This document shows, one piece after another, positions 1 through 64,000 of a DNA stretch of 64,000 nt. The number at the start of each line of letters is the position of its first letter. Within the stretch, counting starts at the first letter, position 1. The translations under genes and the position numbers were made by a program. The notes under the pieces were generated by a model. The model did no database searches, was not told where the DNA came from, and was given only the letters and a program-made list of their open reading frames with translations. Location: the sequence record KJ019143.1. One strand, 5' to 3'.

Positions 1-80
1 GAGATGTTTGATACCCTTGATAGTATCAAGGATGGTAAGGGTGGTAGCAACCCATTTGGTAAATTTGGTTTTGATGAATA

Positions 81-1088
81 ATGGATTTCTTAAAGGATAT
101 TGTAAATGAAATTGGTGGCGACTTCACTCAGATTGCCTCAGAGATTGAAGAAAACGAAACATACGTGGACACTGGTTCGTTCATCTTTAATGCTCTTGTA
201 TCTGGGTCTATCTATGGTGGTGTATCTGGTAACAAGATTACTGCAATTGCTGGGGAAAGTTCTACTGGAAAGACTTTCTTCTCACTCGCCGTGGTCAAGA
301 ACTTCTTGGATACTAATCCCGATGCATATTGCCTTTATTTTGATACTGAAGCTGCAATCAATAGAAACCTTCTTGAGTCACGAGGTATTGACCTTAAGCG
401 GTTGGTTGTCGTCAATGTCGTTACAGTAGAAGAGTTTAGGATGAAGGCACTTAAGTGTGTCGATATCTACCAGAAGAAACCAGAAGACGAACGCAAACCT
501 TGTATGTTTGTCCTAGATTCTCTGGGTATGTTGTCTACAGAGAAAGAGATCAATGATGCTCTGAATGACAAGAACGTTCGTGATATGACTAAATCACAAC
601 TCATCAAGGGGGCGTTCAGGATGTTGACCTTGAAACTAGGTCAGGCTAAGATACCAATGATTGTTACTAACCATACCTATGATGTGATTGGTGCCTATGT
701 TCCTACTAAGGAAATGGGTGGTGGTTCAGGTCTTAAGTATGCCGCCTCTACTATTATTCACCTCACTAAGAAGAAAGAGAAAGACGGTAAGGATGTTATT
801 GGTAACATTATCAAGTGTAAGACAGCTAAGTCCAGACTCTCCAAAGAGAATACAGACGTAGGTGTTAGACTATTCTATGATGAACGGGGTTTGGATAAGT
901 ACTATGGTCTCCTAGAACTTGGTGAGCTTGGTGGTATGTGGAAGAACGTAGCTGGTCGTTATGACTTGGGTGATGGTAAGAAGATCTACGCTAAAGAGAT
1001 ACTAAAGGATCCAGAGAAGTACTTCACCGAAGAAGTTATGGAGAAACTAGATGTTGTTGCTAGGGGAACATTCTCATATGGGTCATAA
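81..1088 (+). CDS. uvsX: UvsX RecA-like recombinase
   Basis: Walker A GESSTGKT, YFDTE, VLDSLGML, MGGGSGLKY; T4-like position upstream of gp41. Confidence 0.95.
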   Translation: MDFLKDIVNEIGGDFTQIASEIEENETYVDTGSFIFNALVSGSIYGGVSGNKITAIAGESSTGKTFFSLAVVKNFLDTNPDAYCLYFDTEAAINRNLLESRGIDLKRLVVVNVVTVEEFRMKALKCVDIYQKKPEDERKPCMFVLDSLGMLSTEKEINDALNDKNVRDMTKSQLIKGAFRMLTLKLGQAKIPMIVTNHTYDVIGAYVPTKEMGGGSGLKYAASTIIHLTKKKEKDGKDVIGNIIKCKTAKSRLSKENTDVGVRLFYDERGLDKYYGLLELGELGGMWKNVAGRYDLGDGKKIYAKEILKDPEKYFTEEVMEKLDVVARGTFSYGS

Positions 1089-1093
1089 ACAAT

Positions 1094-1624
1094 ATGAGTG
1101 AGTATATCAAACACTATAGGGGAGTTCTAACAGATACATCTTGTGATGTTCTGATAGATGCTCTTCTGAGTGTAGATAGAAAGCATATAAAGGAACATCG
1201 AACAGATCGTAAAACATTTGATCAGGTGTTTCTTAATGCTGCAAATATGGATCTGATTCCAGGTATTACTAAAATAGTTGGTAATGTAATCAAACAATAC
1301 AAGATGGATGTTCCATACTTCACACAGTTCTTTCCCAAGGGACTGGAGATTGAAACACCAAAGGTCAAAGGTTACAGTCCTGGGGGACAATTCAAACCAC
1401 ATTGTGATGTAGATGCTACTTCCTGTCCAAGGTATCTTGCCTTTCTATTTTATCTTAATGATAATTTTACAGGTGGACAAACAGAGTTCTTACCTGGTAT
1501 AATGGTGGAACCTGTGAAAGGTTCAGTGGTGGTATTTCCACCCAACTGGCAACACCCTCATTGTGGATTACCAGTGGAGACTGGTAACAAATATATTATG
1601 TCAACTTATCTAAGATACGTTTAA
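1094..1624 (+). CDS. 2OG-Fe(II) oxygenase (prolyl 4-hydroxylase-like)
   Basis: HCD...YLNDNFTGGQTEF...HPHCGLPV...KY facial-triad pattern. Confidence 0.9.
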   Translation: MSEYIKHYRGVLTDTSCDVLIDALLSVDRKHIKEHRTDRKTFDQVFLNAANMDLIPGITKIVGNVIKQYKMDVPYFTQFFPKGLEIETPKVKGYSPGGQFKPHCDVDATSCPRYLAFLFYLNDNFTGGQTEFLPGIMVEPVKGSVVVFPPNWQHPHCGLPVETGNKYIMSTYLRYV

Positions 1625-2994
1625 TGGATCGAATTGAGAATTTAATACTAAGATCACTCTCACATAGTGAAGGGTTTTCTAGGAAGGTTATCCCCTTCAT
1701 CAAACCAGATTATTTCCATGATAATGCTGAGAAAGTTCTCTTCGAAGAAATTGCACAATACATTGTCAAGTACAACTCCAATGTTACTGTACAGGCTCTA
1801 AGTATTGAGGTGGAACAGAGAACCGATTTATCTGATAGTGATGTCAAAACTATCAGAACCATCCTAGATGACTTTGATGCAGTCACAGGAACTGATGAGT
1901 GGATGATTGATTCCACTGAGAAGTGGTGTAAGAAACAAGCAATCTACAACGCTCTTATGGAGTCTGTGAGTATTGCTAATGGAGATAGTCAGACTAAGGC
2001 TGAAGACGCTATTCCTAGTATCCTCTCAGAGGCTCTGGGTGTATCCTTTGATAGTAATGTAGGTCACGACTATATCGAGAATGCAGAGGATAGGTGGGAG
2101 TACTATCACCAGAAGGAAGATAAGATTCCCTTCGATATTGATCTACTCAATGCGATTACTAAAGGTGGATTACCTAACAAGACACTGAATATCGCACTCG
2201 CTGGTACTGGTGTCGGTAAGTCACTCTTTATGTGTCACGTAGCAGCCTCTAGTTTAATGCAGGGTAAGAATGTTCTATACATCACTGCTGAGATGGCAGA
2301 AGAGAAGATCGCGGAACGTATTGACTCCAACCTACTCAACGTTAATATCAAGGATCTATCTGAACTACCCAAACAGATGTTTGAGAAGAAGATAGATGCG
2401 GTATCTAAGAAGACACAAGGTTCCTTGGTTATCAAGGAGTATCCTACAGCTTCTGCACACTCAGGTCACTTCAAGTCTCTACTTAACGAACTAAAACTCA
2501 AGAAGAACTTCACACCAGATATTATCTTTATTGATTATCTCAATATCTGTGCTTCCTCTCGTATCAGAGCTGGTGCTAACGCTAACTCCTACACACTAGT
2601 GAAGAGTATCGCAGAAGAGATTCGTGGTCTAGCGGTAGAGTTCAACGTTCCTATCGTGAGTGCTACTCAGACGACCCGTAGTGGGTATGGAAACAGTGAC
2701 GTGGGTATCACAGATACCTCTGAGTCTTTCGGTCTTCCTGCAACCGCTGACCTTATGATTGCTCTCATCTCCACTGAGGAGTTGGAGGGACTGAATCAGA
2801 TTATGGTTAAACAACTCAAGAACAGATACAATGATCCCACCATCCACAAGCGTTTTGTTGTCGGTATTGATAGAGCTAAGATGCGGTTGTATGACTGTGA
2901 GCAGGCAGCTCAGGATGATATTCTGGATTCTGGTGATACAGAAACCCAGGAAGGTTCTTCTCTGAAGGATAAGTTGGCAAAACTGAGTTTCTAG
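1624..2994 (+). CDS. 41: T4 gp41-like replicative DNA helicase
   Basis: LAGTGVGKS Walker A, IFIDYL, SATQTTRSG, KQLKNRY. Confidence 0.95.
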   Translation: MDRIENLILRSLSHSEGFSRKVIPFIKPDYFHDNAEKVLFEEIAQYIVKYNSNVTVQALSIEVEQRTDLSDSDVKTIRTILDDFDAVTGTDEWMIDSTEKWCKKQAIYNALMESVSIANGDSQTKAEDAIPSILSEALGVSFDSNVGHDYIENAEDRWEYYHQKEDKIPFDIDLLNAITKGGLPNKTLNIALAGTGVGKSLFMCHVAASSLMQGKNVLYITAEMAEEKIAERIDSNLLNVNIKDLSELPKQMFEKKIDAVSKKTQGSLVIKEYPTASAHSGHFKSLLNELKLKKNFTPDIIFIDYLNICASSRIRAGANANSYTLVKSIAEEIRGLAVEFNVPIVSATQTTRSGYGNSDVGITDTSESFGLPATADLMIALISTEELEGLNQIMVKQLKNRYNDPTIHKRFVVGIDRAKMRLYDCEQAAQDDILDSGDTETQEGSSLKDKLAKLSF

Positions 2995-3002
2995 TGTATA
3001 AT
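2974..3002 (+). promoter_or_regulatory. sigma70-type early promoter
   Basis: TTGGCA (2974-2979), 17-bp spacer, TATAAT (2997-3002). Confidence 0.7.
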
Positions 3003-3052
3003 GGTTATGTTGGGAAGAAACCCCAACCTCCTTTGTGATGTGGTGTTTGTTG

Positions 3053-3080
3053 GGGAAGGGGTGGTTCCCTTCCCTTTTTT
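3053..3080 (+). terminator. intrinsic terminator
   Basis: GGGAAGGG-gtggtt-CCCTTCCC followed by T6. Confidence 0.85.
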
Positions 3081-3104
3081 ATTGTTTATTGGTATTCAAT
3101 TATT

Positions 3105-3509
3105 ATGAGCGTAGATTTTTCTAAGTACGGTGAGTTTGTAGACACAGTAACTAGTGCCCCCTCCAAGGGAACTGGTGAGATGATCGCAGTACTCAAAGAC
3201 CTTAAGGTTCGTGGAGCACAACCTGAGAGACTACTCACTGGTGCAGTTGGTATCTGTGCGGAAGGTGGTGAGTTTATGGAAGTCGTCAAGAAGATGGTAT
3301 TCCAAGGCAAACCTTATGACCACGATAACATCTGGCATATGAAACGTGAGTTGGGTGATATTATGTTCTATGTACAAACAGCGTGTATCGCTCTAGGTAC
3401 CTCTGTTGATGAGATTGTAGAGATGAATGTAGAGAAACTAGAAGCACGATATCCCGGTGGTAAGTTCAGTGTAGAGAATAGTGAGAACCGAGTGGAGGGT
3501 GACTTATGA
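3105..3509 (+). CDS. mazG: MazG-like nucleoside triphosphate pyrophosphohydrolase
   Basis: EGGEFMEVVKK and KRELGDIMFYV motifs. Confidence 0.92.
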   Translation: MSVDFSKYGEFVDTVTSAPSKGTGEMIAVLKDLKVRGAQPERLLTGAVGICAEGGEFMEVVKKMVFQGKPYDHDNIWHMKRELGDIMFYVQTACIALGTSVDEIVEMNVEKLEARYPGGKFSVENSENRVEGDL

Positions 3510-3628
3510 TTGCATCTGATACACATAATGAACCCACTGAGTTAATCAGACAAATCAATGAGTCAGTGGAACGCGCTAGATTGAAGGCACAGGACGACGA
3601 ACTAAACTATGAAACAGGAGGTAAATGA
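3506..3628 (+). CDS. small hypothetical protein (40 aa)
   Basis: ATGA overlaps with both neighbours; translated by hand MIASDTHNEP... Confidence 0.5.
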   Translation: MIASDTHNEPTELIRQINESVERARLKAQDDELNYETGGK

Positions 3629-3933
3629 TGGACAAACCAATTACAGTTGAGGAATACCAAGAGGCTGGTAAAGAGTTCTGGCCAAAGTATTGGTATGTTG
3701 CTAAAGAACTTGGTGAAAACGCTAAGACTGAAGATGTCCTACATGTTATGGAGTCTCTTGCTGGTGTTGTTATGGTCAACAGAAGCAATGAAAAGAAAGA
3801 ATACTCTGGTATGATTGGGTTCAATAAGTCCCTAGAAGACAACCCATTGGCTTCTGCTACATACCACGGACAACCAGTTACAGAGTGTCCTCCAGGGACT
3901 ATCTACTGTAACGGTGAATGTTGTGATCTATGA
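3625..3933 (+). CDS. hypothetical cyanophage protein
   Basis: AGGAGG RBS, 102-aa ORF in operon. Confidence 0.7.
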   Translation: MMDKPITVEEYQEAGKEFWPKYWYVAKELGENAKTEDVLHVMESLAGVVMVNRSNEKKEYSGMIGFNKSLEDNPLASATYHGQPVTECPPGTIYCNGECCDL

Positions 3934-3941
3934 GGTAAATT

Positions 3942-4076
3942 ATGGCTAAAAGAACCTATACTACAAAGTCTGGAGATGTGTTTGAGTGGGAAGAGACCCC
4001 TGAAACTACTGCAGCACTCAAAGCTCTCCACAGACAAGTGGCAGAGACAAAACAGAAGCTTGACAGCACCAAGTGA
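3942..4076 (+). CDS. small hypothetical protein (44 aa)
   Basis: GAGG RBS, MAKRTYTTKSGDVFEWEE..., fills gap before promoter. Confidence 0.6.
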   Translation: MAKRTYTTKSGDVFEWEETPETTAALKALHRQVAETKQKLDSTK

Positions 4077-4088
4077 GTCTGTTATAAT
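4060..4088 (+). promoter_or_regulatory. consensus sigma70 promoter driving the RNA cluster
   Basis: TTGACA (4060-4065), 17 bp, TATAAT (4083-4088). Confidence 0.9.
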
Positions 4089-4093
4089 ATGAG

Positions 4094-4165
4094 AGTTGGG
4101 AAGGAAACCCCCCAACTGCGGTGACCCCCTTGGTAGTTCAGGGTTAGCGGCGATAGGAACTACCA
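4094..4165 (+). ncRNA. structured leader RNA (two hairpins plus possible pseudoknot), family unassigned
   Basis: AGTTGGG/CCCAACT stem; TGGTAGTTC/GAACTACCA 9-bp stem; loop GGGTTA complementary to TGACCC (4122-4127). Confidence 0.55.
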
Positions 4166-4168
4166 CAA

Positions 4169-4242
4169 GGGTTAATAGCTCAGCTGGACAGAGCAACGCT
4201 CTTCTAAAGCGTCGGTCGTTGGTTCGAATCCAACTTAACCCG
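4169..4242 (+). tRNA. tRNA-Arg (anticodon TCT)
   Basis: Acceptor GGGTTAA/TTAACCC, anticodon arm ACGCT-CTTCTAA-AGCGT, T-arm GTTGG-TTCGAAT-CCAAC; no encoded CCA. Confidence 0.95.
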
Positions 4243-4455
4243 TTGGGGTCTAATTAACCCCATAGGATGTGACAGAATGAACCGTTTGGTTAATACCGGT
4301 CATTGTATAGTAGGGAAGGCTGTGGTGGCCGCCAGAAAGACTAGGAGACTAGAGTTCTGAGAACCCATACCAGGGTCCCGAAAGTTCAGAGGTATTACTA
4401 TTCTTAGTATGACCCCTCTGTTGGAGGTAAAAAGATAATCCTCCCATCCACCCAA
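4243..4455 (+). ncRNA. multi-stem structured RNA resembling the manA RNA motif
   Basis: ORF-free ~210 nt between two tRNAs with several stems (CTAG-GAGA-CTAG, AGAGG/CCTCT, GGAGG/CCTCC); manA RNAs are known next to cyanophage tRNAs; resemblance judged from memory. Confidence 0.55.
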
Positions 4456-4527
4456 TCCACAATAGCTCAGCGGTAGAGTCGGCGACTGTTAATCGCCTTG
4501 TCCCTGGTTCGAATCCAGGTTGTGGAG
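4456..4527 (+). tRNA. tRNA-Asn (anticodon GTT)
   Basis: Acceptor TCCACAA/TTGTGGA, anticodon arm GGCGA-CTGTTAA-TCGCC, T-arm CCTGG-TTCGAAT-CCAGG. Confidence 0.95.
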
Positions 4528-4545
4528 TTCTTTATTATCTTTGAT

Positions 4546-5262
4546 ATGGATGTATCCAATCCTGATAACTGGTATATTGGTAGATTTTGTGAATCTAACT
4601 TCCTAGATCAAACAGCACTCTCCTCAGTGAGGTCATGGATTGATACTCAATCATGGGTAGATGGAGTTTTAACTTTGGACTACTCTAAAGATAAGGATCC
4701 ATATCAACTGAAAAGAAATCAGGCAACGAGAAATATAATCCCACCCAGACTATTTTGGCCACATGTTGATAAGAACGAAAAGTTCGCTCGGTTCACCTGT
4801 CCCCGATCAAGTACCGATCCAAACTGCACAAAAACATCTAAGGGTGAATACTACAAACCACACTTTGATGATGTAGTTAATGGGCACTTCTCAACTACGA
4901 TCTTTATCAGTGATCCTGATGAATATGATGGTGGTGAGTTAGTTCTGTATATTGACGGGAAGGAAGTATTCTTCAAACCAAAAGCAGGTGAAGGTGTAAC
5001 TTATGAGACTGGTATTGGTCATAGAGTCAATACAGTCACAAGGGGTGAGAGATTGGCATTTGTATTCTGGACAGATTGTCGATGGGATGATATTGATGAT
5101 TATCGTGATTGGCGTTATTATAACTATATGAAAGACTACCTAATGACAACTCCTTATGTTGATACCTTATATGAGTTTTGTAACGAACCCCATACTATAT
5201 TCAAAGGGAAATCATATGATATTATGAGAAAGGTTATGAGGAAAGTTATTCCTAATGGTTGA
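4546..5262 (+). CDS. PKHD-type (YbiX-like) 2OG-Fe(II) hydroxylase
   Basis: YYKPHFD, EYDGGELV, HRVNTVTRGER; start moved to ATG 4546 because the track start lies inside tRNA-Asn. Confidence 0.85.
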   Translation: MDVSNPDNWYIGRFCESNFLDQTALSSVRSWIDTQSWVDGVLTLDYSKDKDPYQLKRNQATRNIIPPRLFWPHVDKNEKFARFTCPRSSTDPNCTKTSKGEYYKPHFDDVVNGHFSTTIFISDPDEYDGGELVLYIDGKEVFFKPKAGEGVTYETGIGHRVNTVTRGERLAFVFWTDCRWDDIDDYRDWRYYNYMKDYLMTTPYVDTLYEFCNEPHTIFKGKSYDIMRKVMRKVIPNG

Positions 5263-5788
5263 ATCATTTTACGGAGAAATACTCAACTCTGATGCTACTG
5301 GGCATCTGTATTCGTATGCCCAAAGTATTCAAGACTGGCAAACCATAAAGCAAGACTATATGGGTAAGAACTATCAGTCTGTTATGGCTCATAAAGTTCC
5401 AAAGGGAAATGAAATTGAGAAGTATGTTGTTAGAACTTTCCTCACATTCAATAAGTTATATTTCAATTACGATCTAGTAGGAACATTTGAAACACAGATT
5501 CTAAAGTATAATGTTCATGATGGATATGATTGGCATTGTGACTATGGTGTGAGTGAGAATCCCAATGCGATAAGAAAACTGAGTATGATTATTCAACTCA
5601 GTGATATGTGGGACTACAACGGTGCAAATGTATTCCTAAGGGACTGGCACAACCGAGAACACATCCTAAGTAAGGAATCTGGGTATGTTACCGTATTCGA
5701 CTCTAGGTCCCCTCACAGGGTCTCTCCCCTAGCTATCGGAGAACGATACTCACTGGTAGCCTGGGCTCACGGTCCAGAGTGGAGATAA
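5255..5788 (+). CDS. 2OG-Fe(II) oxygenase
   Basis: YDWHCD, RKLSMIIQLSD, HRVSPLAIGERYSLVAW. Confidence 0.9.
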   Translation: MVESFYGEILNSDATGHLYSYAQSIQDWQTIKQDYMGKNYQSVMAHKVPKGNEIEKYVVRTFLTFNKLYFNYDLVGTFETQILKYNVHDGYDWHCDYGVSENPNAIRKLSMIIQLSDMWDYNGANVFLRDWHNREHILSKESGYVTVFDSRSPHRVSPLAIGERYSLVAWAHGPEWR

Positions 5789-5813
5789 ATAAAATACAAA
5801 GAAATGGAAACAT

Positions 5814-6128
5814 ATGCTTTCTACACAATATCGTCTTCGCCTTGAGGCTATCTGCCAAAAGATTGCGAATAGTGAATCTGTGGATTTGAGTGACATGATC
5901 TGGGCAGACAAACTGGCAAAGAGTCATACTACCGCTAGAGACTGGTTGCAGCAGGCAAGAAGACAATCCGCCCATCAAATTGAAGAAGGTACCATAGATG
6001 ATTTTATGAATCGGATGAATTTAGGGAACCCTGATCCATCCGATCATAAAACTGGGTTCGATAGTGCCGATGACATCAAAGATTGGTTTCGGCAAGATAA
6101 GTCCAAAGACTGGAGACAAAGAGACTAA
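5814..6128 (+). CDS. conserved cyanophage hypothetical protein
   Basis: MLSTQYRLRLEAIC...IWADKLAK type sequence typical of cyanomyoviruses. Confidence 0.75.
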   Translation: MLSTQYRLRLEAICQKIANSESVDLSDMIWADKLAKSHTTARDWLQQARRQSAHQIEEGTIDDFMNRMNLGNPDPSDHKTGFDSADDIKDWFRQDKSKDWRQRD

Positions 6129-6130
6129 CT

Positions 6131-6310
6131 ATGGCTAATAAAAACGACAAAGGCAATCACCCAAGAGAAGAGGGTTGGTTCACCGAAAAGTTGAAGAGAA
6201 GACTCAGGAATGATCTCATACATCCTGAACATCTAGTTCCCATTCTTATTGAAGAGAATGAGGCACTTAGAGCAGAGATTGCAACACTAAAAGCAATGCA
6301 TAAATGGTAA
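6131..6310 (+). CDS. small hypothetical protein (59 aa)
   Basis: Hand-translated ORF exactly filling the gap between neighbours. Confidence 0.6.
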   Translation: MANKNDKGNHPREEGWFTEKLKRRLRNDLIHPEHLVPILIEENEALRAEIATLKAMHKW

Positions 6311-6311
6311 A

Positions 6312-7613
6312 ATGGCAGCATTAAGTTCCACTTCCCCAGGACAACTAGGTAAGTATGTCATCCCCACAGTCCAGAAACTAAATGATGCGATGAAACGCAG
6401 AACTAGTCTTGGTAGGGGGAGTGGTAAGTCTTATACCATTAAGAATACCCCTGCGAATGTGGCAGCTATCAAGGAGTTCTCTCGTATTGGTAGCTCCCCC
6501 AAGTCACAGAAAGAAGCACTTGCTATTAGTCTGCAGACCACTGATACTAAAGTTCCTACTATTACTATCGGCAGTATTGATAAACCTAATATCAAATACA
6601 ACCTTGGAGATATGTCTGAGGCTGTAGTTGGTGCTGCTATTGCTGCCAGGTTTATCTACAAGAATAGAAGTATTACGACTTCAAATGTTTATGGTGTTCT
6701 ATATGGAATGCCACCATCATCTAACTACCCAGGGAAGAAGGGAAAATATACAGAGAAGACATTCCAGTCAGTTAATGAAAATAAGAAGGTTACAGATCAA
6801 GTTAAGGTGTATATCTCCTTAGCTGAGGTTAATATGGCTGCTGTGATGGATAGATCCAATAAGGATCTTATTCTTCCTTATGTTCGTTCTGCAGTCAGAT
6901 ATGCCAATAGTACTACTGTTAAGAAGTGGTCCAAACTACTTTATGAGAACAATAGATCAGATAAGATTGATGTAATGTCCGATGGTCTTGGAGGACAAAC
7001 CACAACTAAAGTGGATGTATATGTAAAAGTTAATGATGAGAAAGTAAATATTAATGTGTCACTGAAGGCTGGTGATGTCAAACAGTTTGGTCAGGTCTCT
7101 GGTATTGAGTTTGAGAAACAAACTAAACTATGGGAAACCTCCTTTGGTTTTGGTAGTGAGATTAAGAGTCTAGAGTCAAAGTATAACCAGTTGATCTCAG
7201 ATAAATCAACAGTCCCACAGGCTGTAACTATGGTGTATCAAGAGGTGGCTAACCTTTTTAATCAAGGTATTAAGAGAGGTGATGCTGGTATGATAAGGAA
7301 ATTTGCCAACTCCATTAAGTATTTTGCTACACTAAATGAAGACAATGTAACCCTACTACAGGTGGGTAATGATGCAGCAAAGCTCTATTCGTTTGATGAT
7401 ATATACCAAGGAATAGAAAACATGCAACTGAACGCTTCTATTACTATGGGTAAGAGTGGTCTCCCAACCTTACTAATAAACGAGACTGCTAGTGGGCAAC
7501 CTCTTATTCAGTATCGAGTGAAGCAGGAGTTCAAACCCGATGGGTCTCCATACATCAGAAACTATGTGGAGAAGCAGACTGTTCTAGGAAAACTTATTGG
7601 TGAAAACCTCTAG
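6312..7613 (+). CDS. hypothetical protein with possible PD-(D/E)xK nuclease-like motif
   Basis: 433 aa; TKVDVYV...NVSLKAG resembles D...(S/E)xK; function inferred only. Confidence 0.6.
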   Translation: MAALSSTSPGQLGKYVIPTVQKLNDAMKRRTSLGRGSGKSYTIKNTPANVAAIKEFSRIGSSPKSQKEALAISLQTTDTKVPTITIGSIDKPNIKYNLGDMSEAVVGAAIAARFIYKNRSITTSNVYGVLYGMPPSSNYPGKKGKYTEKTFQSVNENKKVTDQVKVYISLAEVNMAAVMDRSNKDLILPYVRSAVRYANSTTVKKWSKLLYENNRSDKIDVMSDGLGGQTTTKVDVYVKVNDEKVNINVSLKAGDVKQFGQVSGIEFEKQTKLWETSFGFGSEIKSLESKYNQLISDKSTVPQAVTMVYQEVANLFNQGIKRGDAGMIRKFANSIKYFATLNEDNVTLLQVGNDAAKLYSFDDIYQGIENMQLNASITMGKSGLPTLLINETASGQPLIQYRVKQEFKPDGSPYIRNYVEKQTVLGKLIGENL

Positions 7614-7648
7614 GTGTGTTATAATACCATTGTAGAGATTTCTATTTT

Positions 7649-8548
7649 ATGAAGGAACGCAGAAAGTATCCAACCGTATTGAGGTATCCAGGCGGTAAGT
7701 CTAGGATTATCTACTATTTGTTTAGGGAAAATATGATCCCTAAGAATGTCAAGGAATACCGTGAGGGTTTCCTAGGTGGGGGTTCTTGTGCTCTTGCGTT
7801 CTCTGTGATGTACCCAAACACCCCAGTTTGGGTCAATGATCTTTACTACAATCTGTATATCTTCTGGACACAACTCCAGAAGAATCCAGATCCACTCATC
7901 AATCGTCTCCTAGAACTAAAGGACGAAGCCTGTGATGCATCGGGTACAGAAGAACTAGAGAAAAAGCATAGAAAACTCTACACAGATATGCGTGATCTCA
8001 TTAATACTTCTAGTGATCACCTTGATATTGCAACCTCCTTCTACATTCTAAACCGATCTAGTTTCGGTGGATTTACTGAACAGAACAAGAATGCCTTCAT
8101 CCGAGACTCATACAAGAATACTATTTTCTCTCAGAGTAAAATCCGTAAGTTGGCTAATATCTCTGAGATTATCCAACCCTGGAGAATTACCAATACACAC
8201 TACAAGGAACTAATGAGAACTCCTGGTGATGATGTATTTGTGTTCCTAGACCCTCCATATCTAATCAAGGATATGTTGTATGGTAAGGACAAGGAGATGC
8301 ACACTGGGTTCTCTCATGAAGAGTTTGTGAGTGAGTGTAAAGGTTCTACACATGACTGGATGATTACCTACAATGAACATGAATGGTTGAGATCCCAGTT
8401 CGCTGACTATCATATGGAGTCTTTCGAGTTCCGTTATAGTCTCGCCCACAGGGAAGAGAATGGCAACAAGAAAGAAGAACTCCTCATAATGAACTATGAG
8501 ATTCCTCGTGATATCCCAAACCCACTAGAGGTAGTTTTGTATGGATGA
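7649..8548 (+). CDS. DNA adenine methyltransferase (Dam/D12 class)
   Basis: LRYPGGKS, EGFLGGGS (motif I), VNDL, FLDPPY (motif IV); extended -10 TGTGTTATAAT upstream. Confidence 0.92.
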   Translation: MKERRKYPTVLRYPGGKSRIIYYLFRENMIPKNVKEYREGFLGGGSCALAFSVMYPNTPVWVNDLYYNLYIFWTQLQKNPDPLINRLLELKDEACDASGTEELEKKHRKLYTDMRDLINTSSDHLDIATSFYILNRSSFGGFTEQNKNAFIRDSYKNTIFSQSKIRKLANISEIIQPWRITNTHYKELMRTPGDDVFVFLDPPYLIKDMLYGKDKEMHTGFSHEEFVSECKGSTHDWMITYNEHEWLRSQFADYHMESFEFRYSLAHREENGNKKEELLIMNYEIPRDIPNPLEVVLYG

Positions 8549-8996
8549 TCTAGAGCTAGAGTATCATCTTTATCTGGATGGAAACCCTATTCAGACACTG
8601 AAGGATGACGCTAGTACAATGACTTTAGCCAAGAAGAGAGTTATCGGTCCTTACATTCGTAGAGCTGAATCTTTTATTAAAATATCAGAACCATTTAGAG
8701 AACTACTTCGTCTTGATGATGGTAAGGATAAACTTCTAGATGCAATAGGTGTTGTCTGGGCACACTACTTTGAACATAAGATTAACAAGAAGTATATGGT
8801 TATCCCTAAGGATGCATCTCTTGATTTTATGGAATACTTTGGTACTATGGCACAGAAGGATAAGTTCCCGGATGATAAATATATTAAGAAAGCTCAGCGT
8901 ATCATTCTCTCTCACGAAAAGAGTATTGATGCTTTCATTAAGGCTTTTCATAGTATCCGTTTAGCAAACGACAAATATCTCTCCCTGAAGAAATGA
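8541..8996 (+). CDS. hypothetical protein
   Basis: 151-aa ORF overlapping both neighbours. Confidence 0.7.
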   Translation: MDDLELEYHLYLDGNPIQTLKDDASTMTLAKKRVIGPYIRRAESFIKISEPFRELLRLDDGKDKLLDAIGVVWAHYFEHKINKKYMVIPKDASLDFMEYFGTMAQKDKFPDDKYIKKAQRIILSHEKSIDAFIKAFHSIRLANDKYLSLKK

Positions 8997-11671
8997 TCAC
9001 ACCGAAGTCCCTACTATCATTCCTATCTGAAGCCGCTGATTCTGAGGCTGCACAACAGGCTAAGGAGATGGGTTTAACCTCTGCCGGTTATGGTAACTGG
9101 AGAGACAGGTCGGGCAATGTTGTTGCCAAAACTGTAGATGGTCAGTTGGTGATGATTGACGCCAAGGCAGACCCTATGGCTAGACCGGCGGCACCTGAGG
9201 AGGAAATGCCACCTGAAGAGGAGGAGGATCCCCAGTTTGTAGAACCAGATCCAGATATGGTTGAGAAAGTAGCTAAGGGTCTTTCTGGTGGTAGATATAA
9301 TATTGCATCAGCACAGAGGAAGAAAGAGTTACTGGCTTCTGCTAGACAGATACTAATCAATAAACAGATCCAAGACGCTCAGATGCAGGCTGACGCTGAT
9401 GCTCAGGCAGCGACACAAAACCCACCAGAACCCACTCCAGAAGAGTTAGCACAACAACAGGCAGATATGGAGTTACAGCAAAAGAATGCTGTGATGGATA
9501 CTGAACTGAAGGCACAGAGTGTTGAGAATGGGAAACTGGACCTTCAGATGAAGAAGGACCAGATGAAGCAACAGAAGGAGGCAGAGAAAGAAGCCAAGGC
9601 TATGGATAAACTAGCCAAGAAAGCAGAGGCACAGAAACAAGCAGAAGCAGAAGCCGCAGCTCCTCCACCAATGCCACAGGGTGTCGCCCCCGATGCACCA
9701 CCACTTCCTGAAGAAGAGATGGTTGTACCTGATGAACTGGATGCCCTGCTTGGAGCTATTAGGGGTGGTAATGAGAAGAAGACTAGTTCTGTTCTAGGTA
9801 AAATTCAGAAGAAAATTGGTAAGAAATCTGCTCCAAAGGCAAAAGCAAAACCCAAAAAGACACCTAAAGTTCAGACAGATCGAAGAATACCTGTTGCGGC
9901 TGTCGATAGAACAGATGTCCCGCAGTTTCAATCTGAAGCCCTAAGTCAGATGAATGCATATCTATCCGAAAATAGACAGAGAGAGGAGGATGATTACTAT
10001 AGGGGTGCAGCAATTGAGGCTGTGCGTGAGCAACACGGTGAGGCTTTCTATTACTTTGATGAACCAAATGGTGTTGTAACAGAAATCAACACCCCACAGG
10101 GTGCTGCTGACCTAATGGAGTGGTCAACTAATAGCTCTAACAAACTAATTGGTAAGTCCCTGAAACCTTTTTGGAAAGAAGTTGATAACTTCCATAACAA
10201 CTGGGCAGATCCTGAACTCCGTGACGAGAATAACTACGAACAAATCATCGAAGTTACTCGCCCAAACCGAGGAAAGATACCTGATTCTGTAGTAGATTCT
10301 GAATGGAAGAAACTAAAGAATGCAGAGAGGAAGCAACTAGCTGAAATGGGTCTAGGTGGTGCTGGTGGTCGTGCTAATATGTTTCTAAAGACCGATAAGG
10401 ATAGGGAGAAGAGGGGTAAATCTATCCTTAAGGTGTATCTAGAACAGGGCGGTCGAGATGCCTGGTTGGGTTCTTCTGACACTAACCCTATTAGTTGGAA
10501 GGATATGACTGTCGATCATGTTCATTCTGAGGGTGATGTTCAGTTCTGGCAAGCCGAATGTGTCAAGAGGGGTATGGATCCTAAGGATTATCAGGCTTTG
10601 GCTAATGATCCAGAAGTTAACTATGTTATGACTCGTTTTGGATTCAATGGAGCTCAGAAGAGGGACAACTCCATGGATAAATTATACACTGAAATGGAGA
10701 AGAAGTATTACTCTAAAGGTAAGAATGAAGTTGATAGTTTTACTAGAGGTAATGCTGAGAAGAAGATGAGGAAGCAACTTAGGGAACAAGAATATTATGC
10801 TCCCCTAGTTCAGAATCTTAAGGCGGCAGTTCAGTCTGGCAATTTTACCCCAGAAGTTTATAATGAACTATTTGATACTTATAAGAAAGGTAGGTCTGAA
10901 CTTGAGACATCTAACGGTCCTAGAACTGATCGTTCTCAGATGATTATGGGACGTAATGAATCTACCGATCCTTGGAGATCTCTTGCTGAAAGATCACTAT
11001 TTGGTTATAAGATCTTTGCTGGTGATGGTCTCCGTGCCAAGAAAGGTGGTCAGATTGCTGGTTGGTCTGGTGTCGGTGGAACTACCAGTGGTTCTAATGC
11101 GGCTGATGGTGAAGCTCCTTCATACCCCTTCGAGGATACTGCTATGGACTTCTACTTCGATCCTATTCGGAGAATGGCACTATCCAGTCCAGAGAATCAA
11201 AAAAAGGCAGATTCTATCCACAAATACACTCAGTTTATGGGTAACGCCTTTGTTACTGGTAAGATTGGATCTCAAGAATGGCACAACTATCTAACCCAGT
11301 CTTCACAGATGATGCATGAGATGCTTCCTGATGAGTGGAAAGGTGAGTATGAGGCGGAACGGGGACAGGAATACCTATCAACAATTAATAGAACTCTAAA
11401 CAAACTCAATAAGGGTCAGGATGATCTTGAGGGTGATAATTATGCGCCCGATCGTAATATCACTGAACTTTTTAAGAACTCACCACAGAAGAGTTTAGCT
11501 GATCAGGGTATTGAAATTATGAGATCTATGATGGATCCAGAGAACTTCAATGCGGTTGACTACTATGATCGTGGTAATCTTTATGAAGGTTTCGAAAATC
11601 TTGGGTTGTTATCTGGTAGAGGTGATGTTATAATGGAGAGGTTCCAAAATAAGAGAAGGAATGAAATTTGA
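8993..11671 (+). CDS. large putative virion-packaged protein with HNH-like motif
   Basis: 892 aa; N-terminal FLSEA tag shared with the 14214 protein; Q/E/A/P-rich linker; QGGRDAW...TVDHV...N...N. Confidence 0.75.
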   Translation: MITPKSLLSFLSEAADSEAAQQAKEMGLTSAGYGNWRDRSGNVVAKTVDGQLVMIDAKADPMARPAAPEEEMPPEEEEDPQFVEPDPDMVEKVAKGLSGGRYNIASAQRKKELLASARQILINKQIQDAQMQADADAQAATQNPPEPTPEELAQQQADMELQQKNAVMDTELKAQSVENGKLDLQMKKDQMKQQKEAEKEAKAMDKLAKKAEAQKQAEAEAAAPPPMPQGVAPDAPPLPEEEMVVPDELDALLGAIRGGNEKKTSSVLGKIQKKIGKKSAPKAKAKPKKTPKVQTDRRIPVAAVDRTDVPQFQSEALSQMNAYLSENRQREEDDYYRGAAIEAVREQHGEAFYYFDEPNGVVTEINTPQGAADLMEWSTNSSNKLIGKSLKPFWKEVDNFHNNWADPELRDENNYEQIIEVTRPNRGKIPDSVVDSEWKKLKNAERKQLAEMGLGGAGGRANMFLKTDKDREKRGKSILKVYLEQGGRDAWLGSSDTNPISWKDMTVDHVHSEGDVQFWQAECVKRGMDPKDYQALANDPEVNYVMTRFGFNGAQKRDNSMDKLYTEMEKKYYSKGKNEVDSFTRGNAEKKMRKQLREQEYYAPLVQNLKAAVQSGNFTPEVYNELFDTYKKGRSELETSNGPRTDRSQMIMGRNESTDPWRSLAERSLFGYKIFAGDGLRAKKGGQIAGWSGVGGTTSGSNAADGEAPSYPFEDTAMDFYFDPIRRMALSSPENQKKADSIHKYTQFMGNAFVTGKIGSQEWHNYLTQSSQMMHEMLPDEWKGEYEAERGQEYLSTINRTLNKLNKGQDDLEGDNYAPDRNITELFKNSPQKSLADQGIEIMRSMMDPENFNAVDYYDRGNLYEGFENLGLLSGRGDVIMERFQNKRRNEI

Positions 11672-12566
11672 TGTTGTTATTGGCAACCCCCCATATCAGA
11701 ATCCTGATGGTGTAAAGAACAAGAAGATCTGGTTATCTTTCTTTGATCTTGGTGTCTCCCTCCTAAAGAAGGGTGGCACTATGTGTTACATCACGCCCAC
11801 CACTCACTTCTGGAGTTTGGGTAGAAAGTGGCAAACTGGTGTGTCTGCTGATATTCTACTGAAACAGAACAACCTTCTTAGTGTAGATTTCACTACATCC
11901 AAACACTTCCCACAGGTTGGTGACTATATTTGTAACTATGTTCTACGCAAAGAACCTCCCAGTGGTATGGTAGAGGTTATTGAGAAAGATGGGACAGAAG
12001 TTCTACGCCCACACAATGATGTCTATGATTGTGATGAGGAGAGACAAAAGGCAAAGTTCTTCTCTGCTATGAGAGAACTACGAGAGAAGTATGGGAAGTA
12101 TCATATTCCCCACGACACAAGAGATAAGAGTCATTATAGTCAGACACAGGAGGGCGTGTATCAGCATCCTACTTATATTTCGGCAGCAAAACAGATATGG
12201 TATGCTGACAGTCCTACACTAGGGACTGATACACTGAAGATTATTATGAATATGTCTTCCTACTTCTGGAATATCAATGATACTCAGAAGTATATGAGGA
12301 TTGATTCAGGTCCTGGTGTTGGGTTATTGGGAAGAATGTTGGCAATTGATAGTGTGAAGGATGGTGAGAAGATAGTTGAGTACCTAACTTCACCACTAGT
12401 GAAGTTCTACATTGACTGTATGAAGAGGACATCCCCATGGAACCACGCGATGTATCAGTTACCAAAGTGTCACCATATGACAGAGAGTGAGATCCTAGAT
12501 GAGATGGGTTGGACTAGAGACCAGTTTGAAGAAATGTATCCAGAACGTCTGGAAACCAAAGTATAG
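11661..12566 (+). CDS. partial Eco57I/TaqI-like N6-adenine methyltransferase (motif IV plus TRD-like part)
   Basis: Begins FDVVIGNPPYQ...LLKKGGTMCYITP; in-frame stop at 11631 rules out an N-terminal extension. Confidence 0.75.
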   Translation: MKFDVVIGNPPYQNPDGVKNKKIWLSFFDLGVSLLKKGGTMCYITPTTHFWSLGRKWQTGVSADILLKQNNLLSVDFTTSKHFPQVGDYICNYVLRKEPPSGMVEVIEKDGTEVLRPHNDVYDCDEERQKAKFFSAMRELREKYGKYHIPHDTRDKSHYSQTQEGVYQHPTYISAAKQIWYADSPTLGTDTLKIIMNMSSYFWNINDTQKYMRIDSGPGVGLLGRMLAIDSVKDGEKIVEYLTSPLVKFYIDCMKRTSPWNHAMYQLPKCHHMTESEILDEMGWTRDQFEEMYPERLETKV

Positions 12567-12595
12567 TTGACAAGGGACCCCAGGTGTGTTATACT
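12567..12595 (+). promoter_or_regulatory. sigma70-type early promoter
   Basis: TTGACA, 17 bp, TATACT, with TGTG extension. Confidence 0.85.
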
Positions 12596-12620
12596 ATCTG
12601 GGTAGGTTAGGTTATTCTGT

Positions 12621-13502
12621 ATGGTGAAACCCCTGTTTAAGTGGACTGGTGGAAAGGGGCGACTATTCCAGAAGTATCAAGATCTAAACTTCTTCCCAGA
12701 GGCAGACAGGTTCGACACATTTGTTGACCTGTTTTTTGGTGCTGGGTCAGTCACCCTTTGGGTTGCGGAGAAGTATCCAGATAAGAAACTCATTATTAAT
12801 GATAAGAACACGGAACTTATGGGGTTATATACCCAAATACGTGATAACTGGGGTGAGTTTAGTGAGCACTATAAGAGAGTGTATAACGTATTCCTAGACA
12901 CCCCAATAGAGAAAAGAAAGGCACTCTATAACTGTTATAAGAAGAGATATGCATGGAACTATAAGTGGTTGTCAGAAGCAGAGATTGCGGCAAACCTCTT
13001 GGTTATGATGAAGATTAACTTCAATGGTATTTGGTTAGCGTATAAGATGTATGGTCGTAGGTATTCTACGGCACCAGGGAAGATTGATTATAAAGAAAGT
13101 ATCTTTGGTATGGAGAATGTGGAACAGTTCCGTCAAGTCCTACTACGGGCAACACTCTACAATAGATCCTTTGAGGATGTTCCTATTCCTGATAACTCCT
13201 GGGTATTTGCTGATCCACCATACAGAGACACCAGAGATATGTATTCCGATACATTCACCGATGAACTTCAGTCTAAACTGGCAAAGTTCATAGTTTCTAC
13301 AGACGGACTATACTGTGAGTCTAATAAAGAAACTGGTGATGGTTTCTGGGGAGAACACTTCCCTATGGAGAACATCCACTTCACAGATCACAAATACACT
13401 TGTGGTTATGGGGGATCCATTAACCCAGTCACTGAAGTTCTTATAAAGAACTATGGGAATAATATCCCACAACCAACTACCCTTGATTCCTTTTTTAACT
13501 GA
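12621..13502 (+). CDS. DNA adenine methyltransferase (Dam/D12 class)
   Basis: FKWTGGK, DLFFGAGS, INDKN, FADPPY. Confidence 0.9.
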   Translation: MVKPLFKWTGGKGRLFQKYQDLNFFPEADRFDTFVDLFFGAGSVTLWVAEKYPDKKLIINDKNTELMGLYTQIRDNWGEFSEHYKRVYNVFLDTPIEKRKALYNCYKKRYAWNYKWLSEAEIAANLLVMMKINFNGIWLAYKMYGRRYSTAPGKIDYKESIFGMENVEQFRQVLLRATLYNRSFEDVPIPDNSWVFADPPYRDTRDMYSDTFTDELQSKLAKFIVSTDGLYCESNKETGDGFWGEHFPMENIHFTDHKYTCGYGGSINPVTEVLIKNYGNNIPQPTTLDSFFN

Positions 13503-13504
13503 TT

Positions 13505-14197
13505 ATGCAAAAGAAAAACCGTATCTCCCACGAAGAAGAAATTAAACTATGTCGTCAGGCACAACTACAAGATCATACATCCAAGTATGCTATGACTAAA
13601 ATGGTTAGTGCTAATATTGGGTTGGTTGAGAAACTCGCTAACAAACTCTACATCAAGAATGATCAATACTCTTTCGATGATCTATACCAGGAGGGTGTAT
13701 TTGGTCTTATCAGAGGTGTGAATAAGTTTGATCCTAGTGTTGGTTGTAGGTTCTCCACATATTCATACTACTGGATCTATAGTTATATCATGAGGTATTG
13801 TGAGAATAACCTAGGTAAGATCCGTATTCCCACTCACCTCCGTGAGAAGATGAGGAAACAGAAAGATAATAAGGTAGAGTTGGACAGACTAAAGTCCAAA
13901 GTCCCGTCAGTAGTATCATTAAATACAATAGTGGGTGAATCACTATCCTTGGATAATGTAGTTACATACACCGAGAATATCTCATTTGATGATGAGATGG
14001 AACATGTTTTGGTTGTTATGGATGAGGTTTTGGATGAAAGAGAACATCAGGTTCTCTGTAGTAGGTTTGGTATTGGTGGTGAGAAACCTCTATCACAAAG
14101 AGAGTGTGCCAAACTACACAATGTTACCCATGGTGCTATCTACTTGATTGAGAAGAAATCAATCAGGAAAATCAAACACCATATGGGTTATAAATAA
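13505..14197 (+). CDS. sigma70-family RNA polymerase sigma factor (short)
   Basis: Region 2 DLYQEGVFGLIRGVNKFDP...RFSTYSYYWI; region 4 HTH LDEREHQVL..RFG...SQRECAK. Confidence 0.9.
   Translation: MQKKNRISHEEEIKLCRQAQLQDHTSKYAMTKMVSANIGLVEKLANKLYIKNDQYSFDDLYQEGVFGLIRGVNKFDPSVGCRFSTYSYYWIYSYIMRYCENNLGKIRIPTHLREKMRKQKDNKVELDRLKSKVPSVVSLNTIVGESLSLDNVVTYTENISFDDEMEHVLVVMDEVLDEREHQVLCSRFGIGGEKPLSQRECAKLHNVTHGAIYLIEKKSIRKIKHHMGYK
14189..14196 (+). promoter_or_regulatory. T4-type late promoter
   Basis: TATAAATA. Confidence 0.8.
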
Positions 14198-14213
14198 TAC
14201 TATAGTAGATTCT

Positions 14214-15428
14214 ATGGCGATGAGATCGTTTCTAACATTCCTAACCGAAGCCCGTTCTCGTGCATCTAAAAGAGCCAAAGAGTTGGGACTCACTGGCAAT
14301 GGTCACGGTGGATGGGAAGATAACGAAGGTAACCTAGTCGCCATGACGGTGAAGGGTGATCTGGAGTTTGTGAAGGGAAGAGAACCCAAAGAGGAAGAAG
14401 AACCCGATGAAAAGACTTCTGCCCCTGAAGAGGAACCAACATCCAACAAAGCGCCTGGGGTAGATCCAGAGAACACAGATACTCCAAGACAGAAAGAACC
14501 AGCGCCTGTTCCCAAAGATAAGGGTATTCTAACTGTTGCTTTCGGTAGGTTTAACCCTCCTACGATTGGACATGAGAAACTAATCAATACTGTAGCATCA
14601 TATTCAGAGAACGGTGATTACATAATCATTCCCTCTAGGAGTGAGGATAAGAAGAAGAACCCTTTAGATATCGACACTAAAGTTAGTATCATGAGGCAGA
14701 TGTATCCAACACACGCCGAGAAGATTGTTAACGATCCACATAATAGAACCATCTTTGATGTTATGCGTAAGGCGCATAATGATGGTTACGCTGGTATTAG
14801 GATTGTTGGTGGTGGAGATAGAGTTAAGGAATATGAGAAGTTAGCCAACGCATATAACGGATCTACCTATCAGTTTGATGAAATTGATGTAGTAAACGCT
14901 GGCGACAGGGATCCAGATGCGGAAGGTGCGGAAGGTATGTCTGCCTCCAAGATGAGAAAGGCGGCAGCTGATAACGACTTTGCTTCTTTCAGAAAGGGAA
15001 TGCCAAAGACCCTCAGTAACGACCAGATGGTTTCCATCTACACTCAGGTTCAGAAGTCTATGGGTGTAACACCTAAGGAAGCTGTCATTGAAAACTGGAA
15101 AGTTGCTCCTAGACTGTATCCACAGGAACTGAGAGAGGCTTATATCCAAAACGAAATCTATAATATTGGTGATACTGTCAGTCATGACACCACTGGTATG
15201 GTAGGTAAGATCGTAAGAAAGGGAACCAATCACCTCATTTGTGTAACAGAAAGTGAGGAAATGTTCAAGACCTGGACACAGGATGTTAGTCCCGCAGATC
15301 TAAAACCACAACCAGCAATCTCTACTCCAAAGGAGAGGGAAGTTGGAACAGATTCCCTTAGATCTTTCCTTCAGAGGATCACTCCAGGAGAGAAAGAGCA
15401 ATCCTTTATAAATAAACATAAGAAATAA
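14214..15428 (+). CDS. cytidyltransferase-like (HIGH-family) nucleotidyltransferase with N-terminal tag
   Basis: AFGRFNPPTIGHEKL, KKNPL, MSASKMR; start placed at ATG 14214 (or 14220) downstream of the late promoter. Confidence 0.88.
   Translation: MAMRSFLTFLTEARSRASKRAKELGLTGNGHGGWEDNEGNLVAMTVKGDLEFVKGREPKEEEEPDEKTSAPEEEPTSNKAPGVDPENTDTPRQKEPAPVPKDKGILTVAFGRFNPPTIGHEKLINTVASYSENGDYIIIPSRSEDKKKNPLDIDTKVSIMRQMYPTHAEKIVNDPHNRTIFDVMRKAHNDGYAGIRIVGGGDRVKEYEKLANAYNGSTYQFDEIDVVNAGDRDPDAEGAEGMSASKMRKAAADNDFASFRKGMPKTLSNDQMVSIYTQVQKSMGVTPKEAVIENWKVAPRLYPQELREAYIQNEIYNIGDTVSHDTTGMVGKIVRKGTNHLICVTESEEMFKTWTQDVSPADLKPQPAISTPKEREVGTDSLRSFLQRITPGEKEQSFINKHKK
15407..15414 (+). promoter_or_regulatory. T4-type late promoter
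   Basis: TATAAATA. Confidence 0.8.
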
Positions 15429-15447
15429 GACAGTTCCTTTTTAGAAG

Positions 15448-16944
15448 ATGGATTTCAACGTAACCGAAGCTGTCGAGCTAATCGTATTGTTAGCCGAGAC
15501 AGAACAGCTAACACTACAAGATGCTCTACAGGAGTTCCTATCAGAGACCGAATTGGACTCTGAAACGGCATCCCATCTAAAGGGTGCCCTCTTTGAGAAA
15601 TATTCACTCAGAGAGATGGCTACTGACGCCGTAACAAACGCTATGATGAAAGTGTTTGTTAGTCGTCCAGTAGTAGAGGAGGAAGTGGAAACTCCTGATG
15701 GTAATCTCTATTTTGTAGAGGTTGAACTAGAGGAGGAAGTTCTAGAAGGTTATCTAACCCTAGAAGAAATCCAGAATATGAGAGTGGATGCTGATGTTCT
15801 ATCCGTCAAGTTAGTTGATGAGGGTGTTCGTGACACTGACGCCGAGAAAGGAACAGAGGAAAGAAAGAAACGCCTTGAGAAGAAGCGTGGAATGAAGTTG
15901 GACGACCATCCTCAGTATCTGGAAACAGATATGAAGAAGCGTCAGGAGAATAACGAGAAGGCTCGTAAGGATATGGATAAAGTGAAGGGTCAGAAGAACC
16001 CCCACTTCGAAGAGTATGATATTTCTGAAGGTCGCAAAGAAGGTGAGTCTTCTAAAGATTACGCCGATAGAATGACTAAGAAGTATTCTGGTGGTAAGTC
16101 TAAGTCCTATGATCCCATGAAGGATAAGAACTTCGACCATGACAAGGCAGAAAGAACCCGTGGTTCTATGGAAGAAGGTCTAGATGCCGTAGGTGGCGAA
16201 GACGCTGACATTAATAACGATAATAAGGTTGATAAGACTGATAAGTATCTACACAATCGTCGTAAGGCTATCGGCAAGGCGATGAAGAAAGAGTCAGCTT
16301 GGGCTGAGTATCTAAATCGTAGAGGAATCTCTGAGGAAGTATTCTCTGAAGGTGACCTAATCGACGCAGGTCGTAAGAATGAGGGAGAAAGAAGGGGAAA
16401 AAAGATTACCGGGGAGGGTGTTGATAACTCCTCCTCTGTGAAGTTGATGCCCCGTATCGCTGAAGCCGCTATCATCACTGAGAAGTCAGAGAGTAAGTCA
16501 CAACAGCGTCTCTTTGGTATGGTAAGAGCAGCTCAGAAGGGTGAGAAACCCGCCTCTGGTAAGGTTGCTGAACTAGCTTCTAAGGTTGGTAAGAAAGACG
16601 TTCTAGACTTCGCTAAGACAAAACACAAGGGTTTGAAAGAGAACTGTTGTGATAAGTGTGGCACTCCTGATTGTACTTGTGATGAGAAGCCCAAGGCTAA
16701 GAAAAAGAAAGCTAAACTAGATGAAGCAGGGATGCCTATTCTAGAGTATTCTAGAAACAACGCTGAAGGTCCTACACCTGAAATGATTGATCCTCCAAAG
16801 GATGAAGAAGGTAAGAAGGGTGTAAAGAACCCTAAAGGTAAGGCTAAGAGACCTGGTGCAGGTGACAGAAGACCTAACGACGGTGGTTCCGAACTACCAT
16901 TCGATATGGGAACCGTACCTGGTGGCGGCGGTTGTGGTTGCTAA
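15448..16944 (+). CDS. charged modular hypothetical late protein (probable head/internal protein)
   Basis: 498 aa E/K-rich; DADINNDNKVDKTDKYL EF-hand/dockerin-like motif; many LxE motifs; late promoter. Confidence 0.75.
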   Translation: MDFNVTEAVELIVLLAETEQLTLQDALQEFLSETELDSETASHLKGALFEKYSLREMATDAVTNAMMKVFVSRPVVEEEVETPDGNLYFVEVELEEEVLEGYLTLEEIQNMRVDADVLSVKLVDEGVRDTDAEKGTEERKKRLEKKRGMKLDDHPQYLETDMKKRQENNEKARKDMDKVKGQKNPHFEEYDISEGRKEGESSKDYADRMTKKYSGGKSKSYDPMKDKNFDHDKAERTRGSMEEGLDAVGGEDADINNDNKVDKTDKYLHNRRKAIGKAMKKESAWAEYLNRRGISEEVFSEGDLIDAGRKNEGERRGKKITGEGVDNSSSVKLMPRIAEAAIITEKSESKSQQRLFGMVRAAQKGEKPASGKVAELASKVGKKDVLDFAKTKHKGLKENCCDKCGTPDCTCDEKPKAKKKKAKLDEAGMPILEYSRNNAEGPTPEMIDPPKDEEGKKGVKNPKGKAKRPGAGDRRPNDGGSELPFDMGTVPGGGGCGC

Positions 16945-16970
16945 ATAGTGATGTAGTTTTTAGGTATTAC

Positions 16971-17147
16971 ATGTCAAAAGTAGTGAGTCTACTCAAGCCA
17001 GCACTTCTCTGGTTACGTGATTCTACCGAAGTGAAGAAGTTAGTAATTGAACTCCTCCAGCGTTACGCTGAGAGTACGAAGACTGATGTTGATGATTTAC
17101 TCGTCGCCACAGTCAGTAAAGCACTCCTCCCCGAAGGAGTTGAGTGA
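16971..17147 (+). CDS. small conserved hypothetical protein
   Basis: MSKVVSLLKP...KKLVIELLQRYAESTKTDVDD. Confidence 0.7.
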   Translation: MSKVVSLLKPALLWLRDSTEVKKLVIELLQRYAESTKTDVDDLLVATVSKALLPEGVE

Positions 17148-17320
17148 TGGAGTGTTTGTTAGTATCCCATACTACGTTTTGGGTACTAACAGGCGCGTTA
17201 CTTCTTTCTGAAGCTATCGGTGAAACCAAATGGATTAAATCCAATGGAATTTTGTCATTCATCTTTGAACTTTTAGAGCATCTAGCTCGTATAGTCCGAA
17301 AGGCACTATATCAACGTTAA
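17147..17320 (+). CDS. small membrane protein (57 aa)
   Basis: Hand-translated, TGATG overlap; hydrophobic segments FWVLTGALLLSEAIG and GILSFIFELL. Confidence 0.6.
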   Translation: MECLLVSHTTFWVLTGALLLSEAIGETKWIKSNGILSFIFELLEHLARIVRKALYQR

Positions 17321-17356
17321 CCTAGAGGGTATTCAAAACCTTCTAGGTTTTTTCTG

Positions 17357-17364
17357 TATAAATA
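17357..17364 (+). promoter_or_regulatory. T4-type late promoter
   Basis: TATAAATA. Confidence 0.8.
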
Positions 17365-17399
17365 AAACTACCGGATATTCACACTAAAGGAATCAACAA

Positions 17400-18206
17400 A
17401 TGGCACTCTGGGGAAACAAAGACAATTTACAAGGTCCAACTCCAGTTACTATTGTCGGCACAGCAACCTCCGAGTTTTGGACTGCTGCCGCAACTGGAAT
17501 TGGCACCATCGCAACAGGAACCACTATCGTATTGGGAGACGGTGGTTCAGCAGGTTTTGCAGTCATCGAAGCAAGTCTAGGGGCAGACCTAGTAAAGGTT
17601 AACCACCTATCAGCACTTGCTGGAGCTAACGCGGCTGTATATTCACTACAACCCATCTCACTCAAGAACGATCCTGGTTATGCTCCTACTTCAGCCGATG
17701 GCTCACTAGGACGTACTCAGAGACCAGTTGGTTTGAGTTCTGCAAACATGACAGCATCAGCTGGAACTGTGTGGGAAGCTGATCACAGTGGTTGGGTTGG
17801 AGTTACAACCTACATGGACAACTCAGCAACACCTCCAGTGATGCGTGTTAAGAAGGAAGTTCTAGTCGCTATGTCTGGTATTCAGACTGGTGGACGTGAG
17901 TATCCTGGTATGTTCAGTAACGCAGCTGCCGCAGTTGTTATTGGTGCAGCATCCGTAAGTGGTTCTGCCACACCTGTAGCACTCACACCATCAGCATATA
18001 CAGTATCTACTGCTTCAGCAACCGCTGGTGACCTAACCTATGTTTGGTCTACTAACGATGGTTCTGCTACAATTACTGGTGGCACTACAACTACCGCTAA
18101 CATTGGATTCAGTACAGCTGGTAGCTACAACGTTACTTGTACAGTTTCTTCTGCAACTGCCTCTGATTCACCATCAGCAGACACACTTGCAGTAGTCGCT
18201 AGCTGA
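17400..18206 (+). CDS. virion structural protein with C-terminal Ig/PKD-like domain
   Basis: MALWGNKD start, GWVGVTTY...RVKKEVLVAMS, then LTYVWS...GSYNVTCTVS; late promoter and AAGGA RBS. Confidence 0.75.
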   Translation: MALWGNKDNLQGPTPVTIVGTATSEFWTAAATGIGTIATGTTIVLGDGGSAGFAVIEASLGADLVKVNHLSALAGANAAVYSLQPISLKNDPGYAPTSADGSLGRTQRPVGLSSANMTASAGTVWEADHSGWVGVTTYMDNSATPPVMRVKKEVLVAMSGIQTGGREYPGMFSNAAAAVVIGAASVSGSATPVALTPSAYTVSTASATAGDLTYVWSTNDGSATITGGTTTTANIGFSTAGSYNVTCTVSSATASDSPSADTLAVVAS

Positions 18207-18222
18207 TAACCAAGAGTAAGAG

Positions 18223-18606
18223 ATGAGATTTGACGAACTAAATGATGATAATTATCTCTTGTTTGCTATCAAGTTTTACGAGAATCCTCACGCGGTAACC
18301 CGTGATGATTTTGAGGATGATCTTAAGAAGATTAAGTATGTTAAACGTCTATTGAGACGTTATAGGAATATGGGTGTGTTAAAAACGCACCTCATACTTA
18401 ATCACTTGATTGTATTATTTAATGTATTCGGGGATGCTGCCGTTCCCCTCCTGTTCTATAACATAGAAAAGGACCTATGGCCAGCACTGAAGGGGTTCCT
18501 TGTGTTTATGCACAAACTTCCTGAGTTTCCTAGGACACTTATGGATGAGGTTCCCTTAGACGAATATTGCCTAGAACAACTGGAGAACATAGATGAGTCA
18601 TCCTAA
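18223..18606 (+). CDS. conserved T4-like hypothetical protein (upstream of primase)
   Basis: FAIKFYENP...FEDDLKKIKYVKRLL...LILNHLIVLFNVFG. Confidence 0.8.
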   Translation: MRFDELNDDNYLLFAIKFYENPHAVTRDDFEDDLKKIKYVKRLLRRYRNMGVLKTHLILNHLIVLFNVFGDAAVPLLFYNIEKDLWPALKGFLVFMHKLPEFPRTLMDEVPLDEYCLEQLENIDESS

Positions 18607-18778
18607 ACTAGATATTCTAATAAAAGCCTTCAGGAAACTGAGGGAAGACGCAGGGATGACTGTAGGTGGTGGTAACATCGCCGGTATGCCTCCAGAAGAT
18701 ACTGATCCCCCTGTGGATCTAAAGAAGAAAAAGAAGAAGGTATTATCTACCTTCCGTAGAAGTTTACCCAACCAGTAG
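18593..18778 (+). CDS. small hypothetical protein
   Basis: 61 aa, GGGNIAG and poly-Lys tail; overlaps upstream gene. Confidence 0.65.
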   Translation: MSHPKLDILIKAFRKLREDAGMTVGGGNIAGMPPEDTDPPVDLKKKKKKVLSTFRRSLPNQ

Positions 18779-18785
18779 GAAGTTT

Positions 18786-19172
18786 ATGTTCCAGAGGAAT
18801 GACAATGTGAAATTGGCAGTCCTTGAGGAGAAACTAAGCACAGCAACTGATGTTATCTCCAAACTCGATGAGAATATCGAGCAACTTAGTCATCTTAGTG
18901 TCAATGTCAGCAAGATGCTAGCTGTCCACGAGGAAAAGCTAGAGGTTTCTAGGGAAGTTTCTCTGGAAACTGAAAAGGAATTAGGAGAACTATCGGATAG
19001 ATTAGACGAAAAGTATAATTGTCTATCCAGAAGACTCTCTGTTTTGGAACGCAGAGTCTGGATGGCTGCAGGTGCCTTTGCTATTATAGGTATCTGTCTT
19101 CAAATTGGTATTATAGAGGGTGTTTCATTATCCCAAAAGTCTGTTATAATGGAGGTGTCCCCGACTGAGTGA
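18786..19172 (+). CDS. coiled-coil protein with C-terminal transmembrane helix
   Basis: Heptad Leu pattern then WMAAGAFAIIGICLQIGII. Confidence 0.7.
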   Translation: MFQRNDNVKLAVLEEKLSTATDVISKLDENIEQLSHLSVNVSKMLAVHEEKLEVSREVSLETEKELGELSDRLDEKYNCLSRRLSVLERRVWMAAGAFAIIGICLQIGIIEGVSLSQKSVIMEVSPTE

Positions 19173-19179
19173 ATACTGA

Positions 19180-20160
19180 ATGGATTTTGTTGATTCCAAG
19201 TTCATAAGTCTAGTATCCTCTCGCTTAGAGAAGTTCAAACAGAAGAAGTCTGACCTGTATAACTGCAGGTGTCCCATTTGTGGAGACTCTTCTAGGAACC
19301 GAACTAAAGCGAGGGGATATATTTATGCAGTGAAACAAAATACAAACTACAAATGCCACAACTGTGGTGTGAGTATGTCATTCTCTAACTTCCTGAAGGA
19401 GATAGATCCAGTATTACATAAGCAATATGTCTTTGAGAAGTTCAAGGGAAAGAACTCTACGCCCATCAAGAACGTTAAGTCAGTTCTGGATAAGTTTTCC
19501 TACGAACCCAAGTTCAAGAAGAAGACAAAGATTGATTTGCCCTCCGCCTTTGATGTAAAACTATCTAAGGAGTATCTGGATAACAGAAAGATTACCTCTG
19601 GGGAGTTTTATTACACAGATAACTTCAAAGAGTTTGTGAATGTAATCAAACCAAGAACGTTTGATGACGAACGTGGGGGACCTAGAATTGTAATTCCCCT
19701 GTATGACAGGGATGGTGTATTGTTTGGGTTACAGGGAAGATCTCTCCTCCCCAGTAAGGTTAAATACATCACAATCATCCTTGATGAAGACCAACCAAAA
19801 GTGTATGGTTTGGAGAAGATAGACCCCACACAGAGGGTTTATCTAGTGGAAGGTCCTTTCGATTCCACATTCATAAATAACTCACTCGCTATGTGTGGTG
19901 CTGATGTAGTATTAGATACACTGGGACTACAGGAACTAGTATATGTGTACGATAACGAACCTCGTAATAGAGAAATCTGCAATAGGATTAATAAAGTTAT
20001 CGATCAGGGTAAGAAAGTTGTTATTTTCCCCACAAATATAGAACAAAAGGACATCAATGATATGATCTTAGCAGGGCATGATATAATGACTGTATTGGGA
20101 TCCAATGTCTACCAAGGACTAACTGCTAAAATTAAGTATAACGAATGGAAAAGATTATGA
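19180..20160 (+). CDS. 61: T4 gp61-like DNA primase
   Basis: Zn finger CPICGD...CHNC; TOPRIM VEGPFDS and YDNEPRN. Confidence 0.95.
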   Translation: MDFVDSKFISLVSSRLEKFKQKKSDLYNCRCPICGDSSRNRTKARGYIYAVKQNTNYKCHNCGVSMSFSNFLKEIDPVLHKQYVFEKFKGKNSTPIKNVKSVLDKFSYEPKFKKKTKIDLPSAFDVKLSKEYLDNRKITSGEFYYTDNFKEFVNVIKPRTFDDERGGPRIVIPLYDRDGVLFGLQGRSLLPSKVKYITIILDEDQPKVYGLEKIDPTQRVYLVEGPFDSTFINNSLAMCGADVVLDTLGLQELVYVYDNEPRNREICNRINKVIDQGKKVVIFPTNIEQKDINDMILAGHDIMTVLGSNVYQGLTAKIKYNEWKRL

Positions 20161-22457
20161 ATTCTGTGATCAGTGTTGTTAAGAGGTCTGGTGACAAGGA
20201 AGTACTTGACATTAACAAACTTCACGTAATGGTCGAGGCTGCTTGTGACGATCTATCTGGAGTCTCTGCCTCACAGGTAGAGATGAACTCAAATATTCAG
20301 TTCTATGATGGAATTACAACTGATGCAATTCAGGAAATTCTTATTAAGAGTGCTTCTGATTTGATTGATCTTGATCACCCAAACTATCAGTTTGTTGCTG
20401 CTAGGTTGTTGTTGTTTGCTGTACGCAAACAGGTTTTTGATCGGATGCATGAACTACCTGATGTTAAGTCGCATGTTAGGAAGTGTGTAGACGCAGGTGT
20501 TTATGATGCCGAAATCTTTGATCTCTATAGTGACGAAGAGTTTGCTGAGTTTGATAAGATTATCAATCACGACAGGGACTATATCTTCACCTTTGCTGGT
20601 CTCCGTCAGGTGGTAGATAAGTATTTGGTTCAGGATAGGACCAATAATAAGATGTATGAAACACCTCAGTTCATGTATCTCCTTATCGCCGCTACTATCT
20701 TCTCTCAGTATCCCAGAGATACAAGAATGTCCTATGTGAAACGTTACTATGACGCAATCTCAAAGCACCGCATCAATATTCCAACGCCTATTATGGCAGG
20801 CGTTAGAACGCCCCTTAGGCAGTTCGCTAGCTGCGTTCTTATTGATTCCGACGACAGTCTCGATTCTATCTTTAGTTCTGATATGGCTATTGGCAGATAT
20901 GTTGCGCAAAGAGCTGGAATCGGGATCAACGCTGGTAGAATCCGTGGACTCAACAGTAAGATCCGTGGTGGAGAGGTCAGTCATACAGGGGTAATTCCTT
21001 TCCTTAAGAAGTTTGAAACTACCGTTAGGTGTTGTACCCAGAACGGTATCAGGGGAGGTTCGGCAACAGTTCACTTCCCTATCTGGCACCAAGAGATCGA
21101 AGATATCATGGTGTTGAAGAATAACAAGGGTACAGAAGACAACCGAGTGAGGAAACTTGACTACTCCATCCAACTATCAAAGATTTTCTACGAGCGTTTC
21201 ATCCAGAATGGAGAGATTAGCTTGTTCTCACCGCACGATACGCCGGGGCTCTATGATGCTTTTGGCACTGATCGATTTGATGAGCTTTATGTTCATTACG
21301 AACGAACTCACGATGTACCAAGAACGACACACAAAGCACAAGAGTTAATCATGGATCTCTTGAAGGAGAGATCTGAGACTGGTCGTATCTACTTAATGAA
21401 TATCGATCATTGTAACTCCCACTCGTCCTTCTTGGATAAGGTGGAGATGTCTAACCTCTGTCAGGAGATTACACTACCTACAAGACCCCTAAACCATATC
21501 GATGATACCGAAGGTGAGATTGCTCTCTGTATCCTCTCTGCGTTGAACGTAGGTAAGTTACGCAACCTAGAAGAGATGGAGGAGCTATGTGACTTGGCAA
21601 TTCGTGGTTTAGATGAACTCATTGACTTCCAGAACTACCCCATCAAGGCAGCTGAAATTGCCACTAAGAATCGTAGGTCTCTAGGTGTTGGTTACATTGG
21701 GTTGGCACACTACCTAGCGAAACATAGAGTTGGGTATAATGATCAGGAAGCATTCCAATTGGTTCATGATCTAACTGAACACTTCCAGTACTATCTAATC
21801 AAGGCAACAACTAATCTCGCCAAAGAGAAAGGAGCTTGTGGTTGGTCTGATCGTACTAAGTATAGTCAGGGTATTCTACCTATTGACACATACAAGAGTG
21901 ATGTGGATGAGATTGTTCCTAACGTTCTCACACTAGACTGGGAAGCTCTACGAGCCGATTGTCTGAAGTATGGAGTCCGTAACTCCACTCTATCCGCACA
22001 GATGCCCTCTGAGTCCTCCTCAGTCGTCTGTAACGCCACTAACGGTATCGAACCACCCAGAGGGTTCCTATCGGTGAAGAAGTCCAAGAAGGGAACCCTG
22101 AAACAGATTGTTCCTTCCTATCCATACCTCAAGCAGTTCTACACTCTCCTATGGGAAATGGGTAGTAACGAGGGATACATCAAGATTGTGGCTGTGATGC
22201 AGAAGTTCTTTGACCAGGCTATCTCTGGGAACTGGTCTTACAACCCTAAGGACTACCCAAATAATGAGGTTCCAATGAGTGAGATGGTCAAAGATTGGCT
22301 CACTACATATAAGTACGGTTGGAAGACTTCTTACTACCAAAACACATATGATATGTCCACCGATACTGGGGAATCTGACACCAAAGAAGAACTAGAAACA
22401 TTACTGTCACAGATCGAACTCCTCGAAGATGACGACTGTGACAGTTGTAAAATCTAA
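20145..22457 (+). CDS. nrdA: ribonucleotide reductase class Ia alpha subunit
   Basis: ATP cone VVKRSG, FASCVL, SNLCQEI, YYQNT, C-terminal CDSC; start may be 20157. Confidence 0.97.
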   Translation: MEKIMNSVISVVKRSGDKEVLDINKLHVMVEAACDDLSGVSASQVEMNSNIQFYDGITTDAIQEILIKSASDLIDLDHPNYQFVAARLLLFAVRKQVFDRMHELPDVKSHVRKCVDAGVYDAEIFDLYSDEEFAEFDKIINHDRDYIFTFAGLRQVVDKYLVQDRTNNKMYETPQFMYLLIAATIFSQYPRDTRMSYVKRYYDAISKHRINIPTPIMAGVRTPLRQFASCVLIDSDDSLDSIFSSDMAIGRYVAQRAGIGINAGRIRGLNSKIRGGEVSHTGVIPFLKKFETTVRCCTQNGIRGGSATVHFPIWHQEIEDIMVLKNNKGTEDNRVRKLDYSIQLSKIFYERFIQNGEISLFSPHDTPGLYDAFGTDRFDELYVHYERTHDVPRTTHKAQELIMDLLKERSETGRIYLMNIDHCNSHSSFLDKVEMSNLCQEITLPTRPLNHIDDTEGEIALCILSALNVGKLRNLEEMEELCDLAIRGLDELIDFQNYPIKAAEIATKNRRSLGVGYIGLAHYLAKHRVGYNDQEAFQLVHDLTEHFQYYLIKATTNLAKEKGACGWSDRTKYSQGILPIDTYKSDVDEIVPNVLTLDWEALRADCLKYGVRNSTLSAQMPSESSSVVCNATNGIEPPRGFLSVKKSKKGTLKQIVPSYPYLKQFYTLLWEMGSNEGYIKIVAVMQKFFDQAISGNWSYNPKDYPNNEVPMSEMVKDWLTTYKYGWKTSYYQNTYDMSTDTGESDTKEELETLLSQIELLEDDDCDSCKI

Positions 22458-22514
22458 TTCATAACGTGATATAATAGGATCACTACCCAAACCATAAACT
22501 AACTCTCACCAACT

Positions 22515-23681
22515 ATGAAGTTTCTAACAAATACAGGAAATATTGAAGGAATGACCGTGTTTAATCAGAATGAAGTTGATGCTAAGACCCAACCAATGTT
22601 TTTTGGTAAGCCCCTGGGGATACAACGTTATGATACCTTCAAGTATCCTATCTTTGAGAAGCTAACTCAACAACAACTAGGATACTTCTGGAAACCTGAG
22701 GAGATCTCTCTCCAGAAGGATAGATCTGACTATCAGAAGCTACGTCCAGAACAGAAACACATCTTCACTTCTAACCTGAAGTATCAGATTCTTCTAGATT
22801 CTGTACAGGGTCGCGGTCCTGGTATGGCTTTTGCTCCTTATTGCTCTCTCCCAGAACTAGAGGGTTGTCTAAAGGCTTGGGAGTTTATGGAGATGATTCA
22901 TAGTAGATCTTATACTCATATCATCAAGAACCTATACCCAGATCCTTCTGAAGTATTTGATACTATTCTGACAGATGAAAAGATCCTTGAGCGAGCAAAG
23001 ACGGTTACAGCGGCTTATAACGAATTCATTAATGCCGCTCACGAATACGACAACGGCAACACATGGCAACACGCAAATGAAGACGTACCTGCGGCTCTTA
23101 TCAACCGTTATGACCTTAAGCGTAAGCTTTACCGTGCTATGGCTAACGTTAATATCCTAGAGGGTATTCGTTTCTATGTTTCCTTTGCCTGTTCTTTCGC
23201 CTTTGGTGAGTTGAAGCAGATGGAGGCATCAGCCAAGATCATTTCACTCATTGCCCGTGACGAATCACAACACCTAGTTATCAGTCAGAACATTCTGAAG
23301 AACTGGAGGAATGGTGATGATCCTGATATGATCAAGATTGCTGAGGAACAGAAGCCTTGGTTGATTGAAACCTTCAAGTTGGCAGTGGATCAGGAGAAAG
23401 CCTGGGCGGAATACCTCTTTAAAGATGGTTCTATGATTGGTTTGAACGAGAAACTACTAGGAAACTATGTTGAGTGGATTGCTAACCGTCGTATGAAGGC
23501 TGTTGGTCTAGAACCCATCTACGATATCGCAGCTAAGAACAACCCCCTCCCCTGGACAGAACACTGGTTGAACTCCAAGAGTGTTCAGGTTGCCCCTCAG
23601 GAGACTGAGATTACCTCCTATATCGTTGGTAATGTGAACCAGGATGTGAAATCAGATCAGTTTGCTAACTTCTCCCTATAA
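22515..23681 (+). CDS. nrdB: ribonucleotide reductase class Ia beta subunit
   Basis: FWKPEEI, EMIHSRSYTH, LEGIRFYVSF, DESQH, APQETEITSY. Confidence 0.97.
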   Translation: MKFLTNTGNIEGMTVFNQNEVDAKTQPMFFGKPLGIQRYDTFKYPIFEKLTQQQLGYFWKPEEISLQKDRSDYQKLRPEQKHIFTSNLKYQILLDSVQGRGPGMAFAPYCSLPELEGCLKAWEFMEMIHSRSYTHIIKNLYPDPSEVFDTILTDEKILERAKTVTAAYNEFINAAHEYDNGNTWQHANEDVPAALINRYDLKRKLYRAMANVNILEGIRFYVSFACSFAFGELKQMEASAKIISLIARDESQHLVISQNILKNWRNGDDPDMIKIAEEQKPWLIETFKLAVDQEKAWAEYLFKDGSMIGLNEKLLGNYVEWIANRRMKAVGLEPIYDIAAKNNPLPWTEHWLNSKSVQVAPQETEITSYIVGNVNQDVKSDQFANFSL

Positions 23682-23686
23682 TTTGA

Positions 23687-24328
23687 ATGGAACTATATTA
23701 TGAAAAGTTAGATAAGAATCTCTATGTATTAGATGATTTCTTTACTATGGATGAATTCATGCCGTTACATGATGAACTACACGGCATGTACCATACTTTT
23801 TTGAGAAAGAGGGAGAGATATACGGGTGGTGAAAACCCATATTGGTTTGCACTCAGTAAGAATGATACTCCAAATTCATCACCAAATAACGGACTCGGGG
23901 AAAATATGGTTTTCCTCGATAGAGCCACAAAGATAAGATGGGCAATAAACAAAATACTGAGACCTGATTTCTCCTTTTACCTGAAGAGAATCAATACTAA
24001 CCTGCAATGGAAGTTTCAGGATTCATCTTTCCATTTAGATTCGTATAGTAATGAACTAGACGAGAAATACTGGGGTTGGACTTTCCTCGCCTGCACCCAA
24101 ACGGATTGGGATTATGAGTGGGGAGGTGAGTTTGTGTGTCAGGTTGCAGACAGAACCTACAAAAACATCTCATATTCACCAAATAGGTGTATACTATTCA
24201 ATGGGGATTGTTCCCATAGGGGAGCTGCCCCCAATATCTTTGCACGGGATGTTAGAACTACCGTAGCTTGGACATTTGTATCTGTGGACGCACATATAAC
24301 CCCCGATGCAACTAGCCATATTTCCTAG
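23687..24328 (+). CDS. 2OG-Fe(II) oxygenase
   Basis: FHLD, WGGEF, ILFNGDCSHRGAAP, RTTVAW. Confidence 0.8.
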   Translation: MELYYEKLDKNLYVLDDFFTMDEFMPLHDELHGMYHTFLRKRERYTGGENPYWFALSKNDTPNSSPNNGLGENMVFLDRATKIRWAINKILRPDFSFYLKRINTNLQWKFQDSSFHLDSYSNELDEKYWGWTFLACTQTDWDYEWGGEFVCQVADRTYKNISYSPNRCILFNGDCSHRGAAPNIFARDVRTTVAWTFVSVDAHITPDATSHIS

Positions 24329-24375
24329 ATAGTCACGTCACATGATAGAATGACGTATATCACTAGGAGGATGTC

Positions 24376-24591
24376 ATGTCGAGTGAACCATTTCTTGAAT
24401 GGATGGTGAAGCCGCCCATTTCAGATGAAGAGTTGATGTTGATTTGCCTAAAGAATGCCCCGTGTGGTACGAATAGGAAGCAAGCAATGAAATTGATCAG
24501 AGTGTTGGAAGTAAAGTTGGCGGAACCTACGGGATTTGCTAATATATTTCCACAACCCAAACCAGGTGGGGAGTCTGATTATGCTGGGTAA
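24376..24591 (+). CDS. hypothetical protein
   Basis: AGGAGG RBS, 71 aa. Confidence 0.7.
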   Translation: MSSEPFLEWMVKPPISDEELMLICLKNAPCGTNRKQAMKLIRVLEVKLAEPTGFANIFPQPKPGGESDYAG

Positions 24592-24709
24592 TGTTTTACT
24601 TTGGATATCAATTCCCTTTGTAGTTGCTACCATATTCTTTGGTATCTACAGAGGTGAAAATTATTATTATGAGAGTAGTGACTATGATGGAAATGGAACA
24701 TCGCATTAA
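24581..24709 (+). CDS. small membrane protein (42 aa)
   Basis: Hand-translated MLGNVLLWISIPFVVATIFFG...YYESSDYDGNGTSH. Confidence 0.6.
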   Translation: MLGNVLLWISIPFVVATIFFGIYRGENYYYESSDYDGNGTSH

Positions 24710-24902
24710 GATGCGTTACGAATTCGCTATGAGTTCGTTCGCTAGAATGTACGGAGTGAGAGCTGTTTCTGGATCAGGGCACCATGTCAAATTCTGCAAA
24801 AGGTGGGCAGATACTAGTGTTGAGGAAGCTCCTAATGGAACTCTAACTGAAGTTGATTTCTACTTCAGGGATTTGTGGGACATTTGGGGGGAGTATATAT
24901 AA
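24684..24902 (+). CDS. hypothetical protein
   Basis: RIKMRYEFAMSSFARMYG...DFYFRDLW; start shortened from the track ORF. Confidence 0.65.
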   Translation: MMEMEHRIKMRYEFAMSSFARMYGVRAVSGSGHHVKFCKRWADTSVEEAPNGTLTEVDFYFRDLWDIWGEYI

Positions 24903-24993
24903 TGAGAACATATATTCCAGCGTTTTTCATACTAACCTTTGTGATAGTATTTGTTACTTGGGGATTGAATAACGCCTACCCATAAAATTACAT

Positions 24994-25137
24994 ATGATTG
25001 CTTCGTATAAGAAACTCGAAACGGAAAACTTCATGTTGCGTTTGGAAGTCGAGAGACTACGAATGGCACTACAAGAGACCCAAAACGAGTGGTCACACCC
25101 AGAGTCTTGTGTTAGAAAACAAAGTCTCTGGAAATAG
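24994..25137 (+). CDS. small hypothetical protein (47 aa)
   Basis: Hand-translated, ends just before terminator. Confidence 0.55.
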   Translation: MIASYKKLETENFMLRLEVERLRMALQETQNEWSHPESCVRKQSLWK

Positions 25138-25140
25138 GTT

Positions 25141-25179
25141 AGGGGGGTGGTTGCCACCTCCCTTTTTTTGTGCTATAAT
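25141..25179 (+). terminator. intrinsic terminator with embedded sigma70 promoter
   Basis: GGGGGGTGG-ttg-CCACCTCCC-T7; TTGCCA (25151), 17 bp, TATAAT (25174). Confidence 0.75.
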
Positions 25180-25404
25180 ACCTTTGTGAAGGGAAACAGG
25201 GGCTGCTTAGCATCTAAATACTTAATGAGAGGAGTTATCATTTAATATGGCATACAGAGTTTGGCATTCACCAATAAAGAGTATTATCCTACAAACCTAT
25301 GAAGAGGTAGTTGTATACTATGCAATGCAAAGAGCAGCACATAACACTACTCCAGAAGGTTGGGAAGAAGTTGCTGCATAGATAGGGTAGAATGATTATG
25401 TTAT

Positions 25405-25845
25405 GTGAAAGAAGTAGATTATGAGAACCCATGGATCTATCTGGAGAATCCCTTTACTGATAATGATGTTCTGGACTACTTTGGTTTTGTTTATCGTATT
25501 ACCAATAAGACAACAGGGAGAAAGTACCTGGGAAGAAAGGTATTTTGGTTCCACAGAAAGCCTCCTGGTAAGAAACGAAGGGTAAAGAAACCATCAGACT
25601 GGAAGAAGTACTATGGATCCAGTGATGAACTTAAAGCAGATATTCAACTCTTAGGGAAAGATATCTTCACCAGGGAGATTATATCATTGCATAAGACCCT
25701 AGGAAAGACAAACTTTGCAGAGACAGAAGCACTCTTCCAATACAAAGTATTGACAGAGAAACTTGACGATGGGTCTCCAATGTATTATAATGCGAATATA
25801 CTTTCGAGATACTACAGGAAAGACTACTTTGATTATGAGGACTAA
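25405..25845 (+). CDS. GIY-YIG-like nuclease
   Basis: GFVYRITNKTTGRKYLGRK...WKKYYGSS...E. Confidence 0.75.
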   Translation: MKEVDYENPWIYLENPFTDNDVLDYFGFVYRITNKTTGRKYLGRKVFWFHRKPPGKKRRVKKPSDWKKYYGSSDELKADIQLLGKDIFTREIISLHKTLGKTNFAETEALFQYKVLTEKLDDGSPMYYNANILSRYYRKDYFDYED

Positions 25846-26933
25846 TGAGTTATTTTACTGATCGTTTTGGTGATACCTATAAGGTTATCCGTAACTATAT
25901 CTCTAGTGAAGAAGCAAATACTTTAGGAGAGAACTATAAAGAGTTTGTATCTACTGATGGGGTGCCTACAGAGGCAACCATGATTACTTCGAATGCATAT
26001 GATTTCTACAACAGACCTGAACAGGTAGCACTACTATCAGAGAAAGTATCACATATTAATGAACTATTGGGTAAGAAAGTTCTTCCTGCCTATTCCTTTG
26101 TTAGACAATACGGAGTTGGATCCTTTCTAGGCAAACATACGGACAGAAAGTCCTGTGAGGTATCTCTGAGTATCCACCTGTGTGGTGATAAGGAATGGCC
26201 GTTCTGTATAGAGGATAAGGAAGGAAACCCCGTAGAACTCATCCTACACCCCGGAGATGCAGTTCTATATGATGCACCCAATGCAACTCACTGGAGAGAA
26301 GAATATGATGGTGAGTTCTATATTCAAACCTTTCATCACTATGTAACTTTAGGTGGTGAGTATGAGAATCTATTCTTTGATAATAATGATAAAGAATTCT
26401 CACTAACCAATTATATTAAACAATATAAGGAATCAGTACCTCCTGATATCTGTGATATGATTGTTAAATACGCAGAACAATTCCCCAATAGGTGGGAAAA
26501 TGCTACTACTATACAATCTATAAAAGATAATACTATTGATACTAGGATATGTGAGAGTTGGAATGTTTTACCAACTGATAGTATTGATGATGTTGTTTAT
26601 AAGTATATAACTGAAGCATCTTCTAAGTTCTGTAATACCTTCCCACACTTTAATCTTACTCAGGACACTGGATATCAGATTTTAAGATACAAACCAGGTG
26701 GTAAGTATGACTACCATACAGATCAACATGCCACTTATAACAGGGAAGTTACTATTATTCTAAACCTTAATGATGACTACGAAGGTGGTAACCTATGTCA
26801 CATTAAAGACAACCATATGATAAAGATGGGTAAGGGTGATATCATTATTTTCCCTGCTAACTTTATGTACCCACATCGTATTACTCCCATAACATCTGGT
26901 GTTAGGTATTCTATTGTGACTTGGGCAGTCTAA
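25845..26933 (+). CDS. tandem two-domain 2OG-Fe(II) oxygenase
   Basis: Domain 1 KHTDRKSCE...HWRE; domain 2 YHTD...YEGG...HRITPITSGVRYSIVTW. Confidence 0.85.
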   Translation: MSYFTDRFGDTYKVIRNYISSEEANTLGENYKEFVSTDGVPTEATMITSNAYDFYNRPEQVALLSEKVSHINELLGKKVLPAYSFVRQYGVGSFLGKHTDRKSCEVSLSIHLCGDKEWPFCIEDKEGNPVELILHPGDAVLYDAPNATHWREEYDGEFYIQTFHHYVTLGGEYENLFFDNNDKEFSLTNYIKQYKESVPPDICDMIVKYAEQFPNRWENATTIQSIKDNTIDTRICESWNVLPTDSIDDVVYKYITEASSKFCNTFPHFNLTQDTGYQILRYKPGGKYDYHTDQHATYNREVTIILNLNDDYEGGNLCHIKDNHMIKMGKGDIIIFPANFMYPHRITPITSGVRYSIVTWAV

Positions 26934-26955
26934 ATACTCTGTTATTTCGGTTACA

Positions 26956-28176
26956 GTGATGAAAATAGATTTCAGTAACTTTTTCCAATACTATGATGGT
27001 AATCTAAAGAACCATGTAGAATCAATTGCTCTACTAGAGCGTGAGATTGAAAAGGTTGCTCCCCATCTCCTCCAGGACGAAGCGGAGTGGGTTAAGTTAT
27101 ATCGTAATACTGCTCAGGTTGATAAACCTGATAAGGTTATTGCCTTACCTGTACCTTACTTCCCCCAGACAGATAACTACACACAGCCAGAGAGGACTTG
27201 TAACTCTTCCTCCTGTGCTATGTGTCTAGAATACTTTAGACCTGGGACTCTAGTTGGTTCTAAAGGTGATGACGCGTACATCAGAAAGGTATTTGCTGTA
27301 GGAGATACCACAGACCACTCAGTTCAAACTAAAGTTCTAGCAGACTATGGTGTAGATTCTGAGTTCAACTATTCACTCAGTTTTGATAACCTAGATCACG
27401 AACTTGAGAACAAGAGACCTGTTGTGATTGGTATCCTCCACAGAGGAACCCTAGCACACCCCACAGGGGGTCATATGGTGGTTGTGATAGGTAAGACGGC
27501 AGAAGGTGATTACATCTGTCACGACCCCTACGGAGACCTTAACGACGGATATACAACCAATGTATACAACGGTCAGTCTGTTGTGTATAAGAGAAATGTT
27601 CTAGAGGCTAGATGGACTCCTGACGGTCCTACCAGTGGTTGGGGGCGTACTTTCCAGGCGAAAGTAACCGCAAAAAAGTCTGAGGAGGGTAAGTTGCCCT
27701 CCGCTGGTGTTGAACTTATCAAAGAGTTTGAAGGACTTCATGTTCTAAAATCTGATGGAATGATCCATGCTTATCCTGACCCTCTATCTGGTGGTGAACC
27801 CTGGACTATTGGTTGGGGTTCTACTAGGGATCTTGATGGATCAGCATTCCATCCTGGGGATAAAATCACCAGAGAGAAAGCAGACATCCTCCTAGAGGAA
27901 CAACTTAGAAGAGATTATCTTTCTAAGTTAGAGCAAACCATTCCCTATTGGGATGAGATGAATGACAACCAGCATGGTGCTCTACTCAGTTTTGGGTATA
28001 ACCTAGGAGCCAGTTTCTATGGAAGTCCTGATTTTAACACAATAACCCGTGTTTTGCGAGACAAAGAGTGGAATAAAGTCCCCGACGCGTTATACTTGTA
28101 TCGTAACCCCGGAACTCCTGTAGAGGAGGGTCTTTCTAGACGACGGATTGCAGAAGGAGAACTTTGGGAGAGCTGA
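26956..28176 (+). CDS. modular lysin: C39-like peptidase plus GH24 lysozyme
   Basis: QTDN...RTCNSSSCAM...GGHMVVVIG...CHDPYG; ELIKEFEG...YPDP...WTIGWG...GLSRRRIAE. Confidence 0.88.
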   Translation: MMKIDFSNFFQYYDGNLKNHVESIALLEREIEKVAPHLLQDEAEWVKLYRNTAQVDKPDKVIALPVPYFPQTDNYTQPERTCNSSSCAMCLEYFRPGTLVGSKGDDAYIRKVFAVGDTTDHSVQTKVLADYGVDSEFNYSLSFDNLDHELENKRPVVIGILHRGTLAHPTGGHMVVVIGKTAEGDYICHDPYGDLNDGYTTNVYNGQSVVYKRNVLEARWTPDGPTSGWGRTFQAKVTAKKSEEGKLPSAGVELIKEFEGLHVLKSDGMIHAYPDPLSGGEPWTIGWGSTRDLDGSAFHPGDKITREKADILLEEQLRRDYLSKLEQTIPYWDEMNDNQHGALLSFGYNLGASFYGSPDFNTITRVLRDKEWNKVPDALYLYRNPGTPVEEGLSRRRIAEGELWES

Positions 28177-28596
28177 ATGATTGCACTTGATATATTCTGT
28201 GACTGGTTCACTGGGAGATGGAACAACCGTGCTCAGGCACATTCCAACCCCAGAGGTCAGGCATATGTGATGGCTAGACACGATAGGATATCAGACACAG
28301 AGTTTCGATGTGTTTATCACTACCATAGGGATAAGACCCCTTATAGGGACTTTACCCTGAATATCAACGGACATGATAGTGATATTATTCTGTCTGATAA
28401 GGAAACCAGGTTAGTTTATTCTTTATATAACGGAGCGTATACCTGTCACTTTGATAAGATAATCAAAGGAAAAAGATATGTATTTGATTCTGTATTAGCG
28501 AATACTTTCTATAAACTTAATGATCAGTGTTTTGATGGAACCCGATTAGTTCGGGGTCTAGAAACCGGTGAGTTTTATGACTTTAGAAAGGAATAA
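28177..28596 (+). CDS. cpeT: CpeT/CpcT-like phycobiliprotein lyase (short phage type)
   Basis: FCDWFTGRWNNRAQAHSNP...PYR...DQCFD...GEFYDFRK. Confidence 0.75.
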   Translation: MIALDIFCDWFTGRWNNRAQAHSNPRGQAYVMARHDRISDTEFRCVYHYHRDKTPYRDFTLNINGHDSDIILSDKETRLVYSLYNGAYTCHFDKIIKGKRYVFDSVLANTFYKLNDQCFDGTRLVRGLETGEFYDFRKE

Positions 28597-28598
28597 TA

Positions 28599-28784
28599 TT
28601 ATCTAATCCCCACCCACCAGTCGCGAGCACAGTTTGCGATTTGTTCTGCGGTGGGGTTTTCTACGCGGATAATCTCAGAGCACTCATCTATCATTTCCTC
28701 TAGATGTTTATTGCAGGTAGCGAGATCGTTCATTTGCTTGTGCCTTGATATTTTCGCAGTCATGAGAATACTAACAATGATCAC
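28599..28784 (-). CDS. small hypothetical protein on the minus strand
   Basis: 61 aa in an otherwise unoccupied gap, divergent from an AT-rich intergenic region. Confidence 0.5.
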   Translation of the reverse strand: MIIVSILMTAKISRHKQMNDLATCNKHLEEMIDECSEIIRVENPTAEQIANCARDWWVGIR

Positions 28785-28924
28785 ATATAGAGTTATTTAG
28801 TTCTCAGAGAACTCTCAGTTGTGAGAAATGTGTAATATGATATAATGTAAATATCTTCATATTTTCTTCATATACATAATGAAGAAACTATTAAGTTTCA
28901 CATTGTCGTTTGTAAATTAAAGTT

Positions 28925-29569
28925 TTGGATTCCAATAAGAGATCGATTATTAGAAAACTAGCAGCTATTGCTGCGATTGGCTTCGTGGGTATTCCCGCTG
29001 GAGCTGGTCTAATCCCTACTCTAGAACAGTTTCAAGAAGAAAATGGATATGGTACTGAGGAAGTAGTAGAGGATACAACTGAAGAGGTAGTAGAAGAAGT
29101 AGCAATGACAAGGCGTTGGGTTCTCCCCAATGGAACACATAATGAGAAGATAGTACTCAGTGCCCTACAGGATAGGGGTATTACTGATAAAGTTGCTCTA
29201 GCGGTTGTTTTAGGTAATATCAAACAGGAGTCACGATTCCATTCCAATATCTGTGAGGGTGGTGCAAGAGTTAACTATCATGGTTGTAGATATGGTGGTT
29301 ATGGTCTTATCCAATGGACTACTTCAGATAGATATAGAGGACTTGGACACTACGCTTCTAGGATTGGTGGTGATCCTTCCAGTGTAGAAACTCAGGTTGG
29401 ATATATCTTCAGAGAGAGGCAGTGGTTAGACATTGAATCATCCCTCAAAAGAAATGGTCATAGTGTTGGTTACTACATGAATAGGGCATATTACTGGTTG
29501 GGATGGGGTCACCATGGAGCCAGAACCCACTACTCACATGACTATGCTGCTCGTCTCATCTTTAAATAA
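28925..29569 (+). CDS. phage tail-type lysozyme-like protein with N-terminal hydrophobic segment
   Basis: AVVLGNIKQES, GYGLIQWT; TTG start uncertain. Confidence 0.75.
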   Translation: MDSNKRSIIRKLAAIAAIGFVGIPAGAGLIPTLEQFQEENGYGTEEVVEDTTEEVVEEVAMTRRWVLPNGTHNEKIVLSALQDRGITDKVALAVVLGNIKQESRFHSNICEGGARVNYHGCRYGGYGLIQWTTSDRYRGLGHYASRIGGDPSSVETQVGYIFRERQWLDIESSLKRNGHSVGYYMNRAYYWLGWGHHGARTHYSHDYAARLIFK

Positions 29570-29583
29570 ATAGATGAAACCCA

Positions 29584-29979
29584 ATGAAAGTCCCAGAGTT
29601 TAAAGTCAGTTTTCAGTTTGGTAAGAAGAAGAAAAACCCCCTACGTCTATACATTATAGGGGCAGTTTTGAGCTTTGTTATCGATATGATACATACTTTT
29701 ATGAGGGTTCCCACAAAGGACCTCTGGGCTTTGGTTGACGAATTGGGAAAAGAGCTTAGAATAGAAGATATCAATGAGCTCGTTTTGAATAGTCCCGAAC
29801 TACTACAGGCTAGAATCGAACGAGAAGTTGATGGAGCTATTGAGGACCATCTTAAAGAAACAGGTCACAAAGACCCAGAGATTGAATCAGTATTTACTGA
29901 AACACTAAAGGGAGAAACCCCCTTAGGTGGTGAACTAAGAATCCGTGGTAAGTGGGTTCCTGAAAATAAGGAGGACTAA
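29584..29979 (+). CDS. hypothetical protein
   Basis: 131 aa with one hydrophobic segment; TAAATA upstream. Confidence 0.7.
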   Translation: MKVPEFKVSFQFGKKKKNPLRLYIIGAVLSFVIDMIHTFMRVPTKDLWALVDELGKELRIEDINELVLNSPELLQARIEREVDGAIEDHLKETGHKDPEIESVFTETLKGETPLGGELRIRGKWVPENKED

Positions 29980-30140
29980 TGAAACGACACAACAAAGTGA
30001 TGCACCTTATCCGTGAGTCTCTTCGTAACCCAGAAGCATATTCTGAGGAAGAGATTACATATATGAGAGAGCAACTCAAACTACTGGAGGGTGAGAAGGA
30101 AACTATTAAACGGGAGAAGAATCGTGGATTTGGATCTTAA
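29979..30140 (+). CDS. small hypothetical protein (53 aa)
   Basis: Hand-translated; TAATG overlap, GAGG RBS, ends RGFGS. Confidence 0.65.
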   Translation: MKRHNKVMHLIRESLRNPEAYSEEEITYMREQLKLLEGEKETIKREKNRGFGS

Positions 30141-30570
30141 ATTCATTGGAGATGAGTGTCTTAGGAAACCATCAGTAAATGTTGAAGATATCACAGAGGA
30201 TGTGGTAACTTTATCCAAGGCAATGAAACAGAAGATGGTTGAGTGTAATGGTATTGGTCTAGCAGCCCCACAGGTTGGTAGGAATATCAGACTTATAGTT
30301 GTGCGACTAATGTGTGGTATGACTGTGGAGATGATTAATCCACGCATCAGTTGGACTTCTGATGACAGATGCATACTTGATGAAGGTTGTCTTAGTATCC
30401 CTGGAAAAACACACCCTGTTGAGAGGTATAAATCCATCAGAGTTAAATTTCAGGACATTACAGGACAACATAAATATTGGAAATTATCTAAGATGGACGC
30501 ACGAGTGGTTCTACATGAGTATGATCATTTGGAAGGTTTATTGATGGTTGATTACCAGAAGACTGGTTAA
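30124..30570 (+). CDS. def: peptide deformylase
   Basis: GIGLAAPQVG, EGCLS, HEYDH; start placed at GTG 30124. Confidence 0.93.
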   Translation: MDLDLKFIGDECLRKPSVNVEDITEDVVTLSKAMKQKMVECNGIGLAAPQVGRNIRLIVVRLMCGMTVEMINPRISWTSDDRCILDEGCLSIPGKTHPVERYKSIRVKFQDITGQHKYWKLSKMDARVVLHEYDHLEGLLMVDYQKTG

Positions 30571-30586
30571 CTTTATAGTATTAACA

Positions 30587-30778
30587 ATGATTATGAAAAC
30601 GAAGAGAGAGCGTCTTGAAGATGTCATTATGGAATATCTAGATGAAGAATACTCGTCTCGACGTATCTACGAAGAATTCTTATCAGTAATGATGAATGAA
30701 TGTCAAGGTAGGGAGGAGGCATCTAAGAAAGCCTTAGAACTTAGAGACTTGATGTTAGGTGATAGACCTGTATTTTAA
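30587..30778 (+). CDS. hypothetical protein
   Basis: ORF in operon, start shortened. Confidence 0.6.
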   Translation: MIMKTKRERLEDVIMEYLDEEYSSRRIYEEFLSVMMNECQGREEASKKALELRDLMLGDRPVF

Positions 30779-30796
30779 CAAAGGAGATTATCAATT

Positions 30797-31108
30797 ATGA
30801 CTAAAGAAGTTAGCGATTTGAAACTCACACGACTTGAGTGTGTGAAGTGTGGCGCCACTTGGATCAATGGTAATCATGTATGGAAGACTGGTAATACTGG
30901 AAGTGAAACCGATCTAGCTGGGTTAGTTTGCAATAAACTAGGTGATGACGATTGCATCAACCCCCTAAGGGGTGCTGAGACAGGTGACACTTGGGAACAA
31001 CGCCTTGGTGACCTGGATACTGGATTCAATGCAAGGAGAGAGCGTCTAGAAGACCAGAGAGCAAGGTTCAAAGAACAATATGGGGAAGACCCTCACTTTG
31101 ACGATTGA
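30797..31108 (+). CDS. hypothetical Cys-containing protein
   Basis: AAGGAG RBS; CVKC...CNKLGDDDCINP. Confidence 0.75.
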   Translation: MTKEVSDLKLTRLECVKCGATWINGNHVWKTGNTGSETDLAGLVCNKLGDDDCINPLRGAETGDTWEQRLGDLDTGFNARRERLEDQRARFKEQYGEDPHFDD

Positions 31109-31110
31109 GG

Positions 31111-31154
31111 AAGTGGCACACCCCCTAGGCAAACCTATGGGGATGCGTTATAAT
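31111..31154 (+). promoter_or_regulatory. early promoter with upstream motif
   Basis: AAGTGGCACA-N5-TAGGCA-N17-TATAAT. Confidence 0.75.
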
Positions 31155-31176
31155 ATGAAGGTAATCAACCAGAGAG

Positions 31177-31392
31177 ATGACACAGCTTAAAACAAAGTTC
31201 CGCAGGTATATCGGTGTTCTCACTGAAGCCGTATCTCGTTCCATCGAGTTAGACTACTCACAACCCAAACTCTATAAGAAGGTCCGAAGGTTCTATGAGG
31301 AACAGGGAGTCTCCTTCACTGGAGACGAGGTAGATGACTACCAAATTGTTATGGATTGTTTAACTGAAGATCTAGTAAAGGAGCCAGTATGA
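31177..31392 (+). CDS. conserved cyanophage hypothetical protein
   Basis: 71 aa directly downstream of early promoter. Confidence 0.7.
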   Translation: MTQLKTKFRRYIGVLTEAVSRSIELDYSQPKLYKKVRRFYEEQGVSFTGDEVDDYQIVMDCLTEDLVKEPV

Positions 31393-31625
31393 AGACTATT
31401 CTTGAGAGAGAAGGTTTCCGTTTCATTGAGAAAGGTATTATTGAACTCAATGGAATGCCAGACTACCGACTACAGAAACAAGATCACTATTCCCAACGAT
31501 GGAATGATGTTTATCTCTTCGATAACAAGATGCAGTGTCTAACTGCTATGGAAGATATCGAATATTGTAAGTGGTTGTGTGGAGAACCCTGTTATGTTCG
31601 TGATGTTGTTGGTTCCTATTCATAG
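31389..31625 (+). CDS. hypothetical protein
   Basis: ATGA overlap, AGGAG RBS. Confidence 0.7.
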   Translation: MKTILEREGFRFIEKGIIELNGMPDYRLQKQDHYSQRWNDVYLFDNKMQCLTAMEDIEYCKWLCGEPCYVRDVVGSYS

Positions 31626-31856
31626 ATGAGAACTACATCCTTCCTAAGGTATCTTGGAAATACCTTACTAGTGTTGGGTCATTTCACACTCCTTTGGGGG
31701 GATACACAGACCGCCTTGACTATCAAAATCATAGGTGGTCTTTCTTTGTTACCCTTTGCCATCTCCTGGAAGTTGTGGGATGTTGTGGCACTTGAGTTAA
31801 TATTTGGAGGTATGGATGTAACCAAGTTCATCCAGCTGGTGTTTTCTAACTCCTAG
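31626..31856 (+). CDS. small membrane protein
   Basis: 76 aa, three hydrophobic segments. Confidence 0.65.
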   Translation: MRTTSFLRYLGNTLLVLGHFTLLWGDTQTALTIKIIGGLSLLPFAISWKLWDVVALELIFGGMDVTKFIQLVFSNS

Positions 31857-31882
31857 GGTTTCTTTATTCCCTTACAAAGATG

Positions 31883-31926
31883 AAGTGGCGCACCTGATTG
31901 GCAAACCCAAAAATATGTGTTATACT
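31883..31926 (+). promoter_or_regulatory. early promoter with upstream motif
   Basis: AAGTGGCGCA-N5-TTGGCA-N17-TATACT. Confidence 0.8.
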
Positions 31927-31931
31927 GGGTA

Positions 31932-32017
31932 GGTATTGGTAGCGTTTTCAGGGGTGAATAAACTACCAATACCAATCTAAACTCATAGAAAACCACTCCT
32001 CATGGGGTGGTTTTTTT
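31932..32017 (+). ncRNA. candidate ~86-nt small RNA
   Basis: Promoter, 11-bp perfect stem GGTATTGGTAG/CTACCAATACC, then terminator CCACTCC-tcat-GGGGTGG-T7; no ORF. Confidence 0.6.
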
Positions 32018-32051
32018 GTGCGCGTATAACTAGTGTAACTTGGGTTACATT

Positions 32052-32348
32052 ATGAAAGCCGACGCACAACTAGAACACCACGCCAATTGCTGGAATGCTA
32101 TTCGAAATAATGATAAGGAATACTTTAAGATAGGAGTTGGTGTTTATAAAACTATCAACGCTGATAGGGAATACTATATCAATAGTCGTATTGAAACTGA
32201 TAAGAATAGTGATATATCAGAGATGGATCAAGTGAAAGAAGCCCACTCCAAACACTTAAGTTATTTTATTGGATACAAATCAGAAGTAACAGTTGAAGCT
32301 ATCAGTAGTGATTGGAAATCTACCCTATACCGGGTTACTACCTGCTAG
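32052..32348 (+). CDS. hypothetical protein
   Basis: 98 aa from ATG 32052. Confidence 0.6.
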
Positions 32349-32349
32349 G

Positions 32350-32361
32350 GTGTGTTATAAT
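32350..32361 (+). promoter_or_regulatory. extended -10 sigma70-type promoter upstream of gmd
   Basis: GTGTGTTATAAT, same motif as at 7614, 12583 and 45881; -35 weak. Confidence 0.6.
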
Positions 32362-32380
32362 AGATGAAATGCATGTTGTG

Positions 32381-33379
32381 ATGAAAGCTTTAATCTCTGG
32401 TATAACTGGGCAGGATGGATCCTATCTTGCTGAACTTCTACTGAAGAAGGGGTATGAAGTCCATGGTATTATTCGTAGAACCTCCTCGTTTAATACAGGA
32501 AGAATCGATCATATCTTCGATCAGTTACACCTCCACTACGGGGATTTGACTGACTCCCTGAACATAGTCTCTATCATTAAGGAAGTAGAACCTGATGAGA
32601 TCTACAACCTAGGGGCACAGAGTCATGTGAAAGTATCTTTCGAGGAACCAGAATATACAGCACAGACTGATGCTCTGGGGACCCTAAGAGTATTGGAGGC
32701 AGTTCGTCTCCTAGGTATGACAGATAGGGTCCGTATCTACCAGGCATCCACCAGTGAGTTGTATGGGTTGGTTCAGGAGACACCCCAGAAAGAAACAACT
32801 CCTTTCTACCCACGATCTCCATATGGCGTAGCTAAACTCTATGGATATTGGATTGTAAAGAACTACAGAGAGAGTTATGGGATGCACGCTAGTAGTGGTA
32901 TTCTATTCAACCATGAGTCACCACGACGGGGTGAGACTTTCGTAACCCGTAAGATTACTAGGGGACTATCCCGTATTAGTACAGGACTACAGGATTGTCT
33001 ATACCTAGGTAATCTAAACTCAAGACGAGATTGGGGTCATGCTGAAGACTATGTGGAGGCTATGTGGTTGATGTTACAACAGGAAACTCCTGATGACTAT
33101 GTGATTGCCACAGGTAAAGAGTATTCAGTGAAGGACTTTGTAGAGGCATCTGCTGAATACTTTGGTATGAAGATTGAGTGGCAGGGTGAAGGATTGGATG
33201 AAGTGGGTATAGATAGATTTACAAAGAAGGTTGTCGTTCGTGTGAGTGACAAATACTTCAGACCAGCAGAGGTTGAAACTCTCTGGGGTGATCCCACTAA
33301 GGCTAAAGAGGTATTGGGTTGGAAACCTAATCATACCTTTGCTTCCCTAGTAGAAGATATGTGTATTTACGGTCAGTGA
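32381..33379 (+). CDS. gmd: GDP-mannose 4,6-dehydratase
   Basis: [51 protein letters not shown]. Confidence 0.97.
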
Positions 33380-33381
33380 TT

Positions 33382-34308
33382 ATGAAAAAGGGTTCAACGG
33401 TAGCAGTATTTGGTTCGGGTGGATTGGCTGGAAGTGCCATCACCAGGGCACTCAGGTGTTCCTTTATGGCACATAAGATTCTTACCCCTAGGAGTAAGGA
33501 ACTAGACCTAAGAGAACAGGCAGATGTTCGTAGTTGGTTTAAGGAGAACAAAGTTGATTATGTATTCTTAGCCGCCGCCCTAGTTGGTGGTATTATGGCT
33601 AACAAGACTAGAAAGGCAGAGTTCTTACACGACAACCTAATGATGCAGTGTAATGTAATTGACTCTGCATACTATAGTGGAGTAAAGAAACTCCTATTCT
33701 TAGGTACCTCTTGTATCTATCCAGCAGGAAGACACCATCCACTAGTGGAACATGAACTACTCACAGGACTATTAGAACCAACCAATGACGCATACGCAAT
33801 CGCAAAGATCGCAGGGATCAAACAATGTGACTTCTACCGAGAACAATATGGATTTGATGCTATCTCTATCATGCCTCCTAATCTATATGGTCCTGGAGAT
33901 AATTTCAATGAGGGATCAGGACATGTCCTCGCCTCACTAATGAATAGGTTTCACCTAGCGAAGGAAGCAGGTGCATCTAGAGTTGAATGTTGGGGTGATG
34001 GATCACCTATGAGAGAGTTTCTATATGTGGATGACTTAGCAGATGCTTCCTTATACTTTATGAATAGTTATAGTGAGTCTGGGCACATTAATACTGGGAC
34101 TGGTAGGGATGTAACTATCAAACAACTAGCGGAGACTATTGCTGATGTAGTTGGATACAAAGGTGAGATAGGTTGGGATACAACTAAACCCAACGGAAAC
34201 CCAAGGAAACTACTTGACAGCAGTAGGGCAAACCTGTTAGGATGGGAACCCAAGGTTAAATTTGAAGACGGAATCAAACTCACATACAACTGGTATCTAG
34301 CACAATGA
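33382..34308 (+). CDS. fcl: GDP-L-fucose synthase / ColC-like epimerase-reductase
   Basis: GSGGLAG, AALVGGI, LGTSCIYP, YAIAK, WGDGSPMREFLYVDD. Confidence 0.93.
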   Translation: MKKGSTVAVFGSGGLAGSAITRALRCSFMAHKILTPRSKELDLREQADVRSWFKENKVDYVFLAAALVGGIMANKTRKAEFLHDNLMMQCNVIDSAYYSGVKKLLFLGTSCIYPAGRHHPLVEHELLTGLLEPTNDAYAIAKIAGIKQCDFYREQYGFDAISIMPPNLYGPGDNFNEGSGHVLASLMNRFHLAKEAGASRVECWGDGSPMREFLYVDDLADASLYFMNSYSESGHINTGTGRDVTIKQLAETIADVVGYKGEIGWDTTKPNGNPRKLLDSSRANLLGWEPKVKFEDGIKLTYNWYLAQ

Positions 34309-35498
34309 CAAAGATTACAAATGGATATACGTGGCCTCTTATGAAGGACACTGTGACCAAAAGAGATAGGTTGAGGATGGCAAAGTTTATCCTCACCAGT
34401 GATAGACTAACACAAGGTAAAGAAGTTCGTAAGTTTGAGGAGCAGTGGAGTGAGTGGCTTGGAGTTAAACATTCTCTTTTTGTTAGCAGTGGCAGTACCG
34501 CTAACCTACTTCTTGTGTCTGCTTGGAAGGAATTATACGAGATCCCAGACCAGTCGAAAGTAATTGTACCTGCTTGTACTTGGGTAACTAACGTTGCTCC
34601 TATTATCCAGTGTGGATTGACTCCAGTCTTTTGTGATATCAATCTAGAAGATTACTCTTTTGATTTGGATAAACTACAAGAACTACGTGATGAATATCAC
34701 GATGACATCAGAGGTATCTTTGTTACTCACCTCCTAGGATTTCCTGCTAATGTGGAAAAGTTTCGTGATGTTTTCCCCGACGCTCATATTCTAGAAGATG
34801 TATGTGAGAGTCACGGAGCAGTCCTCCCTAGTGGTGATAAGGCGGGAACCTTTGATGTTGGTGGCACATTTAGTTTCTACTTTGGGCACCACATGACTAC
34901 CATTGAAGGTGGTATGGTGAGTACTAATGATCCAGAACTCTATGATCTAATGAGAATGAAGCGTTCTCATGGGTTAGCGAGAGAATCACTATACTTTGAA
35001 ACATACAAAGAGAAGTATCCTGATGTAAATCCACAGTTTCTCTTCGTTACTGAGGGATATAACTTCCGTAATACTGATCTAGCTGCTGTATTAGGACAGT
35101 CTCAACTGAAGAGACTAGACAGTATGATTGGGATTCGTAACAGGAACTATGAGTTATACCAACAATTACTAAAGAAACACGAACATGACCTTACACATGA
35201 GTATGGTGGTTCTTTCTATATCCCCTCCACACAGGGGGATGTAAGTAGTTTCTGTTTTCCATTTGTAGTTGATAATATGCACTGCTATCTTAAGTTAAAA
35301 GAACTTCTAGAAGAATACTATGTTGAGTATCGACCTATTGTGAGTGGTAACCTCCTACGACAACCATTCTTGAGAGAATATTCTGCTGAGTGTCCCAAGG
35401 CAGATATAGCCCATGAAAAGGGACTATATATTGGGAATAATCACTTTGTAGATGAGTCTAACTTTCACATGCTAGATGAGATTTTGAGCCAACTTTGA
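34305..35498 (+). CDS. PLP-dependent GDP-4-keto-6-deoxymannose 3-dehydratase (ColD-like), DegT/DnrJ fold
   Basis: VSSGSTANL, LEDVCESHG, SFYFGHHMTTIEGG (His where aminotransferases have Lys); no E1-type Cys cluster. Confidence 0.8.
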   Translation: MTKITNGYTWPLMKDTVTKRDRLRMAKFILTSDRLTQGKEVRKFEEQWSEWLGVKHSLFVSSGSTANLLLVSAWKELYEIPDQSKVIVPACTWVTNVAPIIQCGLTPVFCDINLEDYSFDLDKLQELRDEYHDDIRGIFVTHLLGFPANVEKFRDVFPDAHILEDVCESHGAVLPSGDKAGTFDVGGTFSFYFGHHMTTIEGGMVSTNDPELYDLMRMKRSHGLARESLYFETYKEKYPDVNPQFLFVTEGYNFRNTDLAAVLGQSQLKRLDSMIGIRNRNYELYQQLLKKHEHDLTHEYGGSFYIPSTQGDVSSFCFPFVVDNMHCYLKLKELLEEYYVEYRPIVSGNLLRQPFLREYSAECPKADIAHEKGLYIGNNHFVDESNFHMLDEILSQL

Positions 35499-35499
35499 T

Positions 35500-36294
35500 A
35501 TGACATTTTCATTTAATCATATGGGCAACTTGGGGCACCTGGGAAACCAGATGTTTCAGTATGCCGCACTCATTGGTATGGGGGCTAAGCATGGGAGGAG
35601 TATTTGTATCCCCCATAAACAAAGTTTTGGGCAATCATACTACCAGGATCTTCGTAGTAATATCTACGATGCTTTCAACCTCTCACCCAATGGTGTAGGT
35701 ATCAGTAGGTTCCCCACAGTTCAGGAAGGTAGTTTCCACTTTGATGAAAACTTATTTGAGAACCCACCAGAGGAGAACTGTAACCTCTATGGATTCTTCC
35801 AGAGTGAAAAGTGGTTCTCACATATCAAAGAAGGTATTAAGAAAGAGTTCACTCTAAAGGATGAATACCGGGAAGTGGCACAACTGATGAGAGAACAACT
35901 CTCTGGTCAGGTTGTTGCTATTCATGTTCGTAGAACTGACTACCTATCCAATCCAAACCACGGAGCATTGGGTTTAGACTACTATGAGAAGGCGCTAGAG
36001 TTAGTTCCTAATAACCTCACAGTAGTTGTATTCACTGATGATCCAGAGTGGGCTAAAGAACAACCACTCTTTCCAGATGATAGGTTCTTTGTATCAGAGA
36101 CAGACTGTCCCTATACAGACCTTGCTCTTATGAGTATGTGTGATTATCATATTATTGCCAACAGTTCATACTCTTGGTGGGGTGCATACTTATCTGATAG
36201 TAAGAAAGTAATTGCTCCTAAACAGTGGTTTGGGGAACCACTTAAAACAAATAACCTGAAAGATCTTTATTGTGATGGGTGGGTGAAACTATGA
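35500..36294 (+). CDS. GT11 alpha-1,2-fucosyl/colitosyltransferase
   Basis: GHLGNQMFQYA, YGFFQSEKWF, IHVRRTDY, IANSSYSWWGAYL. Confidence 0.93.
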   Translation: MTFSFNHMGNLGHLGNQMFQYAALIGMGAKHGRSICIPHKQSFGQSYYQDLRSNIYDAFNLSPNGVGISRFPTVQEGSFHFDENLFENPPEENCNLYGFFQSEKWFSHIKEGIKKEFTLKDEYREVAQLMREQLSGQVVAIHVRRTDYLSNPNHGALGLDYYEKALELVPNNLTVVVFTDDPEWAKEQPLFPDDRFFVSETDCPYTDLALMSMCDYHIIANSSYSWWGAYLSDSKKVIAPKQWFGEPLKTNNLKDLYCDGWVKL

Positions 36295-36914
36295 GTAACT
36301 TTGCAAGTGCTAAACAGTTTATCAAGAATGGTATTGATACACAACAGGAGTCTATCTCTGGTGGTGGCAGCACTATGGCTTCCACAGTTGCCTTCAGATA
36401 CTTCCTACCAAAGTATATCAAACAGTATGGTATTGAGAGTATCTTAGACATTGGGTGTGGTGACTGGCATTGGATGTCTACTATCAGAGAAGAGTTTCCT
36501 GATGTAGACTATGAGGGATGGGATGCCTCTGAGGATATGATTAATCCCATGACTGAGAAGTATGGAACAGAGAATACCAGGTTTGAGGTAAAGGATATCA
36601 TTGATAACAAGTATCCCAAAGTGGATTTGGTTATCGCTCGTGATGTTCTATTCCACCTCAAAGAAGATTACCTAAAGAAGGTTCTCAAGAATATCAGTAA
36701 GGCAGGTGTGAAGTATCTACTAGCAACTACCTTCCCAGGTTTACCTAAGAACGAAGAACTCACTCCTAAGAAATATGACGGTTGGGGATTCAGACCAATC
36801 AATCTGGATATCGAGCCTTATAATATGAAAGATTATTGTATCAATGATTTCAAGGAAACCACAGCCCCCAACAGGGGGTATCATCGTCATGTGTATTTGT
36901 ATGAGGTAAAATGA
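36291..36914 (+). CDS. class I SAM-dependent methyltransferase (possible sugar O-methyltransferase)
   Basis: SGGGS...ILDIGCGDWHWM...RDVLFHL...RPINL. Confidence 0.85.
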   Translation: MSNFASAKQFIKNGIDTQQESISGGGSTMASTVAFRYFLPKYIKQYGIESILDIGCGDWHWMSTIREEFPDVDYEGWDASEDMINPMTEKYGTENTRFEVKDIIDNKYPKVDLVIARDVLFHLKEDYLKKVLKNISKAGVKYLLATTFPGLPKNEELTPKKYDGWGFRPINLDIEPYNMKDYCINDFKETTAPNRGYHRHVYLYEVK

Positions 36915-37063
36915 AGATCGAAATTGAACTCTCTAAAGATGTAGAATACAAAGGAGAGAAACTAGGTGAGTATATCTGGAACCTAGAAGAGGGAATTAAT
37001 CATGTTACTGGTTTTGGTGATTCACTTGAGGAATGTTTTAAGGAAATTGTGAGGTTTAGATGA
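36911..37063 (+). CDS. small hypothetical protein (50 aa)
   Basis: ATGA overlaps at both ends, GAGG RBS. Confidence 0.6.
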   Translation: MKIEIELSKDVEYKGEKLGEYIWNLEEGINHVTGFGDSLEECFKEIVRFR

Positions 37064-37791
37064 AGAAAGTAGCTATTATCTTTATTGGAACAGGTAGATA
37101 CCTAGAGTTTCTACCAAAGTATTATGAACAGGCAGAAGCAAACCTCTTCCCTGACAGACCCAAACACTACTATGTGTTTACTGATGGTGACTTAGGTAAT
37201 GAACTACCTGACAATGTAACTGTATACGAACAGGAACATCTCCAATGGCCATACATCACCCTCTATCGTTTCGGTATTATCCAGAAACACCTAGAGGAGA
37301 TTGAGAAGGAGTGTGGTTTCCTACTCTTTATGGATGCTGATACACAGGTAGTATCCCCTGTATCGTTCGATGAAGTATTCAGGAAGGGAAAACCCTATAC
37401 AGGTGTTCATCACCCCTGCCACGCCCTGAATATGCCACCACACAATGAGTTTCCTGGTAGTCTAGAAACTAATACAGCATCCAAGGCAGCATGTAAACCT
37501 GGTGATGACTTCTCTGTATATTGGCAAGGTTGTGTATGGGGTGGAAACATAAAGGGTGCTCGTAAGATTATTGATACTCTCCACCACAGAACTAAACAAG
37601 ATGAGGAGAATGGAATCATTGCCAAGTGGCATGATGAAAGTCATATCAATAGATACTTCCTTGACAACAAAGATAAGGTGAATACCCTATCACCTAGTTT
37701 CGCATACCCAGAGTCCTTCACTGAGTATATGGAAGACTACGAACCTAAGATTGTACACCTAGCAAAAGAGAATTCTAAGTATCAGGTATGA
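37060..37791 (+). CDS. GT6 family glycosyltransferase (ABO/alpha-1,3-Gal(NAc) transferase-like)
   Basis: FIGTGRY, HYYVFTD, WPYITLYRF, DAD, WQGCVWGG, WHDESHINRY. Confidence 0.92.
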   Translation: MKKVAIIFIGTGRYLEFLPKYYEQAEANLFPDRPKHYYVFTDGDLGNELPDNVTVYEQEHLQWPYITLYRFGIIQKHLEEIEKECGFLLFMDADTQVVSPVSFDEVFRKGKPYTGVHHPCHALNMPPHNEFPGSLETNTASKAACKPGDDFSVYWQGCVWGGNIKGARKIIDTLHHRTKQDEENGIIAKWHDESHINRYFLDNKDKVNTLSPSFAYPESFTEYMEDYEPKIVHLAKENSKYQV

Positions 37792-38411
37792 GTTACTTCA
37801 CAGATTATGACAACGAATTCACAGTATTCGAGGCACCAAAGAACGGGGGAACTACTCTCCGTCTTTGGATATACTACGCAGGAACAGGGGAGTTGGTGAA
37901 GTCAGCGGAGTCTGAATACTACGCTGGCACTGGAGAAACATACAAACAACTCCAAGAGTGGGGTTATGTGAATGGGGAATACGAGAACCCCAAGACCCAG
38001 ATGGTATGTATCAAGAGAGACCCTGTAGATAGGTTTGTAAGTGCCTTCTATGATAAGGTAATCAAAGAGGGGAGAATCAAAGTAACCATCGATGAGTTTC
38101 TCTCAAACTATGAAGAGATACTTGATAAGTCTACCCTCAAGATGAATGATGGTAAGACTAACTTCATGAAGTTTCACTTTGAGTCACAGACATATCACTT
38201 CGGTAAAGATAAAGATCTATATCATAAGGTCTTTGATATCTCAGAGGTTGGTACTGGTCTGAAGAAGTATCTGGAGGGTAAGTGGAATATAGAACTACCT
38301 GATGTCCATGCTAGAAATAGTGGTGGTGGTCGGAAGTTTGATCTCTCCAGGGGACAACTGAATAAGGTGAAGGAAATCTACACACAGGACTATTATAATG
38401 GCTGGTACTGA
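37788..38411 (+). CDS. sulfotransferase family 2 protein
   Basis: 5'-PSB-like PKNGGTT; 3'-PB-like RDPVDRFVSAF. Confidence 0.8.
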   Translation: MSYFTDYDNEFTVFEAPKNGGTTLRLWIYYAGTGELVKSAESEYYAGTGETYKQLQEWGYVNGEYENPKTQMVCIKRDPVDRFVSAFYDKVIKEGRIKVTIDEFLSNYEEILDKSTLKMNDGKTNFMKFHFESQTYHFGKDKDLYHKVFDISEVGTGLKKYLEGKWNIELPDVHARNSGGGRKFDLSRGQLNKVKEIYTQDYYNGWY

Positions 38412-39183
38412 AGGATATATCCTGATAGGTATTGGTGATAGGTATCTACAGATGACAGAGAACCTCACTAAAACTCTAAAGAAACATGGAGATAATAGAG
38501 GATCCCTAACTATCACAAGATCGGATAATAGGGAACTCTATAGTGAGTGTAACACTGAGTTTGAGAGGAATGGAACTCTACCTAAGATTACCTTAGATAG
38601 ATACTTACCTTTTGATCACAATATATTCCTAGATGCTGATATGTTATGTGTAGGTGATACACAACATGTATGGGATCTATTCAGGAGTAGTGATCAGTTT
38701 GTTCAACAGGTAGGATGTTTGGGAAGAGATCCTAACTTCCACGCTCACCAGTATGAGAGTGAGTTGGGTTTTGAGATTCCTAGAGTCCATGGTGGTTGTA
38801 TCTACATCAATAGAGAGAAACTAGACCCAGGGTTCTTTCCCTATATGAGAGAGTGTTTCCTAAACTATAAACAAATATTTCATAATAGTGGTCTAACCTA
38901 TAAGAATAGTAGACCAGATCAACCACTATACGCTCTAGCAAATGGTATGTGGGGATTCAAACCTGTGGATCTATACACTAACCCTATCATGACTATTGTG
39001 AATGATAGCACCCCACCCCCACTAGATAGTGTGTTCTTCAATAAGAAGAGGGGTCCTAAGTTAGATACTCCTGTTCCCTTTGTTCATGTATTCCGTGGAG
39101 AAGAGGGTATGTCTAGGGGTTATACTAGAGGTGACCAGAAGATGTTGTTGTCCCATTATGATTACTACCTGAACTATGAATAA
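38398..39183 (+). CDS. GT-A fold glycosyltransferase (GT8-like)
   Basis: KITLDRY...IFLDADML...GGCIYI...DQP. Confidence 0.7.
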   Translation: MAGTEGYILIGIGDRYLQMTENLTKTLKKHGDNRGSLTITRSDNRELYSECNTEFERNGTLPKITLDRYLPFDHNIFLDADMLCVGDTQHVWDLFRSSDQFVQQVGCLGRDPNFHAHQYESELGFEIPRVHGGCIYINREKLDPGFFPYMRECFLNYKQIFHNSGLTYKNSRPDQPLYALANGMWGFKPVDLYTNPIMTIVNDSTPPPLDSVFFNKKRGPKLDTPVPFVHVFRGEEGMSRGYTRGDQKMLLSHYDYYLNYE

Positions 39184-39964
39184 AACTATATGGATGTGTT
39201 GGTTCCAGGGTTGGGATAAGGCACCAGAGATTACAGAGAAGTGTTTAGAGTCCTGGAAACACTACAATAGTGATTGGGATATTGTTCTACTAGATGAATC
39301 CAACTACAAGGATTACATCTCCATTGATAAAGAACTACCAGGACTGAAGACAAACTATATCTCACTGGGTGATATCCTCCGTCTCTTTCTACTAAAAGAG
39401 CATGGTGGAGTATGGGCAGATGCAACTATCTTCTGTAACAAACCAGTGGATTGGGTTTTGGATTATGAGGATTCTTTCATCTTCACCAGGAAGGATAAGA
39501 TGATTGCCTCTTGGTTTGTTGCTGCTCAGAAAGATTCCCATGTTGTAGATGTATGGTATAATAAGATGTTAGAGTTCTGGAAGTATCGTATGGAAAATAC
39601 AGATACTTTCGAGCAACAATATGGTTGGATACACGCTTTGTTCCGTCAGTCCTACGCTCAGGATAAGGGGTTCAGGGATATTGTAGATAGTATGGATAAG
39701 ATTGATTGCATGAGTGATGGTCAATCTAGAGGTAAGGGTCCGCACTTCTTTGCACCCTACAGTAAATACTTCTACAACCCTATCAGTGACACGATAAAGA
39801 ATCGTATAGACTCTAAAGTTGATCCACTATATAAGTTGTCTTACAAGGCAAACACAGACTGGAGAAGTCCAGAGAACAGGGGTATCCACCCAGCAGACCA
39901 AAAGATTATGTTGGAATATCCAACTAATAGTGAACTACATTATCTACTCAACACATTAAAATGA
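39176..39964 (+). CDS. capsular polysaccharide synthesis protein (GT32-like DxD)
   Basis: IWMCWFQG, DILRLFLLKEHGGVWADAT. Confidence 0.85.
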   Translation: MNKTIWMCWFQGWDKAPEITEKCLESWKHYNSDWDIVLLDESNYKDYISIDKELPGLKTNYISLGDILRLFLLKEHGGVWADATIFCNKPVDWVLDYEDSFIFTRKDKMIASWFVAAQKDSHVVDVWYNKMLEFWKYRMENTDTFEQQYGWIHALFRQSYAQDKGFRDIVDSMDKIDCMSDGQSRGKGPHFFAPYSKYFYNPISDTIKNRIDSKVDPLYKLSYKANTDWRSPENRGIHPADQKIMLEYPTNSELHYLLNTLK

Positions 39965-40866
39965 CAAATAAATCATTGGTTACCGGTGGCGCGGGTTTCA
40001 TCGGGTCACATATTGTGGACCGACTTATTACACTAGGACATCAAGTCGTAGTGATTGACAATGAATCCTCTGATGGTCATGATGAATACCATTGGAACAG
40101 AAGCGGACAAGTACAAAACCATAAGGCAGACATTCGTGACTACGATGCAATCAAACACTTGTTTGGTGGAGTCAATAATGTTTTTCACCTTGCCGCTAAA
40201 GCATCAGTACAGGCGTCAGTAGATAACCCCCTACCAACTATTGCCACACAGGTAATGGGAACCGCCAATGTATTGGAGGCAGCACGACAATCTGGTGTGA
40301 GTAAGTTTGTATATTCCTCTACTAGTGCTTGTTATGGTAACAACAACCCCATTCCTAATGTAGAAACGATGAGAGAAGATCCTCTCAACGCCTATGCTAT
40401 TGGTAAGTTATCTGGGGAACAACTAGTTCGTGCCTATCACTACCTCTATGGTATGAAGACGGTGGCATTCCGTTATACCAATGTATATGGGGAGAGGGCA
40501 AGACATGTAGGACACTATGCTCCTGCTGTTAGTAAGTTCCTAAAGATGAGAGCACAGGGAGAACCTCTAACTATCTTTGGTGATGGTGCCCAACGCCGAG
40601 ACTTTATTCATGTATCTGATGTAGTCAACGCTAACTGCTGTATTACCTATGAGGAACTAGAGCAGTGGGGTGAGACCTACAACATTGGTTATGGTAAGAA
40701 CTGGAGTATCCAAGAGATTGCAGACTCTATCAGTCAGGAACAGATTCACCTATCTGCTCGTACTGGTGAGATGCGTGAGACGCTTGCTGATATTGGGAAG
40801 GCAAAGGCAGAGTTGATGTGGAAACCAAAGACTGACATCATGGATTGGATTAGGGTACAACTCTGA
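39961..40866 (+). CDS. NAD-dependent nucleotide-sugar epimerase/dehydratase (SDR)
   Basis: VTGGAGFIGSH, FHLAA, YAIGK, RYTNVYG, RRDFIHVSD. Confidence 0.93.
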   Translation: MTNKSLVTGGAGFIGSHIVDRLITLGHQVVVIDNESSDGHDEYHWNRSGQVQNHKADIRDYDAIKHLFGGVNNVFHLAAKASVQASVDNPLPTIATQVMGTANVLEAARQSGVSKFVYSSTSACYGNNNPIPNVETMREDPLNAYAIGKLSGEQLVRAYHYLYGMKTVAFRYTNVYGERARHVGHYAPAVSKFLKMRAQGEPLTIFGDGAQRRDFIHVSDVVNANCCITYEELEQWGETYNIGYGKNWSIQEIADSISQEQIHLSARTGEMRETLADIGKAKAELMWKPKTDIMDWIRVQL

Positions 40867-41483
40867 TGCCAGTATTCCAGAAGGACAACAAGAAAGTTCT
40901 ATTCATCCATGTTCCCAAGACTGCGGGGAGTTCTGTGAATAAACTCTTTGTGAATAATGGATATGAAATGTCCTACTATTCTGAGAGTTCTAAAGATCTA
41001 TACAATGGATTATGTGGACCACAACATCTGGACTCACTTCTATTGGAAGATGAGTTCCAAGATTTCTCTCAGTTTGATTATATCTTCTCTATCTTCAGAG
41101 ACCCAGTAGACAGACATCTATCTGAGTTCACCTGGGCACCCTGGGGACTAATGGGTAGAAACATCTACACACCAGAAAGATTTGATGAGTGGTGTCCTAA
41201 GATATTCAGGGCGTATCAGGACTCACCATATAGGATGGATAACCACATTAGACCTCAACATGAGTTCTATGTGGATGGATGTGATGTGTATGACTATGAG
41301 AATATCGATACACTCACAGAGAAACTATGTGATAAAATAGGTCTAGATAATAAAGAGATGCCATATGAAAGGTCTTCACGATATGATAGTGAGGATTATG
41401 TCATCTATGAAGATACTTACGATTGTATCACTGAATTTTACAAAGGAGACTATCAATGGCAAAAGGATTCAGTCCTGTTGTGA
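40866..41483 (+). CDS. sulfotransferase family 2 protein
   Basis: FIHVPKTAGSS; RDPVDRHLSEF; HIRPQ. Confidence 0.85.
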   Translation: MPVFQKDNKKVLFIHVPKTAGSSVNKLFVNNGYEMSYYSESSKDLYNGLCGPQHLDSLLLEDEFQDFSQFDYIFSIFRDPVDRHLSEFTWAPWGLMGRNIYTPERFDEWCPKIFRAYQDSPYRMDNHIRPQHEFYVDGCDVYDYENIDTLTEKLCDKIGLDNKEMPYERSSRYDSEDYVIYEDTYDCITEFYKGDYQWQKDSVLL

Positions 41484-42334
41484 CTAAGGATAAGAACAAG
41501 TCCCAGTTCAAACTACAGGGTGTTCCTAGGATTTACTACATCAGTTTAGATGATCATGCTCATCGTCAAGACTATATGGAGTCCCAGTTTGAAGACTGGG
41601 GCATCACTAACTTTGAAAGAATCTCTGCTCATGATGGTAGAGGTGATAATGATCTGAGTGATATTCTCAAAGGATCTTATCCAAAGATGATGAGTTCTGG
41701 TGAGGTTGGTTGTGTGACCTCTCACCTAAAGGCACTCAAACACTGGTTAGATACTACAGAGGGTGAAGAGTTTCTCCTTATGATGGAGGATGATTGTGAT
41801 ATCTCCACTGCTTCCCACTGGGGGTTCTCCTGGAGAGAGTTTGTTGGGAATATTCCATCCCATGTAGATTGTGTTCAGTTAGCAGTTATCAACCCGGCAG
41901 AACTACATATCAAACTCCATATCAGGTTTGTGAATGATTTCTCCACTGCCTCATACCTAATCCGTAGATCACACGCAGAGAAGTTAGTTAGACTCTATTG
42001 TAGGGGTGATAAGTATAAACTTGATAGTGATATCAAACCCAGAGCAGTTGCTGATGATCTTATCTACAACTCTGGTGTGACTCTTGCTATGCCTCTATTT
42101 GCCTTCAAGATTGCACTAGGTTCCAGTATCCATGATGTCCATATCAATACCTTCCACAAGAGTAGTCATGATGGTATCTGGGAGTTTTGGAAGAAAACAG
42201 CACCAACTATTGAGAACTGGAAACCATTCTTCAACTATGATGCCTATCTGGGAACCCTACCACCCAATGTTGTGGTTCAACAATGGCAGCAAAAACAGGA
42301 ATCCAAAGCAAAAGATTCAGGGGCTTCGCAATAG
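41456..42334 (+). CDS. GT25 family glycosyltransferase
   Basis: YYISLD..R, ERISAHDG, GEVGCVTSH, MEDD. Confidence 0.9.
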   Translation: MAKGFSPVVTKDKNKSQFKLQGVPRIYYISLDDHAHRQDYMESQFEDWGITNFERISAHDGRGDNDLSDILKGSYPKMMSSGEVGCVTSHLKALKHWLDTTEGEEFLLMMEDDCDISTASHWGFSWREFVGNIPSHVDCVQLAVINPAELHIKLHIRFVNDFSTASYLIRRSHAEKLVRLYCRGDKYKLDSDIKPRAVADDLIYNSGVTLAMPLFAFKIALGSSIHDVHINTFHKSSHDGIWEFWKKTAPTIENWKPFFNYDAYLGTLPPNVVVQQWQQKQESKAKDSGASQ

Positions 42335-42378
42335 AACATATATATGTTATAATATTTACATTCACCCATGAGGTTATT

Positions 42379-42498
42379 ATGAAATTTGGTTTTACCCCCG
42401 AAGCAGAAATCCTAAACGCTCGTTTGGCAATGTTGGGATTCGTTATCGCCGTAGGCACTTACTTGACCACAGGTCAGATTATTCCAGGAGTTCTTTGA
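42379..42498 (+). CDS. hli: high-light inducible protein
   Basis: [13 protein letters not shown] chlorophyll-binding motif; start at ATG 42379 after GAGG. Confidence 0.92.
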
Positions 42499-42791
42499 TG
42501 GCGTTTTCTGTAACACTTAGATCACCTACTGGTGAAGATAAAGTTGTAACAGTGGAGGGAGATCAATACATCCTAGATGCCGCAGAGGAAGCGGGTGTAG
42601 ATCTCCCATATTCATGTAGAGCTGGTGCTTGTTCATCCTGTGCAGGTAAGATTGTATCTGGAAAGGTGAATCAAGAAGACCAGTCATTCTTAGATGATGA
42701 TCAGATCGAAGCAGGTTTCGCACTCTTATGTGTAGCTTATGCCGAATCTGATTGTGTGATTGAGACGGAAAAAGAGGAAACCCTTTACTGA
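42495..42791 (+). CDS. petF: plant-type [2Fe-2S] ferredoxin
   Basis: [13 protein letters not shown]...LLCVAY. Confidence 0.97.
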
Positions 42792-42796
42792 GACTG

Positions 42797-42946
42797 ATGT
42801 CTAATCCAAACGCTCTATATGAAGATATGGAGAAACTGAATGCCCTCTACGAAGAACTTTGTTGGGGGCATAACGATGAACTACAATTTTCCCATGACGG
42901 GGAGAGCATTATTATTACCAATAAAACCCAGGAGAAACAAAAATGA
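42797..42946 (+). CDS. small conserved hypothetical protein (49 aa)
   Basis: Hand-translated MSNPNALYEDMEKLNALYEELCW. Confidence 0.65.
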   Translation: MSNPNALYEDMEKLNALYEELCWGHNDELQFSHDGESIIITNKTQEKQK

Positions 42947-43152
42947 CAGTAACAACTGAAGATGGTGGACGTACAAACATGTATGCTACTGAACCCACTA
43001 TGTTTATTGATCCTTCTTACACTGAGAAGTATGGTTTAGAAACACACGCGGAACGAGCTGAAACAGCAAACGGGCGTTGGGCAATGATTGGATTTGTTTC
43101 TGGTATTGTATCCTATGTTATTACTGGTAACTTCTTCTTTGGTGTTATCTAA
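42943..43152 (+). CDS. hli: high-light inducible protein
   Basis: AERAETANGRWAMIGF. Confidence 0.92.
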   Translation: MTVTTEDGGRTNMYATEPTMFIDPSYTEKYGLETHAERAETANGRWAMIGFVSGIVSYVITGNFFFGVI

Positions 43153-43158
43153 TATTAG

Positions 43159-43186
43159 AAGGAGGGTTTGATACCCTCCTTTTTTT
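43159..43186 (+). terminator. intrinsic terminator
   Basis: GGAGGGT-ttgat-ACCCTCC-T7. Confidence 0.85.
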
Positions 43187-43193
43187 GTGCTCC

Positions 43194-43201
43194 TATAAAT
43201 A
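43194..43201 (+). promoter_or_regulatory. T4-type late promoter
   Basis: TATAAATA. Confidence 0.8.
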
Positions 43202-43233
43202 CCTTTTAGGCACCCACACACCTTCGTATCAAA

Positions 43234-45549
43234 ATGGCATTTAAGATTAATGGCGTAGTACGCATTGATAATAGTGGCAACGGTTTTCTGGGAATTGTAA
43301 CCGCTACCGACGCTAATATCACAGGAGTTCTCACTGCCACTGAGGTGGATGCGAAAGTATCATCTAAGGCAATAACTGAACAAACAGATGGAACCGTAGA
43401 TGATGTAACTGGTGCAGATGAACTATTACTATTAGATGCCGAGACTGGTGGATTACTAAGAGTATCAATAGATGAGTTCGTGCAGGGTTCAGGCATTGGA
43501 ACTCTAGTAACGGACTTTGATAACTTAACTGTTACTGGTATCACAACCGTTGCCACCCTCAAAGGTATTGGATCTAATAACATCAGTGTAGGGAGCACAC
43601 TTTCCTTTGCTGATGGTACAGAGATCATCATGGGTGACTCTGGTGACTTCAGTATTCATCATGATGGTGACCATACTTACCTAGATGAGACGGGGCAGGG
43701 TAATCTAAAACTCCGTACAAATAACTTTAGAGTAACAAATATAGCAGAAACAAAACCAGCTATTACAGCACAGGTTACTTCTGGTGTTGAGTTGTATTTT
43801 GATGGTAATAAGAAGATAGAAACTACAAATACTGGTGTTCTTGTGAGTGGTATGCTCACTGCTGATAGATTAAGATCAGGTGATATTGCTGCTAGAAATG
43901 TAATCACACTGGGTATTACCACTATCCAAGATCATTTGGAAGTGAATGATAGTACTGGTTCTGGTACGGAATATAATCTTAATGTTAAGACTAATGGTAG
44001 TTCTACCTTTGGTGTCTTAGGTAATGGAAATATTCTACTTGGAAACAGTTCCGGTGCTCCATTCATGGCGACGAATGATCACCACGCAACTTCCAAGAAA
44101 TATGTAGATGACGCCATCGCTGATGATCCTAGCGGTGCTGCGGCTTGGGGTACTGTTGCCTCAAACAACAGTGGTGGTGCTAGTAGTATTACTTTACTGG
44201 GTGGGATGAATGTAGCAAGTGTCACAGCTGGCACATCAAATGCAAAAGGAAATTTCGTGGTTACATTTGCCACTCCAATGCCTGATGCAAACTATTCAGT
44301 AACCGCTAGTTATAATAACGCTAATGTTAACACATATGGGGATATTAGTGTAGGTTCTAAAACAGCAAGTAGTTTTGAGGTTCAAACTTTTGAATCATCA
44401 AATCTGCCTGACTGGCAGGGGTTTGGATTTGTCGTCTTCGCAACCAATGCCCTCCCACCAACAGGCGGCACCGGCACAGATAGCTGGGCAGCTGTAGATC
44501 AAACTATTGTTAATGGTGCTTGTAATGTACCGGCAAGTTTTAACGTTGCTTCAGTAACTAGAACTGGACTGGGCCTATATGACGTGGTGTTTACAACGCC
44601 GATGCCTACTGATAAATACAGCGTTGTGGGTAGCATTACCCGAGACACATTTTCTAATTTCTGTACTTCTAATAGGTCGGCTACTGGCTTTACAGTAAAG
44701 AACACCTATCAGAATCGCGATAACGGTGCTACTCAGTATGCAGACAACCCCTTCTCCTTCACCGTCAACGCCACCAACGCAACGCTACCTGAAACTATTA
44801 CAACGGATCAGTTTACCTCTGCGTTTAATGCTCCTACCTTCAAAAACATTCTCATCAATGGAAATCTGACAATTAATCAACGTAATGTTAATATTACATC
44901 TGTTTCTGCCGGTGAATATGGTGAAGATCGTTGGAAAAAGACATTAGGTGGGATGACGCAGATTGTTGAAGATGGTAATTATCTACCAAGTTCTTCTTAC
45001 ACTTTATCTGGAACAGGTATTACTACAACTACAGCAAACTCACCTGCTTCTGGTGACTGGGACATCTCAACAACCTTTGGTGATATTCCTATTACTGCTC
45101 GTTCTATCCAACTTGAATATGGCAACGTAGCCTCAGCGTTTGACTTGAGACCGGTTGGGGTGGAGCTGAGTTTGTGTCATCGTTATTTTTATAGAATAAT
45201 AAGGTCCGTCAACAGCACTCCTTTTACTATTAAATCTAACAGTAACTCAAACGACATTCCCGCTGTAGGCTCGATCGAGTGTTCTTACAGTGTAGTTTTT
45301 CCAGCCACAATGAGAACCCAACCTACTGGCTCAAATTACAGTAACAACGGAGCAAATAACTATTTGGCAATTCCAGGATATAGGGCTATTACTAACTCTT
45401 TTCTGGCAAGCGATGTAAGTTTTTCATACGCATCCTCTGAAGACGCAGTAATTTTAGTGGATACGACCTTAGGGAGCATCGGAGTAGTTCAAGGAGCTGC
45501 GTTCCCGCTAGAGGCGGCTTTTAGTTATGACATCGACGCCGAACTTTAA
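43234..45549 (+). CDS. tail fibre-like structural protein
   Basis: 771 aa G/T/S/N-rich; HATSKKYVD; duplicated NVASVT...F.TPMP...YSV module; NILINGNLTINQR; late promoter. Confidence 0.85.
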   Translation: MAFKINGVVRIDNSGNGFLGIVTATDANITGVLTATEVDAKVSSKAITEQTDGTVDDVTGADELLLLDAETGGLLRVSIDEFVQGSGIGTLVTDFDNLTVTGITTVATLKGIGSNNISVGSTLSFADGTEIIMGDSGDFSIHHDGDHTYLDETGQGNLKLRTNNFRVTNIAETKPAITAQVTSGVELYFDGNKKIETTNTGVLVSGMLTADRLRSGDIAARNVITLGITTIQDHLEVNDSTGSGTEYNLNVKTNGSSTFGVLGNGNILLGNSSGAPFMATNDHHATSKKYVDDAIADDPSGAAAWGTVASNNSGGASSITLLGGMNVASVTAGTSNAKGNFVVTFATPMPDANYSVTASYNNANVNTYGDISVGSKTASSFEVQTFESSNLPDWQGFGFVVFATNALPPTGGTGTDSWAAVDQTIVNGACNVPASFNVASVTRTGLGLYDVVFTTPMPTDKYSVVGSITRDTFSNFCTSNRSATGFTVKNTYQNRDNGATQYADNPFSFTVNATNATLPETITTDQFTSAFNAPTFKNILINGNLTINQRNVNITSVSAGEYGEDRWKKTLGGMTQIVEDGNYLPSSSYTLSGTGITTTTANSPASGDWDISTTFGDIPITARSIQLEYGNVASAFDLRPVGVELSLCHRYFYRIIRSVNSTPFTIKSNSNSNDIPAVGSIECSYSVVFPATMRTQPTGSNYSNNGANNYLAIPGYRAITNSFLASDVSFSYASSEDAVILVDTTLGSIGVVQGAAFPLEAAFSYDIDAEL

Positions 45550-45591
45550 ACTCCTTAATTCCTTACAATAGAACTATCACACTTTAAAACT

Positions 45592-45834
45592 ATGGCTTAT
45601 ACTTACGCATTTACTGATGCTGATAACAACAGCATCAAACGCACTGATGAAGACGGTAACGTTGCATTCGTTCCAGTCGCAGAAGGCAATCGTGACTACG
45701 CAGAATATCTATCCTCTGGTATCACTGCCGATGCATACGTAGCACCACCGGAACCAGAACCCCTTACTCCAGAAGAGAAACTAGCCAACTCTGGACTGAC
45801 AGTTGATGAGCTAAAGAGTTTGTTAGATCTATAG
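45592..45834 (+). CDS. probable tail fibre assembly chaperone
   Basis: Follows fibre gene; FVPVAEGNRDYAEYL...TPEEKLANSGLTVDELKSLL. Confidence 0.65.
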   Translation: MAYTYAFTDADNNSIKRTDEDGNVAFVPVAEGNRDYAEYLSSGITADAYVAPPEPEPLTPEEKLANSGLTVDELKSLLDL

Positions 45835-45849
45835 GTGTGACAGCCAGCA

Positions 45850-45893
45850 AACTGGCACAGGGGGTTGGCACCCTGGGGAATGTGTGTTATAAT
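45850..45893 (+). promoter_or_regulatory. early promoter with upstream motif (psbA)
   Basis: AACTGGCACA-N5-TTGGCA-N17-TATAAT. Confidence 0.85.
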
Positions 45894-45934
45894 AAACACA
45901 TAAATAAGATATGTAAAGTTCTTATTACAACACT

Positions 45935-46051
45935 TCCATCTAACCGAGACCTACGGGGAAGTAAAATACGTCTCTAATACCTACACCGGAGGGTGGTGTA
46001 GGAATAATACTATCGTCAGCTCCCCCTGGCACTACTTACCCTTTTTACACA
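45935..46051 (+). ncRNA. psbA 5' leader structure, PhotoRC-II-like
   Basis: GAGAC/GTCTC stem, CCTACACC/GGTGTAGG stem with GGAGGGT loop, directly upstream of psbA. Confidence 0.7.
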
Positions 46052-47131
46052 ATGGCTTCAACACTTACACGCCGTCAAGGCGCATCTATCTGGGATCAGT
46101 TTTGTTCCTGGGTCACATCAACCAACAATCGTCTTTACGTCGGTTGGTTCGGTGTTCTAATGATTCCTACATTGTTAGCCGCAACTGTATGTTTCATTAT
46201 CGCTTTCGTGGGTGCTCCCCCAGTGGACATCGACGGAATCCGTGAACCAGTAGCTGGTTCACTCATGTATGGAAACAACATCATCTCTGGTGCAGTTGTT
46301 CCTAGTTCAAACGCAATCGGTTTACACTTCTACCCCATCTGGGAAGCTGCATCACTTGATGAATGGCTTTACAATGGTGGTCCTTTCCAACTAGTTGTCT
46401 TCCACTTCCTTATCGGTATCTACGCCTATATGGGACGTGAATGGGAACTCTCTTATCGTTTAGGTATGAGACCTTGGATCTGTGTAGCATACTCTGCACC
46501 AGTTGCAGCAGCTTCAGCAGTATTCCTAGTCTATCCTTTCGGTCAAGGTTCATTCTCAGACGCGATGCCCTTGGGTATCTCTGGAACATTCAACTACATG
46601 TTGGTCTTCCAAGCAGAACATAACATCTTGATGCACCCCTTCCACATGTTGGGAGTCGCAGGTGTCTTCGGTGGTTCATTGTTCTCAGCGATGCATGGTT
46701 CACTTGTTACCTCTTCACTTGTCCGTGAGACAACTGAAACTGAGTCACAGAACTATGGTTACAAGTTCGGTCAAGAAGAAGAGACCTATAACATCGTGGC
46801 AGCCCATGGCTACTTCGGTCGTTTGATCTTCCAATACGCTTCATTCAACAACTCACGCTCACTCCACTTCTTCTTAGCCGCATGGCCAGTTGTGGGTATC
46901 TGGTTCACCGCACTTGGTGTTTCCACAATGGCATTCAACCTCAATGGTTTCAACTTCAACCAGTCTGTTATCGACGGACAAGGTAGAGTATTGAACACCT
47001 GGGCGGATGTTCTTAACAGAGCTGGTCTTGGGATGGAAGTAATGCATGAGAGAAATGCACACAACTTCCCACTAGATTTGGCAGCAGCTGAGTCCACACC
47101 AGTGGCTCTAATTGCACCATCTGTTGGTTGA
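46052..47131 (+). CDS. psbA: photosystem II D1 protein
   Basis: [18 protein letters not shown] (Glu130 form), [13 protein letters not shown]; uninterrupted. Confidence 0.99.
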
Positions 47132-47152
47132 TCACTCAACCTGTGGTATGAT

Positions 47153-47185
47153 AAAGGGGGACTTCGGTCCCCTTTCTTTTTCTTT
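47153..47185 (+). terminator. intrinsic terminator with C(UUCG)G loop
   Basis: GGGGAC-TTCG-GTCCCC then T-rich run. Confidence 0.9.
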
Positions 47186-47201
47186 TGTAATGTAAAGTTT
47201 T

Positions 47202-47432
47202 ATGTCTCACGATCTAATCGAATTGCTCACTTACTATGTGATCGGTGGTGCCCTTATCATAGGACCACCCGCTATCTTTCTCATCATTGCTATGATGGCA
47301 GCACTCCAAAATACGAAAGGTCGCATGGTTGGATACAAAGATCACAAAACTTATGGTGATTCATCCATCTACGATCCGGCACCAAAATTGCCAGTAGATC
47401 AAACAAAATTCTTCTTGGAACTTAACAACTGA
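47202..47432 (+). CDS. small membrane protein between psbA and psbD
   Basis: YYVIGGALIIGPPAIFLIIAMM transmembrane segment. Confidence 0.75.
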   Translation: MSHDLIELLTYYVIGGALIIGPPAIFLIIAMMAALQNTKGRMVGYKDHKTYGDSSIYDPAPKLPVDQTKFFLELNN

Positions 47433-47443
47433 GGTAAACAAAA

Positions 47444-48499
47444 ATGACGACAAGTACACTTACAACACCACAAAGGGGGTGGTTTGATCTACTGGACGAT
47501 TGGATCAAGAGAGATAGATTTATCTTTATTGGTTGGTCTGGACTTCTCCTTCTCCCCTGTGCATATCTCTCTATTGGTGGATGGCTCACTGGAACGACAT
47601 TCGTAACTTCATGGTATACGCATGGACTCGCCTCCTCTTATTTGGAAGGTGCAAACTTCTTGACGGCGGCTGTCTCGACTCCTGCTGATGCTATGGGTCA
47701 TTCTCTCCTTCTACTTTGGGGTCCTGAATCTCAGGGCGACTTCCAGCGGTGGCTCCAACTTGGAGGGCTTTGGTCATTTGTTGCTCTCCATGGTGCCTTC
47801 GCTCTAATTGGATTCATGCTTCGTCAGTTTGAACTGGCAAGACTCATTGGTATCCGTCCCTACAACGCTATTGCATTCAGTGGTCCTATCGCTGTATTTG
47901 TCAGTGTGTTTCTTCTATACCCACTAGGTCAATCTTCCTGGTTCTTTGCCCCCTCCTTTGGTGTGGCAGCAATCTTTAGATTCCTATTGTTTCTTCAGGG
48001 TTTCCACAACTGGACACTGAACCCCTTCCATATGATGGGAGTTGCTGGTATACTAGGTGGAGCACTACTATCTGCAATCCATGGCGTTACTGTTGAAAAT
48101 ACCCTATATGAAGATGGAGAACAGAACAACACCTTCACTGCGTTCGATTCCACGCAGGAGGAAGAGACCTATTCGATGGTTACTGCGAACCGCTTCTGGT
48201 CGCAAATCTTCGGGGTTGCGTTTAGTAATAAGCGTTGGCTTCACTTCTTTATGTTGTTTGTTCCTGTCATGGGTCTTTGGGTCTCAAGTATTGGGATCAT
48301 TGGGCTTGCTCTTAATCTTCGTGCTTATGATTTTGTGAGCCAAGAGATTAGAGCAGCAGAAGATCCTGAGTTTGAAACTTTCTACACAAAGAACATCCTT
48401 CTTAACGAAGGACTAAGAGCATGGATGGCACCTGTGGATCAACCACATGAGTCATTTGTATTCCCAGAAGAAGTTCTACCTAGAGGTAACGCATTGTGA
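47444..48499 (+). CDS. psbD: photosystem II D2 protein
   Basis: [31 protein letters not shown]; uninterrupted. Confidence 0.99.
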
Positions 48500-48741
48500 T
48501 TAACGCACTCTTCACTTTTATATTTGCTGCGGTGATGTGGGTGCAAGTCCCACAGTGGCAGGATGATTGGTCTAAGTGCGCAGTAGATGTACCTGATGTT
48601 CAATGTCATTGGTATATCACAGCACCCGATAGCACCATGGGTGAAGGATTTAGTTGGGCGAATGCCCCTTGGTTCAGTGCTGAAGGTCTCCTTGATATTG
48701 GAGAACTTCACAACACAGTTCAATCACTTCAGGAGGCATGA
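48496..48741 (+). CDS. conserved cyanophage hypothetical protein
   Basis: [23 protein letters not shown]. Confidence 0.7.
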
Positions 48742-48953
48742 TGAATATATTATTTTTAGTATTATACTTCGTCTGTTTCTGTCTCATTGCAGGTGGTGCC
48801 GCAGCTATGATGTATGCAAACATACAATCTATCTGGAACACACCACCCGCTCCACCTAAACCAATTCATCCTGAGGCACCTGTAGCAGGTGAAGAGGTTA
48901 TGTATGTCGATCTAACAAGAGAAAAACTGGAAGATTTGTACCATGAACATTGA
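48738..48953 (+). CDS. small membrane protein
   Basis: N-terminal TM then Pro-rich HPEAP. Confidence 0.7.
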   Translation: MMNILFLVLYFVCFCLIAGGAAAMMYANIQSIWNTPPAPPKPIHPEAPVAGEEVMYVDLTREKLEDLYHEH

Positions 48954-49065
48954 ATACCTTTTAGGTTGGGTTGCTATTCTTGTTTTGTTTATAGCAACAC
49001 AGAATACTGATGATGACGATGATCCAGAAGGTGGTATGATGGTTCCTTCCACTCAATCTACATAA
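48943..49065 (+). CDS. small membrane protein (40 aa)
   Basis: Hand-translated; TM then DDDDDPEGG. Confidence 0.55.
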   Translation: MNIEYLLGWVAILVLFIATQNTDDDDDPEGGMMVPSTQST

Positions 49066-49187
49066 CAAAACTACAAGGGGATTGCTAACAATCCTCTTTT
49101 TTTGTATCGTTATTTTGTTTGATTGTTATATATTGTGTGTATTCTCACACAAACCATATACATAGAGTGTAGAACAAGAGGAGTATT

Positions 49188-49388
49188 ATGTTATCACATA
49201 ATCTTATTTCGCATAACCAATTAGAAGGTTGGCGAGAATCTTTTCAGAAGATAGATAAATCTACCAATAGAACAACAGACGAACTAAACCTAATTAATGA
49301 TTACTATGATTGCTTAATAGAGTGTGATGATAACCAATCAGCATGTAAGCGTATCTGTAAACATGTATTGACATCTCCACCAATTTAA
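49188..49388 (+). CDS. small Cys-containing conserved protein
   Basis: GAGGAG RBS; DYYDCLIECDDNQSACKRIC. Confidence 0.75.
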   Translation: MLSHNLISHNQLEGWRESFQKIDKSTNRTTDELNLINDYYDCLIECDDNQSACKRICKHVLTSPPI

Positions 49389-49427
49389 ATATGTTAGAAT
49401 GGAGGGTATAACAACCCTCTTTTTTTT

Positions 49428-49595
49428 ATGCGATTCGATTTAACCATGGATGATTATGCCATCATCCTCAACGCATTACACTATTATAAGAAAGTAGAGA
49501 AGCGTGGCAACTTCAAGCAGTATAATGAGGAGCGAGTTAACGATCTTAGGGACCGAATGGCCCACCAAATCGTCTGGGAACAGGGTGAAGAGTAG
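49428..49595 (+). CDS. small hypothetical protein (55 aa)
   Basis: Hand-translated MRFDLTMDDYAIILNALHYYKK. Confidence 0.6.
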   Translation: MRFDLTMDDYAIILNALHYYKKVEKRGNFKQYNEERVNDLRDRMAHQIVWEQGEE

Positions 49596-49710
49596 CAAAT
49601 ACCACCATTTTCAGGAACCTCTCACCAAACCTTTGGGATACACTATGGGAAAACGGGTTGTTGATCGCCTATAATAAGGGGGTAGAACACAACTGGAGAG
49701 AAAATCCACT

Positions 49711-50091
49711 ATGAAAATCCAACAATCAATGCTTCGTCGTCTCGCCGCTAAGAAAGGAAAGACGCAGAACGGATTCACACTAATTGAACTGATGGTGGTT
49801 GTTGCTATCGTTGGTGTCCTGTCCGCTGTAGCACTTCCTCAACTCACTAAAGCACAAGACCGTGCTAAGTCCGCAGCCGCATCTTCCACCGCATTAAACG
49901 CTGCTAAGACTTGTTCAATCGCTATCATCGGCGGTGATTCTACAGAGGGTGACGTCGCTGAAGTTACCACAGGGGACGTTACCAATGGAGCGATCACTTG
50001 TGCTGATGATGCCGAATTCGTATTCATCGGTGGCGGAGACACATGGACAGTAGCGATGGATGACGGCATTCCCGGTAACCCTTCTAAGTAA
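49711..50091 (+). CDS. type IV prepilin (PilA-like)
   Basis: Basic leader ending QNG, then FTLIELMVVVAIVGVLSAVALP (G-1, F1, E5); two Cys; GGAGAG RBS. Confidence 0.93.
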   Translation: MKIQQSMLRRLAAKKGKTQNGFTLIELMVVVAIVGVLSAVALPQLTKAQDRAKSAAASSTALNAAKTCSIAIIGGDSTEGDVAEVTTGDVTNGAITCADDAEFVFIGGGDTWTVAMDDGIPGNPSK

Positions 50092-50097
50092 AAATCA

Positions 50098-50661
50098 ATG
50101 AACCTAATGTCCGCTCTGGTAGGACTTAGTGTTATGGGGGCTGCGGCTCCCTCAATAACACAAATGTCCATCGCACCATTCGAAGCTCAAAAGAGAGCAC
50201 AAAACCTTGGAGTCGCTGAAACTGCTGCTGTAGTATTCGCCGCTACTTACGAAGGTAAGCTCGAACTCCCAGAAGATACAGACACCTGTGTATCAAAGTT
50301 ACGTGAAGGTACTGCAAACGCTTTTAGCGTTACCTGTACTGAAGGTGATGGTAAGTATGTCCAAAGTGTCACTCGTGCCTTCCGTCTAGCTGTACCTGAT
50401 TCAGAACTAGATGGTGGTAATGGAACTGATACAAGCAGAGAGTTTGCATTTGAAACTCCTACTCGTTTCTCAGGACACCAATGTCCAATTCACGACAGAT
50501 GGGGAACTAATGGATACAACGATAGAAATTACTCTGCCTTAGGTGGAGCTTGTATTCCTAACGATGGTTGGAATCAAACTAATTATCAGTTCTCTAATCC
50601 AGACGCTTGGCTTTATGACATCAACAACCGTAATGGTTGGGGAGCACATCCTGACTACTAA
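50098..50661 (+). CDS. pilin-like exported protein
   Basis: N-terminal hydrophobic helix LMSALVGLSVMGAAAP then AQKRAQN; four Cys; 6 bp after the pilin gene. Confidence 0.6.
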   Translation: MNLMSALVGLSVMGAAAPSITQMSIAPFEAQKRAQNLGVAETAAVVFAATYEGKLELPEDTDTCVSKLREGTANAFSVTCTEGDGKYVQSVTRAFRLAVPDSELDGGNGTDTSREFAFETPTRFSGHQCPIHDRWGTNGYNDRNYSALGGACIPNDGWNQTNYQFSNPDAWLYDINNRNGWGAHPDY

Positions 50662-50843
50662 TGATTGAGTTACTCGCATCTAGCATTATCATTTACGGTA
50701 ATGCCAACGGGGTGTGGTCTCCCTCACATCCCGATATTTATCCTTATTCAGAACCACCTACACGAGTAGAAAAACCTGAAACTCCAAAAACATCTACGAC
50801 TAGCGGAAATGGAGATATCATTTTCCCTCAACTATTAGAATAA
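50661..50843 (+). CDS. small hypothetical protein
   Basis: TAATG overlap; hydrophobic N-terminus, P/T-rich tail. Confidence 0.55.
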   Translation: MIELLASSIIIYGNANGVWSPSHPDIYPYSEPPTRVEKPETPKTSTTSGNGDIIFPQLLE

Positions 50844-50864
50844 CTAAAACTAGGAAACACACAC

Positions 50865-50887
50865 AGGAGGGCAACCCTCCTTTTTTT
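50865..50887 (+). terminator. intrinsic terminator
   Basis: GGAGGG-caa-CCCTCC-T7. Confidence 0.85.
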
Positions 50888-50920
50888 GTGCTATAATTAT
50901 AAGTGAGTTGTGAGATTTCT

Positions 50921-51202
50921 ATGGACGAAAGAATAAGAACTTTATATGTCTTTCAGTCGGATGATCGTCTTATAACTCATGACGGGCATGTCCAACTAGG
51001 TTGTCATAACATGACCATGGAAAAGTTTATGTCTTTCGATAGGGAGAATATCCGATACATCGAAACCTACTGGTTGCCTGATGTATTTGGAAATAGGTAT
51101 AAGCGTTCTAACTTCCAAGCACACCAGAGGGTATCTGGGGAGAAGGGTGTATTAGAACTATCTAATAACCAACCAGGAAACAGACTTGATAGGTCTGTAT
51201 AA
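50921..51202 (+). CDS. hypothetical protein
   Basis: 93 aa downstream of TGTGCTATAAT. Confidence 0.65.
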   Translation: MDERIRTLYVFQSDDRLITHDGHVQLGCHNMTMEKFMSFDRENIRYIETYWLPDVFGNRYKRSNFQAHQRVSGEKGVLELSNNQPGNRLDRSV

Positions 51203-51230
51203 GGCACCTATATACACAAAAAGGATTCCT

Positions 51231-51440
51231 ATGGGACCTATAATTGTATTTGCTTGTTTTCTACCTATAGTTGCTATATTCATTGTAATAAAACTAGCTG
51301 TTTGGGTAGAAGCTGTTAACTCCGAAACAAACTATGTCAGAGAAGAACCTTCAAGACAACGAGGACCTTGGGTGGAAAACCCATATGAGGATATTGATGT
51401 TGAGGAAGAGGAGTATGGAGATCGCACAGACTATCGATGA
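51231..51440 (+). CDS. small membrane protein
   Basis: TM IIVFACFLPIVAIFIVIKLAVW, acidic tail. Confidence 0.65.
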   Translation: MGPIIVFACFLPIVAIFIVIKLAVWVEAVNSETNYVREEPSRQRGPWVENPYEDIDVEEEEYGDRTDYR

Positions 51441-51567
51441 AGCGATTAACGACTATTATTCGCTTCATGGACTCCCTGTTCCCGATTGGAAACTGAAAAA
51501 GAATCCAGACTGGTGGATTGAATACTTACTTTCTCTTGGATTAACTGATAACAATGAACCCCTTTAA
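51415..51567 (+). CDS. small conserved hypothetical protein
   Basis: GAGGAG RBS; HGLPVPDWK..KNPDWWIEYL. Confidence 0.65.
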   Translation: MEIAQTIDEAINDYYSLHGLPVPDWKLKKNPDWWIEYLLSLGLTDNNEPL

Positions 51568-51724
51568 GATACTCGGACCTTTCCTAAACCTATTGGTGGT
51601 GTATAGTCTATGGTATTCTGACTTATACAGTAGGAATCGATACTACGCATATGGTATTGTATTACTACACATTCTCGTACTGGCATCAATTCCAACCATA
51701 CCCGCAATTCTATATTGGTATTAA
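51554..51724 (+). CDS. small membrane protein (56 aa)
   Basis: Hand-translated, two hydrophobic segments, fills gap before talC. Confidence 0.5.
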   Translation: MNPFKILGPFLNLLVVYSLWYSDLYSRNRYYAYGIVLLHILVLASIPTIPAILYWY

Positions 51725-51726
51725 TT

Positions 51727-52377
51727 ATGAAGATCTTTTTAGACACTGCTGACTTGAATGAGATCAGAGAAGCATCATCCACTGGTTTGATTGATGGGGT
51801 GACTACCAACCCAACACTCATTCTAAAGAGTGGTAATGACCTATACTCCACTGCAAAACTATTACAACTAGAATACCCCACATTTGAGAGTATCTCCACT
51901 GAGGTGGTTGCAGACACCGCAGAGGAGATGGTAGAGCAGGCACGTCAGTATCTTAATATTGGATCTGCAATCACTGTTAAGGTTCCTTGTACTGTAGAGG
52001 GTCTTAAGGCGTGTAGAACACTCTCAGAGGAGGGTGTGAAGACCAATGTGACCCTTGTGTTCTCTGTATCCCAGGCTATCCTGGCAGCTAAGTCAGGAGC
52101 CACCTACGTGTCTCCCTTTGTTGGTAGGGTGAATGATAACTCCTTCAGTGGAGTTGCACTTATCCAAGCTATCTCAGAGACCTTCTCCCTACACAGGGTG
52201 AAGACAGAGGTATTGGCAGCCTCAGTTCGTGAAGCAAACCAAGTAGGACGTTGTTTTGCAGCTGGTGCTGACATTTGCACCATCCCAACCAAAGTATTCT
52301 GGAAGATGTACGAGCACATTCTCACAGAGAAAGGTTTAGAACTCTTCCAAAAGGACTGGGAGAACTCAGTACGATAA
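51727..52377 (+). CDS. talC: transaldolase (TalC/Fsa type)
   Basis: KIFLDTA, GVTTNPTLI, TVKVP, TNVTLVFS, YVSPFVGR, VLAASVR. Confidence 0.96.
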   Translation: MKIFLDTADLNEIREASSTGLIDGVTTNPTLILKSGNDLYSTAKLLQLEYPTFESISTEVVADTAEEMVEQARQYLNIGSAITVKVPCTVEGLKACRTLSEEGVKTNVTLVFSVSQAILAAKSGATYVSPFVGRVNDNSFSGVALIQAISETFSLHRVKTEVLAASVREANQVGRCFAAGADICTIPTKVFWKMYEHILTEKGLELFQKDWENSVR

Positions 52378-52398
52378 AGTGTGAATATTCACACTTTA
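52375..52398. repeat. 24-bp perfect palindrome
   Basis: TAAAGTGTGAATATTCACACTTTA equals its reverse complement. Confidence 0.95.
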
Positions 52399-52405
52399 AG
52401 TATTA

Positions 52406-52413
52406 TATAAATA
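52406..52413 (+). promoter_or_regulatory. T4-type late promoter
   Basis: TATAAATA. Confidence 0.7.
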
Positions 52414-52440
52414 TTAAAGAATACATATTTCTTTGCATAA

Positions 52441-52647
52441 ATGAAACGTCCAGCCTTTTATTTGGTTGCGAGTGTTGTTATTGTTCAGATGTTAATGGCG
52501 GCGGGGGTATTATTTGGTTGTTTTGCACGACCGGATCCCCGTTGTACCGGAGATAAGGCATCTGATTTACTGAATAATATTATTGTACAAACTTTCGCAC
52601 TCTATGCGGCTGAGAAAGTTTCCCATAAAGACGATAAACAAGTATAG
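52441..52647 (+). CDS. small membrane protein
   Basis: TM segment plus C..C pair, late promoter upstream. Confidence 0.65.
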   Translation: MKRPAFYLVASVVIVQMLMAAGVLFGCFARPDPRCTGDKASDLLNNIIVQTFALYAAEKVSHKDDKQV

Positions 52648-52686
52648 TGTGGTAGAATAGGGGAGAACACCTCCACCTATTTTTTT

Positions 52687-53175
52687 ATGCCTATCAATAA
52701 AGAGTATTATGATAAATGGTATGGGATATGGAGTTCCCAATCAGAAGATGTATTGGAAGTTACTGCCTTAGTTAGAGCTATTGAATGTACTAATGGGTGT
52801 ATTCAGTGGGCGTTTAGGGACGATGATGACAGGTCACTACCCATTGAGAAGACCAGAGAGGCTATGAAACTCTCCATGGGTGTGATGAAGAATAAGGTTT
52901 TACCATTCCCTGATGGTGGGAAGTTTGTTATCCCAGAGGATGTAGTTCCCCTCATGGATAAGTCCAGAGATATTTACATTAGAGGATTCAAACAAGGTGA
53001 TGAGGATGCCTACCAAGAGTTTATGGCACTATCCAAGTCACACTTTGTTGTAATGGGTAGAGAGAGGATGGATAGAAACTTCCAGAAGGTGAAGGATCAT
53101 TTCATAGATGTGTTTAGTGACTACTGGATTGAGATGGGTAGGGGATATGTTTATGCCCTTGGGGAGTATGTATAA
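52687..53175 (+). CDS. hypothetical protein
   Basis: 162-aa ORF. Confidence 0.75.
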   Translation: MPINKEYYDKWYGIWSSQSEDVLEVTALVRAIECTNGCIQWAFRDDDDRSLPIEKTREAMKLSMGVMKNKVLPFPDGGKFVIPEDVVPLMDKSRDIYIRGFKQGDEDAYQEFMALSKSHFVVMGRERMDRNFQKVKDHFIDVFSDYWIEMGRGYVYALGEYV

Positions 53176-53199
53176 ATATCTGGTATCGCTTCTCCTCCA

Positions 53200-53391
53200 A
53201 TGGACGAAAATAGTGCATCACGTATTTTAGATTCAGCAGGAAAAGGTGGGCATGTTAATCCTACCGCCCTGGCTGTTACCATACGTGCCGCAGTGAAGGA
53301 ATGTCTAGACCATAATGGTATGGTTAGTATGTCATCCCTCTACGAACTCAGTTGTCAGTTGGAAAAGAAGGGAAAAGAGTGGTATGATTAG
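53200..53391 (+). CDS. small hypothetical protein
   Basis: TATAAATA at 53171-53178 upstream. Confidence 0.6.
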   Translation: MDENSASRILDSAGKGGHVNPTALAVTIRAAVKECLDHNGMVSMSSLYELSCQLEKKGKEWYD

Positions 53392-53411
53392 TAAACTTAT
53401 TTGGTGATGTC

Positions 53412-53612
53412 ATGAGTGAAAAACTTTGGGTGAAGATGGCGGAAGTATTCTACAATAAGGATGCCGAGACCGCAGAGCGAATGGGAGTTGAGAACTTCTT
53501 CAATAAAGCAGCATCTAGAATGATTACAGTTGTTGCTGAGAGTATTGATGGGGAGGAGAGACTATACCTAGAAGAGCAATCCAAAATAGCAGAGGCTGAA
53601 CAACGAGTATGA
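53412..53612 (+). CDS. small hypothetical protein
   Basis: 66 aa in operon. Confidence 0.6.
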   Translation: MSEKLWVKMAEVFYNKDAETAERMGVENFFNKAASRMITVVAESIDGEERLYLEEQSKIAEAEQRV

Positions 53613-53836
53613 ACACTTACTATGTGATAGTATACACACTAGTATTCTTTGTTGGTGTATGTATTATTGAACCCAACCTACTCAAGTGGATAGAACTCCA
53701 GTTTAAGTGGGCAGGTATAAACGTTAGAAGAGCTATACTTATAGTTCAATTTCATCCACGTAACTTTGTTACCAACTGGATAATTCGTAGGAAGTTTCAG
53801 AAGATTATCAGAGAACATAGTCAACCTAAAGAGTAG
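53609..53836 (+). CDS. small membrane protein
   Basis: ATGA overlap; N-terminal TM. Confidence 0.65.
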   Translation: MNTYYVIVYTLVFFVGVCIIEPNLLKWIELQFKWAGINVRRAILIVQFHPRNFVTNWIIRRKFQKIIREHSQPKE

Positions 53837-53845
53837 GAGTTAGTT

Positions 53846-54022
53846 GTGATTGAGACTTTGGCATTTGTTTTCCTTTCATGCCAAGATGCACGTCAGGTTG
53901 CAGATCGTGCAATGAATACTGAGAGTATTACCAAAGAAGTAGCCATAGAAGTTATTATTGAACTTGATATAGCTTCTGGCGGCAAATGTAACTTACCTGG
54001 AATAACTGATGGGCATGTTTGA
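53846..54022 (+). CDS. small hypothetical protein (58 aa)
   Basis: Hand-translated from GTG after AGGAG. Confidence 0.5.
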   Translation: MIETLAFVFLSCQDARQVADRAMNTESITKEVAIEVIIELDIASGGKCNLPGITDGHV

Positions 54023-54398
54023 TACTATAAGATGCTCCTATGATATTGGAGAACTAACTGATGTAGAATGTCAGTCTAAGAATATAGATGATTGGGGAGG
54101 CACTATGTCTTTCTATTGGGTAGATCCTAATGGGAGGTTGTGGTCTCCCAGTTATGCTGGAACCTATGACTTTGTTCCTGAAGAGGGACCCTTCCCTGAG
54201 CTCGGAAAGGGGAAGCTTAGTCATGTACAATATTTGGGTACTACACCTAATGGAACTCATGGGAAGTATCAGTTCGTATCTATGACAAGATGTATAGAGA
54301 TATATGATACAAAAACACATGCAGATGGGTATGTAGAGTTTGTGACATGTTATTTGTCATTCTACCAAGGACTACTGAGAGATTACTTTTATAAATAA
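54009..54398 (+). CDS. conserved phage hypothetical protein
   Basis: MGMFDTIRC...CQSK N-terminus. Confidence 0.75.
   Translation: MGMFDTIRCSYDIGELTDVECQSKNIDDWGGTMSFYWVDPNGRLWSPSYAGTYDFVPEEGPFPELGKGKLSHVQYLGTTPNGTHGKYQFVSMTRCIEIYDTKTHADGYVEFVTCYLSFYQGLLRDYFYK
54390..54397 (+). promoter_or_regulatory. T4-type late promoter
   Basis: TATAAATA. Confidence 0.8.
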
Positions 54399-54423
54399 GT
54401 CCATATAGAGTTGTTTTTAACCA

Positions 54424-55929
54424 ATGGATCTCCAATCATATATCCAACTTAAAGAGGCGTACACCAACGTCCACTCCCCAAAGGTAGAAGTCACTAGAGA
54501 AGAAGTTGATGCTTTCATTGATGCTCTACTGGAAGAAGGATACGATCTAAGTGAGTTCACTTGGGAGGAAGTCCGTGATGCTTACCTAGAAGAGGGTGTT
54601 GCTAATAATCCTCGTTGGGGAGTTATTGGTCAAGGTGCAAGACTTCTTCAGAAAGGTTTTGGTAACAAACAACAGGGAGATGCTGCTAGGGATTATGAGA
54701 CATCTGTAAATAATATTAATAGTCGTAGAAATCAAAATTCTAGTACATCAACCGCAACTGCTAACGAGATTGCAGCAGAAACCAAAGGTAGGAAAGCTCA
54801 GACAGGTGGTGGATCTAGTTCTAGTGGATCTAGTTCTAGTGGATCTGGTGGATCAAGTCTCTCTGATTCTGTTGCTAGAAAACAGAAAGAGGCTGATGCC
54901 AAACGCGCAAGACAAAGGGAGACTGGTGGAACTGGAGCCACCGACAATAAGCCCGCTGGTGGTTCTGGTGGCTCCGGTGGTTCTGGCGGTTCTGGTGGCT
55001 CCGGTGGTTCTGGTGGATCCGGTGGCGGCAGTAATAGACCAGTAGCAAAGGCTAAGCCAGTACAGACAGCACAACAGAAGGCAGACTCTTCTACTAACGC
55101 ACAGTATGACAAGTTGAGGAAGTCTGATCCAGCTGCCGCTAAGAAGTTTGGTATGGCTGCATCACAGAAGAAGTTTGGTAATCAACTAAAGCCAAAGACT
55201 CCAAATCCATTGATGAGGGGTATGAATACTGCTTCTACTAAGCCAGCAACTACTCCTAAGCCAGCAACTACTCCTAAGCCAGCAACTACTCCTAAGCCAA
55301 CAACTCCAGTATCAGACTCATCTCCTGTTAGGGCAATGAGTAAGACTACCCCCACACCAGCTGCCTCCAAGCCAAAGGCAACACCTATCAAGTCAAGTCG
55401 CCTAAACAAGGCACTATCCAGTGTTGGTGAAGCAGTGGAATTTGATTCCTTTGATATCATCCTAGAATACCTAGTTGATTCTGGTTTCCCACAACAGGAA
55501 GCTCTCGTCATCATGGCGGAAATGCCTGAAGAGAAACGCGAAGAGATTCTCGAAGCTATGAAGCATCGTGACGCCAAGACTGGTGAAGTCACAGACAAGC
55601 CTGAAATTGGCAAGACATACTACCCCCATGGTGAGCGTCAGAAGTCTTCTGTAGCTCTTCGCAAAGAGAAGGAGAGGGCAGATGCTAAAAAGAAATCAGT
55701 GAAGGAGGATAGAGCTTCCCTCGCAGATGCCTATCGGGCAGTTTATTCTGAGGAAGCTTCCGATACTAAAAAGGATAAGCACCTAGAGCGTGGTGGTCAC
55801 TCTGCTAAGACTGACTATAGTAAGCCACCTTCTACTGGTAACACCTTCGGTAAGAAGCCATCTATGAGTGAGGAAGATCGTAGTGAGGCTATGGCTAAGA
55901 TTGTGGCTAGAATGAAAGGTAAGAAATAA
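54424..55929 (+). CDS. low-complexity late protein, probable internal head protein
   Basis: QLKEAY start, repeated (L/V)xE(A/G) motifs, GGS and KPATTP repeats; late promoter and terminator. Confidence 0.75.
   Translation: MDLQSYIQLKEAYTNVHSPKVEVTREEVDAFIDALLEEGYDLSEFTWEEVRDAYLEEGVANNPRWGVIGQGARLLQKGFGNKQQGDAARDYETSVNNINSRRNQNSSTSTATANEIAAETKGRKAQTGGGSSSSGSSSSGSGGSSLSDSVARKQKEADAKRARQRETGGTGATDNKPAGGSGGSGGSGGSGGSGGSGGSGGGSNRPVAKAKPVQTAQQKADSSTNAQYDKLRKSDPAAAKKFGMAASQKKFGNQLKPKTPNPLMRGMNTASTKPATTPKPATTPKPATTPKPTTPVSDSSPVRAMSKTTPTPAASKPKATPIKSSRLNKALSSVGEAVEFDSFDIILEYLVDSGFPQQEALVIMAEMPEEKREEILEAMKHRDAKTGEVTDKPEIGKTYYPHGERQKSSVALRKEKERADAKKKSVKEDRASLADAYRAVYSEEASDTKKDKHLERGGHSAKTDYSKPPSTGNTFGKKPSMSEEDRSEAMAKIVARMKGKK
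54958..55032 (+). repeat. 9-bp-period coding repeat, (GGS)x7
   Basis: ggt ggt tct / ggt ggc tcc units. Confidence 0.9.
55240..55308 (+). repeat. 18-bp tandem repeat encoding KPATTP
   Basis: aagccagcaactactcct x3 perfect plus one degenerate copy. Confidence 0.95.
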
Positions 55930-55941
55930 TAGTGTTATAAT

Positions 55942-55973
55942 AACCCCATAGGTCCATTCCCATGGGGTTTTTT
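55942..55973 (+). terminator. intrinsic terminator
   Basis: AACCCCAT...ATGGGGTT plus T-run. Confidence 0.7.
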
Positions 55974-56007
55974 GTTATGAATACATAAAACTAAATGGAC
56001 TTACTCC

Positions 56008-56382
56008 ATGAATACATATGGTTCTCCTGAAGGCTATCTCTTTAACCTTCATACCTGCTCAGCATCAGAAGCGAAGCGAATGTGGAAAGAATCTATAAAG
56101 AATGATTGGAAACATAAATGTGCTTATTGTGGATCGGAACATGAAATTACTTTAGATCATATAGTACCCAAAGCGAAAGGGGGTACTAGTCATACAACCA
56201 ATGTCGTAGCTTGTTGTCGTTCTTGTAACGGGAGTAAGGCATATGAGGATTGGATTATCTGGTATATTCAACAGCCGTTCTTCACTGAAGAGAGGAGGGA
56301 GGCTATTGAAAAGTGGATGGAGAAGGGCCTCCTCAACAATAACTTAGTTGCATATCCACCCAGAAGAAATGTCGTTTATTGA
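56008..56382 (+). CDS. HNH endonuclease
   Basis: CAYCG...TLDHIVPKAKGG...NVVACCRSCNGSK. Confidence 0.92.
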   Translation: MNTYGSPEGYLFNLHTCSASEAKRMWKESIKNDWKHKCAYCGSEHEITLDHIVPKAKGGTSHTTNVVACCRSCNGSKAYEDWIIWYIQQPFFTEERREAIEKWMEKGLLNNNLVAYPPRRNVVY

Positions 56383-56388
56383 GTCTTT

Positions 56389-56517
56389 ATGGATTCCTAT
56401 CACCCGTCTAGGGCAGATCAAGAACTAGAACTAGAACAGCAAGAACTAAAAACAATCATAGGAGGATCTATACTATCCTTCTTCACTGTACTTATACCTT
56501 TTATTATACTTCTCTAA
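56389..56517 (+). CDS. small membrane protein (42 aa)
   Basis: Hand-translated; C-terminal TM IIGGSILSFFTVLIPFIILL. Confidence 0.5.
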   Translation: MDSYHPSRADQELELEQQELKTIIGGSILSFFTVLIPFIILL

Positions 56518-56536
56518 AACCTTTCAGTTCAGGCGA

Positions 56537-56544
56537 TATAAATA
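56537..56544 (+). promoter_or_regulatory. T4-type late promoter
   Basis: TATAAATA 55 bp upstream of the giant ORF. Confidence 0.8.
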
Positions 56545-56598
56545 AACCTAAGAAGAGTATATGCGTTCTTCGTCGGATAGCCTGAATCGACAAAAGAG

Positions 56599-59500
56599 AT
56601 GATCTCAACAGCGACTAAGATTAAATTTAAAAGGTCTGGTGTAGCCGGACGTAGACCCTCCTTAGCTGATCTTCAGTTAGGTGAATTGGGGATCAATTAT
56701 AACGATGGTAAACTATTTTTCCGACAGGAAAATGAAGTAGTTGGCTCTCGTATCATTGAACCTGGACAGGGTGATGTAATCGGTAAGACTATTTTCGTAT
56801 CCACAAAGGGTAACGATAACAATAGTGGTCTTAACGAAAGAGATGCCAAGAGAACTGTTAAAGCGGCCGCCGCAGTAGCAGAACCTGGTGACTCCATCAA
56901 ACTGTATCCAGGTCAGTACATCGAAGATAACCCTATCGTATTTAAGGATAGGGTATCTGTAGAGGGTATGGAGCTTCGTAACGTTCTCGTTACTCCAGCC
57001 AACCCCAGTAAAGACTTGTATCAAGTTGGTGAGGCGTTCCACGCTACCAACCATTCCTTTGTGTCCAATAGGGATTCAACAGATGGTGCCTCTATTATCA
57101 CCTATCGTCCTCTAGAGGGAACTGCGTCTGACAGGTATTTTGACGCGGCTAGACTCATCAGGGACAATCTTAGCTTCATTGCTAACGAGACAGTAGGTTT
57201 CCTAACCAGTGGATATTCAGGCTTTGCCGCTGGTCAGAGATCACAGGACGCTGCTCGTGCTCTAGAACTAAACAAGAACTTCATAGTAGAAGAAGCATTT
57301 CAATATATCAACTCTCCTGATTATACAGGAGCCACATACTTCAACCCAGACCCAGCACAGTGTAAGAGAGACCTAGGAAATATCATTGATGGTTGGAGAT
57401 ATGATCTCATCTCTGATGGTAACACCAGATCTACTGGTCTTGGTCTAACCTACTACGCACCTATTCCCTTTGTGAATAGTGCTAATGTTGCTGACCTTGT
57501 ATACAACAGAAATAACGGTGATGTTCTAATTGAAACCGACGTAGATACACAGGTTTCAGTTGGTGAGAAGATCAAACTACAGGATATCAGACTAGAGTGT
57601 GGTTCCTACAATAACGACTTCTTTATCACTGGTTTCAAGTATGATAACACCAGTGGTATTGGAACAGTTAATCTACCCTTTATCCATAACGTCAAGGTTG
57701 GAGACCTTGTTAAGTTTGATGGTTTAGAGTTTGATTGTCCTGCCTATGGTGCCATTGAATATGGTATCCAAGACTTCAAGTATAATGAAACTACTGGTGG
57801 AAGTGTTGTCACACTCACCGAAGATCATGATCTAAAGATTGGTGACACCATTGAACTAAGAGACCTTCAGTTCGATTGTCCCGCCTATGGTGGTGACTTC
57901 ACTAACATCATCAACCTAGAATACAATAAGACCAGTGGTCAGGGTGTTATCACATATGACAAACCCGCCGATCTCAAGTCTGGTGACGTTGTTATCCTCT
58001 ATGACCTCACACTAACTTGTGATGCTTATGGTAACGCTATCTCAGTTACTGATTTCTCTTATGATAACTTCACTGGTATCACTGAAGTAGAAGTAAATAG
58101 ACCCCACAACCTCCGTCCCGGAGACCTAATCAAACTAGAGAACCTTAAGTTCTCTTGTGATTCCTACCTTAATGAAACATACAAGGTCTCTAACTTTGTA
58201 TATAATGAGAGCACTGGTGATAGTGTCCTCACCCTAACTGAACCACATAGTTTAGTTGCTGGTAAGAACGTCAGACTTGCTGACCTAGTTTTCTCCTGTA
58301 ACTCCTATGTTCCAACCGCTAAAGCAATCTCTGATTTCCAGTATGATGAAGTAGTTGGTATCTCTACTATTACTCTAGCATCTCCACACAACTTATCAGT
58401 TGGTGAGCAGTTCAGACTAGAGGATTTAGTATTCTCCTGTAACTCATATTCCTTCACTGATATTCCTATCATTGATGCACCATATGATAATGTAACTGGT
58501 TATGTAACCCTATCGTTCTCTGGTGACCACGGACAACAGGTTGGTGAGAGAGTAAGACTCAGAGATATTGAGTACTCCTGCCCTGGTGGTTCAGGTATCA
58601 CTACAACCTTGTTCCCCGATGGAACCTTTGGTTATGAGTTTGAAATCCTAAGTGTTCCAAACACTAAGAAGATGATTCTTAATGTTGGCACCTCCACTAT
58701 TGAACACTCCTATGTGAGTGGTGGTACTGCTACCGTTGGTATTACAACTACTATCTTCCCTGATGGAACACAAGGTTTCGACTTCAATGTATCCAGTGTT
58801 AATAGTTCCACTGTTATCGAAGCAAGTGTTGGTATTTCTACCATCGCTCACAACTATGTTTCTGGTGGATCATTATTCGTTGGTTTCACTACCACAGTAT
58901 TCCCCGATGGAACACAAGGTGATACCTTCAGAGTTAATTCTATTCCTTCTAGCACTCAAATCAGTGTTAATGTTGGTGTATCTTCTATCGCCCATACTTT
59001 CGTATCCGGTGGTACAGCAACTGACCTAGACTCTTTCATCCCTGTATCTGGTTTCACCTACAATGAAGGTGACGGAACTGGACTAGTATCCCTAGACAAG
59101 GCACACAACCTAGTGGTTGGTGACTCTTTTGTTCTAGAGGATCTTAAGTTCAACTGTAACTCCTACAGAACAGGTGGTACTTCTACTATTGATATCACTA
59201 ACTTTGAGTATGATAAGGTAACCGGACTATCTACAGTCACACTATCTTCTTCACACAACCTACATGTTAATGATACCGTAGCACTATATGATATCAAGTT
59301 CTCTTGTCCTGGTGGTTCAGGTATTACAACTAATATCTTCCCCGATGGAACCAGAGACAACTTCTATGATGTAGTTGCTGACCTAAACCCCAACCAGATT
59401 ATTGTTCGGGTTGGTAAGTCTGACATTACTCACACATACGCTAGTGGTGGTAGTCTATCCGTTGGTATCACTACTAACATCTTCCCTGATGGAACTAGAC

Positions 59501-62500
59501 CTTCTGGTGACTTCTTCCAGGTTATCTCTGTTCCTTCTACCAAGTCTGTTCTAACTCAGGTTGGTCTATCCTCTATCGCTCACTCATACGCAAGTGGTGG
59601 TAAGTTCTACACTGGTATCACTACTAATGTATTCCCACAGGTATTCACCGACCCCAACATCAAGGTAACCAACGCTGTATATGACGAAGTATCTGGTGTT
59701 ATCACCATTACTACTAACAAGGCACACGGACTTACCGCTACCGCACCTGTTCTACTACAGGATCTAAACTTCTCTTGTCTCTCTGGTGGTGTAGGAAACA
59801 CCCCAGGCAACCTTGTGTTCCCCAGGAACCAGGAAGTTTATGATGTTGTGTCCGTTCTATCTACTACACAATATACGATCAATGTAGGTCCTTCTGACTT
59901 CTCTCACACTTATGTTGATGGTGGTACTTCTACCACACAGAACATCACTAAGGCATCCTACAACAAAGGAACTGGTGATCTAACAGTAACCCTAGACAAG
60001 CAACACGGTTATTCAGTTGGTGATCGTGCTAGTGTGGTTGATCTCCTCTTCTCCTGTCAGTCTGGTGGTCCTAACAACCAACCTGGAACACTTCTATTCC
60101 CTCGTCCTACTGATGAGTATGAAGTTCTATCTGCAAGTGGTAAGACACTCACAGTTAATGTTGGAGCGTTCCCATCACTAGTTCATACCTATAAGAATGG
60201 TGGATCACTAACCTATAGTTCTACTGTACTTCCTGTAAGTAACGCAGTTTATGATCAATCAACTGGAGTTCTAACACTCACCACATCAATTGCACTAGGG
60301 GCACCTGTTGGTTCTACCATTAAGATGCAGGGTCTAAACTTCTCCTGTGCCTCTGGTGGTCCTGGTAATGACGCTGGTGCTATTGTATTTCCAAGACTAG
60401 ACACTCCTACCTTCAAGGTGAAGGAAGTCAAGAGTGGTGTATCCTATGTTATCAATGTAGGAACCTCTACACTCTCACACACATATACATCTGGTGGTTT
60501 CTCCTCACTCAAGAAGTTGAAGAACGACCCCAATATTTTCAAAGTTATCGACACCCCAACACCTAGTAAGGTTATTACTAATGTCGGTGTATCCTCTATC
60601 GCTCATGACTATGTGAGTGGTGGTAATATGTTCGTGGGTATCACCACTAATGTATTCCCTGATGGAACTCGCCCTGATGGAAGTAGGTTCGAAGTTATCT
60701 CCGCCCTATCACCCAACCAGGCACTCATCAACATCGGTGTTTCTACTATCACCCACAACTACGATAGTGGTGGTAGGATGCAGTATGGTACTACCAATGA
60801 GAGACCTGTTCTAGACTTCCTATACGATGGTCAGACTGGTATCTCCACTGTAACTATTAGAGGAACTCATGGTTTGAACCAGGGTGACCTAGTGAAACTC
60901 AGAGGTCTTGAGTTCGCTTGTACTAACTCACCTGGTATTACAACTACTATCTTCCCAGATGGAACTGCCGCTGGTCTCAATATCTACAAGGTTACTGAGA
61001 TTATTAGTAACAGTACCTTCAAGACAAATGTAGGTAGAGTTGGATTCGATCATACTTACATCCAAGGTGGTTCCGCTTTCGTTGGTATCACTACTAACAT
61101 CTTCCCAGATGGAACACAAGGTTACAACTATACAGTTGCCGCCATTCCTAATAAGAATCAGGTAACAGTTGATGTGGGTATCTCCAGTATCCAACATGAT
61201 TATATTCGTGGTGGATCACTATTCTCTGGTAAGACTAACGAGAGAGATATCGCAGACTTCAAGTATGATCACATCTCTGGTGATGCGGTTCTTACCTTCA
61301 GAAAGGCACAGAACTTATTCACACAAGATCTAGTAAAACTTAAGAACCTTCAGTTTGATTGTCCAAACTCTACTGGTATCACTACTACTCTCTTCCCAGA
61401 CGGAACCAGAAGTAACCTCTTCCTAATCAAGGAGAGACTAAACCCAACACAGTTCAAACTCAATGTTGGCACTTCACCATTCGGTCATGACTATGTGAGA
61501 GGAACAGGTCAGGCATTCGTTGGTATCACTACTAACATCTTCCCTGATACCAAGACACAACCAAGTAAGTTATTCAAGGTTGTTGATGTCCCAACTCCTA
61601 CTACTATCTCCGCCAAGATTGGTGTATCCACTATCTCCCACTCATATGTTAAGGGTGGTAAGGTATTCGTTGGTATTAACACTGATATCTTCCCTGGAGA
61701 TGAGCAAGTATCACCACTAGGTGACACATATACAGTTCAGAGTATCACTAAAGATGGTGAGTTGGTTATCAATGTTGGACTATCTTCTATCAGTCACTCC
61801 TATGGTGGCGGTGGTAAGGTTCTATATGGACAGAGTTCTGGTAACAACCTACAACATATCACTGGTCCTGGTGTACTAGACGCAACCATCGCCGCTATCG
61901 ATTTCGAGAAACAGGTAGCAATCAACGCACTAAACAACAGACCTTGGGGTTCATTCGTTCCTGAAGAGACTGCTGTTGTGGAGGCGTTCGCCTATGATAA
62001 CCAGACTGGTTTCGGAACAGTAACCGCTAGGGGAATCAACGTCAACACTGGTGACACCATCAGGATGAGTGACATTCAGTTTGTTTGTTCTGAGGAGTAC
62101 GCAGGTGTAACCACTACCTTCTTCCCTGATAATACTAGACCAGAGGGTCAGTACTTTAGAGTAGAAAGAAGAATCAACATCGATGAGTTTGAAGTTAATA
62201 TTGGTGTTTCTACTATCAAACACGTATTCAACTACGAAACAGGTGGTAACGTATATCGTTACAGACAGTCTATTCTAGATGTTAACTACGATAGATCCAG
62301 TGGTATCACTAGTATCCGAGCAACCAAGCATGGTTACAAGGCGAAAGATATCGTGGAACTAGGTGATATCGAGTTCGATTGTCCCGTATTCAAACCTCAA
62401 TATGATATTGAGAACTTTGTTTATGATAACACAACTGGTCTATCCACAGTTACTACTACTGTAGATAACACTATCAAGGTAGGTGACAATGTAAAACTAG

Positions 62501-64000
62501 CAGACATCAAACTAGAGTGTCCTCCATATGGTAACCAGAGAGTTATTGATAACTTTGTTTATGATAACAAGAGTGGTCTTTCCACCATATCACTAACAGC
62601 AGCACACGGACTCAACCTAAGACCTAGACCTTCTGTTTCTATCTCTACCGCCCTCTATGATAACCAGACTGGTATCCTAACCGTTACCACCAATGCTGAC
62701 ATCAACTTCACCGATAGAAGTGGTCAGGGTGTTCAACTCAGTGGTCTAAGGTTCTCCTGTGACTCCGCTGGTTTCCCTGGAACTCTCACCTATCCTGAAG
62801 AGAATCTAGTTTATGATATCCTAGAGATTCAGTCTCCTAGTAAGTTTAAGATTAATGTTGGTCTCTCCACTATCGCTCACGAGTATGTGAATGGTGGTGC
62901 CGCTACTAAGGTTGATAGATTCGATGTGAAACTACAGGGTATCAAGTTTGATTGTCCCGCCTATGGAAACACAATCGATGTTACTAACTTCCTATACGAT
63001 CAGAGAAGTGGTAACTCACTAGTTACCGTAGATAAGGCACACAAACTATCTGTTGGTGATAACATCAAACTAGCGGATCTCAAGTTCCAATGTGCTCCAT
63101 ATGGTAACGATTACAATGTTCTAAACGCAGATTACGACAACACAACTGGTATTATTACAGTAACCACTAACCAAAACATCAACGGTGTTGGTGTTGGTGA
63201 TACTATTCGCCTCTCCAGACTACAGTTTGATTGTGTAGGTAGTGGTCCTGAGTATAATATCACTAACGTATTCTTCAATACTGGTAACAGATCAGTTATT
63301 CTCACAGTTCCTGAAAGACCAATTGGTCTAAACCCAGGTGATGACATTAAACTAACCAATATGTCATACCTAGAAGGTGGTAGTGGTAATGTAGTTGCGT
63401 ATCCAGACGGAAGAGATTCGAGTCTAAACATCTTCCGTATCAATGATGTTCAACCTAACTCCATTCTCCCTGGATACTTCGATGTAACCACAGCGTTCCC
63501 CAATGTTAAGGATCCTTTCGCGATCTTCAACAATACTGGTAGACTAACCACTGGTATTACTACTAACATTTACCCTGAGAATGTAGGTGCTGAAGGTGGT
63601 TTCTATGAAGTTATCCGCCTAAGACAAGATAACCAGTTTGAGATTCAGGTAGGAACCTCTACTATCACTCACAACTATGTGAGACAAGGACAGATGTTCA
63701 CTGGTGTAACCACCAACTTCTTCCCTGGTAACCTACAGAACTCACCTAGAGGAAACATCTTTGAGATTGTGGAAGTTCCCACAGCAACACAGGTGAGAAT
63801 CAATGTAGGTGTATCTTCTATCTCTCATAGTTATGATAGTGGTGGTCAGATGTTTGTTGGTATCACTACTAACATCTTCCCTGATGGAACCAGAGGTAAC
63901 CTATTCCCAGTTGTTGGTGTAGCAAATACACTCACCCTAAGAATCGACGCTGGTGTATCCAGTATTCCTCACAACTATGTTTCTGGTGGAGAACTATTCG
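56599..64000 (+). CDS. giant repetitive virion structural (fibre-like) protein, 3' end beyond window
   Basis: Translated by hand in one frame from ATG 56599 to the window end with no stop (2467 codons); N-terminus KIKFKRS...GELGINYNDGKLF, beta-helix-like FVSTKGNDNNSG...LYPGQYIE, helical DAARLI/CKRDL units, then YDNxTG...FxC and TTxFPDG...HxYVxGG repeats. Confidence 0.93.
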   Translation, partial: MISTATKIKFKRSGVAGRRPSLADLQLGELGINYNDGKLFFRQENEVVGSRIIEPGQGDVIGKTIFVSTKGNDNNSGLNERDAKRTVKAAAAVAEPGDSIKLYPGQYIEDNPIVFKDRVSVEGMELRNVLVTPANPSKDLYQVGEAFHATNHSFVSNRDSTDGASIITYRPLEGTASDRYFDAARLIRDNLSFIANETVGFLTSGYSGFAAGQRSQDAARALELNKNFIVEEAFQYINSPDYTGATYFNPDPAQCKRDLGNIIDGWRYDLISDGNTRSTGLGLTYYAPIPFVNSANVADLVYNRNNGDVLIETDVDTQVSVGEKIKLQDIRLECGSYNNDFFITGFKYDNTSGIGTVNLPFIHNVKVGDLVKFDGLEFDCPAYGAIEYGIQDFKYNETTGGSVVTLTEDHDLKIGDTIELRDLQFDCPAYGGDFTNIINLEYNKTSGQGVITYDKPADLKSGDVVILYDLTLTCDAYGNAISVTDFSYDNFTGITEVEVNRPHNLRPGDLIKLENLKFSCDSYLNETYKVSNFVYNESTGDSVLTLTEPHSLVAGKNVRLADLVFSCNSYVPTAKAISDFQYDEVVGISTITLASPHNLSVGEQFRLEDLVFSCNSYSFTDIPIIDAPYDNVTGYVTLSFSGDHGQQVGERVRLRDIEYSCPGGSGITTTLFPDGTFGYEFEILSVPNTKKMILNVGTSTIEHSYVSGGTATVGITTTIFPDGTQGFDFNVSSVNSSTVIEASVGISTIAHNYVSGGSLFVGFTTTVFPDGTQGDTFRVNSIPSSTQISVNVGVSSIAHTFVSGGTATDLDSFIPVSGFTYNEGDGTGLVSLDKAHNLVVGDSFVLEDLKFNCNSYRTGGTSTIDITNFEYDKVTGLSTVTLSSSHNLHVNDTVALYDIKFSCPGGSGITTNIFPDGTRDNFYDVVADLNPNQIIVRVGKSDITHTYASGGSLSVGITTNIFPDGTRPSGDFFQVISVPSTKSVLTQVGLSSIAHSYASGGKFYTGITTNVFPQVFTDPNIKVTNAVYDEVSGVITITTNKAHGLTATAPVLLQDLNFSCLSGGVGNTPGNLVFPRNQEVYDVVSVLSTTQYTINVGPSDFSHTYVDGGTSTTQNITKASYNKGTGDLTVTLDKQHGYSVGDRASVVDLLFSCQSGGPNNQPGTLLFPRPTDEYEVLSASGKTLTVNVGAFPSLVHTYKNGGSLTYSSTVLPVSNAVYDQSTGVLTLTTSIALGAPVGSTIKMQGLNFSCASGGPGNDAGAIVFPRLDTPTFKVKEVKSGVSYVINVGTSTLSHTYTSGGFSSLKKLKNDPNIFKVIDTPTPSKVITNVGVSSIAHDYVSGGNMFVGITTNVFPDGTRPDGSRFEVISALSPNQALINIGVSTITHNYDSGGRMQYGTTNERPVLDFLYDGQTGISTVTIRGTHGLNQGDLVKLRGLEFACTNSPGITTTIFPDGTAAGLNIYKVTEIISNSTFKTNVGRVGFDHTYIQGGSAFVGITTNIFPDGTQGYNYTVAAIPNKNQVTVDVGISSIQHDYIRGGSLFSGKTNERDIADFKYDHISGDAVLTFRKAQNLFTQDLVKLKNLQFDCPNSTGITTTLFPDGTRSNLFLIKERLNPTQFKLNVGTSPFGHDYVRGTGQAFVGITTNIFPDTKTQPSKLFKVVDVPTPTTISAKIGVSTISHSYVKGGKVFVGINTDIFPGDEQVSPLGDTYTVQSITKDGELVINVGLSSISHSYGGGGKVLYGQSSGNNLQHITGPGVLDATIAAIDFEKQVAINALNNRPWGSFVPEETAVVEAFAYDNQTGFGTVTARGINVNTGDTIRMSDIQFVCSEEYAGVTTTFFPDNTRPEGQYFRVERRINIDEFEVNIGVSTIKHVFNYETGGNVYRYRQSILDVNYDRSSGITSIRATKHGYKAKDIVELGDIEFDCPVFKPQYDIENFVYDNTTGLSTVTTTVDNTIKVGDNVKLADIKLECPPYGNQRVIDNFVYDNKSGLSTISLTAAHGLNLRPRPSVSISTALYDNQTGILTVTTNADINFTDRSGQGVQLSGLRFSCDSAGFPGTLTYPEENLVYDILEIQSPSKFKINVGLSTIAHEYVNGGAATKVDRFDVKLQGIKFDCPAYGNTIDVTNFLYDQRSGNSLVTVDKAHKLSVGDNIKLADLKFQCAPYGNDYNVLNADYDNTTGIITVTTNQNINGVGVGDTIRLSRLQFDCVGSGPEYNITNVFFNTGNRSVILTVPERPIGLNPGDDIKLTNMSYLEGGSGNVVAYPDGRDSSLNIFRINDVQPNSILPGYFDVTTAFPNVKDPFAIFNNTGRLTTGITTNIYPENVGAEGGFYEVIRLRQDNQFEIQVGTSTITHNYVRQGQMFTGVTTNFFPGNLQNSPRGNIFEIVEVPTATQVRINVGVSSISHSYDSGGQMFVGITTNIFPDGTRGNLFPVVGVANTLTLRIDAGVSSIPHNYVSGGELF
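59461..63890 (+). repeat. dispersed 30-35 bp near-identical DNA repeats inside the giant ORF
   Basis: gttggtatcactactaacatcttccctgatggaac identical at 59461 and 63856; 30-bp match at 61519; one mismatch at 61081. Confidence 0.9.

Follow-up and report, generated by a model that had tools for sequence, protein, structure and literature searches.

A leader shared by two otherwise unrelated proteins of Synechococcus phage ACG-2014f resembles the T4 capsid-targeting sequence

[quoted passage not shown] The window comes from the genome of a T4-like cyanomyovirus, Synechococcus phage ACG-2014f, and the two proteins are an 892-aa protein and a cytidylyltransferase-like protein, here called the transferase (Table 1). 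A first-pass annotation, made from the letters alone, had proposed a modular tag, cleavable by the prohead protease, for loading enzymes into the head. This proposal is indirectly supported by the match of the leader to the T4 targeting sequence, by its match to the cleavage site of the capsid protein and by the detection of homologues in virion proteomes.

Two tagged proteins and their payloads

Both open reading frames are present as first described. BLASTP aligned residues 5-103 of the 892-aa protein with residues 4-114 of the transferase at 38% identity (E 1e-14), with 26 identical columns in the core 52 residues, and all other BLASTP segments between the two proteins, outside the N-terminus, were noise (E above 5). 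The acidic Pro-rich stretch behind the tag in both proteins and the divergence beyond it were likewise read correctly. The tag of about 55 aa held as a shared N-terminus but not as a single unit, since it consists of a leader (10-13 aa) and a mini-domain (~40 aa). The leader comprises 13 residues in the 892-aa protein, with a predicted cut after E13 and before Ala, and 10 (or 12) residues in the transferase, where the cut is predicted after the leader Glu, again before Ala. The two transferase lengths reflect two possible starts: the open reading frame from 14214 stands, but the true start is probably the second ATG at 14220, because an exact 10-residue leader then results, as in relatives. 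Upstream of the transferase gene lies a late promoter box of the T4 type; an exact late promoter was not found upstream of the 892-aa gene, only a GATAAATA box, 112 nt upstream.

The mini-domain had no Pfam family at E up to 10, and in Foldseek the tag model (pLDDT 75) had no PDB match better than E 5. A bacterial match to the tag profile (P0123) was set aside as a probable cross-match, since it coincides with Flg_new repeats. No other true N-terminal leader turned up when the ACG-2014f genome, rebuilt from GenBank, was scanned for the motif, and a third tag copy was not found in the nearest relative among the genomes compared (G001, 86% complete). A third cargo candidate at 19375 was discarded, as the motif is internal to a primase open reading frame whose real start is 19180.

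Table 1 Features of the two tagged genes in the window (all on the given strand, +)
Feature	Position	Strand	Remark
892-aa tagged protein gene	8993..11671	+	phrog_3561
Leader of the 892-aa protein, 13 residues ending L-L-S-F-L-S-E	8993..9031	+	predicted capsid-targeting propeptide
Mini-domain (~40 aa), 892-aa protein	9032..9157	+	conserved; predicted helix and three strands
Acidic Pro-rich linker and Q/K/E/A-rich helical stretch, 892-aa protein	9158..9662	+	
Variable payload, 892-aa protein	9663..11668	+	replaced in other ACG-2014f isolates
D-H...N...N motif, residues about 508-556	10514..10660	+	sole support for the HNH-like nuclease reading
T4-type late promoter box TATAAATA	14189..14196	+	17 bases before first ATG of transferase gene
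Tagged cytidylyltransferase-like protein gene	14214..15428	+	phrog_395
Transferase leader M-R-S-F-L-T-F-L-T-E, 10 residues	14220..14249	+	predicted capsid-targeting propeptide
Mini-domain, transferase copy	14250..14375	+	
Acidic Pro-rich linker, transferase	14376..14537	+	
Nucleotidyltransferase core PF01467	14538..14831	+	H-x-G-H type motif (T-I-G-H)

The payloads had been read as a nucleotidyltransferase and an HNH-like protein, and the first of these readings stands. PF01467 (CTP_transf_like) matches residues 109-206 of the transferase with E 2.2e-6 and 28.3 bits against a gathering cut-off of 21, and matches to the NCBIfam families NMNAT and PPAT lie far below the cut-offs of those families. 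Judged from this match, the payload is a nucleotidyltransferase of the HIGH-motif superfamily, cytidylyltransferase-like by profile. The HNH-like reading of the 892-aa protein was not confirmed and is kept as a lead, suggested by a D-H...N...N motif that is common to this protein and the S-CREM2 gp12 family (hhalign probability 71%); Atlas hints for it score 0.77-0.81 only. The payload of the 892-aa protein had no sequence match in Pfam, NCBIfam or the PDB, the PDB profile search being queried with the gp12-type alignment, and its gp12-type relatives had none in Pfam or the PDB. The HNH-like reading stays a lead because the AF2 model of the 892-aa protein was poor (pLDDT 57) and Foldseek, which found nothing with that model, was uninformative. 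The GenBank name of the 892-aa protein, 'cytitidyltransferase', apparently stems only from the shared tag.

Leader, capsid cleavage site and virion proteomes

Read from the T4 genome, ipII and ipIII both start with M-K-T-Y-Q-E-F-I-A-E-A, and the cyanophage leader agrees with this targeting sequence at positions 1, 2, 7, 8, 10 and 11 and is conservative at positions 3 and 4. T4 propeptides are 10-19 aa long, with residues 4 and 7 important for targeting and residues 8 and 10 for processing, and gp21 of T4 cleaves after L/I-x-E (PMC9026906). Both window leaders lie at the extreme N-terminus and within this length range, and their ends, F-L-T-E and F-L-S-E, each followed by Ala, agree with L/I-x-E plus a small residue. 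Of the 150 top-ranking metagenomic relatives, 101 have a leader of the form M-K-S-F-x-x-F-[L/I]-[T/S]-E, followed by Ala and with the Glu exactly at residue 10. The logo of these 101 tag-bearing cluster representatives reads M100 K97 S62 F87 x x F97 [L52 I26 F17] [T46 S28] E101 A82, and the key T4 residues Y4, F7, I8 and E10 correspond to F4 (87/101), F7 (97), L/I/F8 (95) and E10 (101). The likeness to a T4 targeting peptide seen in the first pass applies to the first 10-13 residues and not to the following ~40, which form a separate domain. As the motif is short, this likeness could in principle be convergent. In the literature searched, we found no paper linking a capsid-targeting sequence to cyanophages.

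The end of the leader also matches the maturation site of the capsid protein. [quoted passage not shown] In the ACG-2014f capsid protein, A-F-L-S-E-A at residues 49-55 aligns with this site, is the sole [LIFM]xE[AGSTV] in the first 199 residues (the next is at 200) and is closely followed by the Pfam Gp23 domain, which begins at residue 77. Beyond the likeness of FLxE-A to the gp21 consensus, pointed out in the first pass, the leader end equals the gp23 site and the aligned site in the phage's own capsid protein. Outside the window, the same genome has matches to Peptidase_S77 (6.8e-33, gp21-type), T4_CASP (5.6e-77, gp22 scaffold) and Gp23 (2.6e-153).

Leader-bearing homologues are present in the published virion proteomes of three T4-like cyanophages, S-CREM2, S-SCSM1 and S-SZBM1. 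In S-CREM2, the leader is present on gp6, gp12, gp13, gp14 and gp154, each of which was found in the virion proteome, yet gp71, with the motif at residues 19-25, is absent from it; virion proteins are encoded by 5 of the 6 leader-bearing CDS vs 52 of 221 CDS overall (hypergeometric p 0.003). The NMNAT-like ORF91 of S-SCSM1 and S-SZBM1_140 carry the leader and were detected in virions as well. Leader-only proteins are among those detected, the mini-domain being absent in two packaged homologues, and packaging does not need it. Since no homology could be detected between the 498-aa downstream ORF and S-SZBM1_139, a virion protein, we make no virion claim for this ORF. A homologue of the transferase was not found in the non-T4-like phage S-CBWM1.

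What these data document for the leader-bearing homologues is virion association, and this would also fit proteins whose leader is a gp21 substrate and which enter the head but work inside the capsid or prohead, on packaged DNA or in assembly, rather than as effectors in the host. DNA methyltransferase genes adjoin the gene of the HNH-like protein, which could then act on phage DNA. We regard such a role as unlikely, because IPI and Alt, T4 proteins with such leaders, are ejected and do their work in the host, and kinases, NUDIX hydrolases and NMNAT-like enzymes depend on small-molecule substrates, which a packed head is unlikely to offer.

The authors of the proteomes themselves caution that late proteins, being abundant, could be contaminants in CsCl preparations. 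The shared N-terminus might accordingly be an ordinary intracellular domain for oligomerization, localization or partner binding, and the virion detections mere carry-over; in some proteins the mini-domain is indeed internal or occurs in two or three copies, like a binding module. This explanation appears distinctly improbable to us, as it accounts neither for the fixation of the leader at residues 1-10, with Glu10 in all 101 representatives, nor for its match to the T4 targeting sequence and the capsid-protein cleavage site, nor for the virion detection of proteins that lack the mini-domain.

Conservation of the module and exchange of payloads

A word-index protein search with the tag alone returned near-identical relatives only, and a related-locus search returned 2 loci. 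Reaching beyond near-identical relatives required a profile search of all representatives, which yielded 646 metagenomic cluster representatives at E 1e-3 or better with several payload types. Payloads elsewhere include NUDIX, CTP_transf_like, Pkinase/APH/RIO and Zeta_toxin. This conservation on different payloads, in 338 phage records and the 646 metagenomic clusters, contradicts the idea that the similarity is due to chance or survives without function from a recent duplication; the ACG-2014f genome does hold two copies only, but with E 1e-14 between otherwise unrelated proteins we give this idea next to no credence.

Newly seen here is an exchange within one gene. Among ACG-2014f isolates, the N-terminal module of the 892-aa protein is kept at 97.6% DNA identity, homology stops at 9662, and beyond this position other isolates carry unrelated or very divergent bodies. 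By this comparison, the N-terminal module is conserved and the C-terminal payload is exchanged as a cassette.

Proposed mechanism and relation to known systems

ACG-2014f probably injects both tagged proteins, ready-made, with its DNA, given how closely their shared leader matches the T4 head-loading signal, which is cut off after loading. In the delivery mechanism that we favor, the tagged proteins would be made late in infection, and the short helical leader would bind the gp22 scaffolding core, by which the protein would be built into the prohead. The gp21-type protease would then cleave after the leader Glu, leaving a mature protein that begins at Ala and retains the ~40-aa mini-domain and the flexible acidic linker. 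Kept in the head with the DNA and later ejected into the host, it could act there ahead of any phage gene expression. The payload would be exchangeable: here it is a nucleotidyltransferase or a large protein bearing an HNH-like motif, while further large bodies, kinases, NUDIX hydrolases or a zeta-toxin-like kinase take its place in sister isolates and in other phages.

T4-like cyanophages rank among the most abundant ocean viruses. We tentatively suggest that they dock recombination-varied effectors onto one exchangeable unit of leader, mini-domain and linker, with strain-specific injected sets and a mini-domain needed for ejection or first action; these effectors may comprise HNH-like proteins, NMNAT-like transferases, kinases, NUDIX hydrolases and zeta-toxin-like kinases. 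Several papers report NMNAT-like transferases, kinases, a SAM hydrolase and a 'Cas9-like' protein in cyanophage virion proteomes, a puzzle in which contamination was not ruled out; the match of the leader to the T4 targeting and cleavage signal offers an explanation for such detections of enzymes. The leader would also provide a simple sequence rule for predicting, from genomes and metagenomes, which proteins marine T4-like phages bring into Synechococcus and Prochlorococcus. That isolates of one phage species swap payloads behind a conserved module suggests a first strike on the host that evolves fast and differs between strains, with relevance to host range and to defence or counter-defence in the ocean.

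The closest known arrangement is that of the T4 internal proteins IPI, IPII and IPIII, which likewise have a propeptide of about 10 residues with M-K at positions 1-2, an aromatic residue at 4, Phe7, Ile/Leu8, Glu10 and then Ala, and diverse, fast-evolving payloads behind a conserved leader; the gp21-type protease and the gp22 scaffold are encoded in ACG-2014f too. However, the T4 proteins are small and mostly non-enzymatic, whereas the cyanophage payloads are enzymes of 400-1200 aa, and in most of these the cut site is followed by the additional conserved mini-domain and by a long acidic linker. T4 Alt, a packaged ADP-ribosyltransferase, is similarly a large enzyme in a T4-type head that is trimmed by gp21, injected and active before phage gene expression (PMC9026906, PMC9958956), but it belongs to another enzyme family and is trimmed at the C-terminus as well. 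In phiKZ, 201phi2-1 and SPN3US, a gp21-related protease removes propeptides after Glu from many head-internal proteins, among them ejection and inner-body proteins (PMC9026906); there the motif is S/A-x-E, no common 10-aa leader is described, and the phage lineage is unrelated. Polymorphic toxin and effector systems (Rhs, CDI and the like) share the architecture: a conserved N-terminal part serves delivery, the C-terminal payloads can be swapped, and recombination breaks directly behind the delivery part. They depend on a secretion system instead of a phage head, and the resemblance is one of analogy only; if our proposal is true, the cyanophage module would be the phage-head analogue of polymorphic toxin systems.

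A composite N-terminal tag on two proteins

Over 8993-15428 the sequence matches Synechococcus phage ACG-2014f isolate Syn7803C12 (KJ019143.1) at 100% identity, and the window corresponds to bases 124001-188000 of that record. This phage is a T4-like cyanomyovirus (Kyanoviridae, genus Atlauavirus), and for searching, its whole genome was reassembled by combining the window with the GenBank record. The first-pass annotation had described a common ~55-aa N-terminus on two proteins, here called the 892-aa protein and, for its cytidylyltransferase-like domain, the transferase. Both ORFs are real, and in BLASTP their N-termini match (E 1e-14) and the remainders give no match; 26 of the ~52 columns of the tag core are identical.

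Residues 109-206 of the transferase match PF01467 (cytidylyltransferase-like), in agreement with the proposed nucleotidyltransferase; by its sequence the protein is a member of the HIGH-motif nucleotidyltransferase superfamily, with matches to the NMNAT and PPAT models far under the model cut-offs. For the 892-aa protein, the Pfam search returned no family, phrog_3561 contains this protein alone, and the GenBank name 'cytitidyltransferase' was apparently given to it on the basis of the shared tag alone. Its description as HNH-like was not confirmed: a D-H...N...N motif, also present in the family of gp12 from the cyanophage S-CREM2 (hhalign probability 71%), is the sole clue to payload identity and is accompanied by weak Atlas hints to HNH families; the predicted fold of the body is poor (pLDDT 57).

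A third tag copy was found neither in the nearest relative scanned, isolate US26 (G001, 86% complete), nor by motif scans of the reassembled genome. An apparent third leader at 19375 was rejected because it is internal to the primase (gp61) ORF; the longer ORF adds a zinc-finger N-terminus as in the S-CREM2 primase, and the RefSeq start is probably too far downstream.

Positions of features in the window, unless another record is named
Feature	Position	Strand	Remark
892-aa protein	8993-11671		tagged
Cassette replaced in US26	9663-12620
Segment replaced in US44	9638-11660
301-aa Eco57I-like methylase	11661-12566
Transferase	14214-15428		tagged
498-aa ORF	15448-16944
Primase (gp61)	19180-20160		RefSeq start 19375
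Exact TATAAATA boxes	14189, 15407, 17357, 43194, 52406, 53171, 54390, 56537	+
936-aa ORF	87485-90295		ACG-2014f genome, outside the window (L007)
gp136 of S-CREM2	107301-108014		OR473000 (L014)

A profile search for further cargo had been suggested, and a profile built from both tags gave 646 matches at E <=1e-3 and 163 at <=1e-10 among 1.84 billion cluster representatives. In 101 of the best 150 representatives the tag lies at residue 1 with Glu exactly at residue 10, and their leader logo (n=101) reads M100, K97, S62, F87, x, x, F97, L52/I26/F17, T46/S28, E101, A82. The next ~40 residues form a mini-domain (A-K-x-L-G-L ... G-x-G-x-W-x-D ... V-A-K-T ... G-x-L) that is also found alone, internally and as 2-3 copies in some proteins. 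The shared N-terminus thus stands, not as a single ~55-aa unit but as a composite of a leader and a domain occurring separately elsewhere. AlphaFold (57-row alignment) places a short helix at leader residues 4-10, followed by a helix at 14-22 and three strands at 31-50, with pLDDT 80-89 within the mini-domain, for which Pfam has no model and Foldseek found no match in the PDB. Two further leader classes among the metagenomic representatives, M-[K/R]-L-[K/R]-x-[I/L]-L-x-E and a longer form with R-W-x-N-W ahead of an F-x-x-F-[L/M]-x-E core, both terminate in L/I/M-x-E.

Exchange of payloads behind the tag

By tblastn, the tag was found in 338 phage records, almost all cyanomyoviruses, with the majority of matches on cytidylyltransferases and some on 'serine/threonine kinases' and hypothetical proteins. 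The payloads of 56 long metagenomic representatives are mostly without a Pfam family; the others include NUDIX (5), CTP_transf_like (4), protein kinase/APH/RIO/ABC1 and Zeta_toxin/AAA_33, a variety that bears out the proposed modularity of the tag.

Comparison of ACG-2014f isolates shows 81-96% conservation over the first ~180-270 residues of the 892-aa protein and a remainder that falls into unrelated classes: 19 records carry the window's body, 5 a body 27% identical to it (40-42% when the whole protein with its tag is counted) and ~21 one without BLAST similarity. The DNA of the window and that of US26 share 97.6% identity as far as 9662 (residue ~223) and cannot be aligned from there until 12621; this cassette holds the 892-aa payload and the 301-aa methylase-like gene, in place of which US26 has one different payload. 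The alignment with another isolate, US44, breaks at 9637 and resumes at 11661; just this segment is replaced there, by a divergent payload and two extra methylase genes, the 301-aa methylase-like gene being kept. The US26-type body is homologous to S-CREM2 gp12 (27%, about 1e-58), and in a metagenomic protein (P0163) an S-CREM2-type leader is followed by a body with 71% identity to that of the window's 892-aa protein. Judged from these alignments, leader modules track phage lineage and payloads cross between lineages.

The 301-aa methylase starts right at its N-P-P-Y motif and aligns to phrog_3689 from position 66 only. The usual upstream part is missing and 11 bases of the gene are shared with the 892-aa gene; it may therefore be truncated or split.

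Leader-bearing proteins in the virions of relatives

Beyond structural proteins, the S-CREM2 virion contains the SAM hydrolase gp6, the APH-like kinase gp14, the cytidylyltransferase gp154, a 'Cas9-like' 869-aa gp12 and the small gp13 (PMC10665884). All five start with the leader, four as M-K-D-F-D-S-F-L-E-E, V-K-R-F-D-A-F-L-T-E, M-K-N-F-S-S-F-L-T-E and M-K-D-L-H-S-F-L-T-E and one in an extended form ending in F-A-S-F-M-A-E. Scanning the first 30 residues of annotated S-CREM2 genes for [FLY]xxF[LIM]xE, we found 5 of 6 leader genes in the virion versus 52 of 221 genes overall (hypergeometric p 0.003), and 4 of 4 when Glu lies exactly at residue 10 (p 0.003); contamination is possible in this and the other cited proteomes, all from relatives of ACG-2014f. 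In S-SCSM1, the NMNAT-like ORF91 was detected in the virion (PMC9602691). This protein bears the full tag. S-SZBM1_140 starts with M-R-F-R-Q-F-I-I-E followed by Ala; both it and gp154 are virion-detected without the mini-domain, which is therefore dispensable for packaging. These virion proteome papers mention no targeting sequence, and among searchable papers 'capsid targeting sequence' and 'cyanophage' occur together in one T4 review only, where the cyanophage mention is incidental.

Another S-CREM2 virion protein, gp136, has a leader-like start, M-Q-T-F-S-M-F-F-S-E, with Phe at position 8.

Probable late expression, head maturation and likeness to T4

The window has eight exact TATAAATA boxes, each of them on the coding strand. 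At least 5 precede an ORF start by 17-61 bases, among them one 17 bases ahead of the transferase gene; some of the eight fall within the replication-gene region. They are probably T4-type late promoters, and their placement is consistent with gp55-type late expression. Ahead of the 892-aa gene there is just a GATAAATA box, at a distance of 112 bases, and this gene may share a transcript with those preceding it.

The charged, Lys/Glu-rich 498-aa ORF is preceded at 33 bases by a TATAAATA box and ends in G-G-G-G-C-G-C. In its N-terminal region it has protease-type sites L-L-A-E/T (14-17) and F-L-S-E/T (30-33), where the predicted cut lies before T. It is a candidate head-internal protein and has no homology to S-SZBM1_139. 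The very basic 936-aa ORF lies between terminase genes and contains several [LIM]-x-E-[GA] sites.

The same genome encodes a Peptidase_S77 (6.8e-33), a T4_CASP scaffold (5.6e-77) and Gp23 (2.6e-153). In T4, the prohead protease removes 65 N-terminal residues from the capsid protein gp23 (PMC9958956). Residues 61-66 of T4 gp23 (F-L-T-E-A) align with A-F-L-S-E-A (49-55) in ACG-2014f and L-L-T-E-A in S-CREM2, with L63, E65 and A66 invariant; ahead of residue 200 the ACG-2014f protein has just one [LIFM]xE[AGSTV] site, shortly N-terminal of the Pfam Gp23 domain, which begins at residue 77. From this shared capsid site it follows that the tetrapeptide ending each tag is the expected cut site of the phage protease in its main substrate, and the proposed match of FLxE-A to the T4 gp21 consensus agrees with this; the tag end has the same residues as the E65/A66 maturation site.

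T4 internal-protein propeptides comprise 10-19 residues; the first 10 of IPIII are enough for packaging, with residues 4 and 7 serving targeting and 8 and 10 processing, and gp21 cleaves after L/I-x-E, as first demonstrated at a Glu-Ala bond (PMC9026906). In our translation of the T4 genome, ipII and ipIII start with M-K-T-Y-Q-E-F-I-A-E-A and ipI with M-K-T-F-K-E-F. The likeness to these targeting peptides was confirmed: the cyanophage leader consensus is identical to ipII/ipIII at positions 1, 2, 7, 8 (I/L), 10 and 11, with conservative substitutions at 3 and 4. Read from the second ATG (14220), the transferase leader, M-R-S-F-L-T-F-L-T-E, fits the consensus exactly, and the leader of the 892-aa protein follows this pattern after three extra residues, which result from the overlap of its start with the gene before it (ATGA).

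The sequence features, the protease and scaffold genes and the virion association of homologues are established. The tagged proteins would be synthesised late and incorporated into the prohead through binding of the leader to the scaffold core, the gp21 homologue would cut after Glu, and the mature protein would be retained in the head with the DNA. By analogy with IPI and Alt of T4, it may then be delivered into the host and act ahead of phage gene expression.

Follow-up and report, generated by a model that had tools for sequence, protein, structure and literature searches.

The locus studied here raises the question of whether a marine virus can make and transfer colitose, a 3,6-dideoxyhexose (3-deoxy-L-fucose) whose known occurrence is mostly in the O-antigens of enteric and marine Gram-negative bacteria. 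We analyzed a 64,000-nt stretch of record KJ019143.1 (hereafter, the window), whose source is Synechococcus phage ACG-2014f, a marine cyanobacterial virus. Positions 32381-36294 of the + strand hold four tightly packed genes: gmd, an Fcl-type gene, a gene for a DegT-fold PLP enzyme and a GT11 glycosyltransferase gene. A first-pass annotation had read them as a pathway for GDP-L-colitose synthesis and transfer. In the literature searched, no virus is shown or proposed to make colitose, and there is no report of this sugar in picocyanobacteria or cyanophages. Our analysis suggests that the block probably serves the virus as a GDP-L-colitose module, with a cyanophage fucosylation cassette as its basis.

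Results

The four-gene block

The four contiguous ORFs lie where the first-pass annotation had placed them, and domain scans concur; neighboring genes overlap or sit 1-2 nt apart (Table 1). Gmd exceeds the TIGR01472 equivalog cut-off (555 bits vs 415) and scores 507 bits with PF16363. In comparison with the isolate NC_026927, dN/dS is 0-0.12 across the four genes (0.035 for gmd and 0.06 for the PLP enzyme gene), with 0 nonsynonymous and 6 synonymous differences in GT11, and the four genes are under purifying selection. The lack of manB and manC that had been pointed out was also found, as no manA, manB or manC is present in the window, and tblastn (E <= 1e-5) retrieved no ManC homolog from the ACG-2014f or S-CAM7 records of the phage collection.

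Table 1. Genes of the four-gene block and of the glycan island that follows it in the window.
Feature	Position	Strand	Support
gmd, GDP-mannose 4,6-dehydratase	32381..33379	+	TIGR01472, PF16363
Fcl-type NADPH-dependent epimerase/4-reductase	33382..34308	+	NF047922 below cut-off, 1bsv, tree
ColD-type PLP/PMP-dependent putative GDP-4-keto-6-deoxymannose 3-dehydratase	34305..35498	+	PF01041, 2gms, tree, AF2/Foldseek
GT11 glycosyltransferase (alpha-1,2-fucosyl/colitosyl-transferase family)	35500..36294	+	PF01531, HxRRxD motif
SAM-dependent methyltransferase	36291..36914	+	PF08242/PF13649 ~41 bits
GT6 glycosyltransferase, DXD motif	37060..37791	+	PF03414 76 bits; NF041524 174 bits, below 250 cut-off
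Sulfotransferase-like protein	37788..38411	+	PF03567 29 bits
Island ORF, no Pfam or NCBIfam match	38398..39183	+	
Caps_synth / GT32-like glycosyltransferase	39176..39964	+	PF05704 141 bits
GalE-like SDR nucleotide-sugar epimerase/reductase	39961..40866	+	PF01370 211 bits; TIGR01179 176 bits, below cut-off
Second sulfotransferase-like protein	40866..41483	+	PF03567 33 bits
GT25-family glycosyltransferase, last island gene	41456..42334	+	PF01755 44 bits

The PLP enzyme and its relation to ColD

The DegT-fold PLP enzyme (PF01041, 206 bits) carries SFYFGHHMTTIEGG at residues 190-203, with RSHGLARE downstream. The first His of this segment, His195, aligns with the catalytic His188 of E. coli ColD. 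There is no ambiguity about the column, as it is exactly where the H188K and H188N mutant chains in the PDB differ; the His that had been read in place of the Schiff-base Lys is therefore at the catalytic position. This replacement is the accepted hallmark of 3-dehydratases, the mechanistic background of which has been reviewed (PMC8987622). The phage enzyme and 28 out of 28 other members of its clade examined have this His and no Cys cluster, whereas transaminase paralogs in the same archaeal loci have Lys in the catalytic column. The region after the His was also said to lack the Cys cluster of E1, and over about 100 alignment columns past the catalytic His we counted 0 Cys in the phage enzyme vs 4-5 in E1/RfbH-type proteins. 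The ColD residues D159, S183, H188/H189 (the HH dyad), R213, H215, N248, R250 and R331 are invariant across the clade and E329 is nearly so, while the R219 column holds R/K in the clade, Arg in the phage enzyme and Cys in E1-like proteins; all of these are conserved in the phage enzyme. Of them, R219, N248, E329 and R331 presumably carry active-site roles in ColD.

The best PDB sequence match is also ColD (WbdK, from E. coli O55/O111, Yersinia and Salmonella; PDB 2gms, 3b8x), with 178 bits to 2gms, compared with 108 for E1 and 95 for perosamine synthase. In the maximum likelihood tree, the clade of the phage enzyme joins genuine ColD at 99/97, leaving the E1-like enzymes outside in a clade of their own (98/91). 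Genuine ColD is monophyletic (100/100) on a stem of 1.45, and the phage-enzyme clade, which is much more diverse, is its sister and is not nested within it. Identity to characterized ColD is 32-34%, and the signature around the catalytic residue differs, being FSFYFGHHMTT[IV]EGGM in the phage clade and FSSF[FY]SHHIATMEGGC in characterized ColD. The AF2 model (pLDDT 87) has the DegT/aspartate-aminotransferase-type fold of ColD, and in Foldseek its top 12 matches are all ColD chains (E 5e-29, TM about 0.8); GDP-perosamine synthase, which also acts on GDP-4-keto-6-deoxymannose, comes next and E1 is 29th. Judged from sequence, tree and fold, the PLP enzyme is of the ColD type and Fe-S-independent, a member of a large sister clade and not an orthologue of characterized ColD. 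In this sense, the earlier preference for ColD stands for the type of enzyme but not for orthology.

Public annotation of this gene is inconsistent and partly wrong. RefSeq calls the product 'aminotransferase', the label that the first-pass annotation had expected from automated pipelines, and GenBank calls it 'hypothetical protein'; UniRef and JGI name a CDP-sugar 3-dehydrase/E1, as does the S-CAM7 record. The best NCBIfam match is RfbH PRK15407, with 185 bits against a cut-off of 423. The S-CAM7, UniRef and JGI annotations already hint at its 3-dehydrase nature but err in the nucleotide (CDP) and in the subtype (E1). E1 (RfbH/DdhC) and SpnQ share with the phage enzyme the fold and the His-for-Lys substitution, but they bind a [2Fe-2S] cluster through four Cys that the phage enzyme lacks and need a reductase partner, and by phylogeny and structure the phage enzyme is nearer to ColD. 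No candidate E3-type reductase was found among the scanned genes of the block and the island. A genuine E1-like gene occurs in other cyanophages (S-H68 group).

Reductase and GT11

The reductase had been taken for ColC, the enterobacterial GDP-L-colitose synthase and a homologue of Fcl, and this assignment did not survive. It scores 310 bits to E. coli GDP-fucose synthetase (1bsv) and 420 bits with the Fcl model NF047922, under the equivalog cut-off of 500, and it is placed in the clade of true GDP-fucose synthases (97/97), whereas ColC forms its own long-branched clade (100/100). Of the 17 columns that tell the two families apart, 16 are in the Fcl state in the phage reductase, and the alignment with E. 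coli Fcl indicates that the catalytic residues T/S107, C109, Y136, K140 and H179 are retained. On tree and residue evidence, this is a true Fcl-lineage enzyme and not a ColC orthologue. It shares with ColC an SDR ancestry and a position directly upstream of the dehydratase, and it is predicted to perform C5 epimerization plus C4 reduction as ColC does.

GT11 scores 98 bits with PF01531 (cut-off 23.9) and has the HxRRxD motif, as HVRRTD. The first-pass annotation had tied it to WbgN, the alpha-1,2-colitosyltransferase of E. coli O55, with which it does share the CAZy family, the motif and the position in a colitose gene set; specific kinship was not upheld, as similarity to the O55 GT11 is only 84 bits, compared with 231 bits to the GT11 of phage P-SSM2. 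Moreover, viral GT11s form one clade with or without a dehydratase, apart from the GT11s of colitose loci. From such comparisons, the protein is assigned to a cyanophage alpha-1,2-fucosyltransferase-type lineage and not to the O55 colitosyltransferase. Donor choice in this family is undiagnostic, since both WbgN and human FUT2 are able to transfer L-Col as well as L-Fuc (PMC11987014), and GDP-Col and GDP-Fuc are both accepted by GT11 enzymes (PMC11987014, PMC12723683); as the published assays give no Col/Fuc discrimination, family membership is uninformative on the donor.

The gmd, fcl and GT11 genes are homologous to those of the fucose cassettes of other T4-like cyanomyoviruses (P-SSM2, S-SCSM1, DSL-LC03, S-SKS1), which are likewise located in hypervariable glycan islands, with about 55% identity for Fcl and 223-231 bits for GT11 to ACG-2014f. 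These phages lack the His-type dehydratase, which in ACG-2014f and S-CAM7 stands between fcl and GT11 and should turn the pathway toward the 3-deoxy sugar. With an Fcl-lineage reductase and a cyanophage-lineage GT11, the block therefore looks like a fucose cassette into which a ColD-type dehydratase was inserted.

Distribution and gene neighborhoods

The four-gene block is also found in S-CAM7, which belongs to a different genus, and the dehydratase gene is present on at least 206 IMG/VR contigs. Retrieval of the clade gave 206 viral contigs vs 20 cellular species-representative genomes, mostly of uncultured bacteria and archaea. Within 6 kb of the dehydratase, gmd occurs in 68 of 80 viral loci, an Fcl-type gene in 53 and GT11 in 33, and the commonest viral order is Gmd-Fcl-ColD-GT11, seen in at least 27 contigs. 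Among the relatives, the dehydratase of L010 and L018 is accompanied by a non-Fcl SDR (79-87 bits), and L022 has no adjacent Fcl. Of the 20 bacterial and archaeal loci, 12 have gmd next to the dehydratase gene, and four DPANN archaeal contigs encode Gmd and dehydratase in a single stop-free ORF. This adjacency and the fusion point to GDP-4-keto-6-deoxymannose as the predicted substrate of the phage enzyme. The gmd-reductase-dehydratase order recurs in the colitose loci of Psychrobacter and Yersinia, and GT11 is also present in the O55 and Yersinia loci; the ColD neighborhood, with gmd, an Fcl-homologous reductase and a nearby GT11, resembles that of the phage.

The downstream glycan island

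Downstream of the block, the methyltransferase overlaps the GT11 stop by 4 nt when the RefSeq start (36291) is used; the longest ORF begins at 36279. The DXD motif of GT6 is DAD, at residues 92-94. A plausible role for this enzyme, following the acceptor logic of PMC3516806, is the addition of alpha-1,3-Gal/GalNAc to the 2'-deoxyhexosylated Gal that GT11 would produce.

Discussion

The first-pass prediction of GDP-colitose synthesis and transfer held in alignment, tree, fold, gene context and gene fusion. In the proposed pathway, Gmd would convert GDP-mannose from the host to GDP-4-keto-6-deoxy-D-mannose. The dehydratase, acting as a PMP enzyme, would then eliminate the C3 hydroxyl with His195 as the acid/base and yield GDP-4-keto-3,6-dideoxy-D-mannose, a step that we infer from its sequence, fold and phylogeny together with gene neighborhoods and naturally occurring gene fusions. 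If it resembles ColD in this respect, glutamate would serve to regenerate PMP. The Fcl-type enzyme would epimerize C5 and reduce C4; on the 3-deoxy substrate this chemistry should give GDP-L-colitose, because colitose is 3-deoxy-L-fucose. Any intermediate escaping the dehydratase would become GDP-L-fucose through the same enzyme, a co-production made possible by its Fcl lineage. GDP-colitose is the expected product, GDP-fucose may be made alongside, and the predicted promiscuity of Fcl and GT11 is probably sufficient for the 3-deoxy substrate. GT11 would transfer the L-sugar (colitose and/or fucose) alpha-1,2 onto a galactoside acceptor, and GT6, the methyltransferase, the sulfotransferases and the other glycosyltransferases may elaborate the glycan further. 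A host envelope glycan or a virion protein is the candidate acceptor, and the most plausible purpose for the phage is a remodeled surface of the infected cell.

A different possibility is that L-fucose is all that Gmd, Fcl and GT11 make and transfer, in line with P-SSM2, S-SCSM1 and DSL-LC03, and that the PLP enzyme serves another nucleotide sugar or is catalytically marginal. Ordinary fucosylation is what Gmd, Fcl and GT11 alone would be expected to give, the reductase and GT11 are closest to versions from cyanophages that lack ColD (the reductase also to E. coli Fcl), and 16 of 17 discriminating columns are Fcl-like. However, we regard this as unlikely, given that the dehydratase gene is flanked by fcl and GT11, its start and stop overlapping or adjoining theirs, keeps this order in the viral contigs counted above, is fused to Gmd in archaea and has a dN/dS of 0.06; moreover, neither the ACG-2014f block nor that of S-CAM7 has another 4,6-dehydratase to supply the PLP enzyme. 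It is also quite unlikely that the dehydratase acts as proposed and a different reductase finishes the sugar, Fcl serving only fucose, to give another GDP-3,6-dideoxyhexose such as the D-arabino (tyvelose-like) one, formed without C5 epimerization. The second SDR of the island (39961-40866) and the non-Fcl arrangements of L010, L018 and L022 would fit such a route, but the S-CAM7 block has no extra SDR although Fcl still immediately precedes the dehydratase there, and the Fcl type is near the dehydratase in 53 of the 80 viral loci.

The remaining alternatives concern the PLP enzyme itself. That it is a sugar aminotransferase, for instance for GDP-perosamine or a related 4-amino sugar, agrees with the DegT/DnrJ/EryC1 fold, the RefSeq label and the rank of GDP-perosamine synthase as second-best structural match; it is nevertheless very improbable, as the hallmark His (PMC8987622) replaces the Schiff-base Lys in every clade member examined and the transaminase paralogs have Lys. 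An E1/RfbH-type CDP-4-keto-6-deoxyglucose 3-dehydrase is suggested by the best NCBIfam match and by the UniRef, JGI and S-CAM7 names. Yet we give it hardly any credence: the 185 bits are far under the cut-off, the [2Fe-2S] Cys cluster is missing, tree and fold place the enzyme with ColD, and the window, where its neighbors are gmd and fcl, has no CDP-glucose genes or candidate E3 reductase.

The GDP-L-colitose module would then be a predicted variant of the known colitose pathway, new in viruses as far as the literature searched. More tentatively, a virus-enriched ColD-type lineage may have been plugged repeatedly into viral fucosylation cassettes. Colitose, a sugar apparently beyond the reach of the hosts' own genomes, would then replace fucose on the H/A-antigen-like, methylated or sulfated glycans displayed by infected marine cyanobacteria and by the cells that hundreds of uncultured phages infect. 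Such a pathway, the first for a 3,6-dideoxyhexose in viruses, would rely on a generic Fcl and dispense with a dedicated ColC. It would constitute a one-gene switch of surface-sugar identity, in which addition of the dehydratase replaces fucose by its 3-deoxy analogue, with the block of superinfection and the evasion of fucose-recognizing phages, lectins or grazers as possible uses. If the colitose prediction holds, abundant ocean phages would supply sugar chemistry missing from their hosts, and the idea of auxiliary metabolic genes would extend from central metabolism to the fine editing of surface glycans. Additionally, the phage-clade signature together with a gmd neighbor could serve to re-annotate hundreds of viral and MAG genes, and the enzymatic synthesis of GDP-colitose could draw on the clade for putative new 3-dehydratases free of Fe-S and for naturally fused Gmd-dehydratase proteins.

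Gene content and conservation of the block

The window is 100% identical to isolate KJ019143.1 of Synechococcus phage ACG-2014f, a T4-like cyanomyovirus (Kyanoviridae, Atlauavirus). As read from sequence, this phage appears to combine an Fcl/GT11 fucose cassette with an added ColD-type step, and we consider it fairly likely that this virus-borne module makes GDP-colitose. ORF coordinates and domain scans bear out the four ORFs where the first-pass annotation had placed them. The 4.1-kb block was found in 45 ACG-2014f records at 95-100% identity, and dN/dS values against the isolate NC_026927 (0.035 for gmd, 0.116 for the Fcl-like gene, 0.059 for the PLP enzyme and 0 for GT11) indicate that all four genes are kept by selection. 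The genes abut or overlap, with gaps of +2, -4 and +1 nt within the block and -4 nt into the next gene. The pointers to a transcription unit are this tight packing and the hairpin at 43157-43183, which lies between the tail fibre gene and the hli and ferredoxin genes found downstream of the glycan island. A promoter scan returned 29 sites vs 32.6 expected by chance. In S-SCSM1 a wcaG RNA is annotated ahead of gmd/fcl; near the block in the window, no match to that motif reached the Rfam gathering score.

Features in the window and in homologous loci (prefix L, numbered within each extracted locus)
Feature	Position	Strand	Support or remark
gmd	32381-33379	+	TIGR01472 equivalog, 555 bits (cut-off 415)
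Fcl-like SDR	33382-34308	+	310 bits to E. coli GDP-fucose synthetase 1bsv; NCBIfam Fcl model 420 bits, under its 500 cut-off
DegT-fold PLP enzyme	34305-35498	+	PF01041, 206 bits
GT11 transferase	35500-36294	+	PF01531, 98 bits; motif HVRRTD
GT6 glycosyltransferase	37060-37791		~770 nt downstream of GT11; DXD motif, DAD 92-94
Sulfotransferase-like gene	37788-38411		
Sulfotransferase-like gene	40866-41483		
Terminator-like hairpin	43157-43183		Strong; 11-bp stem then T run
Tail fibre gene	43234-45549		RefSeq annotation
manA RNA motif	4244-4454		RF01745, 90 bits
tRNA genes	4169-4242 and 4456-4527		
PhotoRC-II RNA motif	45920-46015		RF01717, 69 bits
psbA	46052-47131		RefSeq annotation
406-aa protein	26956-28176		Peptidase_C39-like and phage lysozyme domains
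Tail-lysozyme-domain protein	28925-29569		
Gmd::dehydratase fusion ORFs	L009:4876-7224, L011:4876-7143, L012:4897-7227, L016:474-2696		Pacearchaeota/Nanoarchaeota MAG contigs
Dehydratase and 255-aa protein	L022:6001-7937		Phage-like contig
APS kinase (adenylylsulfate kinase)	L026:11747-12316		S-CAM7 island
fcl	L032:6917-7924		Uncultured phage LR756502
Divergent His-type dehydratase	L032:7928-9097		Uncultured phage LR756502
E1/RfbH-like 3-dehydratase	L034:4842-6137		Synechococcus phage S-H68

The PLP enzyme as a ColD-type dehydratase

Database labels of the PLP enzyme vary between hypothetical protein, aminotransferase (the label that had been foreseen) and CDP-sugar 3-dehydrase/E1. The idea of a 3-dehydrase is therefore partly in existing annotations, and the GDP/ColD/colitose reading constitutes the new part. 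In the searchable literature we found no description of virus-encoded synthesis of colitose or a 3,6-dideoxyhexose, and nothing relevant linking colitose to phages, cyanophages, cyanobacteria or viruses.

Among solved structures, the best match of the enzyme was E. coli O55 ColD (2gms, 178 bits), with lower scores for a putative NDP-sugar 3-dehydratase (9wvy, 125 bits), E1 (108 bits) and GDP-perosamine synthase (95 bits). The catalytic column was read from the PDB alignments through the ColD mutant chains H188K and H188N. His195, the first His of GHHMTT, is the counterpart of ColD His188, in agreement with the earlier proposal of a His at the catalytic Lys position. The phage enzyme and all 28 other members of its clade carry this His and share the signature FSFYFGHHMTT[IV/L]EGGM, and the canonical Lys is present in four of four DegT paralogs from archaeal loci. 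The His-for-Lys exchange marks the 3-dehydratases E1, ColD and SpnQ, of which only E1 and SpnQ have the four-Cys [2Fe-2S] motif (PMC8987622). In an alignment of 46 sequences, the next ~100 columns hold mostly 0-1 and at most 3 Cys in the phage clade, with no conserved cluster, whereas the three E1/RfbH-type proteins (one encoded by cyanophage S-H68, one a Salmonella fragment and one a Methanosarcinales paralog) have the His plus 4-5 Cys; the lack of the E1-type Cys cluster noticed at first holds across the clade.

The preference for ColD over E1 expressed in the first-pass annotation was upheld by an IQ-TREE phylogeny rooted on the Lys paralogs, where E1-like proteins stand apart (98/91), the phage enzyme not among them, and genuine ColD joins the phage clade (99/97). 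The genuine ColD sequences form a monophyletic group (100/100) with a long stem, and the phage enzyme lies outside it, in the sister clade; its mechanism would be that of ColD, but the clade is separate, at 32-34% identity. Without exception the phage clade retains the ColD residues D159, S183, H188, H189, R213, H215, N248, R250 and R331, and E329 is retained almost throughout; the R219 column holds Arg/Lys in this clade vs Cys in all E1-like proteins, and in the conservation analysis W88 was confined to ColD and the phage clade. R219, N248, E329 and R331 presumably line the GDP-sugar site. When an AlphaFold2 model of the enzyme (from a 44-sequence alignment; pLDDT 87, pTM 0.85) was searched with Foldseek, the top 12 hits were ColD chains (E 5e-29, TM 0.79-0.81), GDP-perosamine synthase came next and E1 ranked 29th. 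The aminotransferase annotation was dropped because His stands at the Schiff-base Lys column, and the E1/CDP annotation because there is no conserved Cys cluster and both tree and fold put the enzyme with ColD.

Gene context and the nucleotide sugar

Of the indirect evidence on which nucleotide sugar is the substrate, gene context is the strongest. gmd adjoins the dehydratase homolog in 12 of 20 cellular loci (GTDB species representatives), an Fcl-like gene lies beside it in several of the 20, and in four DPANN archaeal contigs Gmd (residues ~1-344) and the dehydratase (residues ~376-745) form one stop-free ORF, a fusion that speaks for consecutive steps by the two enzymes. An Fcl-like gene comes next in all four contigs, and then a second gmd in L011, L012 and L016. 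In 80 IMG/VR loci, drawn from at least 206 viral contigs with the gene, gmd was found within 6 kb in 68, an Fcl-type gene in 53 and GT11 in 33, counts that are minimums because many contigs end early; the commonest order was Gmd-Fcl-dehydratase-GT11. Genuine ColD/ColC loci were located by search with a ColD segment. The proven colitose loci of Psychrobacter and Yersinia similis read gmd-colC-colD, GT11 also occurs in the colitose loci of Yersinia and E. coli O55, and the phage block follows the same gene logic.

None of manA, manB and manC is in the window, which agrees with what had been said of manB and manC, and tblastn (E <= 1e-5) found no ManC homolog in any ACG-2014f or S-CAM7 record of the phage collection, so the host must supply the GDP-mannose. 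L022, a phage-like contig that also encodes UvsX/RecA, has no Fcl next to the dehydratase; the gene after the dehydratase encodes a 255-aa protein carrying CTP_transf_like and MannoseP_isomer domains.

Colitose or fucose: the reductase and the GT11 transferase

The reductase had been taken for ColC, a homologue of Fcl; the homology stands and the ColC identity does not. It scored 335 bits to Fcl of the E. coli O156 O-antigen (a fucose cluster reached by DNA similarity to gmd and used as the Fcl yardstick) vs 192-230 bits to genuine ColC. ColC forms a tight, long-branched clade (100/100), and the ACG-2014f/S-CAM7 reductase falls outside it, within the clade of true Fcl (97/97), beside the Fcl of E. 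coli and of the dehydratase-lacking cyanophages P-SSM2, S-SCSM1 and DSL-LC03. ColC and Fcl have fixed but different residues at 17 columns, and at 16 of these the phage protein has the Fcl residue; the catalytic Ser/Thr107, Cys109, Tyr136, Lys140 and His179 are all kept. In its GTSCIYP motif, ACG-2014f and S-CAM7 have Thr vs the Ser107 of the catalytic triad in other aligned Fcl/ColC; the archaeal homologs L011 and L012 also have Thr. All ~40 viral Fcl-type genes beside the dehydratase fall in several groups of the Fcl clade, which makes generic Fcl the usual partner of this dehydratase clade and enterobacterial ColC a derived special case. Separate clades would have been a sign that these genes co-evolved with the dehydratase towards colitose; neither the Fcl nor the GT11 genes linked to the dehydratase form a clade of their own, being interleaved with those of thinly sampled loci that lack it.

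Fcl catalyses epimerisation at C3 and C5 and reduction at C4. On a substrate without a C3 substituent, the same stereochemical course would yield 3-deoxy-L-fucose, that is, L-colitose; we found no report of Fcl accepting a 3-deoxy intermediate. Since Fcl and the dehydratase compete for one Gmd product, some GDP-fucose may be made as well.

The transferase was confirmed as GT11, the family pointed out at first as including WbgN; a specific relationship to WbgN was not borne out. It scored 231 bits to the P-SSM2 GT11 and 223 bits to an S-SCSM1 gene annotated as alpha-1,2-fucosyltransferase, vs 84 and 76 bits to those in the colitose loci of E. coli O55 and Yersinia. In a tree, the viral GT11s group in a single clade (99) apart from enterobacterial GT11s, whether or not a dehydratase gene is nearby. 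WbgN and human FUT2 can each use both L-Col and L-Fuc (PMC11987014), and WbgN tolerates GDP-fucose well (PMC12723683). As GT11 enzymes tolerate both donors, the donor cannot be read from membership in GT11, and rejection of GDP-colitose by the phage enzyme is unlikely; the placement in the viral clade is no argument against colitose transfer.

Distribution and exchange of the dehydratase

Gmd, Fcl and GT11 constitute a familiar cyanophage trio, and in two different genera, represented by ACG-2014f and S-CAM7, the dehydratase is inserted between fcl and GT11. On the IMG/VR contig IMGVR_UViG_3300004461_001069 (L039/L119), Fcl and GT11 are 99% and 97% identical to those of the window vs 82% for the dehydratase. 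This pattern resembles allelic replacement of one gene and suggests that the dehydratase is exchanged as a separate unit. In the 642-kb uncultured phage LR756502, fcl is directly followed by a divergent dehydratase of the His type (33% identity, long branch). An exact-motif scan retrieved 206 viral contigs vs 20 cellular loci, none of the latter cyanobacterial, which hints at enrichment of the clade in viruses, the retrieval being pattern-based and some MAG contigs possibly viral.

An E1/RfbH-like 3-dehydratase with the His and a 4-Cys cluster is encoded by S-H68 and also by S-B43, RB11-B and RN05-S. In this group of freshwater cyanophages, a GT11 gene lies a few kb downstream. These phages would have a second, Fe-S-type dideoxyhexose route.

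The downstream island and other features of the window

The island contains a methyltransferase, GT6, two sulfotransferase-like genes, a Caps_synth/GT32-like glycosyltransferase, a GalE-like SDR, GT25 and one ORF without a family match. The corresponding place in the S-CAM7 island holds an APS kinase. The sulfotransferase-like genes and this kinase hint that the glycan made by the phage is sulfated. In Parachlamydia, a GT6 resembling that of cyanophages adds GalNAc only onto 2'-fucosylated acceptors (PMC3516806), a need that makes action of GT11 before GT6 plausible in the phage. By analogy, the product could be an H/A-antigen-like motif with colitose or fucose, which is plausible but speculative.

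Elsewhere in the window, the manA RNA motif lies between two tRNA genes and the PhotoRC-II motif just upstream of psbA. The 406-aa protein joins a cysteine protease domain to a lysozyme domain, and the tail-lysozyme-domain protein is encoded nearby as a separate gene.

What the first reader, a model, noticed from the sequence alone, without database searches (positions are those of the whole stretch)
57481..64000. Giant virion protein with a balanced nested (bracket-like) domain architecture
The repeats are not simple tandem units. Two half-motifs occur: an opener N (YDNxTG...Hx(L)xxGDxVxLxDLxFxC) and a closer C (TTxFPDG...VNVGxSxIxHxYVxGG). From 57481 the order is N x8, C x3, N x2, C x2, then NC NC NC inserted inside a half-started closer, C, C, N, C, C, N, C, C, C. 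That is 15 N and 15 C, the running depth never goes negative, and it returns to zero at ~61815. The chain then resumes what looks like the second half of the helical unit it left at ~57450 (CKRDL...TYY before, TIAAIDFEKQVAINALNN after). After one standalone NC, a second nest opens at ~62270, reaches depth 6 and stands at depth 2 at the window end. One opener (62560-62955) is itself split by a complete inserted domain. Inference: each beta-domain is made of discontinuous halves, so the chain runs out and back as a branched Matryoshka stalk built by repeated domain-in-domain insertion. The ORF is absent from the supplied track.
Basis: partly seen in the sequence, partly recalled or inferred. Interest (0 to 1): 0.88.

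Follow-up and report, generated by a model that had tools for sequence, protein, structure and literature searches.

The report
Phage fibre protein of nested barrels
A 3,967-residue tail-fibre-class protein of a marine cyanophage is built from about 33 small beta-barrel domains inserted one inside another up to eight levels deep, so its half-domain motifs read like perfectly balanced brackets, an unusually deep case of domain-in-domain insertion.

Summary
The window comes from Synechococcus phage ACG-2014f (a T4-like cyanomyovirus). An ORF starts at 56599 and runs off the window. The full gene encodes 3,967 aa and is annotated only as hypothetical.

- 15 N and 15 C, with depth back to zero at 61815.
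- A second nest that reaches depth 6 and stands at depth 2 at the window end.

Exactly two more closers follow beyond the window and return the depth to zero. The whole protein is a balanced bracket word.

Homologues with many different architectures are balanced too. In relatives, bracket partners that lie about 790 aa apart here are contiguous, and a whole NC unit sits exactly at an N|C junction elsewhere.

AlphaFold models an N-N-C-C fragment confidently as all-beta. Removing the outer C abolishes the last strand of the outer N only. The unit resembles the ubiquitin-E1 FCCH, P22 I-domain and endosialidase beta-barrels.

No atomic contacts could be read, and covariation tests were weak. Virion location and the fibre role rest on homology and gene position.

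This is a new variant of a known kind (domain insertion), and I found no description of it in the searched literature.

The parts
56599..63999 (+). First 2,467 codons of the 3,967-codon gene Syn7803C12_262 (AIX41624.1, 'hypothetical protein'). The rest lies beyond the window.
56599..57108 (+). N-terminal frame module. It holds a fibre-type N-terminal motif (aa 5-48) and the start of a beta-helix-like domain (aa 63-164, with a weak DUF1565 match at aa 70-126).
   Evidence: PHROGs 17885, 5342, 9851, 35830, 1699; conserved in 112 of 120 homologues
57343..57465 (+). Left half of a helical unit that is interrupted by nest 1 (aa 249-289).
   Evidence: matches positions 15-55 of the contiguous unit at aa 3189-3325 (E 0.003, weak)
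57496..61815 (+). Nest 1: 15 N and 15 C halves, making 15 barrels. The bracket word is (((((((()))(())[()()()]))())())) and the maximum depth is 8.
57496..58581 (+). Eight consecutive openers, N1-N8, with 11-12 aa linkers.
58603..59013 (+). Closers of N8, N7 and N6, with 7-aa linkers.
59053..59601 (+). Side branch '(())' (N9 N10 C10 C9). This is the fragment modelled with AlphaFold (model span 59035-59613).
59605..59649 (+). 5' stub of the closer of N5 ('GITTNVFPQ'). It is cut in its FPDG loop.
59677..60498 (+). Three tandem complete NC barrels inserted inside the split closer of N5.
60520..60624 (+). 3' part of the closer of N5. It is contiguous with N5 in homologues P0028, P0030 and P0033.
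60646..61815 (+). Return path of nest 1: C4, then a side barrel NC, C3, a second side barrel NC, then C2 and C1.
61837..61953 (+). Right half of the interrupted helical unit (aa 1747-1785).
   Evidence: hhalign probability 95.9%, E 5.5e-9 to positions 55-91 of the contiguous unit
61987..62247 (+). Standalone contiguous NC barrel.
62281..63999 (+). Nest 2. It opens here, reaches depth 6, and stands at depth 2 at the window end. Two further closers just beyond the window close it.
62554..62955 (+). Opener split in its HGL-GD loop (5' part 62554-62619, 3' part 62923-62955) by a complete NC barrel (62653-62898). S-CAM7-like homologues carry '(())' at this place.
63280..63543 (+). Degenerate innermost unit of nest 2. 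If barrels stack (inferred), it would be the distal tip. It has a weak N and a weak C and lacks the invariant Cys and the HxY motif.
   Evidence: E 0.008 and 0.026; appears as a gap of about 110 aa in the homologue strings

Best explanation
The gene encodes a tail-fibre-class structural protein of a T4-like cyanophage.

Architecture:
- A conserved frame sits at the two chain ends. It consists of an N-terminal fibre motif plus a beta-helix-like domain whose N-part is at aa 63-164 and whose C-part is at aa 3538-3703, followed by a conserved C-terminal domain.
- Alpha-helical units lie between the ends.
- Trees of barrels are inserted into these helical units. Each barrel is a beta-barrel of about 85-90 aa with an E1-FCCH-like fold.

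Each barrel is encoded as an N half (three strands, ending in an invariant Cys) and a C half (three or four strands, with the motifs FPDG...NVG.S.I.H.Y..GG).

New barrels are inserted mainly at the N|C junction. They are inserted more rarely in the HGL-GD loop of N or the FPDG loop of C.

As a result, the chain climbs a stalk through successive N halves (11-12 aa linkers), reaches an innermost tip unit, and returns through the C halves (7-aa linkers). Every joint between barrels is therefore crossed twice, which should give stiff, branched projections. Their length changes in evolution by balanced insertion or loss of whole barrels.

What is shown: the bracket grammar, the insertion events between homologues, and the all-beta barrel fold.

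What is inferred:
- The halves of a nested pair touch in three dimensions.
- The barrels stack end to end.
- Folding must proceed from the inside out.
- The protein sits on the baseplate and serves host adsorption, with the divergent innermost units as the exposed tips.
For: Grammar:
- 23 of 52 distinct homologue architectures are exactly balanced and most of the rest are off by one. The summed imbalance is 49 against a mean of 264 in shuffles.

Insertion events between homologues:
- A whole NC unit sits exactly at an N|C junction in some homologues.
- N5 and the partner assigned to it by bracket matching are contiguous in P0028, P0030 and P0033 but about 790 aa apart here.
- Other architecture differences among homologues ('' vs '()', '()' vs '(())', three vs four '') are all balanced.

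Structure:
- AlphaFold model of '()' from a 99-sequence alignment: pLDDT 87.2, all-beta, three strands per N and four per C.
- Deleting only the outer C removes the DSSP strand at residues 31-41 of the outer N. All inner-barrel strands of three or more residues stay unchanged.
- Foldseek aligns 96-100 columns at 3.2-3.9 A rmsd to the E1 FCCH region, and also hits the P22 I-domain and the endosialidase beta-barrel.
- BFVD hits are cyanophage fibre, baseplate and structural proteins.

Co-ancestry of halves: N-N similarity correlates with similarity of the matched C halves (Mantel r 0.38, 0 of 5000 permutations reached it; nested pairs only r 0.39, p 0.006).

Linkers: very constant lengths.

Frame and context:
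- The N- and C-modules co-occur in 112 and 102 of 120 homologues.
- The two modules lie only 46 profile positions apart in PHROG 9851.
- The genes downstream are baseplate wedge genes.
- Homologous N-termini in other cyanophages are annotated as tail fibre.
Against: - No coordinates or contact maps were available, so pairing in three dimensions is indirect.
- In the truncation test the orphan N kept a high pLDDT (92-96).
- A coupling score trained on contiguous units ranks the true nested partner at only 0.38, where chance is 0.5.
- A block mutual-information test was uninformative.
- One isolate allele (Syn7803US26, L002) is an in-frame fusion of aa 1-779 to aa 3366-3967 and leaves five openers unclosed. 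It may be a defective mutant or an assembly collapse.
- In more distant family members many N hits have no detectable C. This is probably an HMM sensitivity limit, but that was not shown.
- There are no proteomic or imaging data for this protein.
- Foldseek E-values to solved structures are weak (7e-4 to 2e-2).
Confidence: 0.8

Rival explanations
1. N and C are two independent small beta modules strung along an ordinary beads-on-a-string or trimeric fibre. Their balanced order would then be a by-product of block duplications rather than of shared domains.
For: The orphan N kept a high pLDDT when its partner C was removed. The covariation tests were weak or null.
Against: - Balance holds in many unrelated architectures and within each spacer-bounded block.
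- Indels between homologues are always whole NC units, placed at the N|C junction.
- The third strand of the outer N loses its sheet partner only when the outer C is deleted.
- A contiguous NC superposes on single six-stranded barrels.
Confidence: 0.05
2. The halves do complement each other, but in trans. In an oligomeric fibre the N halves of one chain would pair with C halves of a neighbouring chain (domain swapping), so the bracket order would reflect antiparallel packing of chains rather than a hairpin path within one chain.
For: Phage fibres are usually trimers (general knowledge). The pTM of the monomer model is only 0.56. Nothing here tests the oligomeric state.
Against: - The 7-aa N-to-C and C-to-C linkers, together with contiguous NC units that model as closed barrels, favour pairing in cis.
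- Split units with balanced inserts fit cis insertion.
Confidence: 0.07
3. The nested architecture is real, but the protein is not a receptor-binding fibre. It could be, for example, a baseplate or whisker decoration, or a non-virion protein.
For: There is no proteomic evidence. The GenBank annotation is 'hypothetical protein'. FCCH-like barrels are known as passive outer decorations of tail tubes (PMC13576161).
Against: - PHROG matches are to tail fibre families at both ends.
- Homologues are annotated as tail fibre or long tail fibre.
- The gene abuts baseplate wedge genes.
Confidence: 0.15

Closest known systems
FCCH (first catalytic cysteine half) domain of ubiquitin-activating enzyme E1, and FCCH-like decoration domains of siphovirus tail tube proteins
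   Same: Both are small six-stranded antiparallel beta-barrels of about 90 aa. Foldseek aligns 96-100 columns at 3.2-3.9 A rmsd (2v31 TMt 0.55). FCCH is itself an inserted domain in E1, and in phage tails it is exposed on the outside (PMC13576161).
   Different: There is no detectable sequence homology (no Pfam or PDB sequence hit). In known cases there is one copy per protein. Here about 33 copies are inserted into one another.
P22 coat protein I-domain and the beta-barrel domain of phage endosialidases (K1F, phi92)
   Same: Both are beta-barrels that occur as insertions inside another domain of a phage structural protein, and both are Foldseek hits.
   Different: They are single-level insertions into a different host fold, and they are not recursive.
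Cyanomyovirus tail fibre proteins (PHROG 17885, 5342, 9851)
   Same: They share the N-terminal and C-terminal frame modules and NC units. The genes lie in the same structural region.
   Different: PHROG 17885 profiles are about 1,000 aa with few units. In PHROG 9851 the two frame parts are nearly contiguous. This protein carries about 3,370 aa of inserted helical units and barrel trees.
Tandem Ig-like, FN3 or Big repeat fibres and adhesins (beads on a string)
   Same: Both are long extracellular rods made of many small beta domains, with length variation by gain and loss of repeats.
   Different: There, each repeat is contiguous and is joined to its neighbour by one linker. Here each domain is split, neighbours are joined by two linkers, and the topology is a tree with the chain ends together.
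Nested ('Russian doll') domain insertions in multidomain proteins (recalled from surveys of domain insertion; not checked here)
   Same: The principle is the same: one domain is inserted in a loop of another, occasionally two or three levels deep.
   Different: Here the depth is 8 (at least 10 openers in a row in homologue P0121), the same fold is inserted into itself, and there are three defined insertion loops.

Membership tests
Phage tail-fibre-class structural proteins (PHROG 17885/5342/9851) | Sequence match to the family profiles at the conserved ends | tested here: met
   phrog_17885: E 2.5e-111 for the N-terminus and 9.4e-123 for the C-terminus. phrog_5342 and phrog_9851 also match.
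Phage tail-fibre-class structural proteins (PHROG 17885/5342/9851) | Gene located in the tail/baseplate module | tested here: met
   It is followed by a 1,868-aa baseplate wedge subunit (phrog_1469) and the gp7-like wedge initiator.
Phage tail-fibre-class structural proteins (PHROG 17885/5342/9851) | Protein present in purified virions, at the baseplate periphery | not testable with these tools
   No proteomic or imaging data were found for ACG-2014f or S-CAM7.
E1 FCCH-like / endosialidase-type small beta-barrel fold | A closed antiparallel beta-barrel of about 90 residues that superposes on known members | tested here: inconclusive
   AlphaFold pLDDT 87. Foldseek probability 1.00, with 96-100 columns at 3.2-3.9 A rmsd, but E only 7e-3 to 2e-2 and TM 0.43-0.55. 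No coordinates were inspected.
E1 FCCH-like / endosialidase-type small beta-barrel fold | Detectable sequence homology to the family | tested here: not met
   No Pfam family at E<=1 and no PDB sequence hit.
Discontinuous domains created by domain insertion | The two halves are contiguous in some homologues and separated by a complete extra domain in others | tested here: met
Discontinuous domains created by domain insertion | Properly nested (balanced) order of halves along the chain | tested here: met
Discontinuous domains created by domain insertion | The halves form one compact domain in three dimensions | tested here: inconclusive
   Support is indirect only. Strand 31-41 of the outer N is a DSSP strand when the outer C is present and is not when it is removed. 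No contacts were available, and covariation was weak.
Pectate-lyase-like right-handed beta-helix (Pfam DUF1565) | Score above the Pfam gathering threshold | tested here: not met
   17.3 bits against a cut-off of 20.3, covering only profile positions 2-61 of 257. The C-terminal part has no Pfam or PDB hit.
Tandem-repeat (beads-on-a-string) fibre | Each repeat unit is contiguous and units follow head to tail | tested here: not met
   Runs of up to 8 N halves are followed by runs of C halves. TRF-type tandem logic does not describe this order.

The most novel reading that the evidence does not exclude
This family would be the first described case of deep recursive self-insertion of a protein domain. 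One barrel fold is inserted into copies of itself 8 to 10 levels deep. The architecture follows a context-free (bracket) grammar, and the molecule is a branched tree whose chain ends meet. Each outer barrel could close only after everything inside it has been made and folded, so folding would have to run from the inside out. Stalk length and branching would evolve by balanced insertion or loss of whole barrels, presenting divergent tip units for host recognition.
Probability: 0.55. Interest if true: 0.85.

Novelty: new variant of a known kind. Interest (0 to 1): 0.78.

Why it matters
Domain insertion is common, but as far as I recall it is almost always one level deep. A natural protein that applies the same insertion rule recursively, with about 33 barrels and depth 8, would be a new architectural principle for building long, stiff, branched extracellular structures from a single chain.

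It would offer several things:
- A natural test bed for how discontinuous domains fold, both during translation and under force.
- A possible explanation for how cyanophage fibre genes change length and branching without losing their fold.
- A warning for annotation: standard repeat and domain finders see nothing here (no Pfam hit), although the unit is well defined.

The family is small (633 clusters at 50% identity in 1.84 billion). Every named relative found in the phage searches is a cyanophage or an uncultured marine virus, so host-range determinants of abundant marine phages may be hidden in it.

Tried and rejected
- **Sequence searches of the repeat region.** Pfam and PDB sequence searches returned nothing, as did searches of the C-terminal domain.
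- **Coordinates.** The prediction tool returns none and leaves no file, so pairing could not be read directly.
- **Coupling score.** A score trained on contiguous NC units and applied to nested pairs gave a mean rank of 0.38 against 0.5 by chance. That is too weak to decide anything.
- **MI maps.** The maps from adjacent and nested pairs correlate at only 0.18.
- **Block MI test.** Bracket versus crossed pairings on 87 NNCC quadruples showed no difference.
- **pLDDT drop as a readout of the truncation test.** There was no drop. Only the DSSP strand assignment changed.
- **The search for related loci in viral contigs.** It returned only one locus, a deletion allele.
- **Scan of 141 more distant family members.** Many have N hits without a detectable C half, and many are fragments, so this set could not serve as a clean independent test.
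- **Literature.** Searches for nested or matryoshka insertion in phage fibres, and for cyanomyovirus baseplate cryo-EM, found no description of this architecture.
- **First-in-first-out pairing (N1 with the first C).** Rejected. The 7-aa N-to-C and C-to-C linkers cannot span a stalk, and N5 is contiguous with its last-in-first-out partner in homologues.
- **Repeat mis-assembly as the cause.** Rejected. At least 43 isolates and 60%-identical phages such as S-CAM7 share the architecture.
Full report
**Where the window comes from.** The 7.4 kb region is 100% identical to Synechococcus phage ACG-2014f isolate Syn7803C12 (KJ019143.1; Kyanoviridae, a T4-like cyanomyovirus). It is at least 95% identical to 44 further isolate records. 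The open frame begins after a stop at 56578, and the first ATG is at 56599. The frame continues past the window end, which is why the mechanical ORF list omits it. GenBank annotates the gene as Syn7803C12_262, 'hypothetical protein', 3,967 aa. The window holds residues 1-2467. Downstream lie a 116-aa ORF, a 1,868-aa baseplate wedge subunit and the gp7-like wedge initiator. Upstream lie psbA, psbD, talC and small ORFs.

**Checking the observation.** I seeded two profile HMMs from regular-expression matches and iterated them on the full protein. The opener N has 35 positions (F.YD..TG..TVT....H.L..GD.V.L..L.F.C). The closer C has 41 positions (TT.FPDG....F.V..V......NVG.S.I.H.Y..GG).

- eight N
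- three C
- two N
- two C
- a nine-residue stub of a C
- three complete NC units
- the remainder of that C
- then C, N, C, C, N, C, C, C

That makes 15 N and 15 C. The running depth is never negative and returns to zero at residue 1739 (nt 61815). A standalone NC follows. A second nest opens at nt 62281, and one of its openers (62554-62955) is split by a complete NC. Counting a weak N, the depth reaches 6, and it is 2 at the window end.

I fetched the rest of the gene. Exactly two more closers follow (aa 2472 and 2527) and bring the depth to zero. The remainder reads '(())', a 64-aa spacer, '()', a 137-aa spacer, '()', and then a 430-aa C-terminal domain. The whole protein is therefore a balanced bracket word that returns to zero at every non-repeat spacer. 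For 30 N and 30 C in random order, the chance of that is about 1.4e-5 (my calculation from Catalan numbers). Only this ORF in the window contains N or C units.

**Homologues.** A protein search returned 260 relatives, of which 120 were fetched. Their bracket strings are very varied. They include ((()())), (()), ((())), (()) and ((..360 aa..)), and they are balanced or off by one. The failures sit at truncated proteins, at one degenerate unit, or at a lone terminal N. Over 52 distinct architectures the summed imbalance is 49. In 2,000 shuffles the mean is 264 and the minimum is 191.

A profile of the contiguous NC unit finds only 633 clusters among 1.84 billion representatives. The family is small. 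In that more distant set many N hits lack a detectable C half and many sequences are fragments, so I do not count it as an independent test.

**Direct evidence for insertion.** Two ortholog comparisons show bracket partners behaving as one unit.
- The NC at aa 2919-3000 is contiguous here and in P0018 and P0028 ('...LIFECES|SGVTNTRVYPDNK...'). In P0002, P0003 and P0006 a complete 88-aa NC unit sits exactly at that junction, while the flanking N and C stay aligned.
- In P0028, P0030 and P0033, opener N5 (aa 486-520) is followed at once by its closer. In this protein the second half of that closer aligns to aa 1308-1342. This is the position that bracket matching assigns to N5. It lies about 790 residues downstream, with eight complete barrels in between.

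Every other architecture difference among homologues is also a balanced insert. Examples are '' against '()' inside the split opener, '()' against '(())', and three against four ''.

Three insertion sites emerge:
- the N|C junction after the invariant Cys (the main site)
- the HGL-GD loop of N
- the FPDG loop of C

Linker lengths are very constant: 11-12 aa from N to N, and 7 aa from N to C and from C to C. This rules out first-in-first-out pairing on geometric grounds.

**Structure.** AlphaFold2 was run on the in-window '()' fragment (aa 813-1005) with a 99-sequence alignment of equivalent N-N-C-C segments. It gave mean pLDDT 87.2 and pTM 0.56. The model is all-beta, with three strands per N half and four per C half. 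The tool returns no coordinates.

I therefore ran a truncation test with the same alignment, cut after the inner C to give '('. The pLDDT stayed high. However, the third strand of the now orphan outer N (residues 31-41) is no longer a DSSP strand, and its first strand shortens. All inner-barrel strands of three or more residues are unchanged. The simplest reading is that this strand was hydrogen-bonded to the outer C, its bracket partner. This is indirect evidence.

Foldseek gave the following hits:
- The truncated model aligns 96-100 columns at 3.2-3.9 A rmsd to the FCCH region of ubiquitin E1 enzymes (isolated FCCH 2v31, TMt 0.55).
- It also hits the P22 coat I-domain and the endosialidase beta-barrel.
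- All of these are barrels that themselves occur as insertions.
- E-values are modest (7e-3 and above; 7e-4 for the two-barrel model).
- Against predicted viral structures the hits are cyanophage proteins named tail fibre, long tail fibre, baseplate wedge initiator, structural protein and fibre. There are also phage proteins annotated as containing an E1 FCCH domain or an endosialidase beta-barrel domain.

FCCH-like barrels are already known as outward-facing decorations of siphovirus tail tubes (PMC13576161).

**Co-ancestry and covariation.** Within the protein, similarity among N halves correlates with similarity among their bracket-matched C halves. The Mantel r is 0.38, reached by 0 of 5,000 permutations. 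For the 12 nested pairs alone, r is 0.39 and p is 0.006. This fits duplication of N and C as one unit. Finer covariation tests did not help:
- A coupling score trained on contiguous units ranks the true nested partner at only 0.38, against 0.5 by chance.
- A block mutual-information comparison of bracket against crossed pairings was flat.

**The frame around the nests.** Profile-profile comparison places the right flank (aa 1747-1785) on positions 55-91 of a contiguous helical unit at aa 3189-3325 (probability 96%, E 5.5e-9). The left flank (aa 249-289) falls on positions 15-55. It is collinear and abutting, although weak on its own (E 0.003). Nest 1, about 1,440 aa, is therefore itself an insert in a helical unit.

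One level further out, the N-terminal module and the C-terminal module occur in 112 and 102 of 120 homologues respectively, at opposite ends of the variable middle in every case inspected. In the profile of PHROG 9851 ('tail fiber protein'), the stretches matching aa 63-164 and aa 3538-3703 of this protein lie only 46 positions apart. This suggests that the entire middle of about 3,370 aa is an insertion in a terminal frame domain. The frame's start weakly resembles the DUF1565 beta-helix, below threshold. I regard this outermost bracket as likely but not shown.

**Function.** Several observations place the protein in the tail-fibre and baseplate class:
- The first 48 residues match the N-termini of long-tail-fibre families.
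- Both ends match tail fibre PHROGs.
- Homologous N-termini in S-SCSM1, S-SKS1, S-CAM9, P-SSM2 and others are annotated as tail fibre.
- The gene abuts baseplate wedge genes.

No proteomic or imaging data were found. The innermost unit of nest 2 is degenerate, and in other family members the innermost position holds a domain of about 360 aa that is not an NC unit. This fits stalks that present a distal tip, but it is inference.

**Evidence against, and limits.**
- Three-dimensional pairing was not seen directly.
- The orphan half kept a high pLDDT in the truncation test.
- Covariation is weak.
- One isolate allele (Syn7803US26, L002) is an in-frame fusion of aa 1-779 to aa 3366-3967 through 16 identical residues in two C units. 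It leaves five openers unclosed. That genome is the shortest of the set, so this may be a defective mutant or a repeat collapse in assembly.

**Comparison with what is known, and novelty.** Domain insertion, FCCH-like barrels on phage tails, and giant cyanophage fibre genes are all known. What I did not find in five literature searches, or in Pfam, is one fold inserted into itself recursively to depth 8, giving a bracket grammar and a tree-shaped single chain. Homologue P0121 shows at least 10 openers in a row. I rate this a new variant of a known kind.

Noticed in passing
L002:10001-14098 (isolate Syn7803US26; corresponds to window 56599 onward): This isolate's allele is 1,365 aa. It fuses aa 1-779 in frame to aa 3366-3967 through a 16-aa identical stretch shared by two C units. 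Its bracket word is unbalanced, with five openers unclosed. The genome is the shortest of the isolates (196,842 bp). It is either a deletion mutant or a repeat collapse in assembly.
   Followed up: partly
window 56785-57090 and L001 about 22612-23109 (aa 63-164 and aa 3538-3703): The two ends of the giant protein match stretches only 46 positions apart in the PHROG 9851 tail fibre profile. The N- and C-modules occur in 112 and 102 of 120 homologues. The whole middle of about 3,370 aa may be one giant insertion in a terminal beta-helix-like frame domain.
   Followed up: partly
window 63280-63543: The innermost unit of nest 2 is degenerate: it lacks the invariant Cys and the HxY motif. In other family members the innermost position holds a domain of about 360 aa that is not an NC unit. 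The tips of the stalks may be the specialised parts.
   Followed up: no
every N and C unit, e.g. window 57496-61815: Each barrel has one invariant Cys (the last residue of N, at the insertion point) and one invariant His in the C half. That gives more than 30 lone cysteines in a presumably extracellular protein. Their role (metal site, cross-link or packing) is unknown.
   Followed up: no
L001:23909-24259 (just beyond the window): The 116-aa ORF after the giant gene belongs to PHROG 1276, a family whose profile also matched NC units of the giant protein. Some relatives may fuse this small domain to barrels.
   Followed up: no
window 56008-56382: A 124-aa ORF annotated as a putative endonuclease lies directly upstream of the giant gene. 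It may be a homing-type endonuclease next to a highly recombinogenic repeat gene.
   Followed up: no
window 4169-4242 and 4456-4527: Two tRNA genes are present: Arg-TCT and Asn-GTT.
   Followed up: no
window 43234-45549, 46052-47131, 47444-48499: A separate 771-aa 'tail fiber' gene, psbA and psbD lie upstream. Photosynthesis genes therefore sit between fibre genes. GC skew turns negative over 44-48 kb and again over the giant gene (58-64 kb), although all the large ORFs are on the + strand.
   Followed up: no
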